Of a stretch of DNA of 64,000 nucleotides, positions 1 to 64,000 are shown one piece after another. The notes under the pieces were generated by a model. It did not search any database. It saw only the letters and a list, made by a program, of their open reading frames with translations, and was not told the DNA's origin. The number at the start of each line of letters is the position of its first letter. Positions within the stretch are counted from its first letter, which is position 1. Origin of the DNA: a virus (taxonomy: Duplodnaviria > Heunggongvirae > Uroviricota > Caudoviricetes); IMG/VR virus record IMGVR_UViG_3300035661_000046, positions 1 to 64,000 of that record; one strand, given 5' to 3'. A program made the translations under genes and the position numbers.

Positions 1-300
1 AAGCTTTACTGAGTCTTCTAGTCAAGGTCAGACTGCTTCAAGTATTGCTAGTGCTTCTCTAAGCTTTACTGAGTCTTCTAGTCAAGGTCAGACTGCTTCA
101 AGTATTACTAGTGCTTCTCGAAGCTTTGCTGAGTCTTCTAGTCAAGGTCAGACTGCTTCAGGTACGGCTAATGCTTCTAGAAGCTTTGCTGAGTCTTCTA
201 ATCAATGTCAGACTACTTCAGGTACGGCTAATGCTTCTAGAAGCTTTACTGAGTCTTCTGGTCAAGGTCAGACTACAGCTGCAATAATAAGTTTAGGCAT
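1..300. repeat. 60-bp tandem direct repeat, 5 near-identical copies (continues upstream of the window), lying inside the coding sequence
   Basis: Copies at 1-60, 61-120, 121-180, 181-240 and 241-300 all start aagctttRctgagtcttct and differ by only a few SNPs. The period is 60 bp, i.e. 20 codons. Confidence 0.9.
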
Positions 301-1036
301 AAACTCCACAGCTGTTTCTAGTCAGGGTCAAATATCGGCCTCTACTTTATCTACTTTGTCTACAGTTAATTCTACTGAGTCTTCTAGTCAAGGTCAGACT
401 ACTACTGCAGCAACAAGTATTACGGTAAATACCTCAGTTAACTCCAGTCAAGGTCAGACTGCTTCAAGTACCGCCAATAGACTAATATCAGGGATAGAAG
501 CTTCTAGTCAAGGTCAGACTTCTTTAAGTAGCAGCGGACTTACTAGAGCTTCATCTGCTGCTTCTAGTCAAGCCCAGACTACCCTAAGTACAGATACTAT
601 AGCAGTTTCTAGTTCATTGGTCTCTACTCAAAGTCAAAGTTCACTTGCCTCCTTAAGTAGGACAGTATCTGTCTTTGAATCCTCTAGTCAAACTCAGTTT
701 AATACAAGCAATATAACTTTATCGGTATATTCTACTTGCACTACTGTTCAAACTCAGACCTCTGACATAGTAAATCAGTTATTAGTTAACGGCGTAATAT
801 CTAGCTCTCAAGCCCAAGAACTAAGCGCCCTAATAGCTCAGGGTATTAGAGGACTAGTTCTTGTTAATGGGTATGTGGTACCGGTTCCTGTAGGAGAAGA
901 TGGTCGGTATCTAGCATTATCTGTAGGAGTAGATGGAAGGCTTCATGCAGGAGTAATAGGTGCGAAGCACTTAATATTAGACCAAACAACTAGTAAAATT
1001 AGACAAGCTGCTACAGATGAAATCGTTATAGTATAA
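2..1036 (+). CDS. Ser/Thr-rich 20-aa-repeat protein (putative tail fiber/adhesin-like structural protein), 5' partial
   Basis: The frame is open from the window edge in the same frame as the tracked ORF 356..1036. The motif ESSSQGQT(A/T) recurs about 13 times with ~20-aa period, with no stop across 2..355. The C-terminal 100 aa are non-repetitive. Confidence 0.6.
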   Translation, partial: SFTESSSQGQTASSIASASLSFTESSSQGQTASSITSASRSFAESSSQGQTASGTANASRSFAESSNQCQTTSGTANASRSFTESSGQGQTTAAIISLGINSTAVSSQGQISASTLSTLSTVNSTESSSQGQTTTAATSITVNTSVNSSQGQTASSTANRLISGIEASSQGQTSLSSSGLTRASSAASSQAQTTLSTDTIAVSSSLVSTQSQSSLASLSRTVSVFESSSQTQFNTSNITLSVYSTCTTVQTQTSDIVNQLLVNGVISSSQAQELSALIAQGIRGLVLVNGYVVPVPVGEDGRYLALSVGVDGRLHAGVIGAKHLILDQTTSKIRQAATDEIVIV

Positions 1037-1130
1037 GGGTTACAAGCCTAGTTTGATAATCTTAGGTTAAACTAAGAAGATCTATGTGTAGGAATGCATA
1101 GATCTTACTAATCTAACAATAAGTGTAATA

Positions 1131-1781
1131 ATGGAAAATTTATCAGAAATAATTACCTCCATAGGTATTGAAACAGGTATGCTGCTAGGAGCGGTAGTAG
1201 GCGGTATTGTAATACATGGAATTAGTACTTTAAAAACAGCGTATAACAATAGAAAAGACGCAAAAAGAGAATCTATTCCAAGTATGGTAGAAACCGATGT
1301 AGAAATATATAAACTTCTATCTGAAATACTCCTGAAGTCAAAAGCCTCTCGCGCTTCAATATTTCAATTTCATAATGGTACTCACTACGTTAACTCCGCC
1401 TCACAAATGAAGATAAGTTGTACTCATGAGGTAGTAGCTGATGGTATTTCTAAAGAAGCAAAGAATATGCAGAACATGTTGATAAGTCAATATGCCAAGA
1501 TAGTCAATGATGTAATATCAAAGCCTTACACCGTTATAGAGGTGGGCTCTAGTGACTCTGAAGACTTTATTCAGATACTTAGATCACAGGGAGTAGAGTC
1601 CGCTGTATACGCCCCTTTCTGTAGAGGCACAGATATAGAAGGCTTTATAAGTCTTTCGTATTTAGATCCGCTAGTCTCAAACTTCCCCGGAGAGTCAAAG
1701 AGTAGTATTGATGGTGTACTTAGTAACATGCTTAGTGAGTGCTCATTAAAAATAGGGTACTTGCTTCGTAAACAACACTGA
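1131..1781 (+). CDS. hypothetical protein with an N-terminal transmembrane segment
   Basis: 216-aa ORF with a hydrophobic stretch GMLLGAVVGGIVIHGI near the N-terminus. No recognisable catalytic motif. Confidence 0.45.
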   Translation: MENLSEIITSIGIETGMLLGAVVGGIVIHGISTLKTAYNNRKDAKRESIPSMVETDVEIYKLLSEILLKSKASRASIFQFHNGTHYVNSASQMKISCTHEVVADGISKEAKNMQNMLISQYAKIVNDVISKPYTVIEVGSSDSEDFIQILRSQGVESAVYAPFCRGTDIEGFISLSYLDPLVSNFPGESKSSIDGVLSNMLSECSLKIGYLLRKQH

Positions 1782-1838
1782 TGTATACTTAATAAATGCG
1801 TAAACTTTTAGTTTTCATTTTATTTTCTATAGCCCTAC

Positions 1839-2282
1839 TTGTTACTGGGTATAGAGTCTCTGATAGCTCAGGTATTCCGCATAACCTTTTTAGAATACAA
1901 CAGGAGAATGGCAATGTTTGGTAGCCAAATAACAACATACGCAATAGGGATACTACTAGCCCTTGTAGTGGCTGAGGGGGCAGTGATTACTTATGAACAT
2001 CATAAAGTTACTACTTTAACCTCTCAAGTAGCGGTATACGCTGCAGCAGAGAAAACTTACCTTAAAGAGATTTCAGACTCTAATGCCTCTATTCTTGCTT
2101 ACCAAGATGAATCTAAAAAAAGGCAGGCTGATTCTACTGCCGCTCAAGAGGTTATTAAACCTCAAGTAGTTAAGTACGAGAAGAAAGCGATTGAAATTCT
2201 CAGTGCTAAGCCATCCACCTCAAATATTTGTACTTCTACAGAGCAACTATTTAACGATTACTTAGCTGGGAGAAGCCAATGA
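1839..2282 (+). CDS. putative i-spanin (Rz-like)
   Basis: N-terminal TM segment (YAIGILLALVVAEGAVI) followed by a charged, probably coiled periplasmic region. Its stop overlaps the start of a lipoprotein gene (ATGA overlap at 2279-2282). Confidence 0.5.
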   Translation: MLLGIESLIAQVFRITFLEYNRRMAMFGSQITTYAIGILLALVVAEGAVITYEHHKVTTLTSQVAVYAAAEKTYLKEISDSNASILAYQDESKKRQADSTAAQEVIKPQVVKYEKKAIEILSAKPSTSNICTSTEQLFNDYLAGRSQ

Positions 2283-2533
2283 AAATACTATTACTAGCCA
2301 TTCTTTTAACCTTGTCAGGCTGTGCTACAGTTCCTTCTCCTCCAGCAGAAGTAAAGGTGTTAGTACCAGTTCCTTGTGAGATTAAACCAATAGATAAACC
2401 TGCAATGCCTATGGATTCCATTCAGGTTTCTGACGACTTGTTTACTAAAGTTAAAGCGGCTCTTTCTGAGATTGAAACTAGAAAAGGATATGAGCTTAAA
2501 CTAGAGACTGCGGTGAAATCATGTCAGCCTTAA
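2279..2533 (+). CDS. putative o-spanin (Rz1-like outer-membrane lipoprotein)
   Basis: 84 aa with signal peptide MKILLLAILLTLSGC carrying a lipobox (L-S-G-C) and a proline-rich mature part (PSPPAEVKVLVPVPCE). Classic spanin pair architecture with the previous ORF. Confidence 0.55.
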   Translation: MKILLLAILLTLSGCATVPSPPAEVKVLVPVPCEIKPIDKPAMPMDSIQVSDDLFTKVKAALSEIETRKGYELKLETAVKSCQP

Positions 2534-2823
2534 TAGCCAGAGCTAATATAGACATAGGTGTGGGTGTATGTCCCTGCCATACCTCACCTGTATCGTATAC
2601 AACTATGTTTATAACTGGAGCTAGTACCGTTACTCTAGATGGGCAACCTATGGCAATAGTAGGTAGTATAGGTATTTCCAGCTGCGGACACGCAACTACT
2701 GCTCTGACAGGTAGTCCTATAAGCACAGCTAATGGGCAACCTATTCACAGAGTAGGGGATACTGGAAGTAACTGCGGAGCCTATACCGTTCTAACTGGTT
2801 CCTCTAATTCGGGTTCAAACTAA
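2521..2823 (+). CDS. hypothetical protein (Gly/Ser/Thr-rich)
   Basis: 100-aa ORF immediately downstream; coding call only. Confidence 0.35.
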   Translation: MSALIARANIDIGVGVCPCHTSPVSYTTMFITGASTVTLDGQPMAIVGSIGISSCGHATTALTGSPISTANGQPIHRVGDTGSNCGAYTVLTGSSNSGSN

Positions 2824-3492
2824 ATGGCAGTTAACGCAGCTTCAGTAATAAGCACAACGCTAAACACGTTTAGACCAGACATTTATACAGCTATAACTAC
2901 GATGGAAAACTTGTGCTATACAAGTCCGGATACAACCTCTGGTATATCTGCTGCCGATGCCGTGACGTTCTTTAAATCTGAGTTTACTCTACTTAATAAT
3001 GCATTAGTAGCATGGATGACTTCTAACCGACAGTCTAGTCTGAGTGACTTTATTCCTACTATATATTCATACTTAGTGATGATACAAGTGCAAGGTGTCT
3101 CAAATGCATCAGAAGCCTCTGTAGATGCTAGAAACGTATTTACCTGTAATGGGTACCTTCCATACATTCTAACGAAACCAGTGAGCTATTATAACCATAT
3201 AACCCTAGTTCAGACTCCTGCTCCTAACACCCCTACTTCAACTATATTTAACACAGACATAACTACAATAAACGGGGGGTTGACTGCGGAGACTAATACT
3301 ATATCTAGCGTATCTACTAATTGCAGAGGTATAGTTTCTGGACAGATTAATAAGTCTTTATTCCAAGACGTTCCTGTAACAGGTACTACTAGTAAATCTT
3401 TAATGGCTACTACTGTATTCACCACACATCACTATAAAGAAATATACGTCGGACTTAATGTAGGAAGCTTAACTCTACCTCCAGGAGTCTAA
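2824..3492 (+). CDS. hypothetical Thr/Ser-rich protein (possibly structural)
   Basis: 222-aa ORF that starts at the stop of the previous ORF. Last + strand gene before the strand switch. Confidence 0.45.
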   Translation: MAVNAASVISTTLNTFRPDIYTAITTMENLCYTSPDTTSGISAADAVTFFKSEFTLLNNALVAWMTSNRQSSLSDFIPTIYSYLVMIQVQGVSNASEASVDARNVFTCNGYLPYILTKPVSYYNHITLVQTPAPNTPTSTIFNTDITTINGGLTAETNTISSVSTNCRGIVSGQINKSLFQDVPVTGTTSKSLMATTVFTTHHYKEIYVGLNVGSLTLPPGV

Positions 3493-3532
3493 AAAAGAGG
3501 GGTAGTATACTCCACCCTTCTTTTCTTTATTA
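3493..3532. terminator. putative bidirectional terminator at the convergent gene junction
   Basis: Imperfect hairpin aagaggggtagtatactccacccttctt flanked by an A-run upstream and a T-run downstream. It lies where the + block meets the minus block. Confidence 0.3.
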
Positions 3533-3742
3533 CTTCCTCTTAACGTCTGAGTCTGTAACCTTTACTTCTCGGTCTCGGCATTCAACTTCGAATACTTTGA
3601 TTTCATTCAGAATCTTTTTCCTTCTTATAAGTCCTCTGCGGTATAGGCCAGTACCTGTGTTCTTTTCAAATACCTGATTAACCAAGGCTACTTTCTCCTC
3701 CTCGGTACCGTGCTCGATAACCTGTTTTCTCGTAGTAATCAT
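3530..3742 (-). CDS. hypothetical protein
   Basis: 70-aa ORF; first gene of the minus block. Confidence 0.4.
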   Translation of the reverse strand: MITTRKQVIEHGTEEEKVALVNQVFEKNTGTGLYRRGLIRRKKILNEIKVFEVECRDREVKVTDSDVKRK

Positions 3743-3743
3743 T

Positions 3744-4049
3744 TTATCCTCCTTTTTTTATAGCTTTAGATAAATCAGCTAATTCAAGTAAAGAACCTAT
3801 TACTGTCTCAATAGAGCTAGGAGAAGTTTTAGGTTCTTTATTCTCTATAATAGACAGTACAGCACTGATGGTAGTTTCAGCTCCAGTCAAACTTAACTCC
3901 CCTGCTAGTAAAGGGTGAGTTAAGTTTACCTTATATAGGCCTTCCGAAATCAGCTCTGGCTCAGACACAGTAAGAGATGCTAGTACTACTACTTTCTTTT
4001 CGTTCATAATATTTCCTTTATATGGTTGAGGGGAGATGATTCTCCCCAT
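3744..4049 (-). CDS. hypothetical protein
   Basis: 101-aa ORF, tightly packed with its neighbours. Confidence 0.4.
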   Translation of the reverse strand: MGRIISPQPYKGNIMNEKKVVVLASLTVSEPELISEGLYKVNLTHPLLAGELSLTGAETTISAVLSIIENKEPKTSPSSIETVIGSLLELADLSKAIKKGG

Positions 4050-4073
4050 ATGTATCTTATACCCTAGAATGGC

Positions 4074-4796
4074 CTAGTTATTCAGGTCTAGAGTAAAAGA
4101 TTCATTGAAAGCAGTACCCTCGTTGTACTTACGCTTTCCTTTAGGATTAGATAATACTCTGGTTGAACCAACGTAGTAATCTACGGGAGTGTGTGTATGA
4201 CCGTGCATCCAAAGTAAAGGTTTATACTTTCTCATAAGCCATTCTAAATCAGTGTGGTAAAAGATGTTACCAGGTTCATCTTTAAACTTATCATCTACTC
4301 CTTTAAAGGAGGGAGAGAAATGAGACATAATAACATTTACGGAATCTGGTCCTAAGGCAGTTAACGCGTTCTCCAAAAACTCAACAGCTAATCTATGCTC
4401 TTCAATCCACTCATCTATAGTTACTCCTCCAGCACAAAGAGTCTCCATGTTGCTACGAGGGGAATTTTCTATAGTAGAGATATCAGACCATAACGTTGTG
4501 CCGATGTAGTTTATTCCTCGTATAGTTACGAACTCATTATGTAGTAGGTGTAAGTTAGTGTCTTTGAATCTATCCTTGTACTCAGCTACTCTACTCTCTA
4601 CGGATCCTTCTTTATGCATGAACTCATGATTACCCATAATACCTAAAGTTTGTATAGGTAAATACTTATACGCATCCCAGTGGTGTGGGTAGTCAGAGAC
4701 ATCCCCTAGTAGTAATAGTAGGTCACCTACGGGCTCTAAACTACCATCCTTATTCACATCCTCATGTAAATCTGAGGCTAGTTGTACTATAGACAT
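4074..4796 (-). CDS. calcineurin-like metallophosphoesterase
   Basis: Motifs D-L-H-E-D near the N-terminus, GDVSD, GNHEF and GHTHTP match the metallophosphatase signature (GDxHG...GDxxD...GNHE...GH). Confidence 0.6.
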   Translation of the reverse strand: MSIVQLASDLHEDVNKDGSLEPVGDLLLLLGDVSDYPHHWDAYKYLPIQTLGIMGNHEFMHKEGSVESRVAEYKDRFKDTNLHLLHNEFVTIRGINYIGTTLWSDISTIENSPRSNMETLCAGGVTIDEWIEEHRLAVEFLENALTALGPDSVNVIMSHFSPSFKGVDDKFKDEPGNIFYHTDLEWLMRKYKPLLWMHGHTHTPVDYYVGSTRVLSNPKGKRKYNEGTAFNESFTLDLNN

Positions 4797-4799
4797 GCA

Positions 4800-5099
4800 T
4801 TACTCCCGAGTTTTATTTTCACACTCTCCCAGCAACCCGAAGAATGAGGCGCCATCAACATAGTCATCTTCATGAAAACTACCGCCTTGACTGCGTACCA
4901 TTTTTAAAAATATCATGAATGACCAACCATCAGCCTCTGATATGTTATTGCCCGTGTATGTGTTAAACAGGGCTACTGTCTTAGCCATGCTACGCTCTCC
5001 CTCAGGCTTGTCACGTAATTGAGCACGCTGCTCCATAGCCTCGATACCTTTACGTAAAATTCCTGGTGCTGAAGTTTGGTCTACTAATCTATTCGTCAT
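4800..5099 (-). CDS. hypothetical protein
   Basis: 99-aa ORF. Confidence 0.4.
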   Translation of the reverse strand: MTNRLVDQTSAPGILRKGIEAMEQRAQLRDKPEGERSMAKTVALFNTYTGNNISEADGWSFMIFLKMVRSQGGSFHEDDYVDGASFFGLLGECENKTRE

Positions 5100-5126
5100 T
5101 GTTATATCAATCCTTATAAAATTTTA

Positions 5127-5813
5127 TTATACTACAACTTGAGCTTCTCGATATTTCTTTTCTAACCATACTTGGCCTTTGCCTGTAACTCTAGTCTGGA
5201 AAGTAGGATGAGATTTACCTATATTATCAACGAAGGGTTTATGTTCTACTTCAACGAAAATCCCACGATCCTTGAATACTTGGTAAGGTCTGTTATTTCT
5301 CATAAGAATTCTATCAGTACGAAGCTGTTTGAAAAACGTGTTTCTTCCAACGCCTATAACAGCAGCAAACTCCCCTATCTCACATGAGCCATCTAGATTG
5401 CGGACTGCTATTGCAAATTCGACTTTAGGTTTATCAGCTTCAATCTGAGCCAAAGCTAGTTGCTTAGCCTCTACTTCGTCGGCCCAGGCACGCGCTGCCA
5501 ATACAGGATTACTAAAATCAGGCAAGGACTTGTTTACCATATTTTCTAATTCACGCCAGCGATCAATAATAGCAAGACGATACTTAGCAGAGTATCCTGC
5601 AATAATTAAATCACACTCTCGTCGTGGTAAGTTGAAGCAGGGTAGCATACGGCCAGAGCTGTCTTTGTACTGAGCCGAAAATACGGCGCAGTCAATATTG
5701 CACTCTGCTAGTATTTTTCGTATCTTTTCTAGAACATGACGATGCTCTGTTCCTGTCAGCTCTGCGATTTCCAAACTTGACATTGTTTTCTGTGTAGCCA
5801 ATGCTTGTGTCAT
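5127..5813 (-). CDS. Rha-family phage regulatory protein with KilA-C-like C-terminal domain (antirepressor-like)
   Basis: N-terminus MSSLEIAELTGTEHRHVLEKIRKIL is characteristic of the phage Rha regulatory family. The C-terminal half resembles KilAC/antirepressor domains. Confidence 0.5.
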   Translation of the reverse strand: MTQALATQKTMSSLEIAELTGTEHRHVLEKIRKILAECNIDCAVFSAQYKDSSGRMLPCFNLPRRECDLIIAGYSAKYRLAIIDRWRELENMVNKSLPDFSNPVLAARAWADEVEAKQLALAQIEADKPKVEFAIAVRNLDGSCEIGEFAAVIGVGRNTFFKQLRTDRILMRNNRPYQVFKDRGIFVEVEHKPFVDNIGKSHPTFQTRVTGKGQVWLEKKYREAQVVV

Positions 5814-5828
5814 TTTAAACTCCTAAAA

Positions 5829-6257
5829 TTAAAGATCAGAATCATCTAGTAAGTAATCCCCTGCAGCCATAATGTATGCATCTAGTAAAAAGACGTGTAT
5901 AACTCCGGAGGCTATAAAGATGCTAGTAAACATACCGCCTGCGTACCAAGAAGCTGCGCCTGCGATTAAAGTTAACCAAGTAGCAAACATAGAATCCCGT
6001 CTCATACTTTCCAAATTACTTTTAGCAAATTCTGTGAGAGGTGTTGTGCTTAAAACACGAGCACTACCCATATATAAGAGTGGGGCTGCTAACAAGATAA
6101 ATGTATTGCATACTTCCAGAAAAAGGTTGATACTTGGATAAAACACTGATATCATACCAGCGATAATACCTAAAACATAAAACATAAATGTGGACATACT
6201 AATACCTATTTCTGAAGTTAAAAAATTACCAAGATACAACTCTAAAGTTGAGATCAA
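5829..6257 (-). CDS. hypothetical multi-pass membrane protein
   Basis: 142 aa with 3-4 hydrophobic helices. Confidence 0.45.
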   Translation of the reverse strand: MISTLELYLGNFLTSEIGISMSTFMFYVLGIIAGMISVFYPSINLFLEVCNTFILLAAPLLYMGSARVLSTTPLTEFAKSNLESMRRDSMFATWLTLIAGAASWYAGGMFTSIFIASGVIHVFLLDAYIMAAGDYLLDDSDL

Positions 6258-6735
6258 GTGTAAGGTTTGTGGGTGTATATTCCACTCTACTAAAGCTCAA
6301 GTGCTAGCAGTATATAGAGGTGGAAGAAAAAAGAAAACATTAGAATCTTGTTCTCGTAAATGCTCGGCAGTTATCAAAGGCTCTAAGACTAGAAGTCTAC
6401 CAGAGATAATACTATATGGTATAATCTCGACTAAGTTCCCGGAGTTAGAAATAATACAGAATGATAGGACAGTACTAGATAATGGTCTAGAGATAGACCT
6501 ATACATACCTGCGTACACCTTAGCCATAGAAGTAAATGGGCCTACTCATTACGATAACATCTATGGAGAACTTCGCCTACTACGTACTGAACTTAACGAC
6601 ATGCGAAAGAAAGACAAGGCAGAGGAGTTAGGAATTACAATGAAAATTATAAACATTTCCTCTATACCAGAGAAAGAGCTTAGAACTTTCATTGCAACCT
6701 TTTTTGAGTTAGAGATTATACCAATCCTCGTCTGA
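6190..6735 (+). CDS. putative Zn-ribbon + DUF559/Vsr-like endonuclease-domain protein (possible free-standing endonuclease)
   Basis: CKVCGC...C...C zinc-ribbon at the N-terminus. The C-terminal LEIDLYIPAYTLAIEVNGPTHY fits the D...E-V-D/N-G..H pattern of DUF559/Vsr-like PD-(D/E)xK nucleases. It is a + strand gene inside the minus block and overlaps the 3' end of 5829..6257 in antisense. Confidence 0.3.
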   Translation: MDILIPISEVKKLPRYNSKVEIKCKVCGCIFHSTKAQVLAVYRGGRKKKTLESCSRKCSAVIKGSKTRSLPEIILYGIISTKFPELEIIQNDRTVLDNGLEIDLYIPAYTLAIEVNGPTHYDNIYGELRLLRTELNDMRKKDKAEELGITMKIINISSIPEKELRTFIATFFELEIIPILV

Positions 6736-6976
6736 CATTCCGACTGACGTGAAACTCAACCTCATCCAGATGAAACTTGATGGCCTGCCTCTTAGAACTA
6801 GTACAACGCTTCTGGCATACAACGAACTCGCCCTCACTAATTGTCGGAATACTAACGTCTAATACATATTCTACCAACAACCCTATTCGTTCTATGCGAG
6901 TTCTGATTACAGTATTGTTTGGTAAAGTTGATTGAGTAAGGATGTCATTCATTCTCACTATCCTCAACCCAATCAT
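6716..6976 (-). CDS. hypothetical protein
   Basis: 86-aa ORF; weak coding call. Confidence 0.25.
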   Translation of the reverse strand: MIGLRIVRMNDILTQSTLPNNTVIRTRIERIGLLVEYVLDVSIPTISEGEFVVCQKRCTSSKRQAIKFHLDEVEFHVSRNVRRGLV

Positions 6977-7079
6977 TTATACTTAAAACTGCTAAATCCT
7001 GTTTAGTACTGGCTAGTTCTTCTGTGGTTGGCTGGTACTTGGTAATTTCTTGTGACATAGTAATTCCTTTATTAGAGTT

Positions 7080-7115
7080 AAAAAATAAACCAATCCTGTA
7101 ATAAGGATTGGTTTA
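7080..7115 (-). terminator. rho-independent terminator (minus strand)
   Basis: 11-bp-stem hairpin aaaccaatcct/aggattggttt followed, in the minus sense, by a T-run. It sits just downstream of the stop of 7122..7400. Confidence 0.6.
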
Positions 7116-7121
7116 TGTCTA

Positions 7122-7400
7122 TTATAGGTACTGATCTAGTTCCTGTAGGGCATCCTCTTCTTCATACAAATCAATGTTACAAAGTAACTGATCCATTAAC
7201 TTATACCTATCAGAGATAACCCCTTCTGCTATCTCATAGATCGCAGTCATCCCTTGTATGAAGCTCGGGTCTTCCCCTAGGACATAGTGCTGTCCTGTTG
7301 AGGTTATAACTCCTACTTCAGAAGTCTCTTTTACTATTAGCATGTTTTTCAGCATATGTTGTACTTCTCTGTTTACCTCAACCGAGTAATTCATCATCAT
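7122..7400 (-). CDS. hypothetical protein
   Basis: 92-aa acidic ORF. Confidence 0.45.
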   Translation of the reverse strand: MMMNYSVEVNREVQHMLKNMLIVKETSEVGVITSTGQHYVLGEDPSFIQGMTAIYEIAEGVISDRYKLMDQLLCNIDLYEEEDALQELDQYL

Positions 7401-7424
7401 CCTTCTCCAATTCTACAATTAAGA

Positions 7425-7661
7425 CTAGTCTAAGTATGCGAACATTGGTAGGTCATCATGACCTGGACTAGCGAAACGCAGTCCCTCCAAAGCCGCGATA
7501 AACACGGAGTGGGGGCAGGCCAGCAGCCCGGACCTATGCTTGATGTCAAATTCAATTCCCGTATAAAATACGGGGGTTTCTATGGCATCAACGGCCCTTA
7601 TAATCTGCTGCTGAACGTCAAAAACTCTGTACCTAGTTTTCATAAAACTCTCCTTATTCAT
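7425..7661 (-). CDS. hypothetical protein
   Basis: 78-aa ORF. Confidence 0.4.
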   Translation of the reverse strand: MNKESFMKTRYRVFDVQQQIIRAVDAIETPVFYTGIEFDIKHRSGLLACPHSVFIAALEGLRFASPGHDDLPMFAYLD

Positions 7662-7962
7662 AGCGTTTCATCCAGAGTATGTGGCTGGCGAATCTCTGAG
7701 CTGAGCACGTCCACGGCGTGTGGCGTGTAAACTTCCACTCCTTCCACTCCACGGAGAGCGTCCACGGAACGAGGCGTGTAAACTTCCACGCCACGTTGTA
7801 AAGTCGTAGACTCCCATTTTTAGGGAAACTCATCTCCCTGCACCTCATAAAAGCCATAGCCCCACGGGCGTGTGCCAATAATAAGGTTTTCTCTCCTTTA
7901 CTTCTTATTTTGCGGCGTGTTGATGCCGCCTTCAGTAGTTTCGCTTGTTTCATGATAACCAT
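7654..7962 (-). CDS. hypothetical basic protein containing an internal direct repeat
   Basis: 102 aa, Lys/Arg/Trp-rich. The DNA carries a ~50-bp direct repeat (cgtccacgg...cgtgtaaacttccac twice, 7695-7795) encoding WKFTRxxPWT twice. Confidence 0.35.
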   Translation of the reverse strand: MVIMKQAKLLKAASTRRKIRSKGEKTLLLAHARGAMAFMRCREMSFPKNGSLRLYNVAWKFTRLVPWTLSVEWKEWKFTRHTPWTCSAQRFASHILWMKRYE

Positions 7963-8020
7963 CCATTAAACACAATGCTAATTATTGACGCAAGGCTTAC
8001 GCCCCGCATTAGACTAACTA

Positions 8021-8374
8021 CTAACTATTCATGTAGTCAATCCACTCTTGGTCTTTATATACTGCTACGTAGTCTACCTCTGTGCTGAACAGCTCACCCT
8101 CTTGCACGTATTGTGACATGTCTCCAGTCGCGCTTACTGCCCGCGCTAGGCAATCACTACCTACCAGCCTATGGAATGTGACTTTCATCTTACCAGCATA
8201 CCCATCGTTCTGGATACGGGTAAATAGCCCAGTTTCGACTACATCCGACATTTCAGCTTTGTCAGCCAGTAAGAACGCTAGCGACAATTCGCCTAGCTCC
8301 ATAGCACTTTCAATCATCTCTACAGTTCGTAGTCCCTGTGCTTTCAGGGCTTTGATTTCTTCGTACTTTAACAT
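8021..8374 (-). CDS. hypothetical protein
   Basis: 117-aa ORF with the extended -10 motif about 50 nt upstream. Confidence 0.5.
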   Translation of the reverse strand: MLKYEEIKALKAQGLRTVEMIESAMELGELSLAFLLADKAEMSDVVETGLFTRIQNDGYAGKMKVTFHRLVGSDCLARAVSATGDMSQYVQEGELFSTEVDYVAVYKDQEWIDYMNS

Positions 8375-8421
8375 TTCGCAACTCCTTTACTAAAGATATA
8401 AACCATTATGTTTCCATATAA

Positions 8422-8432
8422 TTCTTATACCA
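8422..8432 (-). promoter_or_regulatory. extended -10 promoter motif (minus-sense TGGTATAAGAA)
   Basis: + strand ttcttatacca lies about 50 nt upstream of the 8021..8374 start. It is one of at least 12 copies of this motif upstream of minus-strand genes. Confidence 0.5.
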
Positions 8433-8559
8433 AGACTGGATATCCTTATTGAAGCTAAAAAAGGAAGTACACTACGAGAAGCTAAAAAAAGCTAGAGGTA
8501 GTTTATTACCCCTAGCCCCAGCTATAACAGCTGTCTTGAAACCTTAAAACATAAACTTA

Positions 8560-9760
8560 AAAATTTCTGATGTCTGCAGCGCTAGCCTGGATGGCCCGTG
8601 ACTGTGTGCACGCCCGCACTACCTACCACTCTTACCCCTGACATCTCTGAAAGAGATGAGGTTAAAGTCCAAGAGTAACTCTTGGTTTACTACTCTAATA
8701 CTTTATGTTTTGTTTTGCTTAATAAACTTAAAAAATGTGTGTACATTGCGCGCCAGGTACCCGGAGACTGGGCCTCGGTTACCGGCTGTACATCCGTCGA
8801 AGACGGAATTGAATTCCCTAGAGTAACTCCAGGTTTACTACTAATAATAAATACTTTATTAAGACTTTGAAACTTTGAATAAACTCATGAGGAGATACTA
8901 TCTCTTCAGAAGACACGTATGAAAGTCCGTAAGTTTGGTGCAGCGCAACGTAGTGTAGCGTAACCAAGACTGGAGGATTTCAGTAGTGTAGTAAAATCTC
9001 TAGAGTAACTCTAGAACTATTGCTTAAGATACTTTATTCAATAAAACTAAGTTTGACGAACTCATTGAAGGTAGGTGCCCTTCTAGATCCACATCCGGCC
9101 GGCGCCTGCAGCTGACGCTCCTCAGGACGACGGGTCCTCCAGCATAGCTGGGGGTTGATATACCTGATAGTTACTATCAGTATTTTGTTTTAATACTTCG
9201 TCATTTGAAACAAGTGAAACTAGTTGACTAAACTCGATTGAGAGACGGAAAGACATGCATTTAAATGGACCATAGTCTCGTCTCTTCGAAACCAGGGACT
9301 GGGTCATCGCCGTCTACATCCGATTCCTTTGTAAAAGGAATAGTAAAGTGTAATTGTTACAATTACGATAATCAGTGTTAAGCCCACGCAACTTAAAACT
9401 AACCTAAATACTTTAGTCGTTGAAACTCTCCACTCTTACCCGGTGGAGATTAGGTTTACTACTGGCTTTCTATTTCTCGAATGTTACTACAAGTAACCTC
9501 TTTATAAGGGGCGTAGGTATCCAAGGATAGGATGTCAACTTGACCAGTACCTGATTGTACTACACAGATACCTACTTCAGGGTATTCTACTGCTGATGCT
9601 ATTATTGATCCAGTTGCCATCGCTATCTTATCCTTTTACAAAATTAATTAAAAAAAGAGTTTAAGTATCTTACCCGATAAATCTAGGTTTGTAATCTATG
9701 TCTAGATTACAGTTAAAAAAATAAGAGTAACTCTTATCCTGTAACTTACTGCAATGTGAA
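8560..9760. repeat. ORF-poor regulatory island with four copies of the palindrome AGAGTAACTCT and GC-rich hairpin blocks
   Basis: Palindromes at 8672-8682, 8820-8830 (one mismatch), 9002-9012 and 9724-9734. Each is followed by ggtttactact or AT-rich TACTTTAT. The blocks 8580-8650, 8745-8815 and 9075-9150 are locally GC-rich in an AT-rich genome. No ORF of at least 60 aa spans most of the island. Confidence 0.6.
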
Positions 9761-9868
9761 ATACTAAGATACTGAGAAGGAACGAGAGTCTATACGCAAG
9801 CTATTAGAGAACTATAACATAGTAGTCTAATAGGACATGGTACGGAGTCGAGTTTTTCTTCTCTAAAT

Positions 9869-9879
9869 ATCTTATACCA
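9869..9879 (-). promoter_or_regulatory. extended -10 promoter motif copy
   Basis: atcttatacca at the upstream edge of the non-coding island, between the HTH gene and the island. Confidence 0.4.
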
Positions 9880-9895
9880 GGAATTTGCAAATTAT

Positions 9896-10138
9896 TTAAA
9901 CTGCAACTTTAAGACGTTGCCCCGTCAAAGTGTGCAAGGGGATTTTTGTTGCGTTTGAAATCTTTATAACGTTGTGTAAGCCTGGGTTGTAATTACTATC
10001 ACTACCTAGCTCTATACGACGAATAGTACGAGAGGATACTTTAGTCATGGACGAGAACTCTGACACTGACAAGTTATTCTTAATACGGAATCCCAGAACT
10101 TTAGTTGACATTACTTTGCGAGCTTTTTCGATCTTCAT
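9896..10138 (-). CDS. XRE-family helix-turn-helix transcriptional regulator
   Basis: LGFRIKNNLSVSEFSSMTKVSSRTIRRIELG matches the XRE/Cro-CI HTH pattern (...LSQ.ELA...GVS...IS..E.G). It is adjacent to the palindrome array. Confidence 0.6.
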   Translation of the reverse strand: MKIEKARKVMSTKVLGFRIKNNLSVSEFSSMTKVSSRTIRRIELGSDSNYNPGLHNVIKISNATKIPLHTLTGQRLKVAV

Positions 10139-10169
10139 TTTTGTTATAGTGCTTTCTAATTTACATCAT

Positions 10170-10205
10170 TGAAAAAAGAAAGGGGTTGAAATTAACCCCT
10201 TTCCA
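10170..10205 (-). terminator. rho-independent terminator (minus strand)
   Basis: Hairpin aaaggggtt gaaa ttaacccctttc followed by a T-run in the minus sense, just downstream of 10228..10908. Confidence 0.6.
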
Positions 10206-10227
10206 CGTTACAGTGAAGTGCTACGAA

Positions 10228-10908
10228 TTAAGGTTTGACTGTGAATGTCAAAGTCCCATCCTCATTGCACATCACACTTTTAAGATTAGACAAAGGCACG
10301 TGTAACACCTCTGAACCAATCTGAAACAATATAGAACCAGCCTTTACTACTGTAGGTTTTTTCACTTCAGTATTTTCAGTCTCTGGAGATGTCTTTGGCG
10401 ATTTACCACGCAGTCCAGGGACTTTAGTGTGAGCAGAAACCTTTACAGGTTTGTTCACTGGATTGCTACGAGGACCAGTGGGTTGGTTACGGCTGTAACC
10501 TTCCACCGTGATAGGAGTGCGTCCTACTGCTGACTCAGTGGCCACAATGCCTCCTACGCTATCAGCAGGGATAGTTGTCATAGGACGACGGTTAGACTGC
10601 GGCTTTAATACCTCAGATGCAGTTAATCCACATAACACACCAAATATGTCAAGCGACTTAGAAAAATACCCAACAGTCTCACCTTTCATGGCGGAGCTGA
10701 TTGAGCCCCAGCTAATATCAACTCCATTGGACCGGCGGAAACGATCCATGGGTAGTCCTGAGCTTTTCATTGCTACCAGTAGATTGTGAGCCAGGTTGCT
10801 GCGCTCAGCGCTAGTAAGCTTGATACTCTTACTACCTACTGCCGCAGCCTTCGCCGCGTTAATTAAGTTCGGTGTTACTGATGCTGCTGCTGTACTTGTT
10901 ATAGTCAT
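10228..10908 (-). CDS. hypothetical protein
   Basis: 226-aa ORF with an Ala/Ser-rich N-terminus. Promoter motif at 10964-10974. Confidence 0.5.
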   Translation of the reverse strand: MTITSTAAASVTPNLINAAKAAAVGSKSIKLTSAERSNLAHNLLVAMKSSGLPMDRFRRSNGVDISWGSISSAMKGETVGYFSKSLDIFGVLCGLTASEVLKPQSNRRPMTTIPADSVGGIVATESAVGRTPITVEGYSRNQPTGPRSNPVNKPVKVSAHTKVPGLRGKSPKTSPETENTEVKKPTVVKAGSILFQIGSEVLHVPLSNLKSVMCNEDGTLTFTVKP

Positions 10909-10963
10909 GAGGATACTCCATAAGAAAGTTAAAGTTATAAGTAAAGATATGTTCTCTACATAA

Positions 10964-10974
10964 TTCTTATACCA
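10964..10974 (-). promoter_or_regulatory. extended -10 promoter motif copy
   Basis: ttcttatacca about 55 nt upstream of the 10908 start. Confidence 0.5.
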
Positions 10975-10995
10975 CAGTATAGGTAGATTTATGAA

Positions 10996-11274
10996 CTACC
11001 AAGTATCAATAGTATTTGGGCTAGGGACTCTTCTAATCATTCCATTTCTAAGTCTGACCTCATGATCTATCCCTACCTCATCTGCTAGAATAAGGCTACA
11101 TTCTATTTCTATCAAATCTCTCGATATAGTAGACACGGAGATGAGTACATCAGCTATAGCAGCGGCTATCCTCTCTCTCACTCTTTGCTTAGCCATTAAT
11201 ATTATCCTATCTCTTTCTGCAAGAGGCAGATGGAACAAGTCAATTCGCTCTTTTATTTCAAATCTTTCTATCAT
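10996..11274 (-). CDS. hypothetical protein
   Basis: 92-aa ORF. Confidence 0.4.
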   Translation of the reverse strand: MIERFEIKERIDLFHLPLAERDRIILMAKQRVRERIAAAIADVLISVSTISRDLIEIECSLILADEVGIDHEVRLRNGMIRRVPSPNTIDTW

Positions 11275-11392
11275 ATACGTTTTCCCTAAGTCTCATATTC
11301 TAACCCCGTTAGCTGCTGCAAATCCCAGTACTATAAACCCAATAGCCCCTACTATTACTAAGGCTGCGACAATAATCTCTGCGATTACATCC

Positions 11393-11575
11393 TTACTCAG
11401 TCGTTTTTTCAGCATTTAAAATCCTCTTCTTTCTTATACTCTTACGTTTTACTTCTACCTTCTCAATAAGAATAACTCCTGCTATAAATACCCAGGAGAG
11501 TACTAGCACCCCTATTACGAAAATAATAGGTGCCAGTACATACCAGGTGAACCATACTGCAAGTACTGTCAGCAT
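11393..11575 (-). CDS. small membrane protein
   Basis: 60 aa, almost entirely hydrophobic (two TM helices). Confidence 0.4.
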   Translation of the reverse strand: MLTVLAVWFTWYVLAPIIFVIGVLVLSWVFIAGVILIEKVEVKRKSIRKKRILNAEKTTE

Positions 11576-11585
11576 ACCTTTCCTT

Positions 11586-11876
11586 TTAATTAGTCAATTC
11601 AGATAAAGGCTCAATAAAATGACGGCACTTTTTAGAGTTGTTAGTCTGTAGACTTGTAGCTAATACAGGCTCTCCTCCCATCTCTAATAGGGATATTTTA
11701 CCTCTCCAAGATTGAGTTACTGGACTCATTTCACTCTGTATTAGAGTTACAAACTTTTTCATCTGAATCGACGTTTCCTCTGACGTTCCTGATATAATCT
11801 TCAACTCTACCCTGGTTGGAGTGATAGTTAATCTATTCCGTACGCCGGAAGTCTCTACCATAGTTATTTCATTCAT
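11586..11876 (-). CDS. hypothetical protein
   Basis: 96-aa ORF. Confidence 0.4.
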   Translation of the reverse strand: MNEITMVETSGVRNRLTITPTRVELKIISGTSEETSIQMKKFVTLIQSEMSPVTQSWRGKISLLEMGGEPVLATSLQTNNSKKCRHFIEPLSELTN

Positions 11877-12080
11877 TTTACATCACCTTATAAAGAACCA
11901 TACATGTTATCATTCCGATAGCTAATCCTATTCCTAGGTTAGTCAAACCGGTACCTATACTATCTAAACCTTCAACTATTCCCATAGCTATGCTATCTGC
12001 TGAGTAAGTTATGTGGTCTTCTATAACTTCAGTCTCTCTGTCGTCCAATTTACGTTCCTTTAATTAGTTAATAAAAATAA

Positions 12081-12213
12081 GCCTCTGAGTTGGCCTAGCA
12101 AAATAAATGAGTAAGAATGTACCTATTGGTCTTCTAGCGCAAAGAAGTCCATACTTCCCCGCCTGCCCGTCTCGCATCGGTACTCATTTATAGTACTAGG
12201 CCAACTCAGAGGC
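12081..12213. repeat. long inverted repeat (18-bp perfect arms extending to ~33 bp) enclosing a 67-nt GC-rich loop; candidate structured RNA or miniature mobile element
   Basis: gcctctgagttggcctag at 12081-12098 and its exact reverse complement ctaggccaactcagaggc at 12196-12213. The match extends through taaatgagta/tactcattta. The enclosed loop ccccgcctgcccgtctcgcatcgg is GC-rich, unlike the flanks. Confidence 0.6.
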
Positions 12214-12226
12214 CTACCGTATCATA

Positions 12227-12772
12227 CTATAAATACAGAGAAATAGTATCTTGCCAGTTTTCCCAATTACGTATTCTGTCAAACCCAGTCTCTTTAATAT
12301 TATGAGGCTGGTCATACAGTAAGGGTATCCAGTGTGGCGTCATAGCGCCTTTTTGGATGTTATCATCTATAAGAACTGAGCCTCTAACTAAAGTTTTATC
12401 TCTGGCGATAACCACTCTATCTACCCATTCTTTCCCTAGATACTTTTCTACCCACATCAATTTCTCCATTGCACAAGAAGTAGAGCCATACAAAGGAGCA
12501 GTACAAATAATAGGATTTAGTCCCATTTTCAACATCTCTTTTAATGCTGAAAGTCCAGCCTCAACAGGAGGTATAGTGCTAAAGAAATCAGGAGTGTACA
12601 TGATTCTTCTGATTTGAGCACTTACATCAGGAGGGTAGTCGTCTTCCACGTTTCGGCTTATTCTATTCTCAGGAGTAACAACTAAATCCTTATTCATAAC
12701 TTTCAGACTCATGTTGTAAAAGTGCTCCTCAAAGTTTGCCAAAGGACCGTCCATATCCACTAATATTGCCAT
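12227..12772 (-). CDS. 5'(3')-deoxyribonucleotidase (HAD superfamily, NT5C-like)
   Basis: N-terminus MAILVDMDGPLANFEEHF matches the NT5C/dNMP nucleotidase DxDGxLxDF motif I. Size (181 aa) fits. Confidence 0.7.
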   Translation of the reverse strand: MAILVDMDGPLANFEEHFYNMSLKVMNKDLVVTPENRISRNVEDDYPPDVSAQIRRIMYTPDFFSTIPPVEAGLSALKEMLKMGLNPIICTAPLYGSTSCAMEKLMWVEKYLGKEWVDRVVIARDKTLVRGSVLIDDNIQKGAMTPHWIPLLYDQPHNIKETGFDRIRNWENWQDTISLYL

Positions 12773-12773
12773 G

Positions 12774-13094
12774 CTATTCCTCTAATAAGTAAGTGTCTTG
12801 GATTAACTCTACTGCGACGCTATCATCTGAGCAGTAAAATAAAGTGGGGAAAATATCCAGAGGAAATTTCTCATTCATAAAGGCTTGACCAAAACGCAGG
12901 TGCCTGTATCTGGCAAACTTAGATACGCTAGTTGCCATTATATACTCTAAACAAAAATCATCGAATTCACTTTGAGTAATCCGCTTTTTAGATTTGGCCG
13001 TAAAGGATCCGTCTCCATTATCCACTATTTCGAATAGATCCGGAGAGTACTTCTCTAATAAATTTGAGTCCAATGGATGATACATTTTTGCCAC
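12774..13094 (-). CDS. hypothetical protein
   Basis: 106-aa ORF; promoter motif at 13129-13139. Confidence 0.45.
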   Translation of the reverse strand: MAKMYHPLDSNLLEKYSPDLFEIVDNGDGSFTAKSKKRITQSEFDDFCLEYIMATSVSKFARYRHLRFGQAFMNEKFPLDIFPTLFYCSDDSVAVELIQDTYLLEE

Positions 13095-13128
13095 CTCCTG
13101 AAATAAAAATAAAGTATTCTTTGTACTA

Positions 13129-13139
13129 TTCTTATACCA
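13129..13139 (-). promoter_or_regulatory. extended -10 promoter motif copy
   Basis: ttcttatacca about 35 nt upstream of the 13094 start. Confidence 0.5.
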
Positions 13140-13163
13140 GATAAGTGTGGGTTTTAGGAAAAG

Positions 13164-13198
13164 GTAAAAAAAGAAGCCTGCTATTACACAGGCTTCAG
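13164..13198 (-). terminator. rho-independent terminator (minus strand)
   Basis: Hairpin gaagcctg ctattaca caggcttc plus a T-run, immediately downstream of 13205..14002. Confidence 0.65.
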
Positions 13199-13204
13199 AA
13201 CTAC

Positions 13205-14002
13205 TTATTTATCAATGCCTTTAAACAACTGAGGTACTGCGCCATAAGTTGGTAGGGCACCATCCCATTTCTCAATGAACTTCAATTGAATATACTCACT
13301 GCCACCTTGCTTCTGGATAGCTTCAGCTTGTACTTTAATTACTTCGGCCTGGGCCTTAGCTGTAGCTATTGCCTGTTCACCACGAATAGTGATAGCCTGA
13401 AGGTTGTTCTGCTCAGTTAGGGCATTCTGCTCGGCAGTAACCTTACGTTCAATAGCTTGATTATAGGTGGGAGAGAATTGGAAGTTAGTAACCGCGATAT
13501 CATTAACAGATACGTAGTGGGTCTTAAGTTTAACCCGCATTAAAGCGATAATCTCTGTACGTACTATTTCCCGCTTGGTAATGAGTTCCTCTGCAGTATA
13601 CTTAGCTGTAACAGATTTCATAACTTCTTCAATAGAGGGTTTGATCGCCTTCTCTTCTAACGTCTCCATATCGCGGTAATTACGATACACTTCTGGAGCA
13701 TCTACAGCATCAACTGAGTAGATAACAGCCATACTGGAACTAACCATTTGTAAATCCTTAGTGCTAGCATCTAGGTTAGTAGCCGTATAGGTTACTGTTT
13801 TAGTATTGACCTCATGATCTTGATCAAAGAATGGGATCTTAAAATGAGCGCCTTCGGAGTAAATACCGGGCTCTACTGCACCCATTCTCGTTAGCACACC
13901 AGTCTGTCCAGCAGAAACAGTAAAGAAAGAACCCATTAATATTGTAACAGCTAATAAGGCTGCCATGATGGTACCGATTAAGACAATAGTGCTTTTATTC
14001 AT
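13205..14002 (-). CDS. SPFH/band-7 (prohibitin/HflC-like) membrane protein
   Basis: N-terminal TM segment (IVLIGTIMAALLAVTILMGSFF), a central SPFH-like region and a C-terminal Ala/Gln-rich coiled-coil (AEQNALTEQNNLQAI...AKAQAEVIKVQAEAIQKQ). Confidence 0.6.
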   Translation of the reverse strand: MNKSTIVLIGTIMAALLAVTILMGSFFTVSAGQTGVLTRMGAVEPGIYSEGAHFKIPFFDQDHEVNTKTVTYTATNLDASTKDLQMVSSSMAVIYSVDAVDAPEVYRNYRDMETLEEKAIKPSIEEVMKSVTAKYTAEELITKREIVRTEIIALMRVKLKTHYVSVNDIAVTNFQFSPTYNQAIERKVTAEQNALTEQNNLQAITIRGEQAIATAKAQAEVIKVQAEAIQKQGGSEYIQLKFIEKWDGALPTYGAVPQLFKGIDK

Positions 14003-14030
14003 ATAAACCTCTTTAAAAAATTAAACTACA

Positions 14031-14085
14031 AAAACCACCAATGAAATATAGTGCCATCGGTAGGTAAACCTGCTTCCTTAAGAAC
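14031..14085 (-). promoter_or_regulatory. ~45-bp conserved upstream element (copy 1), shared with the element at 16766..16810
   Basis: Minus-sense ...AGGTTTACCtACcGATGGcAC...CATTGGT... lies 30-85 nt upstream of the SPFH gene start. A near-identical block precedes 16124..16747. Confidence 0.4.
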
Positions 14086-14168
14086 CACTTTTAAAAGCAC
14101 TATGATACACTATTACTATATTCATGTATGCACTATGATGCTTTATTCTAATTACTCATGCTTTAGGA

Positions 14169-14384
14169 TTAGGTTTCGTACAGATCCCATGCGTTATCAT
14201 GCAATACTTTAGCGAACTCACTACCCAATGACTCTTGTTTAATATTAAAATTAAGCTTATGAGATAACGCAATTTTCTGGGCATTTGTACCAGAATATCC
14301 GCTATGCATATCAACTTCAGTCATTACCGAGCCATCTGGCATGTCGTAGAACTTAACTGTTGCGGACGGTTGTTTGTCGGTCAT
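14169..14384 (-). CDS. hypothetical protein
   Basis: 71-aa ORF. Confidence 0.4.
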   Translation of the reverse strand: MTDKQPSATVKFYDMPDGSVMTEVDMHSGYSGTNAQKIALSHKLNFNIKQESLGSEFAKVLHDNAWDLYET

Positions 14385-14423
14385 ATCTTACCTTTCGTTT
14401 ATAACAAACTTTAGTTTTAAAGG

Positions 14424-14663
14424 TTATTTATTATCTTTTGCATAATATTCCCTATATTGTGTTCTTGTACCTTTGAAAGTAACCGAGCCTTTACCGCATT
14501 TAAGACAGGATCTTATAAGAGTATGCGTAAAAGGAGGCTCTCCGAATACTAAGGAGTTTTTCCAAAGGTGATGACAAAATATTTGTCGTATAAATCTTTG
14601 TGCGGGTTTAAAGTTCATATGACATGGACTCCTTATGATCAACTGGCACGAGTTGCCATCCAT
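14424..14663 (-). CDS. hypothetical Cys/His-rich small protein
   Basis: 79 aa; overlaps the next ORF by 56 nt, so one of the two may be mis-called. Confidence 0.3.
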   Translation of the reverse strand: MDGNSCQLIIRSPCHMNFKPAQRFIRQIFCHHLWKNSLVFGEPPFTHTLIRSCLKCGKGSVTFKGTRTQYREYYAKDNK

Positions 14664-14805
14664 CAGGCACTTTCATCCCATCCTCAATCATAGTGCGGAG
14701 TTTAGCCTCAGCACCCTCTAACTTTCCAGAAATAACGCTGAATGGGTCTATTCTCAAGTCACCACATAAGCGGTACTGCGCCATAATTTCATCTATCTTA
14801 GTCAT
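14608..14805 (-). CDS. hypothetical protein
   Basis: 65-aa ORF. Confidence 0.35.
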   Translation of the reverse strand: MTKIDEIMAQYRLCGDLRIDPFSVISGKLEGAEAKLRTMIEDGMKVPDGWQLVPVDHKESMSYEL

Positions 14806-15029
14806 GATTTACCTTTCATCTCAGCATTCTCATCATCTTCTTCTAGCATCTTCTTAAAAAGATTATCGTAGTGCTCATAACATTCATGCTTGCTACATAG
14901 TCGAACACATGTCCGTCCATACCATCTTGTAGATGGCTGTTCCCCACACTTATCACAGGGTATTTCTATGTAAACAACTGAATCCCTATTGTCCATTGAT
15001 ATTACACACACCTTTCCTTTTATCCTCAA
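14802..15029 (-). CDS. small zinc-ribbon protein
   Basis: CDKCGEQ...C..LCSKHEC Cys-cluster. Confidence 0.4.
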   Translation of the reverse strand: MRIKGKVCVISMDNRDSVVYIEIPCDKCGEQPSTRWYGRTCVRLCSKHECYEHYDNLFKKMLEEDDENAEMKGKS

Positions 15030-15528
15030 GCCACAACTCTATTGCATTAGCGAACTCTTCGCCGGTAGCAGGTATATCGTTACGCTGTATACGCACCCAC
15101 GCAATCAGCTCAGCTGGTATCTCTTGTGCTGTCTTTTGTTCGGGTGCAAATTTTCTCACTTTTTCAATCATAACCTTTACTTCATACTCATATTTCAGAT
15201 ACCGTTCTCCCCAAGGTTCAGGAGGATGTCCTTCCCATACAAGCTCACTGCATGAATCTTCACCGCATTCCTCTTCGCATAAAGTCCAAGCTAATACTTC
15301 CCAATCACCATACATAAAAGACTGCTCTTCAGATTCCTCTTTATGCAGCCGCGCAATCTTGGATTTAAGCTCTTTGTTATCTGCTTCAAGCTCTTTGTTG
15401 CGCTTCACTATTGGTTCAACATCTTCGTACATACATAACTGCCCGACTGAGTGTTCAGTAAATACAATACGAGGCTTACCTAAATTTAATTGCATGTCAG
15501 ATGGAAAATATCTTGTAATCTCACTCAT
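14986..15528 (-). CDS. hypothetical acidic protein
   Basis: 180-aa Glu/Trp-rich ORF. Confidence 0.5.
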   Translation of the reverse strand: MSEITRYFPSDMQLNLGKPRIVFTEHSVGQLCMYEDVEPIVKRNKELEADNKELKSKIARLHKEESEEQSFMYGDWEVLAWTLCEEECGEDSCSELVWEGHPPEPWGERYLKYEYEVKVMIEKVRKFAPEQKTAQEIPAELIAWVRIQRNDIPATGEEFANAIELWLEDKRKGVCNINGQ

Positions 15529-16127
15529 AAGAAATACCCGTCCAATACCTTGCCAGTTAGTCTGTAGGCATAAATATGATTAGGCCACCATGAATACGAG
15601 CTTGCACTTTCTTTACCAACCATTACTTGCCCAGGTTCATCTTGAATCAGGTACTCGAACTCCAGCCCGTCAGGTAAGGGGCAATCGCCACCTAGCCATA
15701 TAGTCCACGGCTGGTTGGGTGTAATCCGCACGTTACTTGGGTTAATTGTGAATACGTCTGAGTTGCTGTCCGCAGTTTTCGAGGTCGTACCACCTTGGTA
15801 ATAATGCACCATTCCACTGCTAAACGAGCTGAAATAGCGGTCATCGTTTCCTGAGCAAAGACCAAGTGTAATAAGGGTGTCAACTGGTAGCTTAGTCCAG
15901 TTAATCTGCTTCGCCACTGACTTCATTCGTAGATTGTGGATGTGTGCACGGTTAGTGGGAGAGCGCCCCTTCGCACTATAAGTATAGATATATCTCCCTA
16001 TTTGCACCACAACCTGATGGGCGTGCGTGGCAGTAGATCTATATGCAACAAACTCTACTGGGGTTCCGGCTTCTGTCTCAATCGGTTCGCCAGCTATGGC
16101 TCGTTGTAAATCAAATTGGTTGTTCAT
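15525..16127 (-). CDS. hypothetical protein, tandem paralog B
   Basis: Shares N-terminus LQRAIAGEPIETEAGTPVEFVAYRSTA and C-terminus IYAYRLTGKVLDGYFL with the upstream gene. Confidence 0.55.
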   Translation of the reverse strand: MNNQFDLQRAIAGEPIETEAGTPVEFVAYRSTATHAHQVVVQIGRYIYTYSAKGRSPTNRAHIHNLRMKSVAKQINWTKLPVDTLITLGLCSGNDDRYFSSFSSGMVHYYQGGTTSKTADSNSDVFTINPSNVRITPNQPWTIWLGGDCPLPDGLEFEYLIQDEPGQVMVGKESASSYSWWPNHIYAYRLTGKVLDGYFL

Positions 16128-16747
16128 AATTTATACCCTTCAAGTAATTTTCCAGTTAGTCTGTACGCGTAAATAATATGATGAGTCCATAATAACCCTC
16201 TTGCGTTTTCTTTACACGTTATTTTTCGTCCTATTTCATTGTTAGCTATATATTCAAACTCCAGCCCATCAGGAATAGGACATTCACCACCTAACCACAC
16301 TGTCCACGGCTGCTCTGTAGAGATAGTAACATCAGCTATAGGTATCGATACTGTATCACAGCACGTGTATGAAGTGCCCCCATCCATAAATACGTTGATC
16401 AATATCTCTGGAACATTAACATTTATAGAGCTAAAAGCAAATTTTCCGCTATATTTAGTATCCAAAATCGTATCAACTGGCATCTTCGACCAATCAACTT
16501 GCTTCACCACTGACTTCATGTGAAGGTCAAAATAACAATTGGTAGCTCGACTAGGGTACCTTCCGTTTGCAGGATACATCAATATATCAGTTCCCACTTG
16601 TATGATTAGCTGCTTACCCGCCTCCGCAGTAGGTCGATAGGCAACAAACTCAACAGGTGTTCCAGCTACAGTTTCAATCGGTTCGCCGGCTATGGCTCGT
16701 ATTAAATCAAATTCATTATTCATTTGAAACCTCCTTAAAATTACCAA
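16124..16747 (-). CDS. hypothetical protein, tandem paralog A
   Basis: LIRAIAGEPIETVAGTPVEFVAYRPTA ... WTVWLGGECPIPDGLEFEY ... IYAYRLTGKLLEGYKL. Strong SD (AAGGAGGT) and the shared upstream element. Confidence 0.55.
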   Translation of the reverse strand: MVILRRFQMNNEFDLIRAIAGEPIETVAGTPVEFVAYRPTAEAGKQLIIQVGTDILMYPANGRYPSRATNCYFDLHMKSVVKQVDWSKMPVDTILDTKYSGKFAFSSINVNVPEILINVFMDGGTSYTCCDTVSIPIADVTISTEQPWTVWLGGECPIPDGLEFEYIANNEIGRKITCKENARGLLWTHHIIYAYRLTGKLLEGYKL

Positions 16748-16765
16748 TGGACTACTGTACCATCA

Positions 16766-16810
16766 GTGGGTAAACCTACTTATTTAAACACACCTCAATA
16801 CTCTTCATCG
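16766..16810 (-). promoter_or_regulatory. ~45-bp conserved upstream element (copy 2)
   Basis: accaatggactactgtaccatcagtgggtaaacctactt, homologous to 14031..14085. Confidence 0.4.
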
Positions 16811-17347
16811 TATAACCCCTCCATACTTAAAGTGTAACAGTATACTGCTTGGTGCTTGCTTATCACTGTTTACTTCCGTAAAAGGTATTCCATTATTCAG
16901 TAGCATCTCTTTTATTTCTGCATCCTTTTCAACAGCCTCTTGCTCAGTCTGCTTTCTACCTACAGGATCGTATACTTTATCTCTAATCAAGAAGTAGTTA
17001 TAATTATCGTAGGTGTCCCACAGCTCAAACATCAAACTCTTAAAAGTGTTAGGTAGATAGTCTGCAGTAACATAATTAATACCTAGTATTAACGGGGAGT
17101 CAGTTATAATGGTGTCTCTCTTACCTTGTAACCGAGCCATGCGTCTATTTTGATTACCAAGAATGTGCAACTGATCTGTTAGCAGATAATCGTTACCCTC
17201 CCACGTCAGATCCTTAGCATACTCGGTTACTTCTTCTACTTTCTGTCCATCCCATTTCATTAGAAAGAACAACCCGGCTCTCGTGGTGCTTTTACCGCAT
17301 CCAGGGCCCCCAAATAAGTTTATTACTTTAGTTTTGTTTTCATTCAT
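16805..17347 (-). CDS. P-loop NTPase/kinase (possible polynucleotide kinase-like)
   Basis: Walker A GGPGCGKST near the N-terminus of a 180-aa protein. Its start overlaps the stop of the upstream ligase gene, suggesting translational coupling. Confidence 0.45.
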   Translation of the reverse strand: MNENKTKVINLFGGPGCGKSTTRAGLFFLMKWDGQKVEEVTEYAKDLTWEGNDYLLTDQLHILGNQNRRMARLQGKRDTIITDSPLILGINYVTADYLPNTFKSLMFELWDTYDNYNYFLIRDKVYDPVGRKQTEQEAVEKDAEIKEMLLNNGIPFTEVNSDKQAPSSILLHFKYGGVIR

Positions 17348-18467
17348 AATCTCTTATTATTACTCCTACTGGAAACGTTGGAATTCTATTGTTAGTTAAA
17401 TCTTGAAATCTTACCGTTAAATGTTTGCCTACTAGTGAGTCTAACTCTGAAAATAACTTAGCCCGATACTCTCTTGTACCCTCCGGTCTCACATCAAAAG
17501 TTCTACCTTCTTTTGTAGCACAGGTAAATACCACTGTTCCCTCGTCTTCACCACTAGCCTCATTCCCCCCAACAATCAGGAACTCCTCTTCTTGAAAGTC
17601 TTTGAGTTTTTGAAGGTTTACGGATCTGTGCCCTACTATGTAAGAGGAGCCTATATTTCTAATCATAGTACCTTCATAACCATTATCCTGGTTACTACGA
17701 TGTACTATTAATAACTCCTCTTCATTATTTACAGTTACGGTGTTAACTTTATAGATATGAGTAGACTGGGTAAACCCTCGATTGTAGAATCTATTCCAAA
17801 AGGATAAGCTCGGATGTACTACGTCGTAGACATGGTATTCTAAAGTAGATAGTAACTCATGATCCGACCTCTCTCTCTTAATAGCAGCAACGATATCTTG
17901 AAGAGGTAATCCTTTTTTAAAGATCTCCCCATCAAAGGTCTCTCCTACTTCCATAAGTTTTAGCAGGTCTTGAGTTAAATGGCCTAGAGTATTAAAAGGC
18001 TTCCCTCCCCTAGACATGTACTGTATCTGGGTTTCACTCACTTTTGTAGCTAAGCATCTTACACCATTGAGTTTGGGTTGTGTTGCTGCTGGCCAGGAGA
18101 TGTTATGGCTACGCTTTGAGTAAGAATGAGCTAGCATCGGAAGCATGGTGCTAGCGCTACCTGTATTCTGGTTAAATGCGGCTGACTCTAAATAACCCTC
18201 ATCTAGCTTCTTGCACCACTTGGAGGATGCTTCTAGTAGAGCCTGTTCCAAAGCAGTAGTCTCATTCTTTCTACCTATATTCTTGCTCTTTATTTCAGAA
18301 GAGTAGGTTACGGTTTGCTTACCATCTAATAACCCTCGTGTGGTCTTTAATTTGTAACCTCCAGTGTCAGGCTCAACAACACGTATCTCCCACACCTTTG
18401 TGGAGCCAGTAGAGGTTAGTCCGAAAAGCTTAGGTAGCTGTCTGGGATTTTCTATATTCTCTGACAT
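17340..18467 (-). CDS. ATP-dependent nucleic-acid ligase family protein (DNA ligase-like)
   Basis: Nucleotidyltransferase motif I-like KLNGVR (a K-x-N-G variant of K-x-D-G) and FDGEIF/EGTMIR downstream motifs. 375 aa, comparable to small phage ligases. Confidence 0.5.
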   Translation of the reverse strand: MSENIENPRQLPKLFGLTSTGSTKVWEIRVVEPDTGGYKLKTTRGLLDGKQTVTYSSEIKSKNIGRKNETTALEQALLEASSKWCKKLDEGYLESAAFNQNTGSASTMLPMLAHSYSKRSHNISWPAATQPKLNGVRCLATKVSETQIQYMSRGGKPFNTLGHLTQDLLKLMEVGETFDGEIFKKGLPLQDIVAAIKRERSDHELLSTLEYHVYDVVHPSLSFWNRFYNRGFTQSTHIYKVNTVTVNNEEELLIVHRSNQDNGYEGTMIRNIGSSYIVGHRSVNLQKLKDFQEEEFLIVGGNEASGEDEGTVVFTCATKEGRTFDVRPEGTREYRAKLFSELDSLVGKHLTVRFQDLTNNRIPTFPVGVIIRDYE

Positions 18468-18468
18468 A

Positions 18469-18813
18469 TTAATCCTCTACTCTAACCACTGTAACCCCGT
18501 TGTGGGTGGTTGAGGGGTAGTGCAGATTAATCTTGTTATGCTTAAGTAAGAGTTTTACGATTTCACTAGAAGGCAACTCAGGAATCATATTGAATTGGTC
18601 GTACTCTCCACGCTCCATGCGTAGAATAGCAATATTTCTACCAGATTTTTTGTAGTAAGGATCACGATTACTGCAACGAGCTGTTGCAACTTTAATCTTC
18701 GTACCTTTCTTGTTTTCTTTATATGCTATAGTCAAGCCACCAAGTAAGTGTGGTTCAGTAGAGCCTTCTTCATAACGGCGAATATGTAAAAATTTAACGT
18801 CTGAACGATTCAT
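18469..18813 (-). CDS. hypothetical protein
   Basis: 114-aa basic ORF. Confidence 0.45.
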   Translation of the reverse strand: MNRSDVKFLHIRRYEEGSTEPHLLGGLTIAYKENKKGTKIKVATARCSNRDPYYKKSGRNIAILRMERGEYDQFNMIPELPSSEIVKLLLKHNKINLHYPSTTHNGVTVVRVED

Positions 18814-18885
18814 TGTATTTTTCCTTTTAATAAGTGAGACAAAAAATAACAGCCGTTGTTACGCGGCTGTTCTATAGTACTATAA

Positions 18886-19308
18886 TTATTCTAAATCTTC
18901 TAAAGTTTTTTGAATAATAGAAGAGTCTAGGTCAAAGGCATTAGCCACCCTACCTAATTTGAAGGTTATGCTACTTAAGTGTGGCTTAGTCGAGCGCATT
19001 CCCCAATTATCGTGGGTATCCTGTAGATGACTTATTAATTCTAAATGAGCATCTGGTACCAATCCTGCCCTTACTAAATCTTCCCAGATTTGCCCTTCTA
19101 TAGCACCTTTATGTGTTAACTCGGTGTACTCCTGTGTGGATATTAAGCATCCTGCCGCACACCGAAATCCATTATCGTGCTTATACACACAGAGTGTACC
19201 TCCTTCTACAGATCTACTTCCTTGAGTAATAAGATGAGTTGTAACATGATTAAATACTTGCTGAGGGGTTGCCTCTGCAAGTGTTGCTAGGGTTATAGGT
19301 TCTACCAT
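18886..19308 (-). CDS. hypothetical protein
   Basis: 140-aa ORF. Confidence 0.45.
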   Translation of the reverse strand: MVEPITLATLAEATPQQVFNHVTTHLITQGSRSVEGGTLCVYKHDNGFRCAAGCLISTQEYTELTHKGAIEGQIWEDLVRAGLVPDAHLELISHLQDTHDNWGMRSTKPHLSSITFKLGRVANAFDLDSSIIQKTLEDLE

Positions 19309-19505
19309 TTTATACCTCGTTGTTTACGGTTATTAAAGAATGCTTCTCTAGCATACCTAGTCATTGGCATATGATTACCACAGATAGTAAGTTTACCGGA
19401 GAGCATAACCACGCTGACTCCTTTGTTCTTAGGGCCACAGCAGGAAAATCTTCCGCCGTAATATGGCCATAGCTCCTCTAATACTGATGATATAGAGCCT
19501 CTCAC
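19302..19505 (-). CDS. hypothetical small Cys-containing protein
   Basis: 67-aa ORF. Confidence 0.35.
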   Translation of the reverse strand: MRGSISSVLEELWPYYGGRFSCCGPKNKGVSVVMLSGKLTICGNHMPMTRYAREAFFNNRKQRGIKW

Positions 19506-19789
19506 TCCTGTTTCTCCAAAGATAAGATACCGTCATATCTTAGTAGCTGATCAGATATTGCTTCTAGCATCATCTCATTTAACACTGCTGCATGTAATGC
19601 GTTACTGTATGCAATGCCCTCTTCTACGCCCTCAGCCAAACTACTTTCTAAAGTAATATTAAAATTCTCTTGAGAGCATCTCGTAAGCCTAGAGATTATA
19701 AACCCTGCTATCAAGCCTTGTCTTATATCTGGAGATATACCGTCTACTTCAATTGTTACACAAGAATACTGTGTCTCTACCTTTTCCAT
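19502..19789 (-). CDS. hypothetical protein
   Basis: 95-aa ORF. Confidence 0.4.
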   Translation of the reverse strand: MEKVETQYSCVTIEVDGISPDIRQGLIAGFIISRLTRCSQENFNITLESSLAEGVEEGIAYSNALHAAVLNEMMLEAISDQLLRYDGILSLEKQE

Positions 19790-19803
19790 TTAAAGCCCCT
19801 AAG

Positions 19804-20274
19804 TTAGTTAATGAATGAACCGCCTAGTATTGAAGACGATCCTTTAGCGTAGATATTACGACGAGGACGTTCTTTATAGTTACTTTTAGGAGGTTCCTTG
19901 TCACTACAACGATGAACAATCGTCGGAAGCCCTTCTATCCTAAATATCTGTTTTTCTACAGCAGCCTCTTCTGCTTTTCTTGCCTTTGTTGCAGCGTCTT
20001 TAATTAGACGCTCTAACATAAGAGATTCCGCGCTTCTAGTTACTAAAACAGATGCAGAATACCGTTTTAGGTTACTGTCTATTTCAAAGGTAACTTCTTC
20101 TAACTTCACCATTGTACGTAGTAGTAGAGTAGTGGCGTTTACATTTACCCCGATTCTATCACTAAGCTCCTCAATGGATAAACCATCATTCTTCATGAGC
20201 TCATTAAGTACCGACTGACGACGCTCTTCCGAGGTCTTAAATACATTTTTTCTTGTTTTACCGAGATTACTCAT
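19804..20274 (-). CDS. hypothetical protein (possible HTH-containing regulator)
   Basis: 156 aa. The N-terminal segment LSIEELSDRIGVNVNATTLLLRTM looks HTH-like. Promoter motif at 20316-20326. Confidence 0.4.
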   Translation of the reverse strand: MSNLGKTRKNVFKTSEERRQSVLNELMKNDGLSIEELSDRIGVNVNATTLLLRTMVKLEEVTFEIDSNLKRYSASVLVTRSAESLMLERLIKDAATKARKAEEAAVEKQIFRIEGLPTIVHRCSDKEPPKSNYKERPRRNIYAKGSSSILGGSFIN

Positions 20275-20315
20275 TTAGTCTCCTAACATAAAGTGAATTG
20301 TTTTCTTGCTATAGT

Positions 20316-20326
20316 TCTTATACCAA
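20316..20326 (-). promoter_or_regulatory. extended -10 promoter motif copy
   Basis: ttcttatacca about 45 nt upstream of the 20274 start. Confidence 0.5.
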
Positions 20327-20349
20327 AGAAACATTACATTATAGGAATG

Positions 20350-20380
20350 TAAAAAAAGCCGATGTGTAAATATCGGCTTT
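20350..20380 (-). terminator. rho-independent terminator (minus strand)
   Basis: Hairpin agccgat gtgtaaat atcggct followed by T7 in the minus sense, just downstream of 20403..20801. Confidence 0.65.
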
Positions 20381-20402
20381 AGGAGAAACTTAAGCTAGTT
20401 AC

Positions 20403-20801
20403 TTATTCGCAGTCGGACGCTTTACTATCTAAATATTCCTTATAAGCTTTCTTAATATGGTCCACAAGGGTGGGGTTCATATAGTCGTATTGATCAGGAA
20501 CATCTAAACAAACAAATTCTGTAAGGTCTGGAAAGCGGTTCATAAGCTCTAAACCCATCCACTGTTCCGCAACAATTACTTCATCCGCCCACTCAATTAG
20601 AACGTCCGTAACATCTATTAATGCATACTCTGACTCTAGCCCAGCTGCACGAGTGTTATAGTCGTATTCTTCCGCTAGAACACGAGACATAGTAGGAGAG
20701 CGCAGTAGTCCTGCGCTACAGACACAAAGGACTCGTTTGCTAGAACCTTGAAAATGATTGTGACAATTTGCTAATTTATTTCTCGAACTTGGTGTTGTCA
20801 T
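20403..20801 (-). CDS. low-molecular-weight phosphotyrosine phosphatase/ArsC-like phosphatase
   Basis: N-terminal P-loop C-x5-R-S (CVCSAGLLRSP) typical of LMW-PTP/arsenate reductase. 132 aa. Confidence 0.45.
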   Translation of the reverse strand: MTTPSSRNKLANCHNHFQGSSKRVLCVCSAGLLRSPTMSRVLAEEYDYNTRAAGLESEYALIDVTDVLIEWADEVIVAEQWMGLELMNRFPDLTEFVCLDVPDQYDYMNPTLVDHIKKAYKEYLDSKASDCE

Positions 20802-20879
20802 TTAAATATTCCTTTTACTGTCAGAAATCATTAACCTAACCTTGTCAAAGATAATGATGTGTAATACTAGTGTTGCAAG

Positions 20880-20964
20880 TGGTGCCCGAGGCCAGATTTG
20901 AACTGGCACGCTGTAAAGCAATGGTTTCTAAGACCATCGTGTCTACCAATTTCACCACTCAGGC
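20880..20964 (-). tRNA. tRNA-Leu (anticodon TAG), long variable arm
   Basis: Manual cloverleaf: acceptor GCCTGAG/CTCGGGC (one G-U), D-arm GTGAAATTGGTAGACAC, anticodon stem ATGGT/ACCAT with loop CTTAGAA, long variable arm, T-arm GCCAG TTCAAAT CTGGC, CCA encoded. 85 nt. Confidence 0.8.
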
Positions 20965-21057
20965 GTTACTGGTAATAAGGATTGGTGCTATTTCTAGAGT
21001 AGATCCACTGAGGGATCCTCCTAATTTATAACATCAATCCATATTACTATTAAAATG

Positions 21058-21128
21058 AGCGGGTGGGGAGAATCGAACTCCCATTTTAAGTTTGGAAAAC
21101 TTAAGCTCTACCATTAAACTACACCCGC
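21058..21128 (-). tRNA. tRNA-Gly (anticodon TCC)
   Basis: Acceptor GCGGGTG/CACCCGC, D-arm TAGTTTAATGGTAGAGC, anticodon loop TTTCCAA, T-arm GGGAG TTCGATT CTCCC. CCA not encoded. Confidence 0.75.
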
Positions 21129-21450
21129 GTCGATAATGCAAGGTAGCAAGTATCAACTTGCAAACTGCAACATATCAACAATAAGTTTTATCCCTCACCT
21201 GTTAAGCTCATTTATCCATCACAACAATATTCGACGAATCGATAGCGGGATAATGAGAAGGGTCAGAGATTCCATTAAGCTCGTTGAGGCTTGGCCTCAA
21301 CTATATGTGTGCTACCTTGCAGCCAGTGCCTCTTCCGTTATAGGAAACAGTAAAAAACCTATGGCCGAGGCTGTCGTAAGAGAGGGTACATGAACGATCA
21401 AGAACTTACCTCTCTCACGGTAGGACTGGCAACCTACTAAAACTATTATA

Positions 21451-22071
21451 CTACTCTAGAGCAGCTATTTCAATAGCTGTAGCACTTAACGCAACACAAA
21501 CTTTGTTACGATTAAGATCTGAGATGTCATCAGAGAGCTTAACTAAGGTGCGTTTTGCATCAACCTCAGCTTTCTTTACTAGTTCTATGAAAGACTCATC
21601 TAGAATGGCAATAGGATAACCAGCGCTACGTCCACTCATTAACGCATAAGAAGCTCTAGATGCATCAGCTACATTTACATCTAATCCTTCAAAAGTGCTA
21701 TAGGACATCTTACCTTCAGTGGAACCGGTAATCAGTTTATAAGCTGCCAAAGTTCTCTGAGCAGCATCTATTCTAGTCAGTTTACTTGTTATGCCATGCT
21801 CTAGATTGGCTGCAGCCACTTGGTCTTTTATGCGGACCAGGTCTGCCTGTAAATTAGTGATATTCGTAACAGCCTGAGCTGCTTCTAACGCATACTTAGT
21901 AACTAAAGCTTGAGAGTAGGAAGCCTTAGTAGTTACGTTGAAGTTAGTATCCTCTACTCGTTTTTTGAGTAGTGCAGTATTCTCAGAGATACTTGCGTTA
22001 ATACGCTCTACTACTTTGTGCCATCTATTTAAGGTTAAACTAATGCTTTTGCTTGGTGTCGTTGAATTCAT
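21451..22071 (-). CDS. hypothetical protein
   Basis: 206-aa ORF, Ala/Thr-rich and probably helical. Confidence 0.5.
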   Translation of the reverse strand: MNSTTPSKSISLTLNRWHKVVERINASISENTALLKKRVEDTNFNVTTKASYSQALVTKYALEAAQAVTNITNLQADLVRIKDQVAAANLEHGITSKLTRIDAAQRTLAAYKLITGSTEGKMSYSTFEGLDVNVADASRASYALMSGRSAGYPIAILDESFIELVKKAEVDAKRTLVKLSDDISDLNRNKVCVALSATAIEIAALE

Positions 22072-22109
22072 ATTTTATTCCTAAAATTTAAGTCAGAGTT
22101 GAATTGAGT

Positions 22110-22184
22110 TGGTGGGTCTGAGGAGTTTCGAAATCCTAACCCATGAATTATGAGTTCATTGCTCTTCCCTTGAGCTACAGACCC
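22110..22184 (-). tRNA. tRNA-Met (anticodon CAT; could equally be an Ile-lysidine tRNA)
   Basis: Acceptor GGGTCTG/CAGACCC, D-arm TAGCTCAAGGGAAGAGCA, anticodon stem ATGAA/TTCAT with loop CTCATAA, CCA encoded. The T-stem has one mismatch. Confidence 0.7.
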
Positions 22185-22193
22185 CTTGAAACT

Positions 22194-22270
22194 TGGTGCG
22201 CCCGACAAGAGTCTAACTTGTAACCCCCGATGTAGAAGATCGGTGCTCTATACAATTGAGCTACGGACGC
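22194..22270 (-). tRNA. tRNA-Arg (anticodon TCT)
   Basis: Acceptor GCGTCCG/CGGGCGC (one G-U), D-arm TAGCTCAATTGTATAGAGCA, anticodon stem CCGAT/ATCGG with loop CTTCTAC, T-stem ACAAG/CTTGT, CCA encoded. Confidence 0.75.
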
Positions 22271-22277
22271 ATATTTT

Positions 22278-22472
22278 TTATACTACAGAAAGAATCGGTC
22301 TAATATCTTCAACGTTCATTCCAGCTAACTCAGCTATTGCCTTAGCCTTATCAATGTTAGATACTCTGCTATTCCTAATCCAAGAATGTACTGCTCCATT
22401 GGAAACTCCTAGAAGGTTAGAGGTTTTTGTTACGCCGCCAATTTTTTCTACTGCTACTTTTATGTGGTTCAT
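22278..22472 (-). CDS. small Cro/YdaS-like HTH DNA-binding protein
   Basis: 64 aa; GVTKTSNLLGVSNGAVHSWIRN is a typical Cro/YdaS HTH. Confidence 0.5.
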   Translation of the reverse strand: MNHIKVAVEKIGGVTKTSNLLGVSNGAVHSWIRNSRVSNIDKAKAIAELAGMNVEDIRPILSVV

Positions 22473-22554
22473 TTGATAAATCTCCCTAGATGGTAGGGAT
22501 TATACTACTGCGTAAATAAAGATACAAGATATTTCTTTAGTAGCTTAAAAGTAG

Positions 22555-22590
22555 GCTAAAAATAAGGACGCACCAAGCATCCTTATTTGT
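22555..22590 (-). terminator. rho-independent terminator (minus strand)
   Basis: Hairpin aaggacgc accaa gcatcctt (one G-U) followed by a T-run in the minus sense, downstream of 22608..23048. Confidence 0.5.
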
Positions 22591-22607
22591 AACTACCTAA
22601 AAATTAC

Positions 22608-23048
22608 TTAAGCAGATACTGGTGCTGCTGGGGCTACTTCTGCAACTACTTCTGGTGCAACAAAGTCAGCAGGTACTTTTTGCAAGTCAGCTTTAGTATC
22701 ACGAGGAACTCCCATGCCTAAAGACTTAGCCAAAGGCAGAAAGTTTTGTGAAGCCAGACCATATTGAGTAGCACGTTTTACACCAGCCATCATATCTTTT
22801 AGACCAGCGATTTGTGATTCCAAGGTAGCAATGGTTGCAGCATTGCTTGTCAAGAATGCATCTTTGGTTGCCAACAGGTTAACGATCTCACCAGCCGCTT
22901 CATCAACAACTTTAGTACGGCGCTCAGTCATTTGACGATTCAAAGAAGTCTGGATGTCCAGAGGTAAGCCGCCGAAGTCAGCAACTTGCTGTTCGATATC
23001 TTTGTCAGCTAAACGAACTAAAGTAGCCATATCTATTGGAGCGTTCAT
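22608..23048 (-). CDS. hypothetical protein (coiled-coil, phasin/scaffold-like)
   Basis: 146-aa Ala/Gln/Leu-rich ORF. Promoter motif at 23144-23154. Confidence 0.45.
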   Translation of the reverse strand: MNAPIDMATLVRLADKDIEQQVADFGGLPLDIQTSLNRQMTERRTKVVDEAAGEIVNLLATKDAFLTSNAATIATLESQIAGLKDMMAGVKRATQYGLASQNFLPLAKSLGMGVPRDTKADLQKVPADFVAPEVVAEVAPAAPVSA

Positions 23049-23169
23049 GTGTATTTCCTTTTATTGAGTTAAAAAACTAAAAAATGAATTGACAGTTTTA
23101 CCTACTCTGACAAAGGTTAGCGAGAATGTATCTTCTCTAAATTTCTTATACCAAGTAAATTGACATTAT

Positions 23170-23373
23170 TTAATTATTAACGCAGAGTTCTCTCATTCTA
23201 GGTAATATCCTATTAAGCTTGGCTGTTTGTTCAACCCTACAAGAACTTATGTATACTGGATGAAAAGGTACTCCCGCATCAGACATATCTTCTGTATCCA
23301 GTACTGCAAATAAAGCTTTTACTAATCTTCTAAGTTCTTCAGGGTCATATTCTTCCAAATCTATATCATTCAT
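23170..23373 (-). CDS. hypothetical protein
   Basis: 67-aa acidic ORF. Confidence 0.35.
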   Translation of the reverse strand: MNDIDLEEYDPEELRRLVKALFAVLDTEDMSDAGVPFHPVYISSCRVEQTAKLNRILPRMRELCVNN

Positions 23374-24397
23374 AGGTAATCCTGTCTAAATAATCAAAGT
23401 ACCATTTACGAGCTTTATTACTAACTGCACTGCCTACGTCTTTAGGCTCTAACCCCGACTCAACTATAGTATCGGTTTCCTCTTTAAGAATATCATTGTA
23501 AACCCAACGAACAAAGTCTCCTGTGCTTTTAACGTCAATGGCACGGTTGGTTTCCTTCAAGAAGGCTATGCTTTGTAGAAGTCTATTCTCTGTTACACAT
23601 TTCTCTAAGAAAGCTTCTATGGAAGCTACCTTCTCTAAGTCTACTGCTGCTAGAGTCTTAACTTTAGATGAGGAGTGTTTTTCTCCTTTGACCTTAAACC
23701 ATAGTTCACTAGTCTCTAGCCCAGGAGTAACACAAGACCATACTATTCCTTCTCCTGTTCCTTCTATGCCAAATGCCTTGCCTACCGGACAGCACTCTTC
23801 TACTTTAGTAGTCAGTTCAATTAAGGTATTCTGAGACAAAGCAGGGTTTTCAAAGTCAATAGAAATTGAGAATGTAGGGAAGTCGTGTATTAAATACGTT
23901 GATCTCTCTGGATATGATTTCAAGTCAGGAAAGTCTGAAGGATTATACCAAGTATCTCCTGCCATTATCTTGAAGATTACAAACATCTTTTTAAGTTTAG
24001 AAATGGCTACTCCTGCTTGAATTGATCCTCCACACCATTCTCCAAATAGAGTTAGTGGGCCTCTATACTTTATGGTTGATGAAACAATAGATGCAATCTC
24101 ATAAAAGTGATCTCCGTAAGACCTACCCCAGAAAGCAAATCCAGCATTATCATTTTCTACAGATAGTATTCTTTCTCTACTTTGAAAAGTAAGTCCTCCT
24201 AAAGGTCCTATTACTACTGCGGCATTAGTACCATGAAGTTTTACTGTCCCCTCAAAGTCTAGAACAGGCAATTTCTTAGTACGGTCGTATTTAAGCTCTC
24301 CTGCACTATCTACCCCGATAAATCTTGTCCTGCGATCTACTTTCTGTATTACGGTTCTAAACTGCTCTATTGATGGAAATTTAATATGTTCTTGCAT
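23366..24397 (-). CDS. RNA ligase 2-like (Rnl2 family) nucleotidyltransferase
   Basis: Motif I KLHGTN (T4 Rnl2 has KIHGTN) about 55 aa from the N-terminus. Further motifs FGEWCG and KVKG. 343 aa against 334 aa for T4 Rnl2. Confidence 0.65.
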   Translation of the reverse strand: MQEHIKFPSIEQFRTVIQKVDRRTRFIGVDSAGELKYDRTKKLPVLDFEGTVKLHGTNAAVVIGPLGGLTFQSRERILSVENDNAGFAFWGRSYGDHFYEIASIVSSTIKYRGPLTLFGEWCGGSIQAGVAISKLKKMFVIFKIMAGDTWYNPSDFPDLKSYPERSTYLIHDFPTFSISIDFENPALSQNTLIELTTKVEECCPVGKAFGIEGTGEGIVWSCVTPGLETSELWFKVKGEKHSSSKVKTLAAVDLEKVASIEAFLEKCVTENRLLQSIAFLKETNRAIDVKSTGDFVRWVYNDILKEETDTIVESGLEPKDVGSAVSNKARKWYFDYLDRITYE

Positions 24398-24399
24398 AA

Positions 24400-25572
24400 T
24401 TAATCCTCTGTGATCATAGGTAAAAAATCTTCTCCGGGAAGCCCAAGAAAAGACATGCCTTGTTTTATAACAAACTCTTTATAGTTGTTTTCTCTTCCTA
24501 TGTATAAGTTCATCATCAACCCCATTACCTCATGGTGCTCGGTGTTAGCCTTAATAGCGTATTCTTTACGGCCTAGACCTTTATTCTCTTCATAGAAATC
24601 TTCTACGGTTTTTACTAAGTGATTGAACTTTGGAATAACCATATCTTCCATTTTAGAAAGCTCGGCTAGCACCCAAGCATCATCTGAGAAAGCAGAACGT
24701 ATATCATCTGATAACTCATTTACTACTAACGCAAATAATTTACTAGGGGTTTGAATAGAGTCTTTGGATTGGTGTAACTGAATGTAGGCTAGATTTTTGA
24801 CTTTAACTAAGTAGGAGGTAGAGTCTTCTCTCACCATCTCTATTACGTAACCCTCTCCTTTTTTCTCTTTGCGTATTTCAGAGACTAGTGTAGATTGGTC
24901 TACTTGATATAACCAAGTAGAGTCATATAAGTCCTGGTAATGTACAATCTGATCTATTAGTGTAGAGTACCTAGACATCATCAAATAATTACGAAGTTCA
25001 CTACCAAATAGTGTGCCTCCGGTAGTATGGTTTCTCACAGATAATATAGTTAACTTGTCCTCAGAATATGGAACCACTATGCGATTGGTAGGGGAAGTAT
25101 ATTCTAAGTTTACAGTAATACCCTCCTCCGCAGCTAGAAGTAATTCCGATTTAAATCGTCTGTTCTCTTCCAGGTCTAACCAAGTCATTGCCGCTATAGC
25201 TTGGCTAGAGAATAAGTCTGCTTTGGATTTAAGTCGTAGTTGACCTTTATATAAATAAGTAGAGATCAAGGAGCCATCAAGCTTGTCCATCATTGTACCT
25301 ACTATACACAGAGTGTGGTCTACACCACCTTCTTCATAATTAAAAAATTTCTGGGGAGGCAGGCTGACAAGAACGGGGTTATTAATATCAGTAACATTAA
25401 ACATTGTGCCTCGGCAATCTAAGGCTCCAGGCTTTTGGAACTGTGTCCAAGAGGCTAATCGGTAGTTGAAGATGTTATATAGCTGGTCTTCTAGTACCAC
25501 CTCTTTGCGGTAGAAACTTTCATCTTCATTTACTAAAGCTATTAACGTTTTATACATGTAAGCCTCTCTCAT
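24400..25572 (-). CDS. RNA ligase 1-like (T4 RnlA/gp63 family)
   Basis: Motif I DKLDGSL (T4 Rnl1 has KEDGSL) at about residue 96. 390 aa against 374 aa for T4 Rnl1. Directly adjacent to the Rnl2-like gene. Confidence 0.6.
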   Translation of the reverse strand: MREAYMYKTLIALVNEDESFYRKEVVLEDQLYNIFNYRLASWTQFQKPGALDCRGTMFNVTDINNPVLVSLPPQKFFNYEEGGVDHTLCIVGTMMDKLDGSLISTYLYKGQLRLKSKADLFSSQAIAAMTWLDLEENRRFKSELLLAAEEGITVNLEYTSPTNRIVVPYSEDKLTILSVRNHTTGGTLFGSELRNYLMMSRYSTLIDQIVHYQDLYDSTWLYQVDQSTLVSEIRKEKKGEGYVIEMVREDSTSYLVKVKNLAYIQLHQSKDSIQTPSKLFALVVNELSDDIRSAFSDDAWVLAELSKMEDMVIPKFNHLVKTVEDFYEENKGLGRKEYAIKANTEHHEVMGLMMNLYIGRENNYKEFVIKQGMSFLGLPGEDFLPMITED

Positions 25573-26000
25573 CTATGGTGCTTTGCTGTATACAACAAAG
25601 TTATTTCACTAGCGGTTACTGTATTTACCATCGTTATGTGTTTAGTAGGAACCCATCCTGTAGGGCCATCATCTATCTTAGTAAGATAATCCCCCATAGG
25701 TAACACGCATACTCCTTCAGGAATTCTATCTTCGTCCAAAGGTAGGTATACTATTTCCATGTTGTTATATCTAGGCATAATATGTAGATAGTGTAAGCCC
25801 ACTGGGTGTATAGTAACACCATCTTCTAAATAGTTAAGTATGTATTCATGTACGCTATTAATAGCAGTGACAAAGTCCTTTCCAAGATTTGAAAGGGTAT
25901 GGTTATATAACGCTGGTATTATAGCCGATATACTTCCAGTAGACGGCTCCTGCGTCATACAAATGTAATAGGAATATCTAGGGTCTTCGTTAAAGTTCAT
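25569..26000 (-). CDS. hypothetical protein
   Basis: 143-aa ORF. Confidence 0.45.
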   Translation of the reverse strand: MNFNEDPRYSYYICMTQEPSTGSISAIIPALYNHTLSNLGKDFVTAINSVHEYILNYLEDGVTIHPVGLHYLHIMPRYNNMEIVYLPLDEDRIPEGVCVLPMGDYLTKIDDGPTGWVPTKHITMVNTVTASEITLLYTAKHHR

Positions 26001-26074
26001 TCTTACTCCTTATTAAATGAAAATCCCAGATGATTAGTCTGGGATTGTGTGGTGGAAAGTATTTGATTCGAAAG

Positions 26075-26308
26075 TTACTCTTTATGTGCATCAGCCAGCT
26101 TAGCTAAACCTTCTCCTACTCCATCGGCAAAATTTCTGTTATGGCACTCAATAAGCATAACTTTTGCTTTTCTAATAGTAGCTGCTCGGTGTCTATTCTG
26201 TTCAGCACAGAACTCGGTTACAACGTTTCTAGTCGGGGTAGATAACTCATCATACACGGCTATCTTCTGATCTAGAATATGCAATATAAAACTTAGTTCT
26301 TCATCCAT
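26075..26308 (-). CDS. hypothetical protein
   Basis: 77-aa ORF. Confidence 0.4.
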   Translation of the reverse strand: MDEELSFILHILDQKIAVYDELSTPTRNVVTEFCAEQNRHRAATIRKAKVMLIECHNRNFADGVGEGLAKLADAHKE

Positions 26309-26523
26309 TACGACGTCACCACAAGTTTAAAATCTGGATTTAACCAATATGGGACTTGTTCATATAGTGGTTTTTGCGTGGGAGTTATCGGTCCAATGGT
26401 CGGATTAGACATAGTTAGGTTATGTACCTCTATTCGTAGGGCAGTAACCTCTGCTCTTAGCTTAGATAACTCCTGTTTCATATCATTGACTTCTTCAGTA
26501 TCAAATACTTTTTCGTGTGGCAT
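26308..26523 (-). CDS. hypothetical protein
   Basis: 71 aa; coiled N-terminal half. Confidence 0.4.
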   Translation of the reverse strand: MPHEKVFDTEEVNDMKQELSKLRAEVTALRIEVHNLTMSNPTIGPITPTQKPLYEQVPYWLNPDFKLVVTS

Positions 26524-26541
26524 GTAATACTCTTTCTATAT

Positions 26542-26619
26542 TGGCACTCCCGTAGTGAATCGAACACCACTCAGTCTGGTTTGGAGCCAAACTCGCCTCG
26601 CCTTGGAACATGCGGGAGC
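26542..26619 (-). tRNA. probable tRNA-Trp (anticodon CCA) with an atypical, extended D-arm
   Basis: Acceptor GCTCCCG/CGGGAGT (G-U at 1:72), anticodon stem TTTGG/CCAGA (one G-U) with loop CTCCAAA, T-arm TGGTG TTCGATT CACTA, CCA encoded. The D-arm region (TGTTCCAAGGCGAGGCGA) does not fold canonically. Confidence 0.45.
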
Positions 26620-26679
26620 ATTGTTTAAGTCTTCTTACTAATGCTACTATGGAGCTGGCTCCATTTAAACTCCTAATTC

Positions 26680-26754
26680 TGGCAGTGGATACAGGGATTG
26701 AACCTGTGCATGACGGGATCAAAACCCGTTGCCTTTCCTCTTGGCTAATCCACA
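26680..26754 (-). tRNA. tRNA-Gln (anticodon TTG)
   Basis: Acceptor TGTGGAT/ATCCACT (1:72 mismatch), anticodon stem ACGGG/CCCGT with loop TTTTGAT, T-arm ACAGG TTCAATC CCTGT, CCA encoded. Confidence 0.7.
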
Positions 26755-26759
26755 CCTGT

Positions 26760-27056
26760 TCAAACTAATTTAGCAAAACGTCTAACTAAAAACATTAACC
26801 ATTTAGGGGCGTAAATTATAGCTGTAACCTGTGCCGGTAATACCTTCACGCCATTCATTCTAACGTGAAAAAACTCACTATAAGCATCCTGTGTTAATGA
26901 GAATACCGCCTCTGTTTCCGACCGGTTTAATTCATAAAATGCACAGTTAGTTATATACTGCCCCTTCTCCTCGGGGGTAGTCGTTGGTTTATAAACTAGG
27001 TCTATGATGTGTTTAGCACTAAGCCTATCAGTAAACGGTATTTTTTTCTCTATCAT
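26760..27056 (-). CDS. hypothetical protein
   Basis: 98-aa ORF. Confidence 0.45.
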   Translation of the reverse strand: MIEKKIPFTDRLSAKHIIDLVYKPTTTPEEKGQYITNCAFYELNRSETEAVFSLTQDAYSEFFHVRMNGVKVLPAQVTAIIYAPKWLMFLVRRFAKLV

Positions 27057-27244
27057 AAGGTTCTCATTACTAGACTATAGGAAAAGTAATAGCATAAGAC
27101 ATTCAAACACTCCCTTGATTATTACTAATTAATTATAGTGGAAGTATAGATAACGATCATAGTGGACGAATGTAGCTGCTTTACCAGCAGCTACACCTCA
27201 TTAACGGTCTACACTTCCTTCTAAACTATAAGGATTGTTACATT

Positions 27245-27469
27245 TTACTCGAATGCGCTATTATCAGCAAGGCTATCTTCTAAGTCATGTATATCCCCTA
27301 GTATTCTAATAGGCTCTGCTCTACCTACTACATATACCTCTATTACTGGTCTGAATCTACCACCTTCTTTTATAGGAGTCCCACACACAAGGTGTGTAAT
27401 TTGTTTAGCCATAATTGCTACAGAGGTAGGTATCGCCGTATCTGCTAGTACATATCCAATAATTTTCAT
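27245..27469 (-). CDS. hypothetical protein
   Basis: 74-aa ORF. Confidence 0.4.
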   Translation of the reverse strand: MKIIGYVLADTAIPTSVAIMAKQITHLVCGTPIKEGGRFRPVIEVYVVGRAEPIRILGDIHDLEDSLADNSAFE

Positions 27470-27492
27470 AGTCTATTCCTTTATTCAAACAT

Positions 27493-27524
27493 TAAAAAAC
27501 CCAGAGAAGTTTCCTAGTCTGGGT
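27493..27524 (-). terminator. rho-independent terminator (minus strand)
   Basis: Hairpin cccaga ctaggaaacttc tctggg followed by T6 in the minus sense. It sits downstream of the tRNA-like gene and upstream of 27245..27469. Confidence 0.65.
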
Positions 27525-27695
27525 ATCATTAGTTGCAAGTTAAAGTTGAACCTCTTTACTCCGAGTAATACCCTCCAATGTCCAGTGGATAATCTTGTGA
27601 GGGCCAAAACTGATTATTTAAGAGTGAGAGGTTCATGCTTTTTATTTTAATACACTTTTTTACGTTTTTCAACCATTTGTGAAAATAGTTTCAAG

Positions 27696-27768
27696 TGCCC
27701 TCAGAACGAATTGAACGCTCGACCTCTTGATTATAAATACAAGTGCTCTACCGCTGAGCTATGAGGGT
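27696..27768 (-). tRNA. aberrant tRNA-like gene (18-nt anticodon arm giving an 8-10-nt loop; A1:C72 mismatch; no encoded CCA)
   Basis: Canonical D-arm TAGCTCAGCGGTAGAGCA, variable loop AGGTC, T-arm GAGCG TTCAATT CGTTC and a 6-bp acceptor. The anticodon arm CTTG-TATTTATAAT-CAAG is one nt too long. A perfect extended -10 (TGGTATAAT) lies about 15 nt upstream. Confidence 0.5.
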
Positions 27769-27782
27769 TGCTCTACTTAGTT

Positions 27783-27792
27783 ATTATACCAG
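27783..27792 (-). promoter_or_regulatory. extended -10 promoter (minus-sense TGGTATAAT) driving the tRNA-like gene
   Basis: + strand tattatacca, whose reverse complement tggtataata matches the TGnTATAAT consensus exactly. It lies between the NAMPT stop and the tRNA-like 5' end. Confidence 0.55.
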
Positions 27793-27795
27793 TTA

Positions 27796-29199
27796 CTAGA
27801 AGATAATGGAACTATTTTTCCTAACCGCATCAAAAGAGACACTCTTAACGAAACCTGGACGGTATACCTGAGTAAGCATATCCCTACCTCGGTTCTTCCC
27901 GGGTGTGATTCTATCACTATAGAAGCCAATACGATCATCCAAGAAAGTAGAAACTATTCCTCGTTTAGATGCCTTACCAGGATCAGTTTTAGGATCCTTG
28001 TACACATCTACTTCTACCCCATTCACGGTTACACTAGAGCATTTCATAGCCCACTTGAAGGTATCACGGTCTAAACGCTGCAGCAAGGCTCCGCCCATAC
28101 CAAAGGCTATATTATCAATAGAGAACATCTCTTTCAGCATCGCAGTTAAGATTTCTTCGATAGAGTCCATATTAACACCATCTCCTTGAATAATACGCAC
28201 GTTATTAAGTACCTTATAACCCTTAGAGTTTATGGTGTACCCGAATGACTTCTGTAAAGAGCGCAAGCAATACATAACCATGCTCTTTGGATTTCCTGAG
28301 TCGGGACGAAGTACTACTGTAGCACCAGAGTCAATAACCTCTTGTTTTAAATCACGACCCCAGATGACGTCTACTGCGTTATACATGTCGTAGGCATCTA
28401 CTACTACAGCAAAGTAAGCCCCAGGAACACCAAACTGCTTAATCATGTTAGAATAAGCTGCCTGCTCATAAGGCCGACCCCAGCTTGTTATAGTCGAGTG
28501 CTCTGCTGCAGGAATACTACCGGAAACAAAACCTTTAGCGTCATAGTTTCTGCGAAGCCAAGGTGTTGCTGCAATAGTATCAGAACCCATGAAGTTAACT
28601 AAGTGTGCTGCACCACCAACCTGGGATGTTTCATAGGATGAACAACCGCGACTTCCGAAGTCATGTAACTTGAAATTAATCTGACTGTCAGGATCATCAC
28701 TAGAAATAACAAGCCCGCGATAAATCATATCTTTAATCGTCTTACTTACTGTAGAGACAGTGCTGCCATACCAGATAGCTCGTAGTATCTGAGTTTCATA
28801 ATGGCCTGGTGCCCAGAATACTTTAGGGTCGATAGAATCTATACGAGCTACTGGCAAGTTAATAGGTACGTTAATACCTTCTTCTATAGCATGTATAGAA
28901 ATAGGTGCAAAACCACCATGCTCTTTAACAATGTATTCCCAAGCATCCTTCTTGAAAGGTACACCTTGCATTGCAAATTCTTCTGCAGCTTCCTCTACGT
29001 TGTCGAGCGTCGCTGGAGTAGAGAGATACTCCTTGATGTAACCTTGAAGACCAAACATTTGAGTCTTGTAAACACCTTGGATGGTTGAGCCTCGAGCTTC
29101 TACATAGGAACTCATGCTCGTTGTCCCTTTAGGGAACTGGTCTGGGTGACTTGGTTTATAGCTATCCGTATCCAAGATTGGATTGTAAGTTTGTTTCAT
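27796..29199 (-). CDS. nadV: nicotinamide phosphoribosyltransferase (NAMPT/NadV)
   Basis: N-terminus MKQTYNPILDTDSYKPSH is the hallmark of NadV/NAMPT (NPIL.TDSYK.SH). 467 aa is typical for the family. Confidence 0.85.
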   Translation of the reverse strand: MKQTYNPILDTDSYKPSHPDQFPKGTTSMSSYVEARGSTIQGVYKTQMFGLQGYIKEYLSTPATLDNVEEAAEEFAMQGVPFKKDAWEYIVKEHGGFAPISIHAIEEGINVPINLPVARIDSIDPKVFWAPGHYETQILRAIWYGSTVSTVSKTIKDMIYRGLVISSDDPDSQINFKLHDFGSRGCSSYETSQVGGAAHLVNFMGSDTIAATPWLRRNYDAKGFVSGSIPAAEHSTITSWGRPYEQAAYSNMIKQFGVPGAYFAVVVDAYDMYNAVDVIWGRDLKQEVIDSGATVVLRPDSGNPKSMVMYCLRSLQKSFGYTINSKGYKVLNNVRIIQGDGVNMDSIEEILTAMLKEMFSIDNIAFGMGGALLQRLDRDTFKWAMKCSSVTVNGVEVDVYKDPKTDPGKASKRGIVSTFLDDRIGFYSDRITPGKNRGRDMLTQVYRPGFVKSVSFDAVRKNSSIIF

Positions 29200-29211
29200 A
29201 TTATAGAACCC

Positions 29212-30267
29212 CTATAAAAAGTAATTGATGATATGAAGGTGATCTTCATAAAATTTGTGACTTAATTCTGGCAAAGCTGAGAATGGAACCCAGAATGCCT
29301 TCTTTGCATCGTCGCTACCTTTAACCTTGGGTAGCCCAGGAGTTAGGTCAGAGCCATCTAACCTAAATAAGAACGCATGAGTAATAGTTCTACCTCTAGA
29401 AGATCGGCCTGGAGAATCGAATACTTTAGAATCTCCTTTATTGGCATGATCTAGAACAGGTAGAGGGACTTTTAAACGAGTCTCCTCTCTTAACTCACGT
29501 AAAGCACAAGAGTATAACGTTTCGTTAGGATCAATGAAGCCCCCAGGTAAGGCATACAGTCCTTTGCCGGGAAATCCTCCTCGCTCTATTAAAAGAACAT
29601 GGCCATTCTTTATTACTACTGCGTCTGTTGTTACAAAGATTGGAGTATGTGGAGAACCTGCCCAAGCTTCTTTATATTCTCTAATAAAGGAGTCTTCTTC
29701 AAGCAGTAGATAGTACTCTTCTGAAAAAGCAAACTCTCTTAGAAAAGCTTCTGTACCCGTAGGTACTCTACTATAAACCGCAGCCTCACGCATTTTAGAA
29801 AGAGTATTTTCGTTAAAATACATACTCCGTAAAAGGCTGGCATTTATATCACCTGCTAGGCTACCAACTTCAACGTGAGGCCCCCATTGAGGGAATTCTA
29901 GTAAATATCCTGTATCTTCTTTTAGATGGCCTATTAGTTTTGGATTCTTAGCCTCAAGCAGTGAAACTACGTCGTTAACCTCCTCTTGGACTGATTCCAA
30001 CCATCGGTTGTTGGCATACAGGTAATCCTTTACTGCAACAAAGAATACTCTACTAGCAGAGTCCGGATCTAGAGAGCTAGTTATCATATTGATTCGCTCT
30101 TCATCACTAAAGGGATTTTTTAGACTCCTAGAGGACCTAGAGGACCCTAATACTATTATCACCTTGTCTGCTATATTCAGGGCCTCAAGCATAGTCGCCA
30201 TATGACCATTATGAAAGATCTGAAATCTTCCGATCATTATTAAAACTTCGTGTTTCTTATTTGACAT
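29212..30267 (-). CDS. natV: bifunctional NMN adenylyltransferase / Nudix hydrolase (NadM-Nudix, NatV-like)
   Basis: The N-terminal nucleotidyltransferase carries H-x-G-H (GRFQIFHNGH). The C-terminal Nudix box is GGFIDPNETLYSCALRELREETRL. Directly downstream of nadV, as in vibriophage KVP40. Confidence 0.8.
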   Translation of the reverse strand: MSNKKHEVLIMIGRFQIFHNGHMATMLEALNIADKVIIVLGSSRSSRSLKNPFSDEERINMITSSLDPDSASRVFFVAVKDYLYANNRWLESVQEEVNDVVSLLEAKNPKLIGHLKEDTGYLLEFPQWGPHVEVGSLAGDINASLLRSMYFNENTLSKMREAAVYSRVPTGTEAFLREFAFSEEYYLLLEEDSFIREYKEAWAGSPHTPIFVTTDAVVIKNGHVLLIERGGFPGKGLYALPGGFIDPNETLYSCALRELREETRLKVPLPVLDHANKGDSKVFDSPGRSSRGRTITHAFLFRLDGSDLTPGLPKVKGSDDAKKAFWVPFSALPELSHKFYEDHLHIINYFL

Positions 30268-30296
30268 TTGGAAAACCCTTCTATATGTCTGGTTTA

Positions 30297-30590
30297 TTAA
30301 TTGCGGTATCCTTCTACTACTATCCCCGAGATCAACTTTAGATCATCTTCGTGTTCTATAATGTTACAGTCATCGTCAATCTGACAATCAGTATCTGCGA
30401 ACGAATCCTCAGCCAATATACTTCTTATCAAATCAGCCTTTGTGGGATAGTCTTGGTATAATTCCGCTTCGGACTCGAAGTGCCCGTGGGTAATGGTCAT
30501 ATAGTTATCTGAGGCCATTACAGTGTAATACTCGTTATTATCAGATAATTCTGTTATTTTTACCAAACTAATAAACAATATATTTGACAT
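30297..30590 (-). CDS. hypothetical acidic protein
   Basis: 97-aa ORF. Confidence 0.4.
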   Translation of the reverse strand: MSNILFISLVKITELSDNNEYYTVMASDNYMTITHGHFESEAELYQDYPTKADLIRSILAEDSFADTDCQIDDDCNIIEHEDDLKLISGIVVEGYRN

Positions 30591-30604
30591 GGCTATGCCC
30601 CTTC

Positions 30605-30949
30605 TTAATTTACGTTAAAACGACGAGTGGTTACTAAAGCTGGATGCTTAACTTTCATAAAAAGTATATGACCTAGCACAGTCAGCGCTTCTGTTTTACT
30701 AATCATATGCTCTAGTTCTAAACTTACGTTTTCCGGCAGCACTAGTATATCTATCTCTGGATTGTAACCCTTACGTAGAAGTAAGGATTCTAACTCAGAA
30801 TAAATAGAGTAATCAGAGTAATCAGTCTCTACTACTAGAGACGGCGGAGTAGAGGAAGTAGTAGTATTAACTATCCAAGTGTTACCTTTAGTCTTTACCT
30901 GTTTAAGGAAGTTGGGTCGCTTCTTTACTTTAAGTATTGGTCTAGCCAT
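30605..30949 (-). CDS. hypothetical protein
   Basis: 114-aa ORF. Confidence 0.4.
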   Translation of the reverse strand: MARPILKVKKRPNFLKQVKTKGNTWIVNTTTSSTPPSLVVETDYSDYSIYSELESLLLRKGYNPEIDILVLPENVSLELEHMISKTEALTVLGHILFMKVKHPALVTTRRFNVN

Positions 30950-31230
30950 TATTCTATGTACTCCCCTCTGTAAGATGGCAAGTTAGCGTTTAATCCTAAA
31001 ACCTTAAGTGCCTTCAAGGTGCCTCCATATATTTCTGTAACCCCAGGCGTATTCTTTGGTTTATAAGAGTACTTTCTAAACAACCCTTTCTTAACAAGAG
31101 ACTCTATCTCCGGGGTTACACTATGGTTAGGTCCAGTTGCGAAATAGTTGCGGTATACCCCACCACCTTCTATAGATCCCGTGAAACATTGTATCAATAC
31201 ATCTTTCTCTTCTTTAGTTATTTCTATCAT
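30949..31230 (-). CDS. hypothetical protein
   Basis: 93-aa ORF. Confidence 0.4.
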   Translation of the reverse strand: MIEITKEEKDVLIQCFTGSIEGGGVYRNYFATGPNHSVTPEIESLVKKGLFRKYSYKPKNTPGVTEIYGGTLKALKVLGLNANLPSYRGEYIE

Positions 31231-31724
31231 AAAACCCCCGTACTAGTTAGTCTACCATATTCAGCTAGACAACAAGCGTCTGCTTCATGGTCTGTTTTAA
31301 AAGTAATACCTGTAATACACGTTGCTGCAGCCATACTAAATTCTTTATCCAACTTTTGCTTTCTACTAGGATTAGAGAAACCTTTGGTTTTAACTAAATG
31401 TTTAGCTAACCGTATCTTCCAATCAATAGCTCGATGTAGGTTCACGTCGTACCCTACTGACTGGAATGCGTAGTAGATAGCCCCAATAAGCATCAATATA
31501 TCCTCAGAGGCTGGATTAGTTACTCCTTGATAAGCAGCATACCTTTCCATAACTAAGACTCCTGAGCCTACATGGTAGTCACATAGATTAGATAAGTATT
31601 CTGCAGTCTCACAGATGCCTAAATCCTTAGGAGTAACTACCTCTGAATGAAGAAGGCTGCCTACAGTATCCAGTGTAGCAAAACCTAGGTTAGTAAAACC
31701 AGGATCTATCCCCACGTATAACAT
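31227..31724 (-). CDS. RuvC-like Holliday-junction resolvase
   Basis: N-terminus MLYVGIDPGFTNLGFA (RuvC has ILGIDPGSRVTGYGV), internal VMERYAAY (catalytic Glu) and C-terminal DHEADACCLAEYG (RuvC has DAADALAIA). Confidence 0.55.
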   Translation of the reverse strand: MLYVGIDPGFTNLGFATLDTVGSLLHSEVVTPKDLGICETAEYLSNLCDYHVGSGVLVMERYAAYQGVTNPASEDILMLIGAIYYAFQSVGYDVNLHRAIDWKIRLAKHLVKTKGFSNPSRKQKLDKEFSMAAATCITGITFKTDHEADACCLAEYGRLTSTGVL

Positions 31725-31990
31725 TATTCATACCCCGTTATTTCACGAAGTTCATAACCAGGATCACCCTCCTCGAAAGTAGGAGCAGTAGCCTTAGCTG
31801 TGTTAGTTACGTATAACCAACGTGCAGTACGTGTACTTTGTAAAGCACAACCCTCTACGGTTGCAGGAATAAAATTACAATTACCGCACCCACACTTTCT
31901 AGTTCTGAGAAACTTCTTATTATTAGCCAAATCCTCAAAATACTCTAGAGGGTACAAGCTATCTGTAAAGTCTTCTACTTCTTGTTCCAT
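31724..31990 (-). CDS. small Cys-rich (zinc-binding) protein
   Basis: CGCGNC...C motif; 88 aa. Overlaps the start of the RuvC-like gene. Confidence 0.4.
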   Translation of the reverse strand: MEQEVEDFTDSLYPLEYFEDLANNKKFLRTRKCGCGNCNFIPATVEGCALQSTRTARWLYVTNTAKATAPTFEEGDPGYELREITGYE

Positions 31991-32563
31991 TATCTATTTC
32001 CTATTTTATTTATCATTGTTAATAAATCTTCTTGCGAAGAACCCCGATGTACTACTACCAAGTCTCCCCAGTTTGGCCCTATCTCTGCTTCAACTCCAAT
32101 TGGTAGGTCTAGCCAGTCAAAGGTTTCAACAGGGTAGTCTTCCATGTAATAGAAGGCTGTCTCTAGGACTTCAGCTGCGTGTTGTAGAGGACATTCTATT
32201 TCAATTGAGTCATAGACGGTACAGATGCACTTTGCACCAAACTTCTTTATAGCGTTATTTAAAGCTGTAAACACCACCAACCCTAATGTCGACGATGTAG
32301 ACTGTACCCTAACATTCTGAGAATTTCTTAATGCAGCATTATACACTGCAGTCTTCTTATACATTGGCAAAGTACCAAACTCCATCTTACGCTGTGCAAA
32401 AGGAGTATACACAAACTGGTTGTGCTTTGCCATTGCATGTGCATCTTCTACATATTTCTTAATAAGAGGGTATGTATCGAAGTACATGTTAATTAAAGTC
32501 TGAGCTTCTTCTTTAGAGATTCCCAGGTTCATTGCGACTCCTGCTACAGAGGAGCCGTATAAG
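31990..32563 (-). CDS. family A DNA polymerase, polymerase subunit, exon 2 (C-terminal part incl. motif C)
   Basis: GSSVAGVAMNLGISKEEAQTLINMYFDTYP corresponds to Pol I [37 protein letters not shown] is the motif C (HDE) region. The frame is open upstream of the tracked Met back to the predicted 3' splice site at 32563. Confidence 0.7.
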
Positions 32564-32827
32564 CACTTAGTCTACTACTTTCGTAATAGAGTGGACTATA
32601 CCATTACCCTTTTCTAAAACACGCTTTTACGAGGGTATTCGCCGTATTATACCTAGTTAAAGGTATCGCAGCAAGATCTGTTCTAGATCTTCTGTCAGTC
32701 TCTGAACCATTTATACCAATCCCTTGGTATTCTGGCTGCTGATTGCCATACCTAGTATCTAGGGTTAGGGTTCCAGCAATTGAGCGAATTTTTAATACAG
32801 CATTACTACCGTATGGCACCTAAGTTA
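32564..32827 (-). mobile_element. group I intron (ORF-less, 264 nt) in the DNA polymerase gene
   Basis: It interrupts Pol A between motif B and the following helix. Predicted P1: exon ggcaU paired with intron GUGCC (U-G at the splice site). The intron starts taacttag and ends ...ctaagtG. It shares four conserved blocks with the rtcB intron, including a P7-like AUAGUCC element. Confidence 0.65.
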
Positions 32828-33783
32828 ATGCCGAATGTTAACGCTTTTGCTGCTTGTCTATAACCCTTATACTCCTTATATAAGGGATGTCCGGGATTAT
32901 CGACGATAGAGATAAACTCATCGTAGTCTAACCTTCGCATTGCACTAGCCGAGAAGGAGTGGAAATCCTTACCTTCTTCAATAGCCTTAAGTAAAGTAGG
33001 ATCCTTACATAGCGCTCCTAGAATCTTTACTTCGGCACTAGAGAAGTCTAAAGCAATAAACACATTGCCATCTGCTACCTTAAAGCATCTACGTACATTA
33101 TACCCATGCTTAGGTCTAGGTAACTGAGTTAAGTTAGGGTTATCACCAGTTATACGGAAACTACTAGTTCCGTGTAGGTTATAAGAAGGATGTACTCTAC
33201 CATCAGGCTTAACGTGGTCTTCTACGTAAGTCTTAATAAAAGTACGGTGAGCACTAGCAATGTCATTGCGTTTTGCTATATCTGCCAAGTAAGGGATTCT
33301 AGCAGATTTAACCAAGGCGGCTAATGCATCACCATCAGTAGAAGGAGATCCTGTCTTAGTTAAGAAAGGTGGAGTCAATCCTAACTCTCCGTATAAGAAA
33401 TCGCCTAGTGCAGCTCCAGAGTCTAAGTCTACCGGATGACCAATCGCAGTAAAAATAGAATGTTCCAAAGAAGCAATCTCTGCTTCCATTTGACGATTCA
33501 TTTGTCTATTAAGCTCGATGTCATACTCAATGCCATTGAGTTCTAAGTCACAGATAAACTCAAAAGCTGGCATTTCGTATTTGCGTATTGCTTCTAGTAT
33601 AGAAGGAATCTTACCCTTTGTTAATTTCCCATGAGTAGAAGTTACATACAGGGGTTGCTCAATAATTCTGGGAAAAGTAGCAGCCAGTATTTCTGAGGTT
33701 GTAATGCAGTCTATACCCGCGTACAGTAGCAAGTCTTCAACTGGATAATCTTCATATGTGTTATATATCGGTTTTTGTTCCAT
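32828..33783 (-). CDS. family A DNA polymerase, polymerase subunit, exon 1 (palm/fingers incl. motifs A and B)
   Basis: Motif A ALDFSSAEVKIL (DYSQIELR-like) and motif B RQAAKALTFGI(LYG). The tracked ORF reads into the intron and stops after ...FGINLGAIR. Confidence 0.7.
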
Positions 33784-34123
33784 TGGCTTTTTTATGCTCC
33801 TGTACTATTTCCTGAAACCTATCTAAAATTAAAGCGTCTCTAGTAGCCAAGTTGCTTAGCTCATTTTCCAACTCAGAAAGCATCTCTTCGGTATCTTCAG
33901 CTAAACCCATTAAAGTAGGCTCCATAAATCTAAGAGTATCTAGCTGAGCTTTAATACCACTAGCCTGAGCTAGGATATGTGCACTCTCCACTATGATGTT
34001 CTCTGCTTCTCTACTACCCAAGCTTTTTACTAAAGCAAGGATTACTTCATGAGGATCAATATCATCTTCTCCTGCTGTTACCTCTACTGCGTCCTCTACT
34101 TCTACTGGTTTAAACTTACTCAT
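33761..34123 (-). CDS. hypothetical acidic protein lying between the exonuclease and polymerase genes
   Basis: 120 aa; ATGA-type overlap with the exo gene stop, and a 23-nt overlap with the pol start. Confidence 0.45.
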   Translation of the reverse strand: MSKFKPVEVEDAVEVTAGEDDIDPHEVILALVKSLGSREAENIIVESAHILAQASGIKAQLDTLRFMEPTLMGLAEDTEEMLSELENELSNLATRDALILDRFQEIVQEHKKANGTKTDI

Positions 34124-35366
34124 CTATCTCATCCTCACTTTCATTATTATTAACTAACTTAGTTAATTTTGGTAGTTTATCTTCATAACCCCCAAGACCT
34201 GTATGTGGTATCCAATCCCATACAGCTCGTTTAAGACCATAGTTCTTATTAAGTCCAGAGTTTATGTTATGAAGAATTAGCATCGTGTCGAACACGATTC
34301 CTTGTATTCTAACACCGGTACAGCACATAGTGTATAAAACATCAAACTTTATGTTATGCCCGACTTTCTTAATGTCAGGGTTTAGTAGAATCTTTGCAAT
34401 ATATTCCCAGGCTATGTGTGGATGGAACCACGTATTTTCTCTATGCCACAGAGGTATTACTAAAGCTTCAATATACCCCTCTGCCGTTCTATACCCAAAC
34501 TGAGCAGTTATTATCTTTGCTGAGTTAGAGAAAGGATCTAGGCCGGTAGTTTCTAAGTCGAAGCTTATTACAGAAGTACTAGGCAGGTTTGAAAGAATAT
34601 TAGTGAAGGTAACTACCTCACTTATAGATCTGGCTATTTTGATATGTTTAGAATACCTCTCTAACGCATCTGCCAGTTTAGGAACCACCAGAGCTCCTCT
34701 AGCTAGCCTACTAGCCTTCTCGAAGTCCCGATCTATCACTTCTAAGAAATCCGTCCCCCACATCTGTCCTGATGAGTTCTGACGTATCATAGTAGTTACT
34801 TTAGGATGCAAAGTGATTACCACGTTAGAGACAAAGTCATTACTGTGTATTTCTCCTCGGTTAGCCGTGTTACTCACTGTACTAAACCCAAGTTCCTTAG
34901 TCACCGCCGTGGTTAGACTTATTATTACTTTTGGGTTAGCCCTACGTATCTCTTCTAGTAAGTACGGGGCACATCTTCTAAGCACTGTCTGAGCGGGGGC
35001 TTTACCCTTGTTTATATCTAAGCCTTTTATCTCGCACTTAGTCAAGTTAGTAGTACGGTAAGAAAGCTTTGAAAAATGCTTAATAGCTAAGTAGTTAATA
35101 ATGTTACTGTGGATTTGGTTTATTTCATCTCCCGTGTAGAAACCCTCAGTAAAGGCTCGGTGATCCTGTATTATTAAGATGTCTACGGGAGTGTGATTGA
35201 GAAGTACTAGGTCAGGAGTTTTACATTTCAGTGTACACACTTTGTTACAGTAGCTAGTAGAGATCTGAGAGAAATCCTCTTTCTGAATTATTGCTGATTT
35301 TACCGCAGGAGTTATCTTAGGTCTGTTGTATAAATCTGATAAAGGTAAATCTATTAATTTTGCCAT
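34116..35366 (-). CDS. 3'-5' proofreading exonuclease protein (DnaQ-like domain of a split family A polymerase)
   Basis: Exo I VISFDLETTGLDP, Exo II GHNIKFDVLY and a YxxxD-like region near the C-terminus. It is encoded as a separate ORF from the polymerase domain. Confidence 0.65.
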   Translation of the reverse strand: MAKLIDLPLSDLYNRPKITPAVKSAIIQKEDFSQISTSYCNKVCTLKCKTPDLVLLNHTPVDILIIQDHRAFTEGFYTGDEINQIHSNIINYLAIKHFSKLSYRTTNLTKCEIKGLDINKGKAPAQTVLRRCAPYLLEEIRRANPKVIISLTTAVTKELGFSTVSNTANRGEIHSNDFVSNVVITLHPKVTTMIRQNSSGQMWGTDFLEVIDRDFEKASRLARGALVVPKLADALERYSKHIKIARSISEVVTFTNILSNLPSTSVISFDLETTGLDPFSNSAKIITAQFGYRTAEGYIEALVIPLWHRENTWFHPHIAWEYIAKILLNPDIKKVGHNIKFDVLYTMCCTGVRIQGIVFDTMLILHNINSGLNKNYGLKRAVWDWIPHTGLGGYEDKLPKLTKLVNNNESEDEIDE

Positions 35367-35470
35367 ATTGTTGTTTTTCTAAAAAAGTTAGTATCTCACA
35401 TAAGGAAGTCGAAGTAAATCCCGAGGTTTTAATACAAGGATCACCTCGAGTATACAGATGTTCCTATAGT

Positions 35471-35480
35471 ACTTATACCA
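35471..35480 (-). promoter_or_regulatory. extended -10 promoter motif copy upstream of the exonuclease gene
   Basis: acttatacca about 105 nt upstream of the 35366 start. Confidence 0.4.
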
Positions 35481-35489
35481 TGTAATCAA

Positions 35490-36090
35490 AGAGTTATGAC
35501 TACTTGCACTGTAATTTTGTCCAGCCTGGACATGGCATGTCCCATCTAGAAAACACTTTGTCCACCTGTTTTCTTAATCAAATCATAGACTTACCTCACT
35601 TCTGGACAAAAAGACACGTGGACATTCAAAACAATATAACAAGTATTAAAAATAAGAATATCACTATAAGAATATTTCAAGGACAAAAGACAATCAGACA
35701 TTCAAAATATAAGCTACTTTGTGGAGAATGAAATACCACTATGAATTATGAATTATTGTTAACACCCTCTCTTATATATATAAATATACTTTTTAATTAA
35801 CTATATATATAAGGGATGGCTTTTTAGCCCAAAACAAATTTTTATGGCTAGAATATATTTCTCACAAAGTGTCTTATATTTTGAATGTCTGGTTGTCTTT
35901 TGTCTTGAAATATTTTTTATAGTGATATTCTTTTTTTTAATACTTGTTATATTGTTTTGAATGTCCACGTGTCTTTTTGTCCAGAAGTGAGGTAAGTCTA
36001 TGATTTGATTAAGAAAACAGGTGGACAAAGTGTCTTTTCGATGGGACATGGCATGTCCAGGCTGGACAAAATTATGCCTTTTTCTTTATA
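35490..36090. repeat. ~600-bp palindrome: ~215-bp inverted-repeat arms (over 90% identical) flanking a ~150-bp AT-rich core; candidate replication origin
   Basis: Arm 35505-35720 is the reverse complement of 35865-36085 (tttgtccagcctggacatg.catgtccca ... cagacattcaaaatataag). The arms carry repeated TGTCCA/TGGACA and GACATTCAAAA motifs. The core has nested TATATATA palindromes. It lies between the polymerase and primase-helicase genes. Confidence 0.7.
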
Positions 36091-36384
36091 AGCTATTGTT
36101 TATTAAAGATAAATAGTTTTGAGAAATGTCCGTCGCTGGGCACTTCCACCACGCGCTATATCAGTATTGGCAGTGCTTTTCAGAACTAAGGCAGTATTTC
36201 TTATTCTTCCAGCTTATCGTCTATACCTACAGCTTTTCTAAGTCGACAGGATACTATTAAGAGAATAGTGGTAGGAGCCTCTAAATGATCCTAGGATCGA
36301 TTTATTTACTTTTAATGGATACTTACATAGGTTTACCAAACTAACCCTCCTACGGCCTTTTCTCCTCTATATTTAAAGTGCACC

Positions 36385-36423
36385 TAAAAAAGAAACCCCG
36401 CCTGGTGTGGGCGGGGTTTTAGT
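36385..36423. terminator. strong rho-independent terminator (bidirectional geometry)
   Basis: GC hairpin aaaccccgcc tggtgtg ggcggggttt with an A-run before and a T-run after. In the minus sense it lies downstream of 36445..36753. Confidence 0.75.
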
Positions 36424-36444
36424 ACTACAGAAACTTATGCTTGT

Positions 36445-36753
36445 TTAAGCAGGTCGGTGAATCTTAGCTTTCTTGGCATATACTGCACGAGGAGTAAAAC
36501 TAAAGTTCACAGAGAGTAATCCTCTATCATAAGCAGCACGAACAGCATAGAACTCATCATCTGCAGTAACAACTCCTAACAGAGGAGGAACGCCCCATTT
36601 CTCATTCCAGTTATCTGGATAGATCTTATATAGATTCTTACCAGATATTGGGTATGGACCAATTCCTAAGTTTGGTTTAAAGGGTCTACGAACAGCTGGA
36701 GTAGACGACTGAGTTTGATTCTGGTTTCTATTAGTATGGTTATTTGTTTTCAT
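36445..36753 (-). CDS. hypothetical protein
   Basis: 102 aa, Asn/Gln-rich N-terminus. Confidence 0.45.
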   Translation of the reverse strand: MKTNNHTNRNQNQTQSSTPAVRRPFKPNLGIGPYPISGKNLYKIYPDNWNEKWGVPPLLGVVTADDEFYAVRAAYDRGLLSVNFSFTPRAVYAKKAKIHRPA

Positions 36754-36759
36754 GTTGTC

Positions 36760-39573
36760 TTAAGTCAAATCAAAGAAGTTGGCAATATTCTGCACCGTTT
36801 CAGGAGCAGTATCTAAGTCTAATACAGTTACGCGTCTTTGTACAGAGTTTAATCCTAAATTTTTCTTACACTCTGCAACAAAATACTTTTCTTCTCGTAA
36901 GGCGCCTAATATTGCACCCTTAGAGAAGTCCTCTCTTGGGCCACGCTGTTCTGCTTGTACTATGTTAAACACAGCGGGAAACCAGATGTATAGTTTATTA
37001 CCCTCTTTACGCATATGATCCACGGTAATCTTGGGCCGCTCTCCTACTTGTAAAGTCTCTACAAAGTTAAAGAACTGTAAAACCATATCCTCTTTCTCCT
37101 GCTCAATCGTATCCTCTTTAGATATATTTGAGACGTATGTTGTAAAATCAAAAGTAGGAAAATACTTCTCTGCAAACTGCTTTGCAAAATACCCCACTGA
37201 TGCCCAGTTTTTAGAAGTTCTAGATTTACATCCCCCCTGCTTGATAAAACTTTCAAACTCTAATATTTCCTGTATAAGTTCGACCTTATCTACTTTTGTA
37301 GAATCCACTATCCACTTGGCTCCTATTGCAGAAAGGTCAGCCTTCATGTCTTCTATAACAGCATACGACTCAACTGTCTCCCTACCATGAATAGGAATTC
37401 GGATTGGGACACATCTCTGCCTTGTAGCACTATCAGCAAACTGGTCTTGGCCAACAAAGATAAAGTTAGACTTAACCAGCTGACTGCGTATTCCAAAACC
37501 TTCTCTTGTACCCATATCTCTAGAAGCACGATGGAACCAAGTGCGGAATGTACCCTGTAAGTCTACCGTTTCTCTATCGCTACGAATCTCATCGAGAATC
37601 ATAGGCAAGGATGCATAGTATGCAATCTTACGACTATATCCAACACCTGACTTAAAGGTAGGCACTGTACCAAACCCAGACTCTTCCATGTTAAACAGAG
37701 ATAATAACCAACGAGCTATATGAGTCTTACCTTCTCCTTGTCTACCCCAAAAGAATAGAAAAGGAATAGATCCATACTTACGGTGAATGAAATCAGAATA
37801 CACATTCATCTTTATCCAGCCCATCATGGTTAGAACCATACCGATGTCACCTAAGTTCCTAGCAAGTTGAAGTACAAAAGTCTTTTCCATCTCCTCTACT
37901 TCATCAGGGTCCATGCTGCAGTTTATGAATGGAATATCTAGCCTATCCTCTGCTTTAGAAGTAGCACCTGTATCTAGCGACACTGGCTTAATACCTGCTG
38001 CTGTACCACCTAGCCACATAATACCATCTTTATCAGGCTCAATGATTTTACCTGTTTCTGAGATGAAGCAGTTGCGGAATAACCACCCTTTGAACTCAGG
38101 AATTCTACCTACAGTAGTCGGTAAGTGAACTTCATTCTCCTTGCCTGTAGCGTAGATATAGTCCCATAGGGTAGCTAAGTCATCTTCTCTACCGTAGAAG
38201 GATGCATCTATAGCGTTAGCAAGCAGAGCCTTAAAGGCTTTAAGAGATACCTTAACTTCAGAAGTAACTCGGATAGACCTACTCTTTCTACCATCCTCTC
38301 GAATAATCTGAACCTCACGTTCTCTCATCTCTCCTTGAATAAAGATATTCTTTAGATCGACTTTGAAGTTGGTTAGTTTATTCTCGATAGGTAAGCCATC
38401 CTTCCAGCGAATTTTATAGTAGCAGTTATTCCTGAGAATAATATTGCCACGCCCTTCTACCTCTACTTCCGAACCTTCTGAGTCTGTATTTGTACTAGAG
38501 GTATTAACCACAGCTCCAAATACTTTTATTACTTCCGGTAGACTACTAAGACCTTTCTTAAGACACTCATCAATGTCTTTAACGCCGTCTAGTCCGATCT
38601 TAACCTGCACTAATGACTTTAGCTTTGGACGGACCTTCTCCATTTTCGCACGGTACTTATCCCCAGCATCATCAGAGTCAAAGATGGTAATGATATTCTT
38701 ATCCGATAGGTGATCCACTACCCATTGAACTTGAGCTCCACTAAGTTGCCCAATAGAACCGATAACACCGTACATGGAAGAGGCAGGGTCTTCCATAACA
38801 CTTAATAAGTCATTCTCTCCCTCAACCATTATTACAGTATCTTTTGTAGAGATTGTATCCTGGCCGTAGAAGGTATGCTGGTTAAGCTGAAACTTATTAG
38901 GTAGTTGATACTCCTTTACCTTCATTGGGTCTTTGAAAGTAAAGTGGGAGACTCGGCCTTTTACTAAATGAGCGTAAATAAATACTCGGTGTGGAAGAAA
39001 ATCTCCAGTGCCTTTCTTATTTACTAACCCTGTTTGAATTAGTAAGTCTTGACTAAAACCAAGACTATCTAAGTACTGAACTAGCTTACCGTCTGACCAA
39101 CCAACTTTCATATTGGTTAGTGTGGATAGAGAGTGCTTTCTCACGTCAGTCTGATACTCAAGAGGTGTCATGCTCAATAACTCTTGCATTGGCTTATTAG
39201 ACTCATCTACTAAACAGTTATGATAGTAGTCTGCTGCTAGATTGAAAATCTCCTGTGCAGGAGAATAGTCATTTGGTATTTGAATACTAAAGTCTTTTGC
39301 TATCTTTAACGCTGCTTCTCTGGGAGTTAGCGATAAGAGCTTACCTACAAATCCTATTGCGTCCCCTGTCTCATCACAGCTAAAGCACTTATAGAAAGCA
39401 GGCTCTTCCTCACTTTCTTCGTCTTTGACCTTAAAGCAATCATTATGACCGCAGAAAGGGCAAGACTTATCCTCTAATTGATATGTGTTTGTGCCACACT
39501 CTACTACCTCCGAATTAGCATATTTAGAAATCACCTCTTTGAGGTCTACGTTTGATTTTATTACTTCGAACAT
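36760..39573 (-). CDS. bifunctional DNA primase-helicase
   Basis: N-terminal zinc-binding CPFCGHNDCF...CFSCDETGD (primase Zn-ribbon). TOPRIM motifs IMVEGENDLLSV and FDSDDAGDKY. C-terminal Walker A GRQGEGKTHIARWL and Walker B-like ILDEIR. 937 aa. Confidence 0.75.
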   Translation of the reverse strand: MFEVIKSNVDLKEVISKYANSEVVECGTNTYQLEDKSCPFCGHNDCFKVKDEESEEEPAFYKCFSCDETGDAIGFVGKLLSLTPREAALKIAKDFSIQIPNDYSPAQEIFNLAADYYHNCLVDESNKPMQELLSMTPLEYQTDVRKHSLSTLTNMKVGWSDGKLVQYLDSLGFSQDLLIQTGLVNKKGTGDFLPHRVFIYAHLVKGRVSHFTFKDPMKVKEYQLPNKFQLNQHTFYGQDTISTKDTVIMVEGENDLLSVMEDPASSMYGVIGSIGQLSGAQVQWVVDHLSDKNIITIFDSDDAGDKYRAKMEKVRPKLKSLVQVKIGLDGVKDIDECLKKGLSSLPEVIKVFGAVVNTSSTNTDSEGSEVEVEGRGNIILRNNCYYKIRWKDGLPIENKLTNFKVDLKNIFIQGEMREREVQIIREDGRKSRSIRVTSEVKVSLKAFKALLANAIDASFYGREDDLATLWDYIYATGKENEVHLPTTVGRIPEFKGWLFRNCFISETGKIIEPDKDGIMWLGGTAAGIKPVSLDTGATSKAEDRLDIPFINCSMDPDEVEEMEKTFVLQLARNLGDIGMVLTMMGWIKMNVYSDFIHRKYGSIPFLFFWGRQGEGKTHIARWLLSLFNMEESGFGTVPTFKSGVGYSRKIAYYASLPMILDEIRSDRETVDLQGTFRTWFHRASRDMGTREGFGIRSQLVKSNFIFVGQDQFADSATRQRCVPIRIPIHGRETVESYAVIEDMKADLSAIGAKWIVDSTKVDKVELIQEILEFESFIKQGGCKSRTSKNWASVGYFAKQFAEKYFPTFDFTTYVSNISKEDTIEQEKEDMVLQFFNFVETLQVGERPKITVDHMRKEGNKLYIWFPAVFNIVQAEQRGPREDFSKGAILGALREEKYFVAECKKNLGLNSVQRRVTVLDLDTAPETVQNIANFFDLT

Positions 39574-39647
39574 TTTTTATTACCATTATCCATTAACTTT
39601 GAACTGTAATAATACACTACCCTGCATGAGCGGTAAAGCTTATTACT

Positions 39648-40235
39648 TTACCTGATAACAGGATCAAACTCTCTAGACCCATGTTGATCCACTGGTTTGA
39701 ACGTTTTATTACTCATTAGCACTTTGACTTCCTCATAGCTTATTGGTGCATAATTATGACAATCGACTCCAACATCAAGCGACAGAGAGTTAGGATCATC
39801 TGGTAATGTTCCGTGGCTATGACCATATAAATGCCAAGCTCCGAAGTGAGATTTATTCCATACCTTCATGGCATAATGAAGCAATACTATTCTCTGTTTG
39901 CCAGAATGGCAATCCGAGTCTATAACGTCTATTTCTAGTATATTGTGAATGCTATATAGGATTCTTTCTATATTTTTCCACTTGTGTATTACTTTATCGT
40001 GGTTGCCTAGAATTAAAACCTTTCTACCGTTAAGTCTGGCGAGCACCTCTTTTGTTTCATCCTCTTTACCAAAGGAGATATCCCCGACCATATACACAGT
40101 GTCCTGGTTAGTAACCTTGTTATTCCAATTAGTCACCAGTGCTTCATTCATTTCCTCTACACTGGAATACGGTCTATTGGAGTGTTTGATTACGTTCTTA
40201 TGAAAGAGATGTAAATCGCTGGTGAAAAATTCCAT
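39648..40235 (-). CDS. metallophosphoesterase (calcineurin-like; possible SbcD/Mre11-like nuclease partner)
   Basis: Motifs DLHLFH, GDISFG, LILGNHD and GHSHG. 195 aa. Confidence 0.6.
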   Translation of the reverse strand: MEFFTSDLHLFHKNVIKHSNRPYSSVEEMNEALVTNWNNKVTNQDTVYMVGDISFGKEDETKEVLARLNGRKVLILGNHDKVIHKWKNIERILYSIHNILEIDVIDSDCHSGKQRIVLLHYAMKVWNKSHFGAWHLYGHSHGTLPDDPNSLSLDVGVDCHNYAPISYEEVKVLMSNKTFKPVDQHGSREFDPVIR

Positions 40236-40236
40236 A

Positions 40237-41115
40237 TTACACTTTCTTTATCTCAAAATATTTCTTGGTAGATTTCTCTAACGCAAGATGCTCTTTACCT
40301 TTACATGGTACCTTAAAGTCACAGTACTGACATGCACTACCTGCAATATGTTTAAAATACCCCATTTCAATTACCTTATCTACTGCACAATCAATCGCAT
40401 ACTGAAAGCGGGCTTTAAGCCTAGTCTCAATCTCTTGACGAGAATGATACTGATCCAATCTTACATCACCCTCTCTTATGTAGTGAATACCTGCTTGAGC
40501 CCCCGCAATCGGTTGTACTCCATGATGGAATAATACCTTATACCCATTAAGCTGGTCTTCATAACAGCGTAGTCCAGAGATAGCCATAGCACCGGTTTTG
40601 TGGTCAATGATAATTACGTCGTTATTTGTTAACTCAATAATCAAGTCAATAACACCACGAATATACACATCCTTGGCAAAGAACCCGGTAGGCTTCCAGT
40701 CTTTATCGACGCCCATCTTCAACTCAGTAAGTACTCTTTTTATTGAGTGCTTCTTGGATAAGTTTTCCAGACGCTCTTTGAACTGCACAATGTTATACTC
40801 TAGAGTTAGAACTTTCTCTGCCCACTCTGCTTCTCCGAGTTTATCAACATACTCTTCTTTAGCTAAAGCAAAGCTTTTATCCACGTCTCTTCCTAGTGCT
40901 ACATGCTCTAGAATCAAGTGAGCAGCTTTACCAACCTCAGTAATTATACTGACTGGTGGATTTTCTACTTTCTCCTTTATTACATATTTGAGAAAGAATT
41001 GCCAAGGACATTTATCTAAGAGCTTAATCTTAGAAATTGACCAAGGTCCTAATCCTGCCGCAGAAATTTCTACCGGTAGGACATCGGGTATTGTTATTAT
41101 TTTTGAAGTAGTCAT
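40237..41115 (-). CDS. Cas4/RecB-family PD-(D/E)xK exonuclease with Fe-S cysteine cluster
   Basis: One N-terminal Cys (CPWQFF) plus C-terminal C-x2-C-x5-C (CQYCDFKVPC) as in Cas4-like nucleases. Central IIDHKTG (D...D/E-x-K core). Confidence 0.55.
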   Translation of the reverse strand: MTTSKIITIPDVLPVEISAAGLGPWSISKIKLLDKCPWQFFLKYVIKEKVENPPVSIITEVGKAAHLILEHVALGRDVDKSFALAKEEYVDKLGEAEWAEKVLTLEYNIVQFKERLENLSKKHSIKRVLTELKMGVDKDWKPTGFFAKDVYIRGVIDLIIELTNNDVIIIDHKTGAMAISGLRCYEDQLNGYKVLFHHGVQPIAGAQAGIHYIREGDVRLDQYHSRQEIETRLKARFQYAIDCAVDKVIEMGYFKHIAGSACQYCDFKVPCKGKEHLALEKSTKKYFEIKKV

Positions 41116-41122
41116 TTTATTA

Positions 41123-41659
41123 TTAGTGTTTAAATCGGTTATTTAATTCTTCTAGATATTTGGCAACAGACTCTAATCCTTCATCTGTAATCTCATCTTC
41201 GAAGTCGTAGTCTTCATCCATAAAATCGGATATGTCAGGGTTTACCTGGGTTGTTACTCGTTTACCTTTAGCGATTCTTATTGCAGTAACCTCTTCCATT
41301 CGCGCCAGCAGAATTTCTATATCTTCTTCTGAGAAGCCGTCCGGATACTCATCTATTCCCCGAGCAAGCAGATACTTTAGATATAGGAATTCAAACGTAC
41401 CAAATATAGGAGTTACAAATAAGATACCAGACTTTATAAATCTGGCATAGGGGACAGGTAAGTAAGGATCTATCTCCATAGTTTGTTTATCTTCATTACG
41501 TAGAAGTTTTGCAGGCAGGGCTACTAAAAAAGAATCTTCACTCTCCTCTAGTATCATACACATCAAAGAGGATCCTGCTATTGTATTTAATATTACAATT
41601 CGAGGTCTATTTAGGTCTTCACCCATTAGCTCTAGTTCTGAAGTATAGATATCATCCAT
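41123..41659 (-). CDS. hypothetical acidic protein
   Basis: 178-aa ORF with a highly acidic C-terminus. Confidence 0.45.
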   Translation of the reverse strand: MDDIYTSELELMGEDLNRPRIVILNTIAGSSLMCMILEESEDSFLVALPAKLLRNEDKQTMEIDPYLPVPYARFIKSGILFVTPIFGTFEFLYLKYLLARGIDEYPDGFSEEDIEILLARMEEVTAIRIAKGKRVTTQVNPDISDFMDEDYDFEDEITDEGLESVAKYLEELNNRFKH

Positions 41660-41737
41660 TTTATTGCCTTAATTATTATTATTGAGTTTTAGCTAAAAAA
41701 GAAAAGAGGGACTTTCATCCCCCTTTAATGTTACATC

Positions 41738-42574
41738 TTACAACGAGTACTGCTTGGCCATACCATCTTGAGCACCAGAAGTATCTTCTGCAGTGTGTTC
41801 AATAAGCACGGTGCCTTCATCCGGGGCCTCTAATGCAACTTGGTTCTGCTTGTTAGACATAACCATTTTGTGGAAGTTTTCCAAATGCTCTTTACGGTCA
41901 GCAGTAGTACGACGGAAGAGTTCCTCTAAGAAACCAAGGACTTCAGGAGCCGTATTACCAGCAGGTTCAACCAATAAAGATTCAACGTTTTTGTAAGCCT
42001 TACTTGTTTCTGTGTGAAGCTCGTATACCTTGCGGAATGGAGCAACACCAGCTTTCTTCATCATAGCAGCCCAGTCACGGCCTGCAGAGTAGTTAGTCTT
42101 ACTGAAGTTAACCATGAACAACTCAGATAGGTCTTCAGCAATAACCAAAGCAGTTTTACTTTTACCACACGCAGATTTACGAGCTTCTTCATCAAACTTA
42201 CTGAACTCACAGTCACGGCATTTCTTACCGATGTAACCAACTTCAGCATCAGGACTGCTGCAAAGCAGCTTAGCTTCATTTTGATCAGGAGACCAGTACT
42301 GACGAGTATCCCACATACGGATTACGTGTACCTTAGTTGGGTTTTCTAGGATCTTATCTCCAACAATCATAGAACCAATGGTAGCTGCCTTAGGAAGTTT
42401 AGTACGATCACTTGTACCTTGCATTACCTTCAGGGTTTCCGCACGCCATTCGATAGGACGATCACTGATACCTTCAATTACTTCTCCCATACGAGCTACT
42501 AAAGCAGTAGCTTTATCCTTAACGTTCTTAGGAAGTGTTCCAGCGATTTCTTGTAATTTTTCTAAGTTTATCAT
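41738..42574 (-). CDS. hypothetical protein with Cys cluster (possible ssDNA-binding/recombination protein)
   Basis: 278 aa; CSSPDAEVGYIGKKCRDCEF...SACGK, a four-Cys cluster. Position next to the nuclease module. No definitive motif. Confidence 0.35.
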   Translation of the reverse strand: MINLEKLQEIAGTLPKNVKDKATALVARMGEVIEGISDRPIEWRAETLKVMQGTSDRTKLPKAATIGSMIVGDKILENPTKVHVIRMWDTRQYWSPDQNEAKLLCSSPDAEVGYIGKKCRDCEFSKFDEEARKSACGKSKTALVIAEDLSELFMVNFSKTNYSAGRDWAAMMKKAGVAPFRKVYELHTETSKAYKNVESLLVEPAGNTAPEVLGFLEELFRRTTADRKEHLENFHKMVMSNKQNQVALEAPDEGTVLIEHTAEDTSGAQDGMAKQYSL

Positions 42575-42784
42575 TATTTTTTGCTTTCTTGTTTCTATCA
42601 GTTATTGTTACATGAGACTAAAATATACGACTTGTTTTCTACTACATCACGAAGTTCATTATAACTTAATTTCCAAGTTTCAGCTATTCTATCCGATACA
42701 ATTCCTTTACTGTATTCTTCAAGATCCTTATCCGTTAAGGTGACGCTACCCGACTTTTCAAGCATAAAATGATCCCCGTAATTT

Positions 42785-42794
42785 ACTTATACCA
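42785..42794 (-). promoter_or_regulatory. extended -10 promoter motif copy in the divergent control region
   Basis: acttatacca in the 42600-43070 intergenic region, where the minus block meets the + strand sigma-factor gene. Confidence 0.4.
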
Positions 42795-42807
42795 CATAAA
42801 TGCGATT

Positions 42808-43005
42808 TCATGATTCTGTGTTCTCCATCTTAATTGTTATGGCTAGTCTATTAGTAGCCAGGAACTCTGCCTTCTTTATTCCTGGATTCATTACTGCCGC
42901 AAGAATACCATCTAAGGCATCAATCTCATCCTTATCATTAGGTTTAGAGGCTTCCAGAAACAATGTTCTTAAATCACCTTTTGCTATAACGTCTATCTTT
43001 ATCAC
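42808..43005 (-). CDS. hypothetical small protein
   Basis: 65 aa. Its composition is more protein-like than the overlapping + strand ORF 42800..43030. Confidence 0.3.
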   Translation of the reverse strand: MIKIDVIAKGDLRTLFLEASKPNDKDEIDALDGILAAVMNPGIKKAEFLATNRLAITIKMENTES

Positions 43006-43073
43006 TCTAACTTCTCCTTTTATTAATTAATAATGATTATATTCTAGCATCTATATTATAAGTATGCAACTAT

Positions 43074-43928
43074 TTGTTGAACTTTAATAAAAGTGTGCTA
43101 TATTCTAGTAATCACATTATAGAGGACAAAATGGATTTATCAAAATATTATGAACAAATATGCAAACACCCAATACTAACTAGAGAAGAAGAGTTTATTC
43201 TGTGTAGCAAGTACGTATCTCCAGACACCCCTGAAGAAGACAAAGCAGGTATACGAGACACTATTATAAATGCAAATCTAAGATTCGCTTTTAAGACAGC
43301 TAAGAACTATTCCAGAAACGATCCTTCCATGTTTGAATATTTAATCTCGGCAGGAAATGAAGGTCTATTAGTAGGGCTAGAGAAGTATAACCCTACTAGA
43401 GATGTACGCTTCCTAAGCTATGCAGGGTGGTGGGTAGTTCAGCGCATTCTAAATGAAATGTCTCAGATGAGAATAGTGTCCCTACCTATATGGAAGCAAC
43501 AGCTATCCTCTAGAATTCTTAAATTTAAAGACGCAAATGAAACAGCTACCTTTGAAGATATAAAAGCTGCATTCCCAGACATATCTGAAAAGTACATTAG
43601 AGAGTTGCATGAGACCAGGTACCTGACCTACTACATTGAAGATATGGATGAGCATAACTTCCTTATTAATCCAATAGAAGCTCAAGTAGAGAAAGCTATG
43701 GATAATGAGCTACTAGGTAAAGCTATGCAAGAGATGTCTCAGATTCACAGAGATATACTTATTTTTTCATTTGGTTTTCACGAAGAGAATGGAAAAGAAA
43801 TGTCTCCTATTTCAATAGCTAAAAAATTAGGTATAACTAGGGATCAGTTTAAAGAATATAAAAAAGAAGCTATGGATATTCTGAGAGATAAGCTAAATGT
43901 AGAAATAGAAGTAGAAGACCCAGATTAA
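43074..43928 (+). CDS. sigma-70-family RNA polymerase sigma factor
   Basis: Region 2-like YLISAGNEGLLVGLEKYNPTRDVRFLSYAGWWVVQRI and region 4-like HTH SIAKKLGITRDQFKEYKKEAM. 284 aa. It is the only convincing + strand gene within the minus block. Confidence 0.75.
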   Translation: MLNFNKSVLYSSNHIIEDKMDLSKYYEQICKHPILTREEEFILCSKYVSPDTPEEDKAGIRDTIINANLRFAFKTAKNYSRNDPSMFEYLISAGNEGLLVGLEKYNPTRDVRFLSYAGWWVVQRILNEMSQMRIVSLPIWKQQLSSRILKFKDANETATFEDIKAAFPDISEKYIRELHETRYLTYYIEDMDEHNFLINPIEAQVEKAMDNELLGKAMQEMSQIHRDILIFSFGFHEENGKEMSPISIAKKLGITRDQFKEYKKEAMDILRDKLNVEIEVEDPD

Positions 43929-44037
43929 TACCTGAGTCTTCTATGAGCTTAGCCTTTAGTTACCGGGCCAAGAATCCCAATCCCAACCAGAAGATAATTT
44001 CATTGGTCATGCCTTATTATTATCCAAGTGTCTAGAT

Positions 44038-44739
44038 TTAATCCCCTCTAGGCTCTTGCGGTTGATTACGTCTGAAAGCTTCCATCTCTGCTTTCGTACG
44101 TCGGTTTCTCTTCTGCTTAATCACTTCAGGTATAATTACCACCTCTGCTACTAAAGGTATGACAGGAGTTTCTTTCATACGGTCTAGCTCCATTTGTGCT
44201 TTAGTCCGTCTAGTTCTCTTAGTCTTGCTGTCAATAGCTACCGGTGGCTCAATACCTGCTTGATTTTGCAGATTCCCTTTTATTACAAGTGCTTCTCCTA
44301 TTTTCTTTAGTGATACTCGATCTCCTCCAACATTAAGGATTGCAGTCCCATTGGAGACATCAGAGATACCTCTTGAAGAGCCTCCTCTCTCCCCGGAATT
44401 GGCTGCAGTAGAACTGTTGTCTGACTCCATAAAGACCTTCTCTTCACCATCGACTGAGGTATTATAGGTTCGAATAACTCGTTCAGCTCTACCTCTGACA
44501 CGTGGGACGATTTCATATGTAATACTTCCTTTTAAGAATTGTTCTACCTCTCTGGATATCTCCTGAGGGGGTACTTGGTCTATAACTAGAATATTAGGTA
44601 CTTGATCTGAACGTACCCAGCTTGGATATGCAACATTGCCGTGTGTGAAATATCTAACAAATCGTCCTGCTCCCTCCTTATTTGCAAAGAAAAACCAATG
44701 ATTTTCTGTCGGGTGTTTCCCTAAATAAATCGGACTCAC
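44038..44739 (-). CDS. hypothetical protein with C-terminal basic repeats
   Basis: 233 aa; the C-terminus repeats KRTRRTKAQMELDRMKE and KRNRRTKAEMEAFRRNQ. Confidence 0.45.
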   Translation of the reverse strand: MSPIYLGKHPTENHWFFFANKEGAGRFVRYFTHGNVAYPSWVRSDQVPNILVIDQVPPQEISREVEQFLKGSITYEIVPRVRGRAERVIRTYNTSVDGEEKVFMESDNSSTAANSGERGGSSRGISDVSNGTAILNVGGDRVSLKKIGEALVIKGNLQNQAGIEPPVAIDSKTKRTRRTKAQMELDRMKETPVIPLVAEVVIIPEVIKQKRNRRTKAEMEAFRRNQPQEPRGD

Positions 44740-44797
44740 CTCTAACCTCCTTGATTAAATTGTTATACTTGAGCCCATCCTAGACACGGATGAACTC

Positions 44798-45871
44798 TTA
44801 TAACGCGTCATAGTTAAAATGTTTAAGTTTAGGTTCTTGACGAGTAAATACTATGGTCGTATCCTCTTGCTCGGTACTAAAGATAAATAACCCTGCTGCG
44901 GGATCAACCTTAATAAGGTTAGAGGACTCTACTGGGAAAACCTCATCTTCTTTACCGGAGGTTACATTATCATCATACTCTCCGTATAAGGTAACACCAC
45001 CTGCTATAGGCGAGTTGCGTATCAGGTTACCATGTAGCGTATCATAGATAACCTCCTTACCATCTCGCACGACTTTACCCTTATACAATCCTGAGTCATC
45101 TGTTTCAGGCTTAATATTCAACACGCTCATTGCTTGAGTGGCCGTTTCCCCATACCGATTCATCTCCTCTACTAAGGCTTTTAACATGTCAAAACTGAAC
45201 TCAGAGAAGAATCCAGATGCGACAATTATACCTTTCATATTTTCTTTATTAAGTAAGTTGTCTTCACAATACTCCGTAATGAAGCCTATATCTAGCCCTT
45301 TAAAGGATAGAGAATAGTATATACGTCCTGGGCGGTTATGCATATAACTATCTACTTTATACTTATCGTTACAGGTTAGAATGAATAGTTTCTTACTAGC
45401 ATAAACACCATCAAAAATTGTTAATAATTGTTTTTGCTCATCTCGATCATACACTTTTTCAAACTCATCAAAGATGACAATTGTTGGTTGGGAGATAGAC
45501 TGTAAGAAAGTATTAAAACCTTCACCGTATATAGGCTGGTTTATCACTATGGTGATTACGTTGTGTTCTGTACGCCCCATATTGGATAGTAACTTTGATA
45601 GCACTGTCTTACCAGAACCTTTAGAGCCTTCTAGAAGAACACCTGTTGAGGAGGGGCGAGCCAAGAAAGTATCCATAATACGATTAGCCTTTTGCTCGGT
45701 ATCCCCGTACATCTTAGTCGGTAATACAAAGTCATCTATTAAATCTAGATGATATCCTGCTGGCGTAACCCCTACTGTGTATGTCCCTACTGGCAACGTA
45801 GGTTGCATGGATAGTTGCTCAGAATCAGCAGGAGTAAATTTATGGCCACTGCGTAAATAAACTTGAGTCAT
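44798..45871 (-). CDS. AAA+/P-loop ATPase
   Basis: Walker A EGSKGSGKTVLS and Walker B IVIFDEFEKV. 357 aa. Confidence 0.55.
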   Translation of the reverse strand: MTQVYLRSGHKFTPADSEQLSMQPTLPVGTYTVGVTPAGYHLDLIDDFVLPTKMYGDTEQKANRIMDTFLARPSSTGVLLEGSKGSGKTVLSKLLSNMGRTEHNVITIVINQPIYGEGFNTFLQSISQPTIVIFDEFEKVYDRDEQKQLLTIFDGVYASKKLFILTCNDKYKVDSYMHNRPGRIYYSLSFKGLDIGFITEYCEDNLLNKENMKGIIVASGFFSEFSFDMLKALVEEMNRYGETATQAMSVLNIKPETDDSGLYKGKVVRDGKEVIYDTLHGNLIRNSPIAGGVTLYGEYDDNVTSGKEDEVFPVESSNLIKVDPAAGLFIFSTEQEDTTIVFTRQEPKLKHFNYDAL

Positions 45872-45943
45872 TTTTTGATCTTTCTTTGAAAAATTAGGTT
45901 AGTGTTACCTTGAGACAATAGAATTTCTTTTATTGCCTATATT

Positions 45944-45953
45944 AGTTATACCA
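45944..45953 (-). promoter_or_regulatory. extended -10 promoter motif copy
   Basis: agttatacca about 75 nt upstream of the ATPase start. Confidence 0.4.
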
Positions 45954-45955
45954 GA

Positions 45956-47599
45956 TTATTTGCTAATAATTGCATCACGTAACCAAGAGGGTAAATATGA
46001 CTTATTCTTAGCAATAAATTGAGGGAAACGAGAGTCCAGAAGAATAGTTACTCCGAAGTCTTTTTCACTACGATTGACACGGCCTACTTGCTGACCGAAT
46101 ACTATTAAGGCTTGATAGTTATACCAAGCAAAATCATTCTTAACTTTGTAGTTCCAAAAAGCATCACTTGTATTACCGTATGGCACTCTAAGAATAATCT
46201 GAAACCTAGCTCTGTCATCTTTGAAGTCAACACCTTGCTGACACACAGGAGATACTAATATACCATTACCTTCACTTGCATAGAATTCAGATAGGGTGTT
46301 AACAAAGGTTTCCGGGTCATGAGTAATAACTCTTTTATTACCGGCTTTTCTTAAAGCCTGAACTAATTCTCTAGCTGTATCATAAGAGGGTGCATGAATA
46401 AGACCTTTAACATCTGGGAACTTGCTGCATACGGTATTTATTTTTTCGATTATTTCATCAAAGTTCTCTCTCCACATTTTGTGTGAAGTATCTACCATAT
46501 ACTCAGGCTTCATATAAATAGGTCTACTAGACAAAGGGAAGCTGGAGCCTACCTTTATAAATACTGCTTCATCTGGATTTATACCTGCATACTTGCAGAA
46601 TAGATTCTTATTGTATATAGTACCTGACATAAGGATATTCGTCTGCCCATAATTAAAGATAAGACTGTGAGCAGAATTACCGATTAAGTCTGGGATGAAC
46701 TCAAATCGAGTTTGACGAAGTTTAAAATTCTCGGTTATCTTTACTGCAAACTTAGTCATGTTCTTTGCAGCTTCCCCCAGCTTCTCTAATCTTTTCAAGT
46801 AAGCAGTATGCTCTGCCAGAGGCTCTACTCCTTTACCCCTTGCTGGTACAAAAGCTGGCTTACTAAAAAACTCTTGCCATTCTTCTAGTGTAGAAAACCT
46901 ATCAAACTCTTCTCTTTCTTCAGTACTAAAAAATTTGTTTACTGCGTGTTTAATGCTGGTAAAATCTCTTATTATACCTTCAACGTCGTGAGCCTCATCA
47001 ATCATCAATACTCGACGGGAATCAAACTTACCCGCGAAGTGTGTTTGAAAGATAAAAGAATGGAGGTTGTGAACAATAGTAGGAGAACCCCCTGCTACCT
47101 CAATGGCTTGCTGGTAAGGGCACCCGTGAACACGCTCTTCACATTCATGATGTATCTTAGGTACCTCTTTACAAGGACCGGTAGCACACGTTTCCATTCC
47201 TGCTGATATTCTAGGAGAGTTACCTGAAGCTATTATCTTATGTATAGAAACCCGATATGCTTGCATTAAATCTCTGGTTGATTCCGGTGCATCAGGAGAT
47301 AGATATGTACAAGGGTATGCCGACCTACCTTTCATCATAGAGATATACTCCGAGAAGTCATCGTAGTATTGGTTCTGTAAAGACTTGCGAGGAGTTAGCA
47401 AGTGAGCATTTCCAAGCCATCTTGCAATAGTCATTGCTATCGCAGACTTACCAGATCCAACTGGAGCTTCTAAAATTATGAACTTCACTTTCTTTTCTAT
47501 TGCTTCTTGTATCTGACTTAGAACTGCTGCCTGAGTTTTTCTAGGTGTCAATAATGGAAAAAAACTGAGGATAGATTCTTTTTTAGTTGGTATTGTCAT
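45956..47599 (-). CDS. XPD/Rad3/DinG-family Fe-S DNA helicase (DEAH box)
   Basis: Walker A APVGSGKS and DEAH box VLMIDEAHDV. Four-Cys Fe-S domain YPCTYL...CATGPCKEV...CEERVHGCPY between the motifs, as in XPD/DinG. 547 aa. Confidence 0.7.
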   Translation of the reverse strand: MTIPTKKESILSFFPLLTPRKTQAAVLSQIQEAIEKKVKFIILEAPVGSGKSAIAMTIARWLGNAHLLTPRKSLQNQYYDDFSEYISMMKGRSAYPCTYLSPDAPESTRDLMQAYRVSIHKIIASGNSPRISAGMETCATGPCKEVPKIHHECEERVHGCPYQQAIEVAGGSPTIVHNLHSFIFQTHFAGKFDSRRVLMIDEAHDVEGIIRDFTSIKHAVNKFFSTEEREEFDRFSTLEEWQEFFSKPAFVPARGKGVEPLAEHTAYLKRLEKLGEAAKNMTKFAVKITENFKLRQTRFEFIPDLIGNSAHSLIFNYGQTNILMSGTIYNKNLFCKYAGINPDEAVFIKVGSSFPLSSRPIYMKPEYMVDTSHKMWRENFDEIIEKINTVCSKFPDVKGLIHAPSYDTARELVQALRKAGNKRVITHDPETFVNTLSEFYASEGNGILVSPVCQQGVDFKDDRARFQIILRVPYGNTSDAFWNYKVKNDFAWYNYQALIVFGQQVGRVNRSEKDFGVTILLDSRFPQFIAKNKSYLPSWLRDAIISK

Positions 47600-47845
47600 T
47601 TGGCCGTTTAACCTTATTATTTTGAAAAAAGTTGGATCCTACAAAGCATCTAACCCGCATAAGGGAATAGCGGATCTCGTAAGCAAAACCGAGCTGTCAT
47701 GCTGAGTAGAATCCAATGAAAATGGGAATGTTCATCTGCGAGTAGTCCAGCTGTTTAACTGAAGTACAACCAATGATTACATTCCCAGGGGGTACGAAGG
47801 AGGAAATACTCCTTCATATATATCTTATACCAATTTCTAGGTAGG

Positions 47846-48031
47846 TTACTTAATACCCCCTGTGATCAGGTAGTAGGTAGACATTACTATTACTATGAAT
47901 GAGACCATTGTTATTGCCATTTTAAAATAGGTATCTACCCATTCTCGCGCATCCTCCGAAAGATTACGATACATAACGTACAACACTGCTACACTTGATA
48001 CTAACAAGACTACTGCTATTATTCTATCCAT
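47846..48031 (-). CDS. small membrane protein
   Basis: 61 aa with two hydrophobic helices. Confidence 0.4.
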   Translation of the reverse strand: MDRIIAVVLLVSSVAVLYVMYRNLSEDAREWVDTYFKMAITMVSFIVIVMSTYYLITGGIK

Positions 48032-48117
48032 ACTACGTTACCTCCTGCTAAACAGTAAATTTATTTTTAGATTGGTGAAATAAAAGTCTGGTTGTTTATA
48101 CCTAGACTTTTGTGTTC

Positions 48118-48783
48118 TTACTTAAGTGTAGTATTTTCTATAATTTTTGGTATGTTATTGCTTGCATCTTCTTTGGTAATAAATGTTCTTAATGGTGTTG
48201 GATCGAAATCAGGTATTTCAGCTTTTATCTTTTCTACTTGAGCAGGATTAGGTTCAAAACTAACATCAGTTTCTACAGGAATACCTTTTTGTTTAGCTTC
48301 CTTTATTTCAGAAACAGCAACATCACCCCCACCATAATAAACAAGAGTCCCATTTTTCTTAGCAATATCTACCATATAAGACTCGCCTTCTGGTGAAAGT
48401 ACTTTCCATGAATTATTTGTATTTGGAACAAAAAGTGTTTTGTCACAATATCGGTCTGACCCATATTCTTTTCCTGCTTCCATAACTATACCATAGGTTG
48501 CTACGCCTAAGTCGTGAGCCACTTTATAAATAACCCCTATTCCATCACTAGTTGCCCCACAAACGATAACAACATTGTCCTTCCCGTTTAGAGTAATTTC
48601 TTTTTCAATTCTTTCTTTACTATCTTTTAATAATTTTTCTTGATCCTTATATCCCAATCCAGAAAAACCACCAAAAACTATAACTTTTTTACTGCCTATC
48701 TCTTCCTCTAATTCTTTAAATGTACCAATTGTTTTTGAATTATACTCATCACTAACTACCTTTTGATACTTTGCAAAATCCAT
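48118..48783 (-). CDS. Rossmann-fold nucleotide-binding protein (possible LOG/SLOG/DprA-like family)
   Basis: Gly-rich loops VIVFGGFSGLG, VVIVCGATSDGIGVI and VYYGGGDVAVSEIKEA resemble the LOG/SLOG superfamily. This is a weak, pattern-only call. Confidence 0.3.
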   Translation of the reverse strand: MDFAKYQKVVSDEYNSKTIGTFKELEEEIGSKKVIVFGGFSGLGYKDQEKLLKDSKERIEKEITLNGKDNVVIVCGATSDGIGVIYKVAHDLGVATYGIVMEAGKEYGSDRYCDKTLFVPNTNNSWKVLSPEGESYMVDIAKKNGTLVYYGGGDVAVSEIKEAKQKGIPVETDVSFEPNPAQVEKIKAEIPDFDPTPLRTFITKEDASNNIPKIIENTTLK

Positions 48784-48853
48784 TTTAAAACTCCTAATAA
48801 AGTAAGGGGAGTATTACCCATACTTTATTTATACCATTTTTCAGAGGCGTTAT

Positions 48854-49486
48854 TTAGTTGTTAACCTGGCTTTCTAATAGATTGCGTTCTGTTACTGTGT
48901 TTCTATTAATCGCAGCCTCTTCCGTAAACTTTCCAGGATACCTAGCCTTAAGCTTGGCTATGTTAATCTCAGCCGCTTTTTCCATATCTACTTCAGCCAA
49001 GGCAGAGAATTCACGCAGACCAGTGTGTAATGTGAATAACTGCATATCGATCTGAGCATGGAATTCTTCTACACTACCTTGGCTTGGTACACTACTACTA
49101 AATTCATTTGATACAAAAAGAGCTAATTTCCCAGCGTCTAAAGAGCAACTTAGGAGCAGCACCAGTATACCCTCATTATCTACAAGCCCATCTTTTGAAA
49201 GTGCAGAAGCAAGAGATAGGTTAGAGTAAACTGGAATAGATTCTAGTGTTAGTGCGTCCGATTTTATACAATAGCTAAGTAACGCAATGTACCAAAGAAT
49301 ATCCCCAACTTCTTCCGTTACATTAGTGGTGTCTAACGCAGTACTATACCAGATGTTTCTTTTGTAGGCGTCGATTAGCTCACCTAATTCAGTGACAATA
49401 CCCGTAACTGCATGAAGGCGATTCATTTCTAAACCTTTATCATTATTGGTCCGCATTGCTAGGTCTTGGTATTCTTTAAAATCCAT
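48854..49486 (-). CDS. mazG: MazG-like nucleoside triphosphate pyrophosphohydrolase (tandem MazG repeats)
   Basis: First repeat TGIVTELGELIDAYKR...EEVGDILWYIALL. Second repeat ends ALAEVDMEKAAEINIAKLKARYPGKF (MazG has NIAKLxRRYP). Confidence 0.7.
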   Translation of the reverse strand: MDFKEYQDLAMRTNNDKGLEMNRLHAVTGIVTELGELIDAYKRNIWYSTALDTTNVTEEVGDILWYIALLSYCIKSDALTLESIPVYSNLSLASALSKDGLVDNEGILVLLLSCSLDAGKLALFVSNEFSSSVPSQGSVEEFHAQIDMQLFTLHTGLREFSALAEVDMEKAAEINIAKLKARYPGKFTEEAAINRNTVTERNLLESQVNN

Positions 49487-49489
49487 TTT

Positions 49490-49843
49490 CTATTTCTCCG
49501 TTGTTTTTCGTACTCGTTTAGGAACTACTGCGTTGTTTAGGACATCACGCAAAACATCCGCATTAGCCATAATGAACTTGTTGATATCCACTATAGAGAT
49601 GGCGCGGAAGGTGTCATCTTCATCTTCCGCTCTTTCTTCTATATACACATATGCAGAATCCTCTGTAACATCCTGAGCCATAGAAGTGTCTAGTTCTACA
49701 AACCCTAATGCGGCCTCAATATTTAGCATTTCCTCATGCTTTAAGTACTTTTCTTTTGTTTCATGTAGACTACCATCTGATGCTTTATGCATTATAACTC
49801 GTGCCATTTGAATCTCCTTATTAAGTAATCTAACATTATACAC
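49490..49843 (-). CDS. hypothetical acidic protein
   Basis: 117-aa ORF. Confidence 0.4.
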   Translation of the reverse strand: MYNVRLLNKEIQMARVIMHKASDGSLHETKEKYLKHEEMLNIEAALGFVELDTSMAQDVTEDSAYVYIEERAEDEDDTFRAISIVDINKFIMANADVLRDVLNNAVVPKRVRKTTEK

Positions 49844-49844
49844 G

Positions 49845-50036
49845 TCAAAGCATAATATTGTTACGCATTCTTTCTATCTCTAAGAAGAACTCATGAGTCT
49901 CTAAGTCCTCCCCTATAAGATCTTTTACTTTACGTGGTTTATCTTGAACACGCACTTCATTAATCTTCATCCTTTTCCGCTTTAGTTTATTGCGTGCTAC
50001 TATGGTACTAAATTTAACGTGATTAGTAGATTTCAT
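49845..50036 (-). CDS. hypothetical basic protein
   Basis: 63-aa Lys/Arg-rich ORF. Confidence 0.35.
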   Translation of the reverse strand: MKSTNHVKFSTIVARNKLKRKRMKINEVRVQDKPRKVKDLIGEDLETHEFFLEIERMRNNIML

Positions 50037-50060
50037 ATGGTGCCTTTTAGGTATATAAAG

Positions 50061-50621
50061 TTAATCGACTTCTATTTCTGTTTCTGTTAATAGAATCTTT
50101 TCTACGTTAGGAACCCCAAGATCAGCAATTGCTTCCTCCTTAGATCTATAGAACTTTTTAGAAATGTAAATATTTCCAAAGTGTTCACCCTTAGCAGCCC
50201 ATCTCCATGCTTTGACTTTATTCTTAGGCTTTTCCCAAAAAAGGTTTTCGGGCTTGACTCTCCAATCAGGATAATCACCGTAACACGCGCTAACTCCTAC
50301 CGTACCTTCCAATACTGATAAACCTTTTACTACGAAACCCTTTTCGTAACACCCGTCACTAGTTTTTATGTAAATCTCATCTCCTTTATACAAATCTTTT
50401 CCTAATAGATTAATAATAGGAACTGCGGTAAGCTGCATATAGGAAGACTGCGTACAAACCATATCTACTACTTGGCCGTGCTCATTCCAAACGTGTAGCT
50501 GGTTATCAATAACACCAGCGAGCATAGGAGAGCCTATATTAAAAATAGTGAGATTTTCAATCTCATCCCCTCGGTTAGTACTTATCTTGTTGCCTTTGTT
50601 TACTAAATCTAAACTGAACAT
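50061..50621 (-). CDS. hypothetical protein
   Basis: 186 aa; overlaps the upstream exonuclease gene by 47 nt. Confidence 0.45.
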   Translation of the reverse strand: MFSLDLVNKGNKISTNRGDEIENLTIFNIGSPMLAGVIDNQLHVWNEHGQVVDMVCTQSSYMQLTAVPIINLLGKDLYKGDEIYIKTSDGCYEKGFVVKGLSVLEGTVGVSACYGDYPDWRVKPENLFWEKPKNKVKAWRWAAKGEHFGNIYISKKFYRSKEEAIADLGVPNVEKILLTETEIEVD

Positions 50622-51213
50622 TTGTAAAGCCTTTCTTAATTAATCTAGTAATCTTGTACGTTGCTAGCCGCAACAAGCTAGTATTAGCTTTATACAAAGC
50701 TTGTAGGTTCTTAGCCTCATGAATAGCATCGTCTAACGCATTATGTCGAATTCCGACAAAAGTAACACTTCTTGGTCTCACCAACGCTATATTTCGGTAT
50801 GTGCGATAGCAGCGATTATTTCTATAATCCCAGGGTAGCTTTTCTTTTGTTACTAAATACGCATTTTTTAGAATAACGTTATCGAAATCAGATCCATTAC
50901 CCCAAACTTTTACATCGTTGCTATTATCCTCTAAAAATTTAGCGAACTCGGTTAGGGCCTGAGTCAACTCCATACCTGGATCAGTAAACACTTTTCTAGC
51001 ATCTTCGGACTGTTTACCCCACCAATACATAGTAGCTTGTGATGTAGTAAATCCAAGGCCTTTACAAGAGGCTCGATCTATTACTCGGTAAAAAGTTGGC
51101 CCAAGTGGGCCACCCGATTTATTTAAGAGCACAGCCCCAATACTTAAAATCTGGCTATTGTTTCCAGTGTCAGTGGTTTCTAAGTCTATTACACAATCTT
51201 CATACCTAATCAT
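50575..51213 (-). CDS. DEDDh 3'-5' exonuclease (DnaQ/RNase T/DexA-like)
   Basis: Exo I CVIDLETTD, Exo II WGNGSDFDNVILK and Exo III HNALDDAIHEAK. 212 aa. Confidence 0.7.
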   Translation of the reverse strand: MIRYEDCVIDLETTDTGNNSQILSIGAVLLNKSGGPLGPTFYRVIDRASCKGLGFTTSQATMYWWGKQSEDARKVFTDPGMELTQALTEFAKFLEDNSNDVKVWGNGSDFDNVILKNAYLVTKEKLPWDYRNNRCYRTYRNIALVRPRSVTFVGIRHNALDDAIHEAKNLQALYKANTSLLRLATYKITRLIKKGFTNVQFRFSKQRQQDKY

Positions 51214-51232
51214 TGTTCACCTTTAATATAAC

Positions 51233-51267
51233 TAAAAAAAAAAGAAAGGCGAGGATTACTCGCCCTT
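51233..51267 (-). terminator. rho-independent terminator (minus strand)
   Basis: Hairpin gggcgag taatc ctcgcc followed by about 13 T in the minus sense, downstream of 51276..51584. Confidence 0.7.
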
Positions 51268-51275
51268 CGTGCTAC

Positions 51276-51584
51276 TTACCCACCATTTTGGTAGCAGGCA
51301 TTCTGGGAGCTTTTGGCTACCCATTCCGTACTCTGAGATGCAGTGCTTGGATCAATAGTACCAACTACATACCATAGAATAGACTGCTGGGTGTTAAAGG
51401 GATATTTCTCGATTTCCCTTTGAACATCCTGGTATATTTGCGGAAACGTTTCCACATGTCTATTAACCATTGCATACTTCGTATACTTGTAAACTAATTC
51501 ACAAGTACCATCCTGCATTGCAAAAGTAGTAGACTGACAGAATAACAAGATTATAGATACTACTACAAGAATGCGTGTTTTCAT
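51276..51584 (-). CDS. secreted/periplasmic hypothetical protein
   Basis: Signal peptide MKTRILVVVSIILLFCQSTTFA. 102 aa. Confidence 0.5.
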   Translation of the reverse strand: MKTRILVVVSIILLFCQSTTFAMQDGTCELVYKYTKYAMVNRHVETFPQIYQDVQREIEKYPFNTQQSILWYVVGTIDPSTASQSTEWVAKSSQNACYQNGG

Positions 51585-51602
51585 AACAACTCCTTAACAA
51601 AT

Positions 51603-51968
51603 TTAGTGTACCGCATTAGAACCTGGAAATTCCAGTGCATTACCCTCCTGCTCGGCAATAAATCGGTCAGAGGCTTCACTAACTATCTCCTTTGCTGCCT
51701 GCAGTACGGCACCATCCTCCCCAGATGCCATACTATTTAGTAAAACTATCATCTGCATCTTATTCACTGCCTCCTCTAAGAATGTTTTTATTTGGCTTCC
51801 CTCGGCTACCAAAGATCTCATCTCTTTCAATGTAACCAAATCGGCCGCGATAAATACGGGTTTGACGATATCACTGAACTCGTCCGCCGCCTTAGATAAA
51901 GATTCTTCAGCTTCGTACACCTTGTTACATGCCTCGACAAACTTCTTCATATCTACTAGGGTTTTCAT
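51603..51968 (-). CDS. hypothetical protein
   Basis: 121 aa, helical. Promoter motif at 52011-52020. Confidence 0.45.
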   Translation of the reverse strand: MKTLVDMKKFVEACNKVYEAEESLSKAADEFSDIVKPVFIAADLVTLKEMRSLVAEGSQIKTFLEEAVNKMQMIVLLNSMASGEDGAVLQAAKEIVSEASDRFIAEQEGNALEFPGSNAVH

Positions 51969-52010
51969 TTTGGAACTCCTTAATTAATAAATGGTTGTTT
52001 ACTACATATT

Positions 52011-52020
52011 ACTTATACCA
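52011..52020 (-). promoter_or_regulatory. extended -10 promoter motif copy
   Basis: acttatacca about 45 nt upstream of the 51968 start. Confidence 0.45.
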
Positions 52021-52044
52021 GGTTAGGTAATACTAGTTGAATGC

Positions 52045-52713
52045 TCAAGTCCAAAGCCTATTTCTTATACTGATTAGCTGTTTAAGCTTTTCCGTGTCTT
52101 CTTCATAATACGATGTCTCTAGGTCAAAGTGCAAGCTATCTTCTTCGTAAGGGTCTTTTCTTGTTGGCCTTGTATCTTTCCACCATAAGTATAGACTTGC
52201 TATTTTTTCCTGCTCTTGTTGGTAAGTCTCTCCTAGCACTCCCTCAGAATCTACAGGCTTCTCATATAAGTACTTAAGCCCTAGCTCTCTAGACCTTATA
52301 GACTTGAATCGAAGAAGTTTAAACCTATACCTCCAGTATTTACCCGCCTCTTCTCTATTACACCAAAGATATAACGCGGCAGTCTCTACTTCTACAAAGT
52401 CTACTAAGGCTTCAAAGCATCCATGAAGCATTCTAGTGTCCACTTCGTGGTATATACCCTTCTTAAGCCTAGTCTCTAGTAAGTGAGTTTTATCAAAGAA
52501 TCTATTTTTCATGTATACTCTTAGGCTATCAAGAGTAGAATATGGTAACCGAACTATATCCTCTATCGTACCGAATCCAGTGGTTAGGAGCCAGTAGACT
52601 AGAGGATTCTCCTTCCTACTTTTTAATTCCCACTCCTGCCATTCAGAAAAAGTCCCAAACTTAGGTCGTGGAGACATTTTGAATAGCTTGCGGACTGCAT
52701 CTGAAACTTCCAT
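52045..52713 (-). CDS. hypothetical protein
   Basis: 222 aa, Trp/Tyr-rich. Confidence 0.45.
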   Translation of the reverse strand: MEVSDAVRKLFKMSPRPKFGTFSEWQEWELKSRKENPLVYWLLTTGFGTIEDIVRLPYSTLDSLRVYMKNRFFDKTHLLETRLKKGIYHEVDTRMLHGCFEALVDFVEVETAALYLWCNREEAGKYWRYRFKLLRFKSIRSRELGLKYLYEKPVDSEGVLGETYQQEQEKIASLYLWWKDTRPTRKDPYEEDSLHFDLETSYYEEDTEKLKQLISIRNRLWT

Positions 52714-52726
52714 ATATTACTCCTGT

Positions 52727-52760
52727 AAAATAAAAAAAGAGCTACAACGTGTAGCTCTTT
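52727..52760 (-). terminator. rho-independent terminator (minus strand)
   Basis: Hairpin gagctac acgtt gtagctc followed by T-rich tttttttatttt in the minus sense, downstream of nrdB. Confidence 0.7.
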
Positions 52761-52780
52761 TGGTTTAAGGCCTACTACTA

Positions 52781-53806
52781 CTACTCTACTACACTTATTC
52801 TCGCAGTATCAAATGCAGCCCAGGTGTCGTCCCAAGTTCCTTGAGTTGCTGCACGACTATACTCTGTAGCTCTAGCTTCAAAGAAGTTAGCATGTTCAAC
52901 GCCATTTAACATGTGATCAACCCAAGGTAACGGATTCTTTTTAATCTTAAAAATAGGCTTAAGACCGAGACCTAGTAAACGACGATCTGCTATAAAGCGA
53001 ATATAAAGCTTAACTTCTTCAGGAGTTAATCCAGAAACACCACCCATCTCGAAAGCTAAGTCAATGAAGGCATCTTCCTGAGCTACAATATCTTCACAGG
53101 CGGTATAAATGTCACCTTTAAGTTTGCTATTCCATATCTTACGATTTTCCTGAATGAAGGTTTTAAATAGCATAGACATTCCTTCAACGTGCAAAGACTC
53201 ATCTCGCACCGACCATGTAATAATCTGACCCATGTTCTTAAGTTTGTTCTGACGAGGGAAGTTCAGTAGAATAACAAAGGAACTGAATAGCTGAATACCC
53301 TCAATGAAGCCAGAGACCACTGCAAGAGACTTCGCCATCTCATGAGGATTCTCTACAGTAAACCCTGCTAAGAAGTCATGCTTATTCTTCATAGCTTCAT
53401 ACTGTAAGAAGGCTTGGTACTCAACCTCTGGCATACCTAGAGTATCCAGTAATAAAGAGTACGCATCCATGTGAACGCTCTCCATATTACCAAAAGCTCC
53501 AAGCATCATACGTATCTCAGGTATCTTACCAAAGACTCGCATAAACTTATCCGCATATGAATCAGAAACATCACAATCAGCCTGAACAAAGAATCGGAAA
53601 ATCTGTGTAATCAAATTCTTTTCTTCTACTGTTAGTAGTGTTTCCCAGTCTTTTACATCATCTGCCATAGGTACTTCTTCTGGCAACCAGTGTATTTGGT
53701 TTTGCATCTTATAAGCTTCATACGCAAAAGGGTATTGGAAAGGCTTATAGAAGGCCCGTGGTATTAACAAGTTATGACCCTTACTCATCATTGGCACCCC
53801 AAGCAA
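52781..53806 (-). CDS. nrdB: ribonucleotide reductase small subunit (class I R2)
   Basis: Di-iron ligand context VRDESLHVEGM (E-x-x-H) and a ferritin-like helical layout. Overlaps the nrdA stop by 19 nt. 341 aa. Confidence 0.75.
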   Translation of the reverse strand: MLGVPMMSKGHNLLIPRAFYKPFQYPFAYEAYKMQNQIHWLPEEVPMADDVKDWETLLTVEEKNLITQIFRFFVQADCDVSDSYADKFMRVFGKIPEIRMMLGAFGNMESVHMDAYSLLLDTLGMPEVEYQAFLQYEAMKNKHDFLAGFTVENPHEMAKSLAVVSGFIEGIQLFSSFVILLNFPRQNKLKNMGQIITWSVRDESLHVEGMSMLFKTFIQENRKIWNSKLKGDIYTACEDIVAQEDAFIDLAFEMGGVSGLTPEEVKLYIRFIADRRLLGLGLKPIFKIKKNPLPWVDHMLNGVEHANFFEARATEYSRAATQGTWDDTWAAFDTARISVVE

Positions 53807-55581
53807 TCGCCTGCATCAAATGAACTAAAGGTTGGCTGCTGTTCTTCAATTATTTCTCTCTCTACTTTCTGGCTTACTTTATCAGCCCTTCTTAAACTCT
53901 TACTTCTACAGTAATACAAACTCTTTAATCCCTTCTTCCAAGCATAAATATGTATGTCTAAAAGCTGTGACTTATGTACGTTAGCAGGTAAATACACATT
54001 GGTGGAAATAGCCTGATCCACGAAAGGTTGACGAACGGATGCATGTTCAATAATCCATAAAGGATCTATCTCCATAGCCGTCTTAAATACATCTTTCTCA
54101 TACTCTGTCAAGAAGTCAAGGCTTTGCACAGAGCCTTCATTCGTAGTAATAATACTCCATACTTCTGCAGTGTTCATTCCTTTTTCTTCTAACAATTTCT
54201 CTAGGAACTTATTTCTAACAGAAAAACTACCTGACAGTGTTTTCTGAGTGAAAGCATTAGCCGACATAGGCTCCATTGCAGGAGAAGACTCCGCTAGAAT
54301 AATAGAAGTAGAAGCAGTTGGGGCAATCGCACTTACGTTAGCATTTCTAACCATCACTCCGTATTTAGCTGCATCTGGACAAGGACCTTTTTCTAAGGCT
54401 AATACATGAGTAGCAGCATCACACGCGTCGTTGATGTGTTTACCAATACGTAAATTAACAGACTTAGCCATAGCAGAACCGTATGGAATCATCTTAGACT
54501 GCAGGTATGAGTGGAACCCCATTACTCCAATTCCAATACTTCTTTCTTGGGATGCAGAGAACTTAGCTTTAACCATACCTTCTGGAGCAGTATCAACAAA
54601 TATTTGTAATACATTATCAGTAAACCGGACACAGTCTTCTATGAATAATAGATCCTTCTTCCACTCATCAAAGTACAATTGGTTTATCTGAAACAGGCAA
54701 CAAACCGCAGTACGCAATTTAGACGTAGCTAAAGTTATCTCACTACAGAGGTTGGAAGTTTTGACCACCAACCCTTCTTTCTTATGAAACTCTGGTATGT
54801 TGCGATTAACCTCATCTATAAATAGTAAATAAGGTTCTCCTGTCTCCAACCGAGCTATAAGTATTCTCTGAAATAATGCTCGTGCATTTACAGTTTTAAT
54901 AACCGCTTTAGTTTTAGGGCAGATTAGATCAAAATCCTCATTAGCAATAACCGCATTCATAAAGGCATCTGTAATAACTACGCCTTGATGTAGGTTAAGT
55001 GTTTTACGATTAGAGTCCCCTCCTGTAGGGCGGCGAATTTCTATAAACTCTTCGATTTCCGGGTGATTAATATCCAAGTAAACAGCAGCAGAACCTCTAC
55101 GTTGATTACCTTGAGATACAGCCATGGTAGAAGAATCCATAACCTTTAGGAAAGGTACTATACCGCTAGTAGTCCCTCCCCCATTTCTAACCTTAGCTCC
55201 GATACCTCTTAGGTTACCCCAATAGCTACCTATGCCGCCCCCCTCCATAGCTAGAAATGCATTCTCTTTATAAAGGCTATAAATATCGTTAATACTATCT
55301 TCAACCTCGTTCAAAAAGCAGGATATAGGCATTCCCCTAGTAGTTCCGAGATTAGAGATTACCGGGGTAGCAGGTATACACCAATGACTAGAGAAGTAGG
55401 TATACATTCTCTGAGCATGGGCTAAATTATCAGATCCAGCCACTGCTATACGACCAAACATTTCCTGAAAGGATTCTCCATTATGAACATACCTATCCTT
55501 AAGTGTTTGCTTACCAAATTCCGTAAACAGGGAATCTTTATCATTATCTAAAATTAAACCGTTATATTCTTGGTTATTCAT
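53788..55581 (-). CDS. nrdA: ribonucleotide reductase large subunit (class I R1, without ATP-cone)
   Basis: Active-site region KTSNLCSEITL (the RNR NxCxE motif), a C-terminal redox pair DAGDCLGCQ, and glycine-rich loops. 597 aa. Confidence 0.75.
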   Translation of the reverse strand: MNNQEYNGLILDNDKDSLFTEFGKQTLKDRYVHNGESFQEMFGRIAVAGSDNLAHAQRMYTYFSSHWCIPATPVISNLGTTRGMPISCFLNEVEDSINDIYSLYKENAFLAMEGGGIGSYWGNLRGIGAKVRNGGGTTSGIVPFLKVMDSSTMAVSQGNQRRGSAAVYLDINHPEIEEFIEIRRPTGGDSNRKTLNLHQGVVITDAFMNAVIANEDFDLICPKTKAVIKTVNARALFQRILIARLETGEPYLLFIDEVNRNIPEFHKKEGLVVKTSNLCSEITLATSKLRTAVCCLFQINQLYFDEWKKDLLFIEDCVRFTDNVLQIFVDTAPEGMVKAKFSASQERSIGIGVMGFHSYLQSKMIPYGSAMAKSVNLRIGKHINDACDAATHVLALEKGPCPDAAKYGVMVRNANVSAIAPTASTSIILAESSPAMEPMSANAFTQKTLSGSFSVRNKFLEKLLEEKGMNTAEVWSIITTNEGSVQSLDFLTEYEKDVFKTAMEIDPLWIIEHASVRQPFVDQAISTNVYLPANVHKSQLLDIHIYAWKKGLKSLYYCRSKSLRRADKVSQKVEREIIEEQQPTFSSFDAGDCLGCQ

Positions 55582-55617
55582 ATTGCCTCATTATTATTGT
55601 TCTATTAGAAAATACTA

Positions 55618-55971
55618 CTAGTTTCCGTACATCAACTTCTTAAACTCTACTGCATTCTTTACTCGTTCTTCCCGCCATTCTTTAAAAATACTACTATACT
55701 CCGTACCTGTATCTTGATTACGAGAAATGTAAGCATCTATTTCTTCTTCCGTCATTGGCCTAACCGAGGATAGGTCTTGTAGGTTTTTAAAGTCAGTCGC
55801 CCCTCTTCTTAAATAAGAAAGGCCTCCATCCGTATATACATCTCCACACTTGCACTTTACGAAGTCATGTCTGTGAGTACTCTCAATTATATCGTTACAA
55901 CGAAGGCATTTAACTCTGTTTGCAGTCAGGAGGTAAAAGTCTTCAAACCTTTGCTGATCACTTAAATCCAT
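55618..55971 (-). CDS. zinc-ribbon protein of unknown function
   Basis: CLRCNDI...HRHDFVKCKCGD four-Cys cluster. 117 aa. Confidence 0.4.
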   Translation of the reverse strand: MDLSDQQRFEDFYLLTANRVKCLRCNDIIESTHRHDFVKCKCGDVYTDGGLSYLRRGATDFKNLQDLSSVRPMTEEEIDAYISRNQDTGTEYSSIFKEWREERVKNAVEFKKLMYGN

Positions 55972-56000
55972 TATACACTTTCCTTATTAAAAACTACAGA

Positions 56001-56492
56001 TTAAATACTAGGTAAAGATGATTTTAACAGCACATCCAGGAATACTACCTCTACTCCAGCTTCGCTAAACATCTCTAGTGTCATCTTAAAACTTTCGCCA
56101 TAAGTGGCATCGTTAAAGTCGGGGCTGACCTCCACTACAACCTTGATTATACCAGACTGAATGATGGCTCTTGCACACTCCTGGCATACAAAAAGAGTGG
56201 TAACAAAAATACTGCAACCCTCAGTAGAGGTTCCCACCTTGGCTGCAGCGTATATTGCATTTCTCTCAGCGTGTTCACTAAAGAAGTACTTAGTAGGGCG
56301 AAGATGTCTCTCTTCCACATCATCGTTGACCTTTCTAGGGAATCCATTATACCCGGTTGATCTGATTCCCCAGTCAGGCCCAGCTATTAATGCCCCTACT
56401 TTTCTACTTCTATCTTTACTAAGCTTGCTTACACTCTTTGCTATTTCCATGAAGTGAGATAGTTTTTCTATGCTCGCACTCACTCTTAGCAC
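56001..56492 (-). CDS. dCMP deaminase
   Basis: Zinc-binding motifs HAERNA (H-A-E) and CQECARAI (PCxxC-type) in a 163-aa cytidine/deoxycytidylate deaminase fold. Confidence 0.75.
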   Translation of the reverse strand: MLRVSASIEKLSHFMEIAKSVSKLSKDRSRKVGALIAGPDWGIRSTGYNGFPRKVNDDVEERHLRPTKYFFSEHAERNAIYAAAKVGTSTEGCSIFVTTLFVCQECARAIIQSGIIKVVVEVSPDFNDATYGESFKMTLEMFSEAGVEVVFLDVLLKSSLPSI

Positions 56493-56893
56493 TTAACCTT
56501 TTCTGCGTGCTGCCAGTATCTCCACTGAGTTTGTAAGGACTCAGTAGTGCCATCTATAAATGCGGCAACCTTATTATTGTGAGTATCAAACTCTTTAAAC
56601 CTACGCAGATATTTACAATCGGGGTAGTAATCATCCCACACCTGAATTACTTCCCCTACTTTAAATTCAGAGTAAGGAGTCCACTCTGCTATAATATCAA
56701 TACTAGAACTATGCTGATTATAATATTTACCTGTGGAGGTCCATTCTCTTACTAATTCTTCACCTGTCAGTAAGGTCATAGTTCCAACACAGTTAAACAC
56801 ACACCCGTTTCTAAGACCAGTTCTAATAATAGTAACTTTATCTCCACCCCTTGTAACGTAAACCTTACCTTCTTCTAATGTAATTGTGTTCAC
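56486..56893 (-). CDS. hypothetical protein
   Basis: 135-aa ORF. Confidence 0.45.
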   Translation of the reverse strand: MNTITLEEGKVYVTRGGDKVTIIRTGLRNGCVFNCVGTMTLLTGEELVREWTSTGKYYNQHSSSIDIIAEWTPYSEFKVGEVIQVWDDYYPDCKYLRRFKEFDTHNNKVAAFIDGTTESLQTQWRYWQHAEKVKC

Positions 56894-57075
56894 TATAAAC
56901 CTTTCTTCAATGTTTTAAAAACAGCTCGTTCTACTTTACTAGTGAGCTTTGTGTACTCAGAGTGTACAGTAATATGTCGCACTCGTGGTTTCTTTTTAGG
57001 ACCAGCCTTGGTTGTAACCCGCATTATAGTATCTATTCTGCGGTTTTTATAAATGACGGTTACTACTTCCATTTA

Positions 57076-57891
57076 CTAAAATCTCCTACTTGGGTTATTG
57101 TGATTTGAACCTAGAATATTAAGTCTTATACGCTCCGCTTCTGAAAAAAGCTGAGACGCAGTATTTTCTCTTCGAGCTCTTCCTAGTGATTGCGCGGTTA
57201 TTCTACCATCTGGTAAAACAGGGCTAACTCTTGGCGGAGGTGGTGGAGGAGGAATATGGTCTCTGGTATAGTGGTAAGCATTTTCAAAATAGTAAGTAAT
57301 AGGCCCAGTGCCCCAATAACCATCCGTATACCCCTCAGAGGTAGTATGAATAGAAACGCCAGGGGGAGTGCGGAATGGAATAGTAGTACTAGCACCTGTA
57401 CCAGCGTAATACGGAGTAAAGTTTCTGTTAAGGTTCACTGTAGTAGAATCTATCTCCATAAATCCTAAAGGCAGTGACTGCTGCTGCCAATACCTATTTT
57501 TTTCTTTTAGTATCCCTACTGATAGTAGACTTACACTGAACCCTATTACGTTCAACCACTCTACTTCGGGGACTTCAATCTTAACTTCTTCCTCAACTAT
57601 ACTGGCTATTAGAAGTTTTCTCTTTACCTTATAGATTAAGACCCCAAGCCTCTCTCGTAAAAGAAATCTTACAAGCCTACTCTCTCTAGCAGCTGCTGCA
57701 TTGATGTAGTATGCTACTCCTTTATTTTTACTATTAAAGCAGGCAATGGGATTCTCATCTAGATAGAAGGTAGCAGTATCACCTGCTATGAACAAGTGAG
57801 TTTGTTTAGTGTGAAATGGCTCCCAATACTTCAACCCTTGAATTAATTTCGGCCCTATACTTTTCCCATAATTTTGAAAATCAGGATTCAT
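57076..57891 (-). CDS. hypothetical protein with a poly-proline tract
   Basis: 271 aa; contains PPPPPPPR. Confidence 0.45.
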   Translation of the reverse strand: MNPDFQNYGKSIGPKLIQGLKYWEPFHTKQTHLFIAGDTATFYLDENPIACFNSKNKGVAYYINAAAARESRLVRFLLRERLGVLIYKVKRKLLIASIVEEEVKIEVPEVEWLNVIGFSVSLLSVGILKEKNRYWQQQSLPLGFMEIDSTTVNLNRNFTPYYAGTGASTTIPFRTPPGVSIHTTSEGYTDGYWGTGPITYYFENAYHYTRDHIPPPPPPPRVSPVLPDGRITAQSLGRARRENTASQLFSEAERIRLNILGSNHNNPSRRF

Positions 57892-57892
57892 T

Positions 57893-58672
57893 TTATACGG
57901 CTACTTTCCCCTTTATAGCAGGATGAGATTGGTAATCTTCTAAATAAACATCGTCGAAAGTAAAAGAGAAAATATCTGTCACTTCTGGGTTTAAATAGAT
58001 CTTGGGTAAAGGTAAAGGCTCACGAGAGAGCTGCTCTGCAACCTGTGTTAGATGGTTGTTATATATATGAGCATCCCCTAGTGTGTGAATAAACTCACCA
58101 ACTTTTAGACCGCAGACTTGAGCAATCATGTGAGTTAATAATGCGTATGATGCTATATTGAAAGGTACCCCCAGGAAAGTATCAGCACTACGCTGGTATA
58201 GCTGGCAGCTTAATTCCCCATCATATACGTAAAATTGCATCAAAAGATGACAGGGAGGTAACGCCATTTCTAGGAGCTTAGGGGGATTCCATGCCGAAAC
58301 AATTAGTCTACGAGAATCAGGATTAGTTTTAATTTGATCAATCACCTCAGAGATCTGGTCTACCCCACCAAAGTCTCTCCACATAGACCCATAGACAGGC
58401 CCGAGGTCACCCTTTTCATCTGCCCAACTATTCCATATAGTAACACCGTTGTCTGTTAAATACTTAATGTTTGTATCACCAGATAGAAACCATAACAGCT
58501 CATGTACGATAGACTTGAAGTGTACTTTCTTAGTAGTAACCAACGGGAAGCCTTCTCGTAGGTCATACCGAGTCTGATAGCCAAAAACGGAAGTAGTGCC
58601 AGTGCCTGTTCTATCATCCTTACCTTTACCTTGTGTTATAACGTGTCTTAGTAGATCTTGATATTGTTTCAT
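57893..58672 (-). CDS. thyA: thymidylate synthase (ThyA)
   Basis: N-terminus [38 protein letters not shown] aligns with E. coli ThyA [38 protein letters not shown]. 259 aa. Confidence 0.9.
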
Positions 58673-58688
58673 TCTCGTTCCTTATAAT

Positions 58689-58722
58689 CTAAAAAGAGAC
58701 CGGTTAAGGTCTCTATTTTTTG
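58689..58722. terminator. bidirectional rho-independent terminator
   Basis: Hairpin agagacc ggttaa ggtctct with an A-run before and a T-run after. Confidence 0.6.
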
Positions 58723-58732
58723 TTTGTTATAA

Positions 58733-58840
58733 TTTAAGTCCTAAGATTTTAGCTATGATAACTACTAGTACATATAGTAGCACTGGTATTACTAGGGCTA
58801 CAAGTAGTACTACCCCTATGCCGCCAAATAAGCCCATGTA
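58733..58840 (-). CDS. tiny hydrophobic peptide (possible holin/antiholin-like membrane peptide)
   Basis: About 35 aa (MGLFGGIGVVLLVALVIPVLLYVLVVIIAKILGLKL), below the ORF-track cutoff. Adjacent to the lysozyme region. Confidence 0.25.
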
Positions 58841-58956
58841 AATCTCCTTTAATGAGTTGGTCTCTCGGTCATTGCTAGGTAGAATATTTTAACTATCGCT
58901 GCTAAGAATAACAATACTACAGGCGCTATTATAACAGCTAATATAAAGGTAATCAT

Positions 58957-59232
58957 TTATTTCACCCACACTTTCTCGTATCTACTAGGCAAACCTTCTG
59001 CCGGTATTGGGTGTTTAATTCCTTTGTAATCCACCAAGTAGACTGGCTCTTTAGAGCTACTGGAATACATAACTTCAGGCATTGTCCACTCAACGTACAG
59101 CGCTGAAGAAATGCCTGCCGCACCCATTACTAACAATACTACTAATACGTACACACTTTTCATACTATATACTCCTATATTTATTAAGCTCTCGCTCGTA
59201 AAGCCGTAAGTACTCAGGATTTTCTTTCCCAT
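58957..59232 (-). CDS. membrane protein (holin candidate)
   Basis: 91 aa with a TM helix VLVVLLVMGAAGISSAL. Overlaps the 3' end of the SLT gene. Confidence 0.35.
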   Translation of the reverse strand: MGKKILSTYGFTSESLINIGVYSMKSVYVLVVLLVMGAAGISSALYVEWTMPEVMYSSSSKEPVYLVDYKGIKHPIPAEGLPSRYEKVWVK

Positions 59233-59779
59233 TCTTTACAGCGGTAATACCAGAGTTATACGCCATAATAGCTCTCCGTTTAGAGTGGCCAAGTTGGGTA
59301 TAATACTGGTGTAAAATCGCTACTCCATGCTTCATGTTCAAGTACGGGTCAAACCTAGCTTCGACGGGTTCTTTTATTCCATTGGCAGAATAATTAATAC
59401 CCATCAAACCCTGTGCGATACCATTATTCGCCCTAGGGTTCATACCAGACTCAATCCCTGCTAGGGCTATTACGTCCTTTACTGTAGGAAAGCCTGGATA
59501 CATATTAGCTACCTTACTGGCAGTTGACACGATATTCCTGGCTTCACTAAGGGAAAGGTGGTACTTAGCGGAGACCACCCTGCTGAGTTTGTAGATATTA
59601 TCTTCCACTTTCTTTTTCTTTACTACCGCTTTACGCTCAACCTTATCTGCTTCCACTATAAGGATTGGTCTAGTAATTGCAGGAGTATAAGTAGCATCAG
59701 GCTTACTTAGAGGAAATATGGTAGACCCTAGAAGCAGCACTGATACTAATAGAAGGGTGGATAACAACTGCCTTACCAT
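59165..59779 (-). CDS. lytic transglycosylase (SLT-domain endolysin / cell-wall hydrolase)
   Basis: N-terminal signal/anchor MVRQLLSTLLLVSVLLLGSTIF and SLT catalytic region ALAGIESGMNPRANNGIAQGLMGINY (E-S...GLMQ-like). Confidence 0.65.
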   Translation of the reverse strand: MVRQLLSTLLLVSVLLLGSTIFPLSKPDATYTPAITRPILIVEADKVERKAVVKKKKVEDNIYKLSRVVSAKYHLSLSEARNIVSTASKVANMYPGFPTVKDVIALAGIESGMNPRANNGIAQGLMGINYSANGIKEPVEARFDPYLNMKHGVAILHQYYTQLGHSKRRAIMAYNSGITAVKNGKENPEYLRLYERELNKYRSI

Positions 59780-60033
59780 TAGGCAGCAGCCTTTAACTCA
59801 TGGACGGCATACAAGGACAACCGACGTTCCATATACGCTAATATATCCTGGAATGGATACTCTAAGACGAATCGCAAGGTTTCATGTTGACGACCATCTT
59901 CTGCCAACATTCTATATGCTTCTCTATGTTGAGGATTACTAGGATCAAACATGACGATAGGTTTTTGAACACCTATTAAGCCACGTAATTTGTTCACCCC
60001 TGGTACTTCGTGTTGAGCCGTTTGAAGTTGCAT
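59779..60033 (-). CDS. hypothetical protein
   Basis: 84-aa ORF. Confidence 0.4.
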   Translation of the reverse strand: MQLQTAQHEVPGVNKLRGLIGVQKPIVMFDPSNPQHREAYRMLAEDGRQHETLRFVLEYPFQDILAYMERRLSLYAVHELKAAA

Positions 60034-60117
60034 GATTTTTCCTTTTCTATTAGGGTTATAAGGGTAGGAGTGTATAGTTCTCCATATATATGTTGTACCA
60101 TATTATGACCCTTAAAT

Positions 60118-60399
60118 TTACTCTCCGTGATACTGCCACAACACAGCGTTGCAGTAGGCATGAACCGCCCCTATTGTCATTCCTGTATCATGGCTATGAT
60201 GTAAGTGAGTAGGGTGATTGAAGAACCCTTCTGGGAATAGTCGTCTATTAACGTAAAGGTTACTGACCTTTTTTGCAGGAGAGTCTTTCAGAGGGGCACC
60301 ACAGTGATAACAATTACCCTCCTGTATCTTGATGTACTCCTCTCTAACAGCACGCCTTTCCTGGAGAGGAGTATTACTATAATTTACTGGTAGTTCCAT
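60118..60399 (-). CDS. endonuclease VII-like (HNH-type) junction-resolving nuclease
   Basis: CYHCGAP...HLHHSHDTGMTIGAVHAYCN matches the T4 endo VII N-terminal motif C-x2-C...H-x-D-H-x-x-G...C-N. Confidence 0.55.
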   Translation of the reverse strand: MELPVNYSNTPLQERRAVREEYIKIQEGNCYHCGAPLKDSPAKKVSNLYVNRRLFPEGFFNHPTHLHHSHDTGMTIGAVHAYCNAVLWQYHGE

Positions 60400-60623
60400 T
60401 AGTTTTCCTTCACTTAATTAAATATCCAGCCATAAAGGATATTCCTATGAAGAAGATAACAAGCCCTATTGCTGGAGATACGAAATCAAATTCACTTATG
60501 GGCGTACCGAAGTGAAATATTAAGCCTACCCATACTATGATTCCAATACTACATAAAACCCAACTTGAAATAAACATTATTTCTTCCTTTTCTTTATAAC
60601 AACACAGTAATCACATCCAGCCA

Positions 60624-60926
60624 TCAGTTCTCTCCTTTGTTAAGAATCATTGGTGAGCCTGGCTCATACTTAAGCAGCCGAACATTCATTTTAAACGCTG
60701 CTGTCTTCCACATCTCCCAGTTGTTAATTGCAAGCTTAAGCTGACGACGCAGAGTGGCGATCTCATCGTCTTTTTCTTTTAAAGCCTTTTCTATCATCTC
60801 TTTGAGCTTTGCTTCTGCCTCAGAAAATCTAGTCATTGGGTTATCGGAATAGAATGAGCTTTTAACTAATTCGTGACAGTAGCTAACCTCTTCTACTTGC
60901 TCCATTATCTGCTCCACTTTACTCAC
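60624..60926 (-). CDS. hypothetical coiled-coil protein
   Basis: 100-aa ORF. Confidence 0.4.
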   Translation of the reverse strand: MSKVEQIMEQVEEVSYCHELVKSSFYSDNPMTRFSEAEAKLKEMIEKALKEKDDEIATLRRQLKLAINNWEMWKTAAFKMNVRLLKYEPGSPMILNKGEN

Positions 60927-60929
60927 TGC

Positions 60930-61112
60930 TCACTCCATTCCTACTACTCCAAAGCCCGCAAACATAACTGCTATAGCAAACACGCTAAAAGCTGCAGATG
61001 CATCCCCTAAAAAATGACTAACTATTCCAGAGCAAACACACCCAGCTATAGTTGATAGTCCCCATTGAGTTCGTACGCTATTACTCATTGTGCTCCTCTC
61101 ATTGCCGCCCAC
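60930..61112 (-). CDS. small membrane protein
   Basis: 60 aa, hydrophobic. Confidence 0.35.
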   Translation of the reverse strand: MGGNERSTMSNSVRTQWGLSTIAGCVCSGIVSHFLGDASAAFSVFAIAVMFAGFGVVGME

Positions 61113-61306
61113 ATTGCTTTGGTACTCGTCTTAGTAAGTCTACTTATATAGCTTTCATCAGTTTCTCCATAACGCTTTCCTTGCTTAGACGCTGCTAGAA
61201 AAGCATGAGACGCTGCGTTATATCCCGCTCTGCATTTGTCACAGCTACATTCATATCCGTGGTATCCTTTTCTGCTCATTCCTACTCCTTTCGCTTTATT
61301 AAGCAT
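61085..61306 (-). CDS. small Cys-containing protein
   Basis: 73 aa; CSCDKC. Confidence 0.35.
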   Translation of the reverse strand: MLNKAKGVGMSRKGYHGYECSCDKCRAGYNAASHAFLAASKQGKRYGETDESYISRLTKTSTKAMWAAMRGAQ

Positions 61307-61359
61307 TGCTTTTACCTCTTTTCAAGTTCAGATTTGACGAAAGTCGGTCCGCGTAATGT

Positions 61360-61614
61360 TTAACTTCGTTCATCCTGATCACCAATACTATTTAAAGTAG
61401 TAAGTAAAGTCATGCTTTTGTACCATTTAGAAACCGGCCTGGACCATACTGTTTGGTTTCCAATATTGATGTAGTTAACCGTCGGAGGATATTCCTCCTT
61501 TGCACTGGTCATATTGCTTATGAACAAGACGCGATATATATTGCCGTTAGTGTGGCGCCAAAGAGAGCCTACTGGAATATCTACTAACTGTAGTAGAGTA
61601 GTGTCAAGATTCAT
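61360..61614 (-). CDS. hypothetical protein
   Basis: 84-aa ORF. Confidence 0.4.
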   Translation of the reverse strand: MNLDTTLLQLVDIPVGSLWRHTNGNIYRVLFISNMTSAKEEYPPTVNYINIGNQTVWSRPVSKWYKSMTLLTTLNSIGDQDERS

Positions 61615-61681
61615 TTAATTTCCTTTATTAATATACAAGAGTACACAATTACTAGTACTACCAACATTGCTAGTAATATGC

Positions 61682-62044
61682 TCATGATACTTCCTTGAAG
61701 TCTACCGATTCACTATAGTACCCGTTGCTAGAACCATACCAACGAATATCAACATACCCTTTTACAGTAGCTAACTTGTAGAATGTCCAAGTCGAAGTAC
61801 CATATATCCTATCGCAATCCTCAGGGTAATCATTGCTAACCGATTCTTCTGCTAGAAGTATTGGTGATCCCACTAAATCAGTAAGGTCCCCTACTATATC
61901 TTCTACTGTTACTGACTCACAGCAGTCCTGTTCATGGTACAACTTGTATTGCTTACCGTTTGTTGTTGTAAATCTTATTTCTTCATCATCAACGTTTTCA
62001 ACACTGGTCATGGTTTGACCTATTAAATCTGTAAATTCCACCAT
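61682..62044 (-). CDS. hypothetical acidic protein
   Basis: 120-aa ORF. Confidence 0.45.
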   Translation of the reverse strand: MVEFTDLIGQTMTSVENVDDEEIRFTTTNGKQYKLYHEQDCCESVTVEDIVGDLTDLVGSPILLAEESVSNDYPEDCDRIYGTSTWTFYKLATVKGYVDIRWYGSSNGYYSESVDFKEVS

Positions 62045-62051
62045 GTTATTT

Positions 62052-63012
62052 CTATCCTTTTACGCACATCACTTGTTTTAGAGTATGAAGCACTGTTACT
62101 AAGTCATCCTGATTACTCATTACTGTCTCAATATCTTTATATGCCCCGGGAGTTTCATCTATTACACTTTCGTCTTTCCTACATTCAACACCTGCTGTAG
62201 CTAGCTTGTGATCCTCTATGGTAAATGTAGCTCTAGCTTTTGCACGGCTCATTGCCCGTCCAGCTCCATGAGAGCAAGAGCAGAAGGAGTCTATATTACC
62301 CTTACCTTCTACTATATAAGATCTAGTCCCCATGCTGCCTGGAATTATACCTAAGTCCCCATTACGAGCGCGTACTGCACCTTTACGAGTTATCCATAAA
62401 TTCCTACCAAAGTGATTTTCCTTAGCTACGTAATTATGATGACAATTAATAGCCTCTTTGGTTACTGTGAACTCCTTAGGAATGTGTCTGGATATTGCAG
62501 CTAATACTGAAGCCAGCATTGCCTTTCTATTCTCTAAAGCGTAGTCTTGAGCCCAATGAACAGCCTCGATATAATCATTGAAGTCCTCGTCCCCTTCTGG
62601 TAAGTAAGCTAGATCACCATCTGGTAAGTTGATGTAATACATCTCCATCTTCTTCTTGGCCTTCTCAATGAAGTAATTCCCAATCATATTACCGATACCT
62701 CTGGAGCCAGAGTGTAACATCACCCATACAGAGTCTACTTCATCCAGACAAATTTCTATGAAGTGGTTACCTGAACCCAAGGTACCCAATTGACGACTAG
62801 CCTTACCGATACCATCCCTGGCTATATCTGGATGTTTACCTAGAATTGGTCCTAAGTCTTGCAATAGAGAAAATCCTTGATAGTCTTTATGAGAACCACC
62901 TGTCCCCATAGGTATGTCTCGTTCTATTTGTTTACGAATTGTTTCTAATGAATCTGGTAGGTCGGCCGCAGTTAAACTTAGGCGTACTGCTACCATTCCA
63001 CATCCTAAATCG
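62052..63012 (-). CDS. rtcB: RtcB RNA ligase (3'-phosphate/5'-OH), exon 2
   Basis: In frame upstream of the tracked Met the sequence reads DLGCGMVAVRLSLTAADLPDSLETIRKQIE, matching E. coli RtcB DIGCGMNALRTALTAEDLPENLAELRQAIE. Later conserved blocks include MLHSGSRGIGN and CSCSHGAGR. Confidence 0.8.
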
Positions 63013-63316
63013 CGTTATTCCATTATTTCTAATGGCGTGGACTATACCATCTCTAAGGTCACTGAGTTTTATAGTCTCTACCTTAGGCTCGCCGTGTTAA
63101 TACTACACCTACCATACTTATATGAAGTATACCGTATTCCTAAATGAAAGGTAAGCAGGTAGGGTGTAGTATTCTGCACAAGTGTCTATAAAACACAGTG
63201 CAAGTCTCTGAACCATTTGACAATATCACTACTGCCTCTGGCTGCTGATTGCCCTCGACTATACGTTAGGGTTTCCAGCAATTGAGCGAGTTTTAAAGGG
63301 GCCGATTTTTTAGTTA
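63013..63316 (-). mobile_element. group I intron (ORF-less, ~304 nt) in rtcB, homologous to the DNA polymerase intron
   Basis: It separates ...IIPAAVGV from DLGCGM... (the two are contiguous in RtcB homologs). Predicted P1: exon aggggU paired with intron GCCCCU (U-G at the splice site). The intron starts taactaaaaaatcg and ends in G. It shares the blocks gtggactatacca, gtctctgaaccattt, ctggctgctgattgcc and agggtt.ccagcaattgagcga with the pol intron. Confidence 0.65.
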
Positions 63317-63534
63317 ACCCCTACTGCTGCCGGTATTATAGCTTTATCCGTAGCTATAACTGTTCCAATAGTACTTCCCTTACCTCCGTGAACGTCAGGC
63401 ATAACTGATACTTGTTTGTAGATAAAAGGAAGCCTGGACAAATTCTTAAGCTGAGTTAAAGCTTCATCTTCTATAGTATCTGTCCAGATTTTTATTGGTT
63501 TACCACCGTCTACTATTACTTGTTTAATACTCAT
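63317..63534 (-). CDS. rtcB: RtcB RNA ligase, exon 1
   Basis: LPFIYKQVSVMPDVHGGKGSTIGTVIATDKAIIPAAVGV aligns with E. coli RtcB MPFIFKHIAVMPDVHLGKGSTIGSVIPTKGAIIPAAVGV. Confidence 0.8.
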
Positions 63535-63555
63535 TATTGTTCCCTCAATTTAGGT

Positions 63556-63954
63556 TTAAGTTCTATTACATAACTCTTCTGGAATGTCTACGTTTTCTCC
63601 AAAATGATTAACAGCAAGACACCTCATAGCTGCTATAAGAAGAGTCTTACCTTCAGCGGAAACCATAGGCTTATCCGGATCTAAACCATAATTTATTATA
63701 GCAGTCCAGGTTATACCATTTGGAGTCATACCATTAGTAGTAGTTATTAAATGTTTTTCTATAATAGGTCCACCTTGACAATGAGAAGTAGAAGGGAAGT
63801 ACGAAGTATGTACTCCGAACGTCTTATTTAAAACTCGGACTAAATGGGGGTACTTATTACCACTAAAAATCTTTACTTCTTCCGGACCATATTCTATTTG
63901 AGCCACTACCCATTCTAATGCAGACTCTGTTAACTCTCGTGTTTTAACTAACAT
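63556..63954 (-). CDS. hypothetical protein (tandem paralog, copy 1)
   Basis: 132 aa; the C-terminus GENVDIPEEL resembles the C-terminus of the next, partial, gene. Confidence 0.45.
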   Translation of the reverse strand: MLVKTRELTESALEWVVAQIEYGPEEVKIFSGNKYPHLVRVLNKTFGVHTSYFPSTSHCQGGPIIEKHLITTTNGMTPNGITWTAIINYGLDPDKPMVSAEGKTLLIAAMRCLAVNHFGENVDIPEELCNRT

Positions 63955-63959
63955 TTACT

Positions 63960-64000
63960 AACTCTTCTGGAATGTCCATTTCGCTACCAAACTTACTCTC
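63960..64000 (-). CDS. 3' end of a paralogous gene (partial; continues beyond the window)
   Basis: Minus-strand translation ...ESKFGSEMDIPEELV* has the same C-terminal motif, and the DNA resembles 63541-63600. Confidence 0.35.

Follow-up and report, generated by a model that had tools for sequence, protein, structure and literature searches.

What is the function of a long palindrome that separates the primase-helicase gene of a tailed phage from its DNA polymerase gene? The locus lies in a stretch of phage DNA of 64 kb, hereafter the window, where the initial annotation described a 600-bp palindrome and proposed it as a candidate replication origin. Repeat detection resolves the locus into a single inverted repeat with two arms of 212 nt, 139 nt apart:

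35512-35723, unstranded: left, polymerase-side arm, with seven GGACA/TGTCC boxes and two GACATTCAAAA units
35724-35862, unstranded: AT-rich spacer of 139 bp, a candidate DNA-unwinding element of incomplete symmetry
35863-36074, unstranded: right, primase-side arm, reverse-complementary to the left one at 93% identity

The palindrome is present as described, except that its total length is 563 bp rather than 600 bp. In a base-by-base listing, the arms are complementary at 197 of 212 positions (93%), in agreement with the figure of over 90% first reported. The 15 mismatches are grouped at 35535-35552 and 35653-35715, and the positions between them (35553-35652) form a perfect block of 100 bp. 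There is no second long inverted repeat in the window. The ungapped palindrome score of the element is 179, compared to a background of 11-15 across about 40 related loci, and its predicted folding energy as single-stranded DNA is -233.9 kcal/mol (z = -46). In other JGI samples, two more contigs extend across the whole element, with full-length identities to the window of 100% (L059) and 99.99% (L050). Both are identical to the window across the element, the one SNP of L050 being located outside it. With the same sequence recovered in each of these assemblies, an assembly artefact is excluded; the element is confirmed as a real feature by three independent metagenome assemblies, including the window.

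The symmetry of the arms gives rise to two mirrored open reading frames, 35504-35731 on the plus strand and 35801-36049 on the minus strand (75 and 82 amino acids), which do translate to nearly the same peptide, as originally observed. The existence of these frames is the sole point in favour of two genuine mirror-image small proteins, an explanation that we regard as scarcely credible. Their codon-usage log-odds are about -0.01 per codon, compared to 0.15-0.38 for real phage genes, small ones included. Neither frame has a ribosome-binding site, one begins with TTG, and neither matches Pfam or PHROG families. In addition, both run counter to the logic of transcription direction in the region, and the equivalent DNA in related phages consists of non-coding box arrays. 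The mirrored frames are non-coding by-products of symmetry, and the earlier view of the element as non-coding DNA is upheld.

Beyond about 3.7 kb, nearly all long open reading frames of the window are encoded on the minus strand. The surroundings of the palindrome are organized as follows:

34116-35366, minus strand: first of the genes that encode the split family-A DNA polymerase, with a UDG-like domain and a 3'-5' exonuclease
35471-35480, minus strand: promoter -10 element TGGTATAAGT of the polymerase operon, outside the palindrome
36075-36392, unstranded: stretch of 318 bp between the palindrome and the terminator
36393-36419, minus strand: intrinsic terminator of the primase operon, a 10-bp stem with seven G-C pairs followed by a T run
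36445-36753, minus strand: gene for a 102-aa protein, which is conserved in many relatives immediately after the primase
36760-39573, minus strand: primase-helicase gene (937 aa), the proposed initiator

The flanking polymerase and primase-helicase genes and the nearby terminator are as initially described. With the terminator of the primase operon on one side and the promoter of the polymerase operon on the other, the palindrome fills a terminator-to-promoter gap. It is located 686 bp downstream of the primase stop codon on the same strand, with one gene, the terminator, and the 318-bp stretch intervening. No convincing open reading frame, Rfam match, or similarity to relatives was found in this stretch, and Pfam and PHROGs searches of the 102-aa protein returned no match. 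Skew analysis, which had been suggested as a check on the origin proposal, did not bear it out: GC skew shows no inflection at the element and keeps its sign across it, the best change point in the window falls at about 48.5 kb, and change-point analysis of GC and AT skew gives no signal at the element. This test is weak because the phage genes lie on one strand, and GC skew neither supports nor excludes an origin.

The arms are densely occupied by short boxes, of which the principal clusters and their mirror copies are:

35518-35543, unstranded: outer box cluster TGTCCAGCCTGGACATGGCATGTCCC, with a mirror copy at 36043-36068
35559-35564, plus strand: TGTCCA box, with its mirror at 36022-36027
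35593-35601, unstranded: second conserved arm motif ACCTCACTT, with its mirror AAGTGAGGT at 35985-35993
35604-35631, unstranded: composite repeat GGACAAAAAGACACGTGGACATTCAAAA, with its mirror at 35955-35982
35681-35707, unstranded: second copy of the composite repeat, GGACAAAAGACAATCAGACATTCAAAA, with its mirror at 35879-35905

The pentamer GGACA/TGTCC occurs seven times in the left arm, where 0.17 occurrences are expected (P about 8e-10), and six times in the right. The hexamer TGTCCA/TGGACA is found five times per arm, compared to an expectation of 0.057 (P about 5e-9), and 10 of the 27 hexamers in the window fall inside the element; AGACA variants are also present among the boxes. These counts agree with the motifs listed in the initial annotation, as do the near-palindrome GGACATGGCATGTCC, present once per arm, and the repeat GACATTCAAAA, present twice per arm with no exact copy elsewhere in the window. 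The exact hexamer boxes are all identical between the arms and most mismatches fall in the spacers between boxes, although one (at 35681) degrades a box.

The boxes are arranged in two ways. In the outer cluster, TGTCCAGCCTGGACATGGCATGTCC comprises three GGACA half-sites of alternating orientation that form two overlapping 15-bp palindromes. The inner boxes are contained in a composite unit, GGACAAAA(A)GACA..(G)GACATTCAAAA, which recurs at a spacing of 76 bp, and those of one arm all share the same orientation. Four inner boxes of the left arm read (G)GACA, namely those at 35604, 35620, and 35681 and an AGACA variant at 35696, and their mirrors read TGTC(C/T). As the arms are palindromic, the inner boxes are oppositely oriented on the two sides. 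The motif ACCTCACTT occurs once per arm and is also found in the arms of three relatives (L063, L066, L070).

The boxes had been likened to DnaA boxes, a resemblance that does not hold. The DnaA-box consensus TTWTNCACA, allowing up to one mismatch, is found twice in the element, compared to about 1.5 expected from its window-wide density, and the repeated core is instead GGACA. The TTTGTCCA boxes do not fit TTWTNCACA, and their interpretation as DnaA boxes of a DnaA-dependent origin is rejected.

The centre of the element is its second distinctive component. Its AT content is 0.70-0.84 in 50-bp windows and, on the basis of nearest-neighbour energies, positions 35751-35810 constitute the least stable 60-mer in the whole window; three of the five least stable 60-mers are located in the element. 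The least stable 60-mer is overlapped by a symmetric core:

35765-35819, unstranded: CCCTCTCTTATATATATA, 19 nt, and TATATATATAAGGGATGG, on an axis shared with the arms

This core yields two outward-facing TATATATATAAG(A/G)G motifs. The centre had been described as AT-rich, palindromic, and similar to a DNA-unwinding element; its composition and low stability bear this out, although the spacer as a whole is not fully symmetric. The outward TATATA..AGAGG motifs and ACCTCACTT may serve as auxiliary sites, for example as melting boundaries, primer starts, or activating promoters. One other spot of the window, 43005-43160, is also very rich in AT; it was considered as an alternative origin and rejected, as it is the promoter region of a sigma-factor gene and is without box arrays.

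The position of the element upstream of the polymerase operon raises the possibility of a transcriptional control region. The GGACA boxes would then be operators for a phage regulator, and the symmetric TATATATAAG core a pair of divergent promoters that might, for example, act as a timing switch on the polymerase operon; in a variant of this explanation, the divergent promoters are the outward TTGTCC-N16-TATGAT sites of each arm. These sites resemble sigma-70 promoters, with matches at nine of 12 positions, and the outward TATATA..AG(A/G)G core motifs are conserved across relatives. However, the polymerase operon is served by a standard TGGTATAAGT promoter of its own, located outside the palindrome. 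The phage uses a recurrent -10 element, TGGTATAAG(T/A), of which at least 11 copies with zero or one mismatch are present, every one on the minus strand; those sites that were compared with the list of open reading frames lie just upstream of genes, and none of the copies is found inside the palindrome. Promoter-like matches in the region number three, compared to 6.9 expected by chance. The TATATATAAG motif is not enriched elsewhere in the window and is rejected as a general phage promoter, and no other promoter in the 64 kb carries GGACA boxes. A promoter role would also fit an origin activated by transcription. We therefore consider a control region an unlikely explanation of the element.

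To place the element in a wider context, we examined related phages, a search for shared iterons that had also been recommended at the outset. It was successful: box arrays and AT-rich cores are found downstream of the primase in relatives. Phages with 27-73% primase identity share this architecture, including cultured members, namely Vibrio phage D69, with the near-identical isolates D181 and D148, and Salmonella phage Arash. The counterparts are located downstream of the primase cluster, usually right after a terminator, and often share the TGGACA box and the TATATA..AGAGG core with the window. Representative elements are:

Vibrio phage D69, OZ195729, about 125,061-125,392: imperfect palindrome, about 330 bp in length, in which GTTACA and TGTTGCAATGT boxes accompany a TATATATA centre, annotated as two mirror ORFs
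Salmonella phage Arash, OQ632216, about 100,123-100,358: GTTACA boxes, 23-nt inverted arms, and a 112-bp AT core with CCCTTATATAAG
L008: TTTGGCCAG boxes and a single pair of inverted arms of 20 nt, separated by 139 nt, around a TATATA centre
L056: TGCCAA/TTGGCA boxes downstream of the primase
L047: GTGGACAA direct repeats, mostly at 11-bp spacing, beside an AT-rich block, and inverted TGTCCA boxes
L015: four GGGACAGT boxes (one inverted) after a terminator, the contig ending about 160 bp later

An unbiased search was also performed, in which the most repeated non-AT hexamer was determined in 300-bp windows downstream of the primase in 32 IMG/VR loci. A repeat cluster was detected in 13 of them. 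The top hexamer is TGGACA in nine of the 13 and GTCCAA, TGACCA, or GGCTAC in the other four, and every cluster is accompanied by a 50-mer of 72-94% AT. Eight of the 13 loci have significant inverted arms of 59-150 nt with 75-85% identity, separated by spacers of 146-410 bp. The core motif CTCTATATATA..TATATAAGAGG is common to the relatives and the window. In L078 the arms begin 47 nt past the primase stop codon, and the elements of other relatives are 0.8-3.1 kb downstream. Four loci (L053, L054, L055, L057) have no such element between primase and polymerase.

These counterparts bear on two further explanations. The first is that the locus is transcribed into a long hairpin RNA whose stem measures 212 bp; such an RNA could be, for example, a substrate of RNase III or an antisense or anti-defence RNA. 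In favour of this, the stem is predicted to be highly stable, and transcription might conceivably run through the upstream terminator. Nevertheless, that terminator is strong and directly upstream, the element contains no phage-type promoter, and Rfam searches, including a permissive one, gave no gathering-level match in the element, the hits with the best E-values (0.19 or more) falling far short of threshold. In addition, the relatives keep the boxes and the AT core, and many have only short arms or arms of 75-85% identity; the long stem is thus not conserved. A hairpin RNA is very unlikely. The second is a foldback or MITE-like mobile element inserted between two operons, as its long terminal inverted repeats and short overall length might suggest. 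The element is, however, present as a single copy in the window, and no database copies were recovered when the region was compared with 50,697 phage records by megablast and blastn or when IMG/VR and GTDB genomes were scanned for exact matches to a diagnostic 25-mer. No target-site duplication is visible at the arm ends, and the relatives carry related elements with lineage-specific arms downstream of the primase, at distances of 0-3.1 kb. Being single-copy and without a target-site duplication, the locus is highly improbable as a mobile foldback element.

Comparison of the arms across the family provides insight into how the palindrome evolves. Arm-to-arm local alignment scores are 41-189 within a genome and 8-35 between genomes, close pairs excepted, which indicates that the two halves stay alike while the element as a whole diverges. 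Close pairs of phages were analyzed with a quartet test. In L065/L068, the two phages have 12 arm differences in common, compared to one concerted site; in two other pairs the counts are four shared and three concerted, and zero shared and three concerted. Continuous gene conversion of the arms is rejected on the basis of the 12 orthologous sites against one concerted site in L065/L068. Taken together, the counts imply that homogenization is episodic, and the 93% arm identity in the window probably reflects a recent conversion event.

The arms also leave a trace in genome assemblies. In the closest relative (73% primase identity), the last 54 nt of the primase-side contig are the exact reverse complement of the start of the polymerase-side contig, and both contig ends are rich in TTTGTCC boxes. 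The contigs of other close relatives (L051, L061, and L062) likewise break at the palindrome locus, as long inverted repeats cause such breaks in short-read assemblies. This accounts for a practical nuisance, namely that assemblies of phages in this family break at the locus. In the strain-level variant L051, the centre and the inner parts of the arms are flipped relative to the polymerase side: a flipped model leaves 14 mismatches, compared to 40 for the window orientation, and the crossover falls at the edge of the perfect 100-bp block. This could be a real flip-flop inversion or an ambiguity of the assembly graph.

Such observations would be expected if the locus were a recombination or inversion element, in which the arms drive flip-flop of the centre, or a hotspot or entry site for recombination-dependent replication or packaging. 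The flipped centre of L051, the long-term concerted evolution of the arms, and a PD-(D/E)XK nuclease gene nearby are in line with this explanation. On the other hand, the L051 flip is indistinguishable from an ambiguity that the perfect block would introduce into a de Bruijn graph, and three other assemblies match the window orientation. The larger genes that were examined within about 10 kb yielded no site-specific recombinase, and packaging sites are usually near terminase genes. Inversion is moreover an expected by-product of any long inverted repeat, and leaves the box arrays and AT core unexplained. A primary role in recombination or inversion consequently appears quite unlikely.

The protein encoded by the adjacent operon provides a clue to the type of replication that might be initiated here. 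The N-terminal third of the 937-aa protein comprises a DnaG-type Zn ribbon and a Toprim domain. The remaining residues, about 580 in number, match no Pfam family even at E<=5 and no PDB sequence, and a sequence-profile search of the primase family against the PDB recovers the DnaG part only. As a result, structure prediction was required to make the link to a helicase. In an AlphaFold2 model built from 26 homologues (mean pLDDT 84), the best structural match of the C-terminal half is a Cch/SaPI-Rep-like MCM-type helicase. Weaker fold matches are to MCM, SaPI5 PriRep, NrS-1, poxvirus D5/E5, papillomavirus E1, and large T antigen. The Walker A motif is conserved across the primase-helicase family; sequence similarity to Rep or Cch is not detectable. 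At residues 865-919 of the model, the predicted secondary structure follows a helix-helix-strand-strand pattern, and this putative winged-helix-like C-terminal domain would probably be the reader of the GGACA boxes. At least 286 homologues of the primase are found at E<=1e-20, most of them metagenomic. Box sequence does not track with primase phylogeny in any simple way; box and recognition-helix sequences were compared in nine phages, a number too small to relate the two. On the basis of the model, the "DNA primase" of this family can be provisionally re-annotated as a DnaG primase fused to a Cch/SaPI-Rep-like self-loading initiator-helicase.

We propose that the element is the phage's bidirectional replication origin, of the type used by self-loading Rep helicases in which iterons flank an AT-rich core, and assign this prediction a probability of roughly 0.65. 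It is supported by the non-coding nature of the element, its box arrays and unstable core, its location in the gap between terminator and promoter, its Cch/SaPI-Rep-like neighbour, and the recurrence of the architecture in relatives. Against it count the unchanged sign of the GC skew, the 686 bp that separate the element from the primase stop codon, the relatives in which primase and polymerase have no such element between them, and box sequences that do not follow primase phylogeny in a simple way. In the proposed mechanism, the primase-helicase would bind the GGACA arrays on both arms and one helicase ring would be assembled per arm, in opposite orientations. The primase-helicase would then melt the TATATA-rich core between the rings. 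Subsequently, the two helicases would travel outward and the fused DnaG-type primase would lay the first primers for the neighbouring split family-A polymerase. The length and similarity of the arms (212 nt, 93%) would result from occasional homogenization of the halves by recombination or gene conversion, and do not speak for a coding function. To our knowledge, very few large virulent phages have a known replication origin, and annotation of such origins is extremely rare. The present analysis provides a testable origin prediction for a large, mostly uncultivated phage family that includes two cultured groups.

The closest parallels to the predicted origin are in the satellites and cassettes that encode Rep-type initiators. 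In SaPIs the origin follows closely after rep; its 6-12 iterons, each a penta- or hexanucleotide, are divided between the two flanks of an AT-rich centre, and at least two on either flank point in opposite directions (PMC9371898, PMC7581432). SaPI Rep is a self-loading initiator-helicase that binds the iterons via a C-terminal winged helix, probably as two hexamers, and in SaPI5 pri and rep are fused (PMC9371898, PMC7581432). The element described here has an MCM-like helicase as its neighbour, according to the predicted fold, and its seven and six iterons are split by an AT-rich centre, with at least two opposed iterons per side. Apart from its distance from the gene and the length of its arms, it follows the SaPI layout throughout. 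The likeness to SaPI/PICI elements and to Cch/Cch2 of SCCmec extends to an MCM-like helicase with a primase encoded alongside or fused to it (as in SaPI5 PriRep) and to a downstream origin in which iterons of 5-6 nt flank an AT-rich centre, oppositely oriented on each side. There are also clear differences. The host replicon is not a satellite or cassette of 15 kb but a large, apparently virulent phage (170-200 kb in relatives), the primase part of the fusion belongs to the DnaG type (Zn ribbon and Toprim), the predicted origin is 686 bp from the gene instead of abutting it, and the 212-nt arms of 93% identity far exceed what iterons need.

Among eukaryotic viruses, an analogy to SV40 and papillomaviruses has already been drawn for Cch2 (PMC7581432). 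As in the present proposal, inverted penta- or hexanucleotide sites beside a readily melted AT tract load two head-to-head hexameric helicases; these origins differ in their size of about 64 bp, in the N-terminal position of the DNA-binding domain, and in belonging to eukaryotic viruses. Two phage origins are also similar in part. The phage lambda ori has iterons beside an AT-rich region, inside the O gene, and recruits the host DnaB. In P4, a single protein, alpha, combines primase, helicase, and origin binding and recognizes short repeats in both orientations, with an archaeo-eukaryotic-type primase and an SF3 helicase. Iteron arrays and an AT region are common to the lambda ori, the P4 ori/crr, and the window, but neither of these known origins is a long palindrome.

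In its geometry, the element resembles the SV40 and papillomavirus core origins and also oriL of HSV-1. The latter is a near-perfect palindrome 144 bp long with an AT-rich centre, inverted sites for an origin-binding helicase, and no long spacer. It sits between divergently transcribed replication genes that include the DNA polymerase gene, and its initiator UL9 is an SF2 helicase. The likeness concerns the palindrome geometry, the AT-rich centre, and the neighbouring replication genes, with no evolutionary link. By extension, palindromy itself might serve a function for which this phage family actively maintains it, with the origin working as a long foldable structure; we regard this as a speculative and rather unlikely idea. 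If true, extrusion of a cruciform or hairpin at the TATATA core could help to load two helicases, and arm-to-arm recombination could switch the centre between two isomers, making the element a prokaryotic-virus counterpart of oriL. Upkeep would then be costly, as palindromic DNA is attacked by host systems of the SbcCD and Lamassu types. SbcCD targets long palindromes, and Lamassu/DdmABC is triggered by them (PMC11707656, PMC12663957), which makes the persistence of this one noteworthy. Three features set the predicted origin apart from these systems. First, Rep-type origin logic would operate in large virulent phages, extending the Rep-ori module of satellites and cassettes to genomes of 170-200 kb. 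Second, the helicase would be fused to a DnaG-type primase. Third, the origin would be stretched into a palindrome of 300-560 bp, the halves of which evolve in concert.

The family-A DNA polymerase gene is interrupted by a group I intron at 32572-32837 on the minus strand (Rfam RF00028, 67.9 bits). The gene is also broken into separate open reading frames:

34116-35366, uracil-DNA glycosylase (UDG) and exonuclease ORF
33761-34123, 120-aa ORF
32806-33783, N-terminal part of the polymerase
31990-32532, C-terminal part of the polymerase

Upstream of this operon lies a copy of a promoter-like motif, TGGTATAAG(T/A), which resembles an extended -10 element and recurs in the window exclusively on the minus strand. 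Copies are located at 8423, 9870, 10965, 13130, 20316, 23144, 35471, 42785, 47823, and 52011, among other positions, and each copy that was checked against the ORF list has a gene directly downstream. The motif also precedes the polymerase gene in the related loci L053, L054-L057, L062, and L065. Between the promoter of the polymerase operon and its start codon, several relatives have a 5′ leader with a hairpin and, 3′ of it, a U run; only a weaker hairpin is present in the window leader (35367-35470, minus strand). This leader hairpin could serve as an attenuator or autoregulatory site. The hairpins with U runs are found at:

L054, 4900-4950
L008, 14050-14130
L056, 4870-4910

A small protein is encoded directly 3′ of the primase-helicase gene (36445-36753, minus strand), as it is in many relatives. 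It carries the conserved motif YPDYW..WG..P.LG.VYADDEF.A.RAAYD..LLP.N.TFGP, and searches of Pfam and PHROG returned no match. It may act as an accessory factor for the replisome or the origin. Several relatives have a small gene matching Pfam Acb5 (PF26761) immediately 5′ of the primase-helicase gene. The positions of both genes are as follows:

L003, 3151-3429, small-protein counterpart
L006, 7541-7768, small-protein counterpart
L015, 14946-15170, small-protein counterpart
L008, 9687-9956, Acb5 gene
L054, 821-1084, Acb5 gene
L055, 304-564, Acb5 gene

The 318 bp that separate the palindrome from the terminator of the primase operon (36075-36392) have a raised GC content, with no convincing ORF, no Rfam match, and no similarity found in comparisons with relatives. 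Two small genes occupy this position in the closest relative.

The least stable stretch of 100-150 bp in the window is situated elsewhere, at 43005-43160. It begins shortly upstream of a gene for a sigma-70 region 2 protein (43074-43928), the sole plus-strand gene in its neighbourhood, extends across the start of that gene, and contains no box arrays. Seven tRNA genes (Leu, Gly, Met, Arg, Trp, Gln, Ile) are encoded on the minus strand within 20880-27768. Nearby NAD-salvage genes include a NAMPT-like gene (27796-29199) and a fusion of a cytidylyltransferase-like domain, possibly of NMNAT type, with a NUDIX domain (29212-30267).

Other repeats are also present. At the window start (1-300), a 60-bp unit (aagctttactgagtcttctagtcaaggtcagactgcttca...) occurs five times in tandem, probably encoding a 20-aa repeat of a protein whose gene extends past the window edge. 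A second inverted repeat (12078-12216), with 36-nt arms of 89% complementarity and a 67-nt spacer, lies in the intergenic gap that separates two minus-strand ORFs, 11586-11876 and 12227-12772.

In the strain-level variant L051 (1-215, against window 35653-35933), the centre and inner arm parts of the palindrome are in the opposite orientation. The flipped segment has about 12 extra differences from the window; the polymerase side is otherwise identical over 3 kb. The opposite orientation is either genuine, produced by flip-flop inversion, or the outcome of ambiguous assembly through the perfect 100-bp block of the arm. In Vibrio phage D69, the annotated hypothetical proteins VPHD69_0232 and VPHD69_0231 correspond to mirror ORFs within the phage's own palindromic element (L001, 12462-12761; OZ195729), and these are probably not genes.

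Follow-up and report, generated by a model that had tools for sequence, protein, structure and literature searches.

Positions 62052 to 63534 of the window (the whole 64,000-nt stretch of DNA analyzed here) very probably hold a single rtcB gene from an uncharacterised large phage of the lytic type, split by a 304-nt group I intron that has no ORF and is of the subgroup IA type. The original prediction had read two minus-strand ORFs from the ORF list, one of 74 aa (63310 to 63534, ending ..IIPAAVGVN*) and one of 314 aa (62052 to 62996, starting MVAVRL), as the N-terminal part and the remainder of a single RtcB, and had suggested aligning the spliced product to RtcB profiles. In that alignment, the joined 392-aa protein matches the Pfam RtcB profile (PF01139) from end to end (positions 1 to 426 of 426, 422.6 bits, E = 2.9e-126), with exon 1 accounting for profile positions 1 to 47 and the exon-2 ORF for positions 52 to 426. 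On the basis of the ORF list, the Pfam match, and derivation of the splice site, exon 1 occupies 63317 to 63534 (minus strand, 218 nt), begins at Met1, and ends two bases into the Val73 codon, with a Shine-Dalgarno-like GAGGGA 8 nt ahead of its ATG. Exon 2, placed by the Pfam match and the junction alignment, occupies 62052 to 63012 (minus strand, 961 nt including the stop codon), and its first base, C, completes Val73. Removal of 63316 to 63013 yields an in-frame coding sequence of 1,179 nt in which the DLGCG read ahead of the exon-2 Met restores the motif AAVGV|DLGCGM, as had been proposed.

The exon junction aligns without gaps to the RtcB proteins of P. horikoshii (1uc2) and T. thermophilus (2epg). 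Relative to 1uc2, the window RtcB has counterparts of the metal ligands Asp95, Cys98, His203, His234, and His329 and of the nucleophile His404; the roles of Asp95 and Cys98 and the residue functions are those described for the P. horikoshii enzyme (PMC9745838). The equivalents are the metal ligands Asp74 and Cys77 within VDLGCG, followed along exon 2 by NHF (in the context GNHF), HSGSRG, HHN, and SHGAGR. The intron site lies 1 nt ahead of the codon for the metal ligand Asp (Asp95 in P. horikoshii). Intronless relatives served as empty-site controls: VGVDIGCG spans the site in 80/80 RtcB relatives from IMG/VR, and the longer AAVGVDIGCG does so in 74 of these. No interruption of rtcB occurs in the 80 closest IMG/VR RtcB relatives or in the best 40 phage records. 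Both exons are intact, free of frameshifts and stops, and retain all catalytic residues; judged by its coding sequence, the gene is one functional rtcB rather than two fragments.

The intron itself (63013 to 63316, minus strand) was delimited by the Rfam RF00028 match, a minimum free energy (MFE) fold, and covariation. As originally described, it has no ORF: stops occur in all three frames, and the longest frame in the ORF list is at most 33 aa. These stops also rule out an intein, as no in-frame translation of the insert is possible. The 5' end (U AAC UAA) places an in-frame stop at 63312 to 63310, two codons beyond the junction, and the 3' end is the omega-G, G63013, agreeing with the terminal G noted before. 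A direct base-pair check located the internal guide sequence AAAUCG|GCCCCU at 63297 to 63308 (minus strand). Its 3' half forms the 6-bp P1 helix foreseen in the original prediction, in which exon AGGGGU (63322 to 63317) pairs with GCCCCU (63302 to 63297) and a U63317.G63302 wobble sits at the splice site. Its 5' half (AAAUCG, 63308 to 63303) pairs with the start of exon 2 (CGAUUU, 63012 to 63007) as a 6-bp P10 contiguous with P1, a line of support that the original prediction had not mentioned. Splicing one position later, after U63316, was rejected; the intron would then have to end in C63012.

The remaining helices follow along the minus strand. The stretch from 63278 to 63229 holds the 5' strand of P3 (CUCGC-U-C), P4 (UGCUGG/UCAGCA), and P5/P5a and belongs to the catalytic core; it was assigned by Rfam alignment, helix definition, and covariation. 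P6 (CCA/UGG) and the P6a hairpin (GGCAGUA-GUGA-UAUUGUC) lie at 63201 to 63229, as defined by helix definition, MFE fold, and covariation. By Rfam alignment and helix definition, the 5' strand of P7, G[A]GACU (63191 to 63196), pairs with AGUCC at 63043 to 63039, which is the pairing portion of the AUAGUCC element previously called P7-like; the bulged A is typical of the guanosine-binding helix predicted from the sequence. Peripheral hairpins P7.1 (UGCAC..GUGCA) and the long P7.2 (ACUACACCCUACC..GGUAGGUGUAGU) occupy 63081 to 63190, as indicated by the MFE fold and by covariation in P7.1. They sit between P7 and the 3' strand of P3, which is the arrangement that defines subgroup IA. Rfam alignment and helix definition then place the 3' strand of P3 (GGCGAG), P8 (CUAAGGU..ACCUUAG, with inner GAG/CUC), and the 3' strand of P7 at 63039 to 63081. 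The P9 hairpin (CCAUUA-GAAA-UAAUGG) and the 3' tail AAUAACG, which ends in omega-G, complete the intron at 63013 to 63035 (Rfam, helix definition, and MFE fold). P2 is missing, and P5 is short.

A covariance-model scan, also suggested beforehand as a check, aligned the full Rfam Intron_gpI model (positions 1 to 253) at 49.8 bits, with E = 1.3e-11 when 701 nt were searched and E = 1.1e-9 over the whole 64-kb window. The score falls 0.2 bits below the curated gathering cutoff of 50 bits, so that a default scan at that threshold does not report the rtcB intron. The ∼85-nt P7.1/P7.2 insertion and the lack of P2 account for this deficit. The MFE fold of the intron has a z-score of -4.3, with 0/100 shuffles folding as well, and recovers P3, P4, P5, P6, P6a, P7.1, P7.2, P8, and P9.

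Covariation was assessed on 14 of 16 homologous introns (the window intron and 15 relatives), with slid registers and 500 shuffles as controls. Across the 14 sequences, 92.1% of core-helix cells are paired, compared to 34 to 39% in slid registers, and 27 pairs are changed on both sides in a compensatory manner, compared to 2 to 10; none of the 500 shuffles reached the observed values. Pairing in these 14 sequences is complete in P3 (three compensatory pairs), 99% in P6a (four compensatory pairs), 96% in P8 (five compensatory pairs), and 92% in P4; all five pairs of P7 are invariant, and compensatory changes are present in P7.1. P9 aligns poorly among the relatives, with 64% of cells paired. 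MAFFT misaligned the guide-sequence region, and P1 and P10 were therefore checked sequence by sequence; P1 varies in step with the exon sequence among the 16 introns. Taken together, the covariance-model match, P10, covariation, and in-frame restoration of the motif uphold the original reading of a self-splicing-type group I intron. Judged on these features, the rtcB intron is probably competent for splicing.

The original prediction had called an intron in rtcB unusual, a view that is not supported, as the same intron occurs at the same codon elsewhere. Fifteen further homologous introns occupy the identical rtcB site in the Bacillus phages CM1 and Goe20, in eight Bacillaceae genomes, and in metagenomic or viral contigs. 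Unannotated examples in deposited phages are those of CM1 (LC785692), vB_BsuM-Goe20 (OM728301), and Goe27 (OM728304); the Bacillaceae carriers comprise the B. cereus group, B. thuringiensis lyx16, B. mycoides, B. changyiensis, Gottfriedia, and Niallia. The junction-pattern search returned 8 + 112 + 40 matches, mostly by chance, with a split rtcB at only 17 loci. One further candidate (P0029, 313 aa) was rejected as a gene simply cut by the contig end. Rfam missed the introns of locus L089 and CM1 and scored the first Goe20 intron at only 28 bits, failures attributable to an ORF that interrupts the model. RtcB is, moreover, already known as a frequent host of inteins, with archaeal and bacterial examples surveyed (PMC4760082). 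Literature searches found no published description of a group I intron in rtcB, and rtcB is not among the hosts in a survey of B. cereus-group introns (PMC2504315). A megablast search of the rtcB locus against deposited phages gave no match, so the window phage itself is absent from that collection. The phage is large and low in GC, and the closest counterparts of its RtcB and primase come from phages of Burkholderiales, Vibrio, and Salmonella; it also encodes Rnl1-like and Rnl2-like RNA ligases.

The Bacillus phage and Bacillaceae introns share with the window intron the insertion point and 5' sequence (GGGGU|UAACUAA..UCGG..), an exon 2 starting C/U GAY, helices P3 to P9 with P7.1/P7.2 and no P2, and P1 and P10 formed from the same guide region. 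The intron cores are ∼70% identical at the nucleotide level, whereas the host RtcB proteins are only 30 to 36% identical to that of the window. Unlike these copies, the window intron has a guide sequence fitted to its own exons (GCCCCU, with a 6-bp P10), and it ends in G, whereas many Bacillaceae introns, and that of CM1, end in A. The nearest intron-bearing RtcB proteins come from two metagenomic loci with the same site and intron family, L126 (OFRO01001000.1; 59% and 49% identity to the window in exons 1 and 2, respectively) and L242 (JAZDEO010000039.1; 56% and 38%). The end of exon 1 in L126 is identical to that of the window over 11 nt (GCAGTAGGGGT), and L242 shares the last 7 nt as well as the guide sequence GGCCCCU.

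CM1, Goe20, L126, and L242 carry homologous Cys/His ORFs of ∼165 aa within the P7.2 loop, with weak similarity to Pfam HNH (E = 0.016). L126 and L242 thus retain the endonuclease ORF (755 and 832 nt, respectively), and that of L126 extends into the P3' and P8 strands; C-terminal remnants (..LCSNCH) persist in the introns of L208 and L226. The window intron has no such ORF, and tblastn with the relatives' endonucleases found no homologue in the window. One weak match of the CM1 endonuclease, at 22878 to 22931, was dismissed as part of a 146-aa ORF without Cys or His. Presence of the intron is patchy: CM1 has it, and sibling phages with ∼90 to 95% identical exons have none or an intein, while Z3, Bcp1, and others on the Bacillus-phage branch lack it. 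In the window lineage, the only close relatives (L245 and L246) each carry the intron, which all of the next relatives (≤70% identity) lack. This combination of insertion at conserved codons, presence and absence among relatives, and forms with and without the endonuclease suggests a selfish homing element, and a history of homing into rtcB is the reading that it favors.

Loss of the endonuclease gene from the window copy could also mean that the intron has decayed and no longer splices, leaving rtcB as a pseudogene in two pieces. The Rfam score marginally under threshold fits such a reading, as does the terminal A in place of G in ten Bacillaceae members, which suggests that decay occurs in the family; some of these members may be impaired, and family membership alone is no guarantee of activity. 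The Rnl1-like and Rnl2-like ligases might, in addition, make RtcB dispensable. We nevertheless consider decay unlikely, as the open exons with every catalytic residue kept are matched by a window intron that retains every core helix along with P1, P10, and omega-G. In a sibling strain that is 97% identical, the exons likewise stay open at 2.4% exon divergence (28/1,179 changes), with 2/304 changes in the intron; these counts are small, and both intron changes fall in the apical, peripheral P7.2 hairpin.

The original prediction had further placed expression of RtcB under RNA-level control. Conditional splicing, responding to guanosine nucleotide level, translation, or infection stage, could in principle gate this tRNA-repair ligase, and several circumstantial points are compatible with it: a guanosine cofactor is required for group I splicing and RtcB uses GTP (PMC9745838), the early in-frame stop ties what becomes of the precursor to its translation, and the intron is kept despite lacking an endonuclease and has changed little in the sibling strain. 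However, the same intron is sporadic in unrelated rtcB genes, missing from near-identical sibling phages, and absent from 80/80 of the closest RtcB relatives, and group I introns of bacteria and phages generally have an early in-frame stop (PMC2504315). A sister group I intron in polA of the same genome (32827 to 32564, minus strand; Rfam 67.9 bits, higher than the rtcB intron) argues for opportunistic insertion. Regulation is accordingly improbable in our estimate; no data point to it, the pattern matches a selfish homing element, and we infer that the rtcB intron lacks a regulatory role. Equally slim are the chances of a broader scenario, in which a single rtcB-specific, HNH-driven intron lineage moved among phages whose hosts differ widely and the endonuclease-free window copy was retained because its splicing was co-opted to tune RtcB. 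The move would have linked Bacillus Herelleviridae and Bacillaceae prophages with the low-GC, large phage of the window, and guanosine-dependent splicing would tune the GTP-dependent tRNA-repair ligase against host tRNA nucleases.

It is highly improbable that RtcB is naturally split, with 74-aa and 314-aa polypeptides translated separately and assembled into an active enzyme around a merely intron-like spacer: gene callers do annotate two RtcB genes in sibling contigs and Bacillus phages, and AGGA precedes the exon-2 ORF ATG at 6-nt spacing, but this ATG and AGGA belong to the conserved motif, where they form its G-C-G-M codons, and hence are no independent start signal, the 314-aa ORF lacks Asp74 and Cys77, ligands of both catalytic metals (a Cys-to-Ala mutation abolishes all steps; PMC9745838), and the spacer has the complete make-up of a group I ribozyme, backed by covariation, with boundaries that restore the motif exactly.

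Under the favored reading of one rtcB gene with a splicing group I intron, the locus would be transcribed from the minus strand as a single pre-mRNA, and self-splicing would be expected to occur in vivo. The intron would fold into its P3 to P9 core, with the guide AAAUCGGCCCCU pairing with the end of exon 1 (P1) and the start of exon 2 (P10). External guanosine would attack after U63317, and the released 3'-OH of exon 1 would then attack after the terminal G63013. The ligated mRNA (..GGG GU|C GAU UUA..) would encode RtcB at its full length of 392 aa, including the metal-binding motif AAVGVDLGCGM. Ribosomes on unspliced RNA would halt two codons into the intron (AAC UAA), producing only a 74-aa fragment, and would not enter the catalytic core. 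The intron lineage may home into this site through the HNH-like endonuclease encoded in the P7.2 loop; having lost that gene, the window copy would persist by splicing and not by autonomous movement.

Because several deposited Bacillus phages and Bacillaceae genomes carry this intron at the identical position, it is a new example of a familiar kind of selfish element with no new mechanism, and the understanding of how group I introns work is unchanged. The case adds an RNA-repair ligase to the phage genes colonized by group I introns and identifies the RtcB metal-binding motif VGVD(I/L)GCGM as a hotspot for introns and inteins alike. It also bears on annotation, as default pipelines call rtcB as two genes here, in sibling contigs, and in deposited Bacillus phages. 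The 16 introns at one site, some with an endonuclease gene, some with a remnant, and some without, form a natural series in which to follow how a homing intron is gained, decays, and spreads across hosts.

Classical phage subgroup IA introns include those of T4 td, nrdB, and nrdD, of the SPO1 and SP82 DNA polymerase genes, and of Twort. They have P7.1/P7.2 helices, a sporadic distribution, and, in some cases, a homing endonuclease ORF within a peripheral loop; the window intron, in comparison, lacks both P2 and an ORF. Like these introns and those of B. cereus-group prophages (PMC2504315), it is a small ribozyme of the self-splicing type, inserted at the most conserved codons and carrying an early stop. 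Its host gene is an RNA ligase, whereas the sources consulted name nucleotide-metabolism, polymerase, recA, or structural genes. Beyond the nucleotide metabolism emphasized in the original prediction, phage group I introns are known from many gene classes, including tape-measure, terminase, and tail-tube genes (PMC2504315). The polA intron of the same genome has a near-identical 5' core (P3-P4-P6-P7), the same UAACU start, and no ORF, and it likewise lies within a catalytic motif (Pol A motif B); it is distinct from the rtcB intron in its host gene, its guide sequence, and its 3' half. RtcB inteins are also selfish elements in the same active-site motif, as in the 708-aa RtcB of Bacillus phage JBP901, where the intein is inserted at DIG|C, three codons further downstream than the intron. 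Inteins, however, are removed in frame at the protein level without a ribozyme, whereas the window insert, with stops in all frames, would be removed from the RNA.

The rtcB locus is best explained by an intact, endonuclease-less group I intron, probably competent for splicing, within a functional gene, and we consider this reading very likely to be correct. ORF 1 (63310..63534, minus strand; 74 aa) ends in IIPAAVGVN and a stop, ORF 2 (62052..62996, minus strand; 314 aa) begins with MVAVRL, and DLGCG is encoded in frame directly 5′ of the ORF 2 Met. Positions of the Pfam RtcB profile (PF01139) are divided between them, 1 to 47 falling in ORF 1 and 52 to 426 in ORF 2. Joined at AAVGV/DLGCGM, the spliced product (392 aa) matches positions 1 to 426 of 426 (E = 2.9e-126), which bears out the original prediction that the ORFs are parts of one RtcB whose motif is restored on joining. 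The junction is gap-free in an alignment with the solved Pyrococcus horikoshii and Thermus thermophilus enzymes. There, Asp74 (the first full exon 2 codon) corresponds to P. horikoshii Asp95 and Cys77 to Cys98, and the remaining metal ligands and the His nucleophile are all found in exon 2. Asp95 and Cys98 coordinate both catalytic metals, and a Cys-to-Ala mutant is dead (PMC9745838). VGVDIGCG occupies the site in 80 of 80 intronless relatives, and AAVGVDIGCG in 74 of them.

A single set of boundaries satisfies both frame restoration and group I rules: exon 1 ends at U63317, the intron comprises 63316..63013 (304 nt, last base G), and exon 2 starts at C63012, giving the ligated junction GGG GU/C GAU UUA. 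These are exactly the coordinates and terminal G first proposed. P1 pairs AGGGGU (63322..63317) with GCCCCU (63302..63297) on the minus strand, placing the expected U.G pair (U63317.G63302) at the cleavage site. P10, absent from the original prediction, perfectly pairs the guide AAAUCG (63308..63303, minus strand), which continues upstream of the P1 guide half, with CGAUUU, the opening six bases of exon 2, and pins down the 3′ splice site on independent grounds. The Leu75 codon, UUA (63006..63008, minus strand), makes the window RtcB read VGVDLGCG, whereas DIGCG is found in each of the 80 intronless relatives and in the remaining intron-bearing copies; with UUA facing the A-rich guide, P10 grows from 4 to 6 bp, which may reflect exon-intron coadaptation or coincidence.

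As anticipated, the intervening sequence has no ORF: stop codons occur in all three frames, the first (AAC UAA) two codons beyond the junction. An unconstrained minimum free energy fold (−87.4 kcal/mol, z = −4.3; 0 of 100 shuffles equally stable) recovers P3, P4, P5, P6/P6a, P7.1, P7.2, P8, and P9. P7 consists of G[A]GACU paired with AGUCC, its 3′ strand being contained in the AUAGUCC element already singled out as P7-like. The window intron lacks P2. Two hairpins, P7.1 and P7.2, separate P7 from the P3 3′ strand, and the intron is therefore of the subgroup IA type. The whole Rfam Intron_gpI covariance model aligned to 63019..63347 (minus strand) at 49.8 bits (E = 1.3e-11 when 701 nt were searched; E = 1.1e-9 when the whole window was scanned at high sensitivity), but this is 0.2 bits below the curated cutoff of 50 bits, and the intron is consequently missing from a default gathering-threshold scan.

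Sensitive blastn against deposited phages matched the intron in two pieces, at ∼82% identity, to Bacillus phages CM1, Goe20, and Goe27, within genes annotated “tRNA splicing ligase” or “RtcB” that are split likewise. Scanning viral, metagenome, and genome collections for the conserved junction GGGGTTAACTAA(N0-6)TCGGC, with a tblastn filter, retrieved 17 split-rtcB loci besides CM1 and Goe20. Exon 2 was placeable in 13 of these, so that with CM1 and Goe20 the whole intron was extracted from 15 relatives; the residue at which exon 1 stops and exon 2 restarts is the same in all 15. Eight Bacillaceae genomes (B. cereus group, B. thuringiensis, B. mycoides, B. changyiensis, Gottfriedia, Niallia, and two Bacillus sp.) and two IMG/VR contigs are among the loci, as are two contigs, L126 and L242, that encode an RtcB closer to that of the window (exon 1 and exon 2 identities of 59 and 49% for L126 and of 56 and 38% for L242). 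The window and Bacillaceae copies share ∼70% identity in the intron core, whereas their host proteins share only 30 to 36%.

Ten Bacillaceae-type copies (locus handles L081 [CM1], L086, L089, L114, L137, L203, L214, L218, L227, and L239) have A as their last intron base (..GUA/CGAU). This A is required at the 3′ splice site to restore VGV/DIGCG, and P7 is identical to that of G-ending copies. A G lies 2 nt upstream; its use would give VG-Y-DIGCG, and then only if the 5′ splice site lacked the U.G pair. The terminal A means natural omega-A splicing, decay, or noncanonical site choice, a puzzle without bearing on the window copy.

With ORFs excised, 14 of the 16 sequences (the window intron and its 15 relatives) were aligned, using helices as defined on the window sequence. 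Paired cells amount to 92.1%, compared to 34 to 39% when 3′ partners are slid by 1 to 3 columns, and 27 pairs are changed on both sides, compared to 2 to 10 after sliding; none of 500 shuffles attains the observed values. P7 is invariant in the 14 sequences. P1 tracks the exon, with GUUGGGGU facing guide GCUCCAAC, GUCGGGGU facing GCUCAGAC, and AGGGGU facing GCCCCU in the window. Pairing, two-sided changes, and the tracking of the exon by P1 provide strong comparative evidence of selection on the RNA structure.

Two public contigs, L245 (Logan SRR11723145_244547) and L246 (JGI 3300035181 Ga0373632_0004042), represent this phage itself or a sibling at 97% identity; both carry the same 304-nt intron, and in both the rtcB gene call is split in two (74 and 314 aa). 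Over rtcB, one matches the window exactly, and the other, ∼97% identical, retains the intron, in which 2 of 304 positions are changed (both in the apical P7.2 hairpin), compared to 28 of 1,179 in the exons. That the intron has decayed and the gene is dead is thus unlikely, as exons and core are intact in two strains.

The P7.2 loops of CM1, Goe20, L126, and L242 hold homologous ORFs of ∼165 aa, rich in Cys and His (CxxC .. FDFHH .. CxxCH) and weakly similar to Pfam HNH (E = 0.016). Only a C-terminal remnant (..LCSNCH) persists in loci L208 and L226, and the ORF is wholly gone from introns of 272 to 304 nt, including the window's; no homologue of the relatives' endonuclease was found elsewhere in the window. 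Phages with rtcB exons ∼90 to 95% identical to those of CM1 differ from it and from each other at the site: the Z3 site reads as empty (GTC GGT GTT GAT ATC, VGVDI), Bc431v3, Bcp1, Hobo, BM15, and Kioshi are intronless judged by gene span, and the rtcB span of JBP901, BCP8-2, and BMBsp2 is ∼940 nt longer. The ORF-bearing, remnant, and ORF-less series, this variation in site occupancy, and core compared to protein identity are signatures of a homing intron that would have spread horizontally and later shed its endonuclease gene.

The window comes from a large, undescribed phage, whose primase is 33 to 36% identical to those of the ∼180-kb Vibrio phages D69, D181, and D148 and Salmonella phage Arash. 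The window encodes RNR, NAD-salvage enzymes, a DNA ligase, RNA ligases of the Rnl1-like and Rnl2-like types, and seven tRNAs. The closest full-length RtcBs (∼65 to 70% identical), from Burkholderiales and their phages, are all uninterrupted. A dense RNA-repair and NAD module (17340..30267) holds, all on the minus strand, the DNA ligase (17340..18467), the tRNA genes (20880..27768), the Rnl2-like ligase (23366..24397), the T4 Rnl1-like ligase (24400..25572), NAMPT (27796..29199), and NMNAT/Nudix (29212..30267); RtcB is additional to it, so that one genome encodes three RNA ligases that differ in chemistry.

The window has a second group I intron, likewise ORF-less (32564..32827, minus strand; Rfam, 67.9 bits), which lies between ORFs 32806..33783 and 31990..32532 and splits a family A DNA polymerase (polA) within motif B. 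AKALTFGI/LYGSS results when the splice sites are placed after U32828 and G32564, with P1 formed by exon GGCAU and guide GUGCC. Both introns start with UAACU, and their P3-P4-P6-P7 5′ cores are nearly identical. The polymerase is split further upstream (33761..35366, minus strand), into an exonuclease-side ORF (34116..35366, minus strand; 416 aa) and an ORF (33761..34123, minus strand; 120 aa) ahead of 32806..33783; this division may result from a frameshift or another insertion, or the polymerase may be split naturally.

The original prediction placed RtcB expression under RNA-level control. Ribozyme and enzyme both use guanosine nucleotides, a coincidence beyond which nothing further was found, and the intron's sporadic occurrence and the presence of a sister intron in polA instead favor opportunistic insertion, leaving a regulatory intron improbable. 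Least credible is a split RtcB of two polypeptides, as the 314-aa fragment would be without both metal-bridging residues.

An rtcB intron had been considered unusual, and our literature search found no published description of a group I intron in this gene; however, the same element is already in public phage and bacterial genomes, unannotated, and its anatomy is textbook. Its modest interest lies in annotation and in a natural series for the study of intron gain and decay. In Goe20 (OM728301), a second group I intron (locus 3526..3773; Rfam, 72.2 bits) stands directly before the GGNHFIE metal-ligand motif, with a 261-aa ORF (3863..4648) of a different endonuclease type, so that rtcB there has three exons. 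In the JBP901 rtcB gene (KJ676859, 18575..20698), the insert reads as an in-frame intein (DIG/C..GN/CGM) that immediately precedes the metal-bridging Cys, three codons 3′ of the intron site, and brings RtcB to 708 aa. BCP8-2 and BMBsp2 equal JBP901 in gene span, CM1 has the intron, and Z3, Bcp1, and others have neither element. RtcB is a frequent intein host (PMC4760082), and group I introns and inteins habitually target the most invariant codons (PMC2504315).
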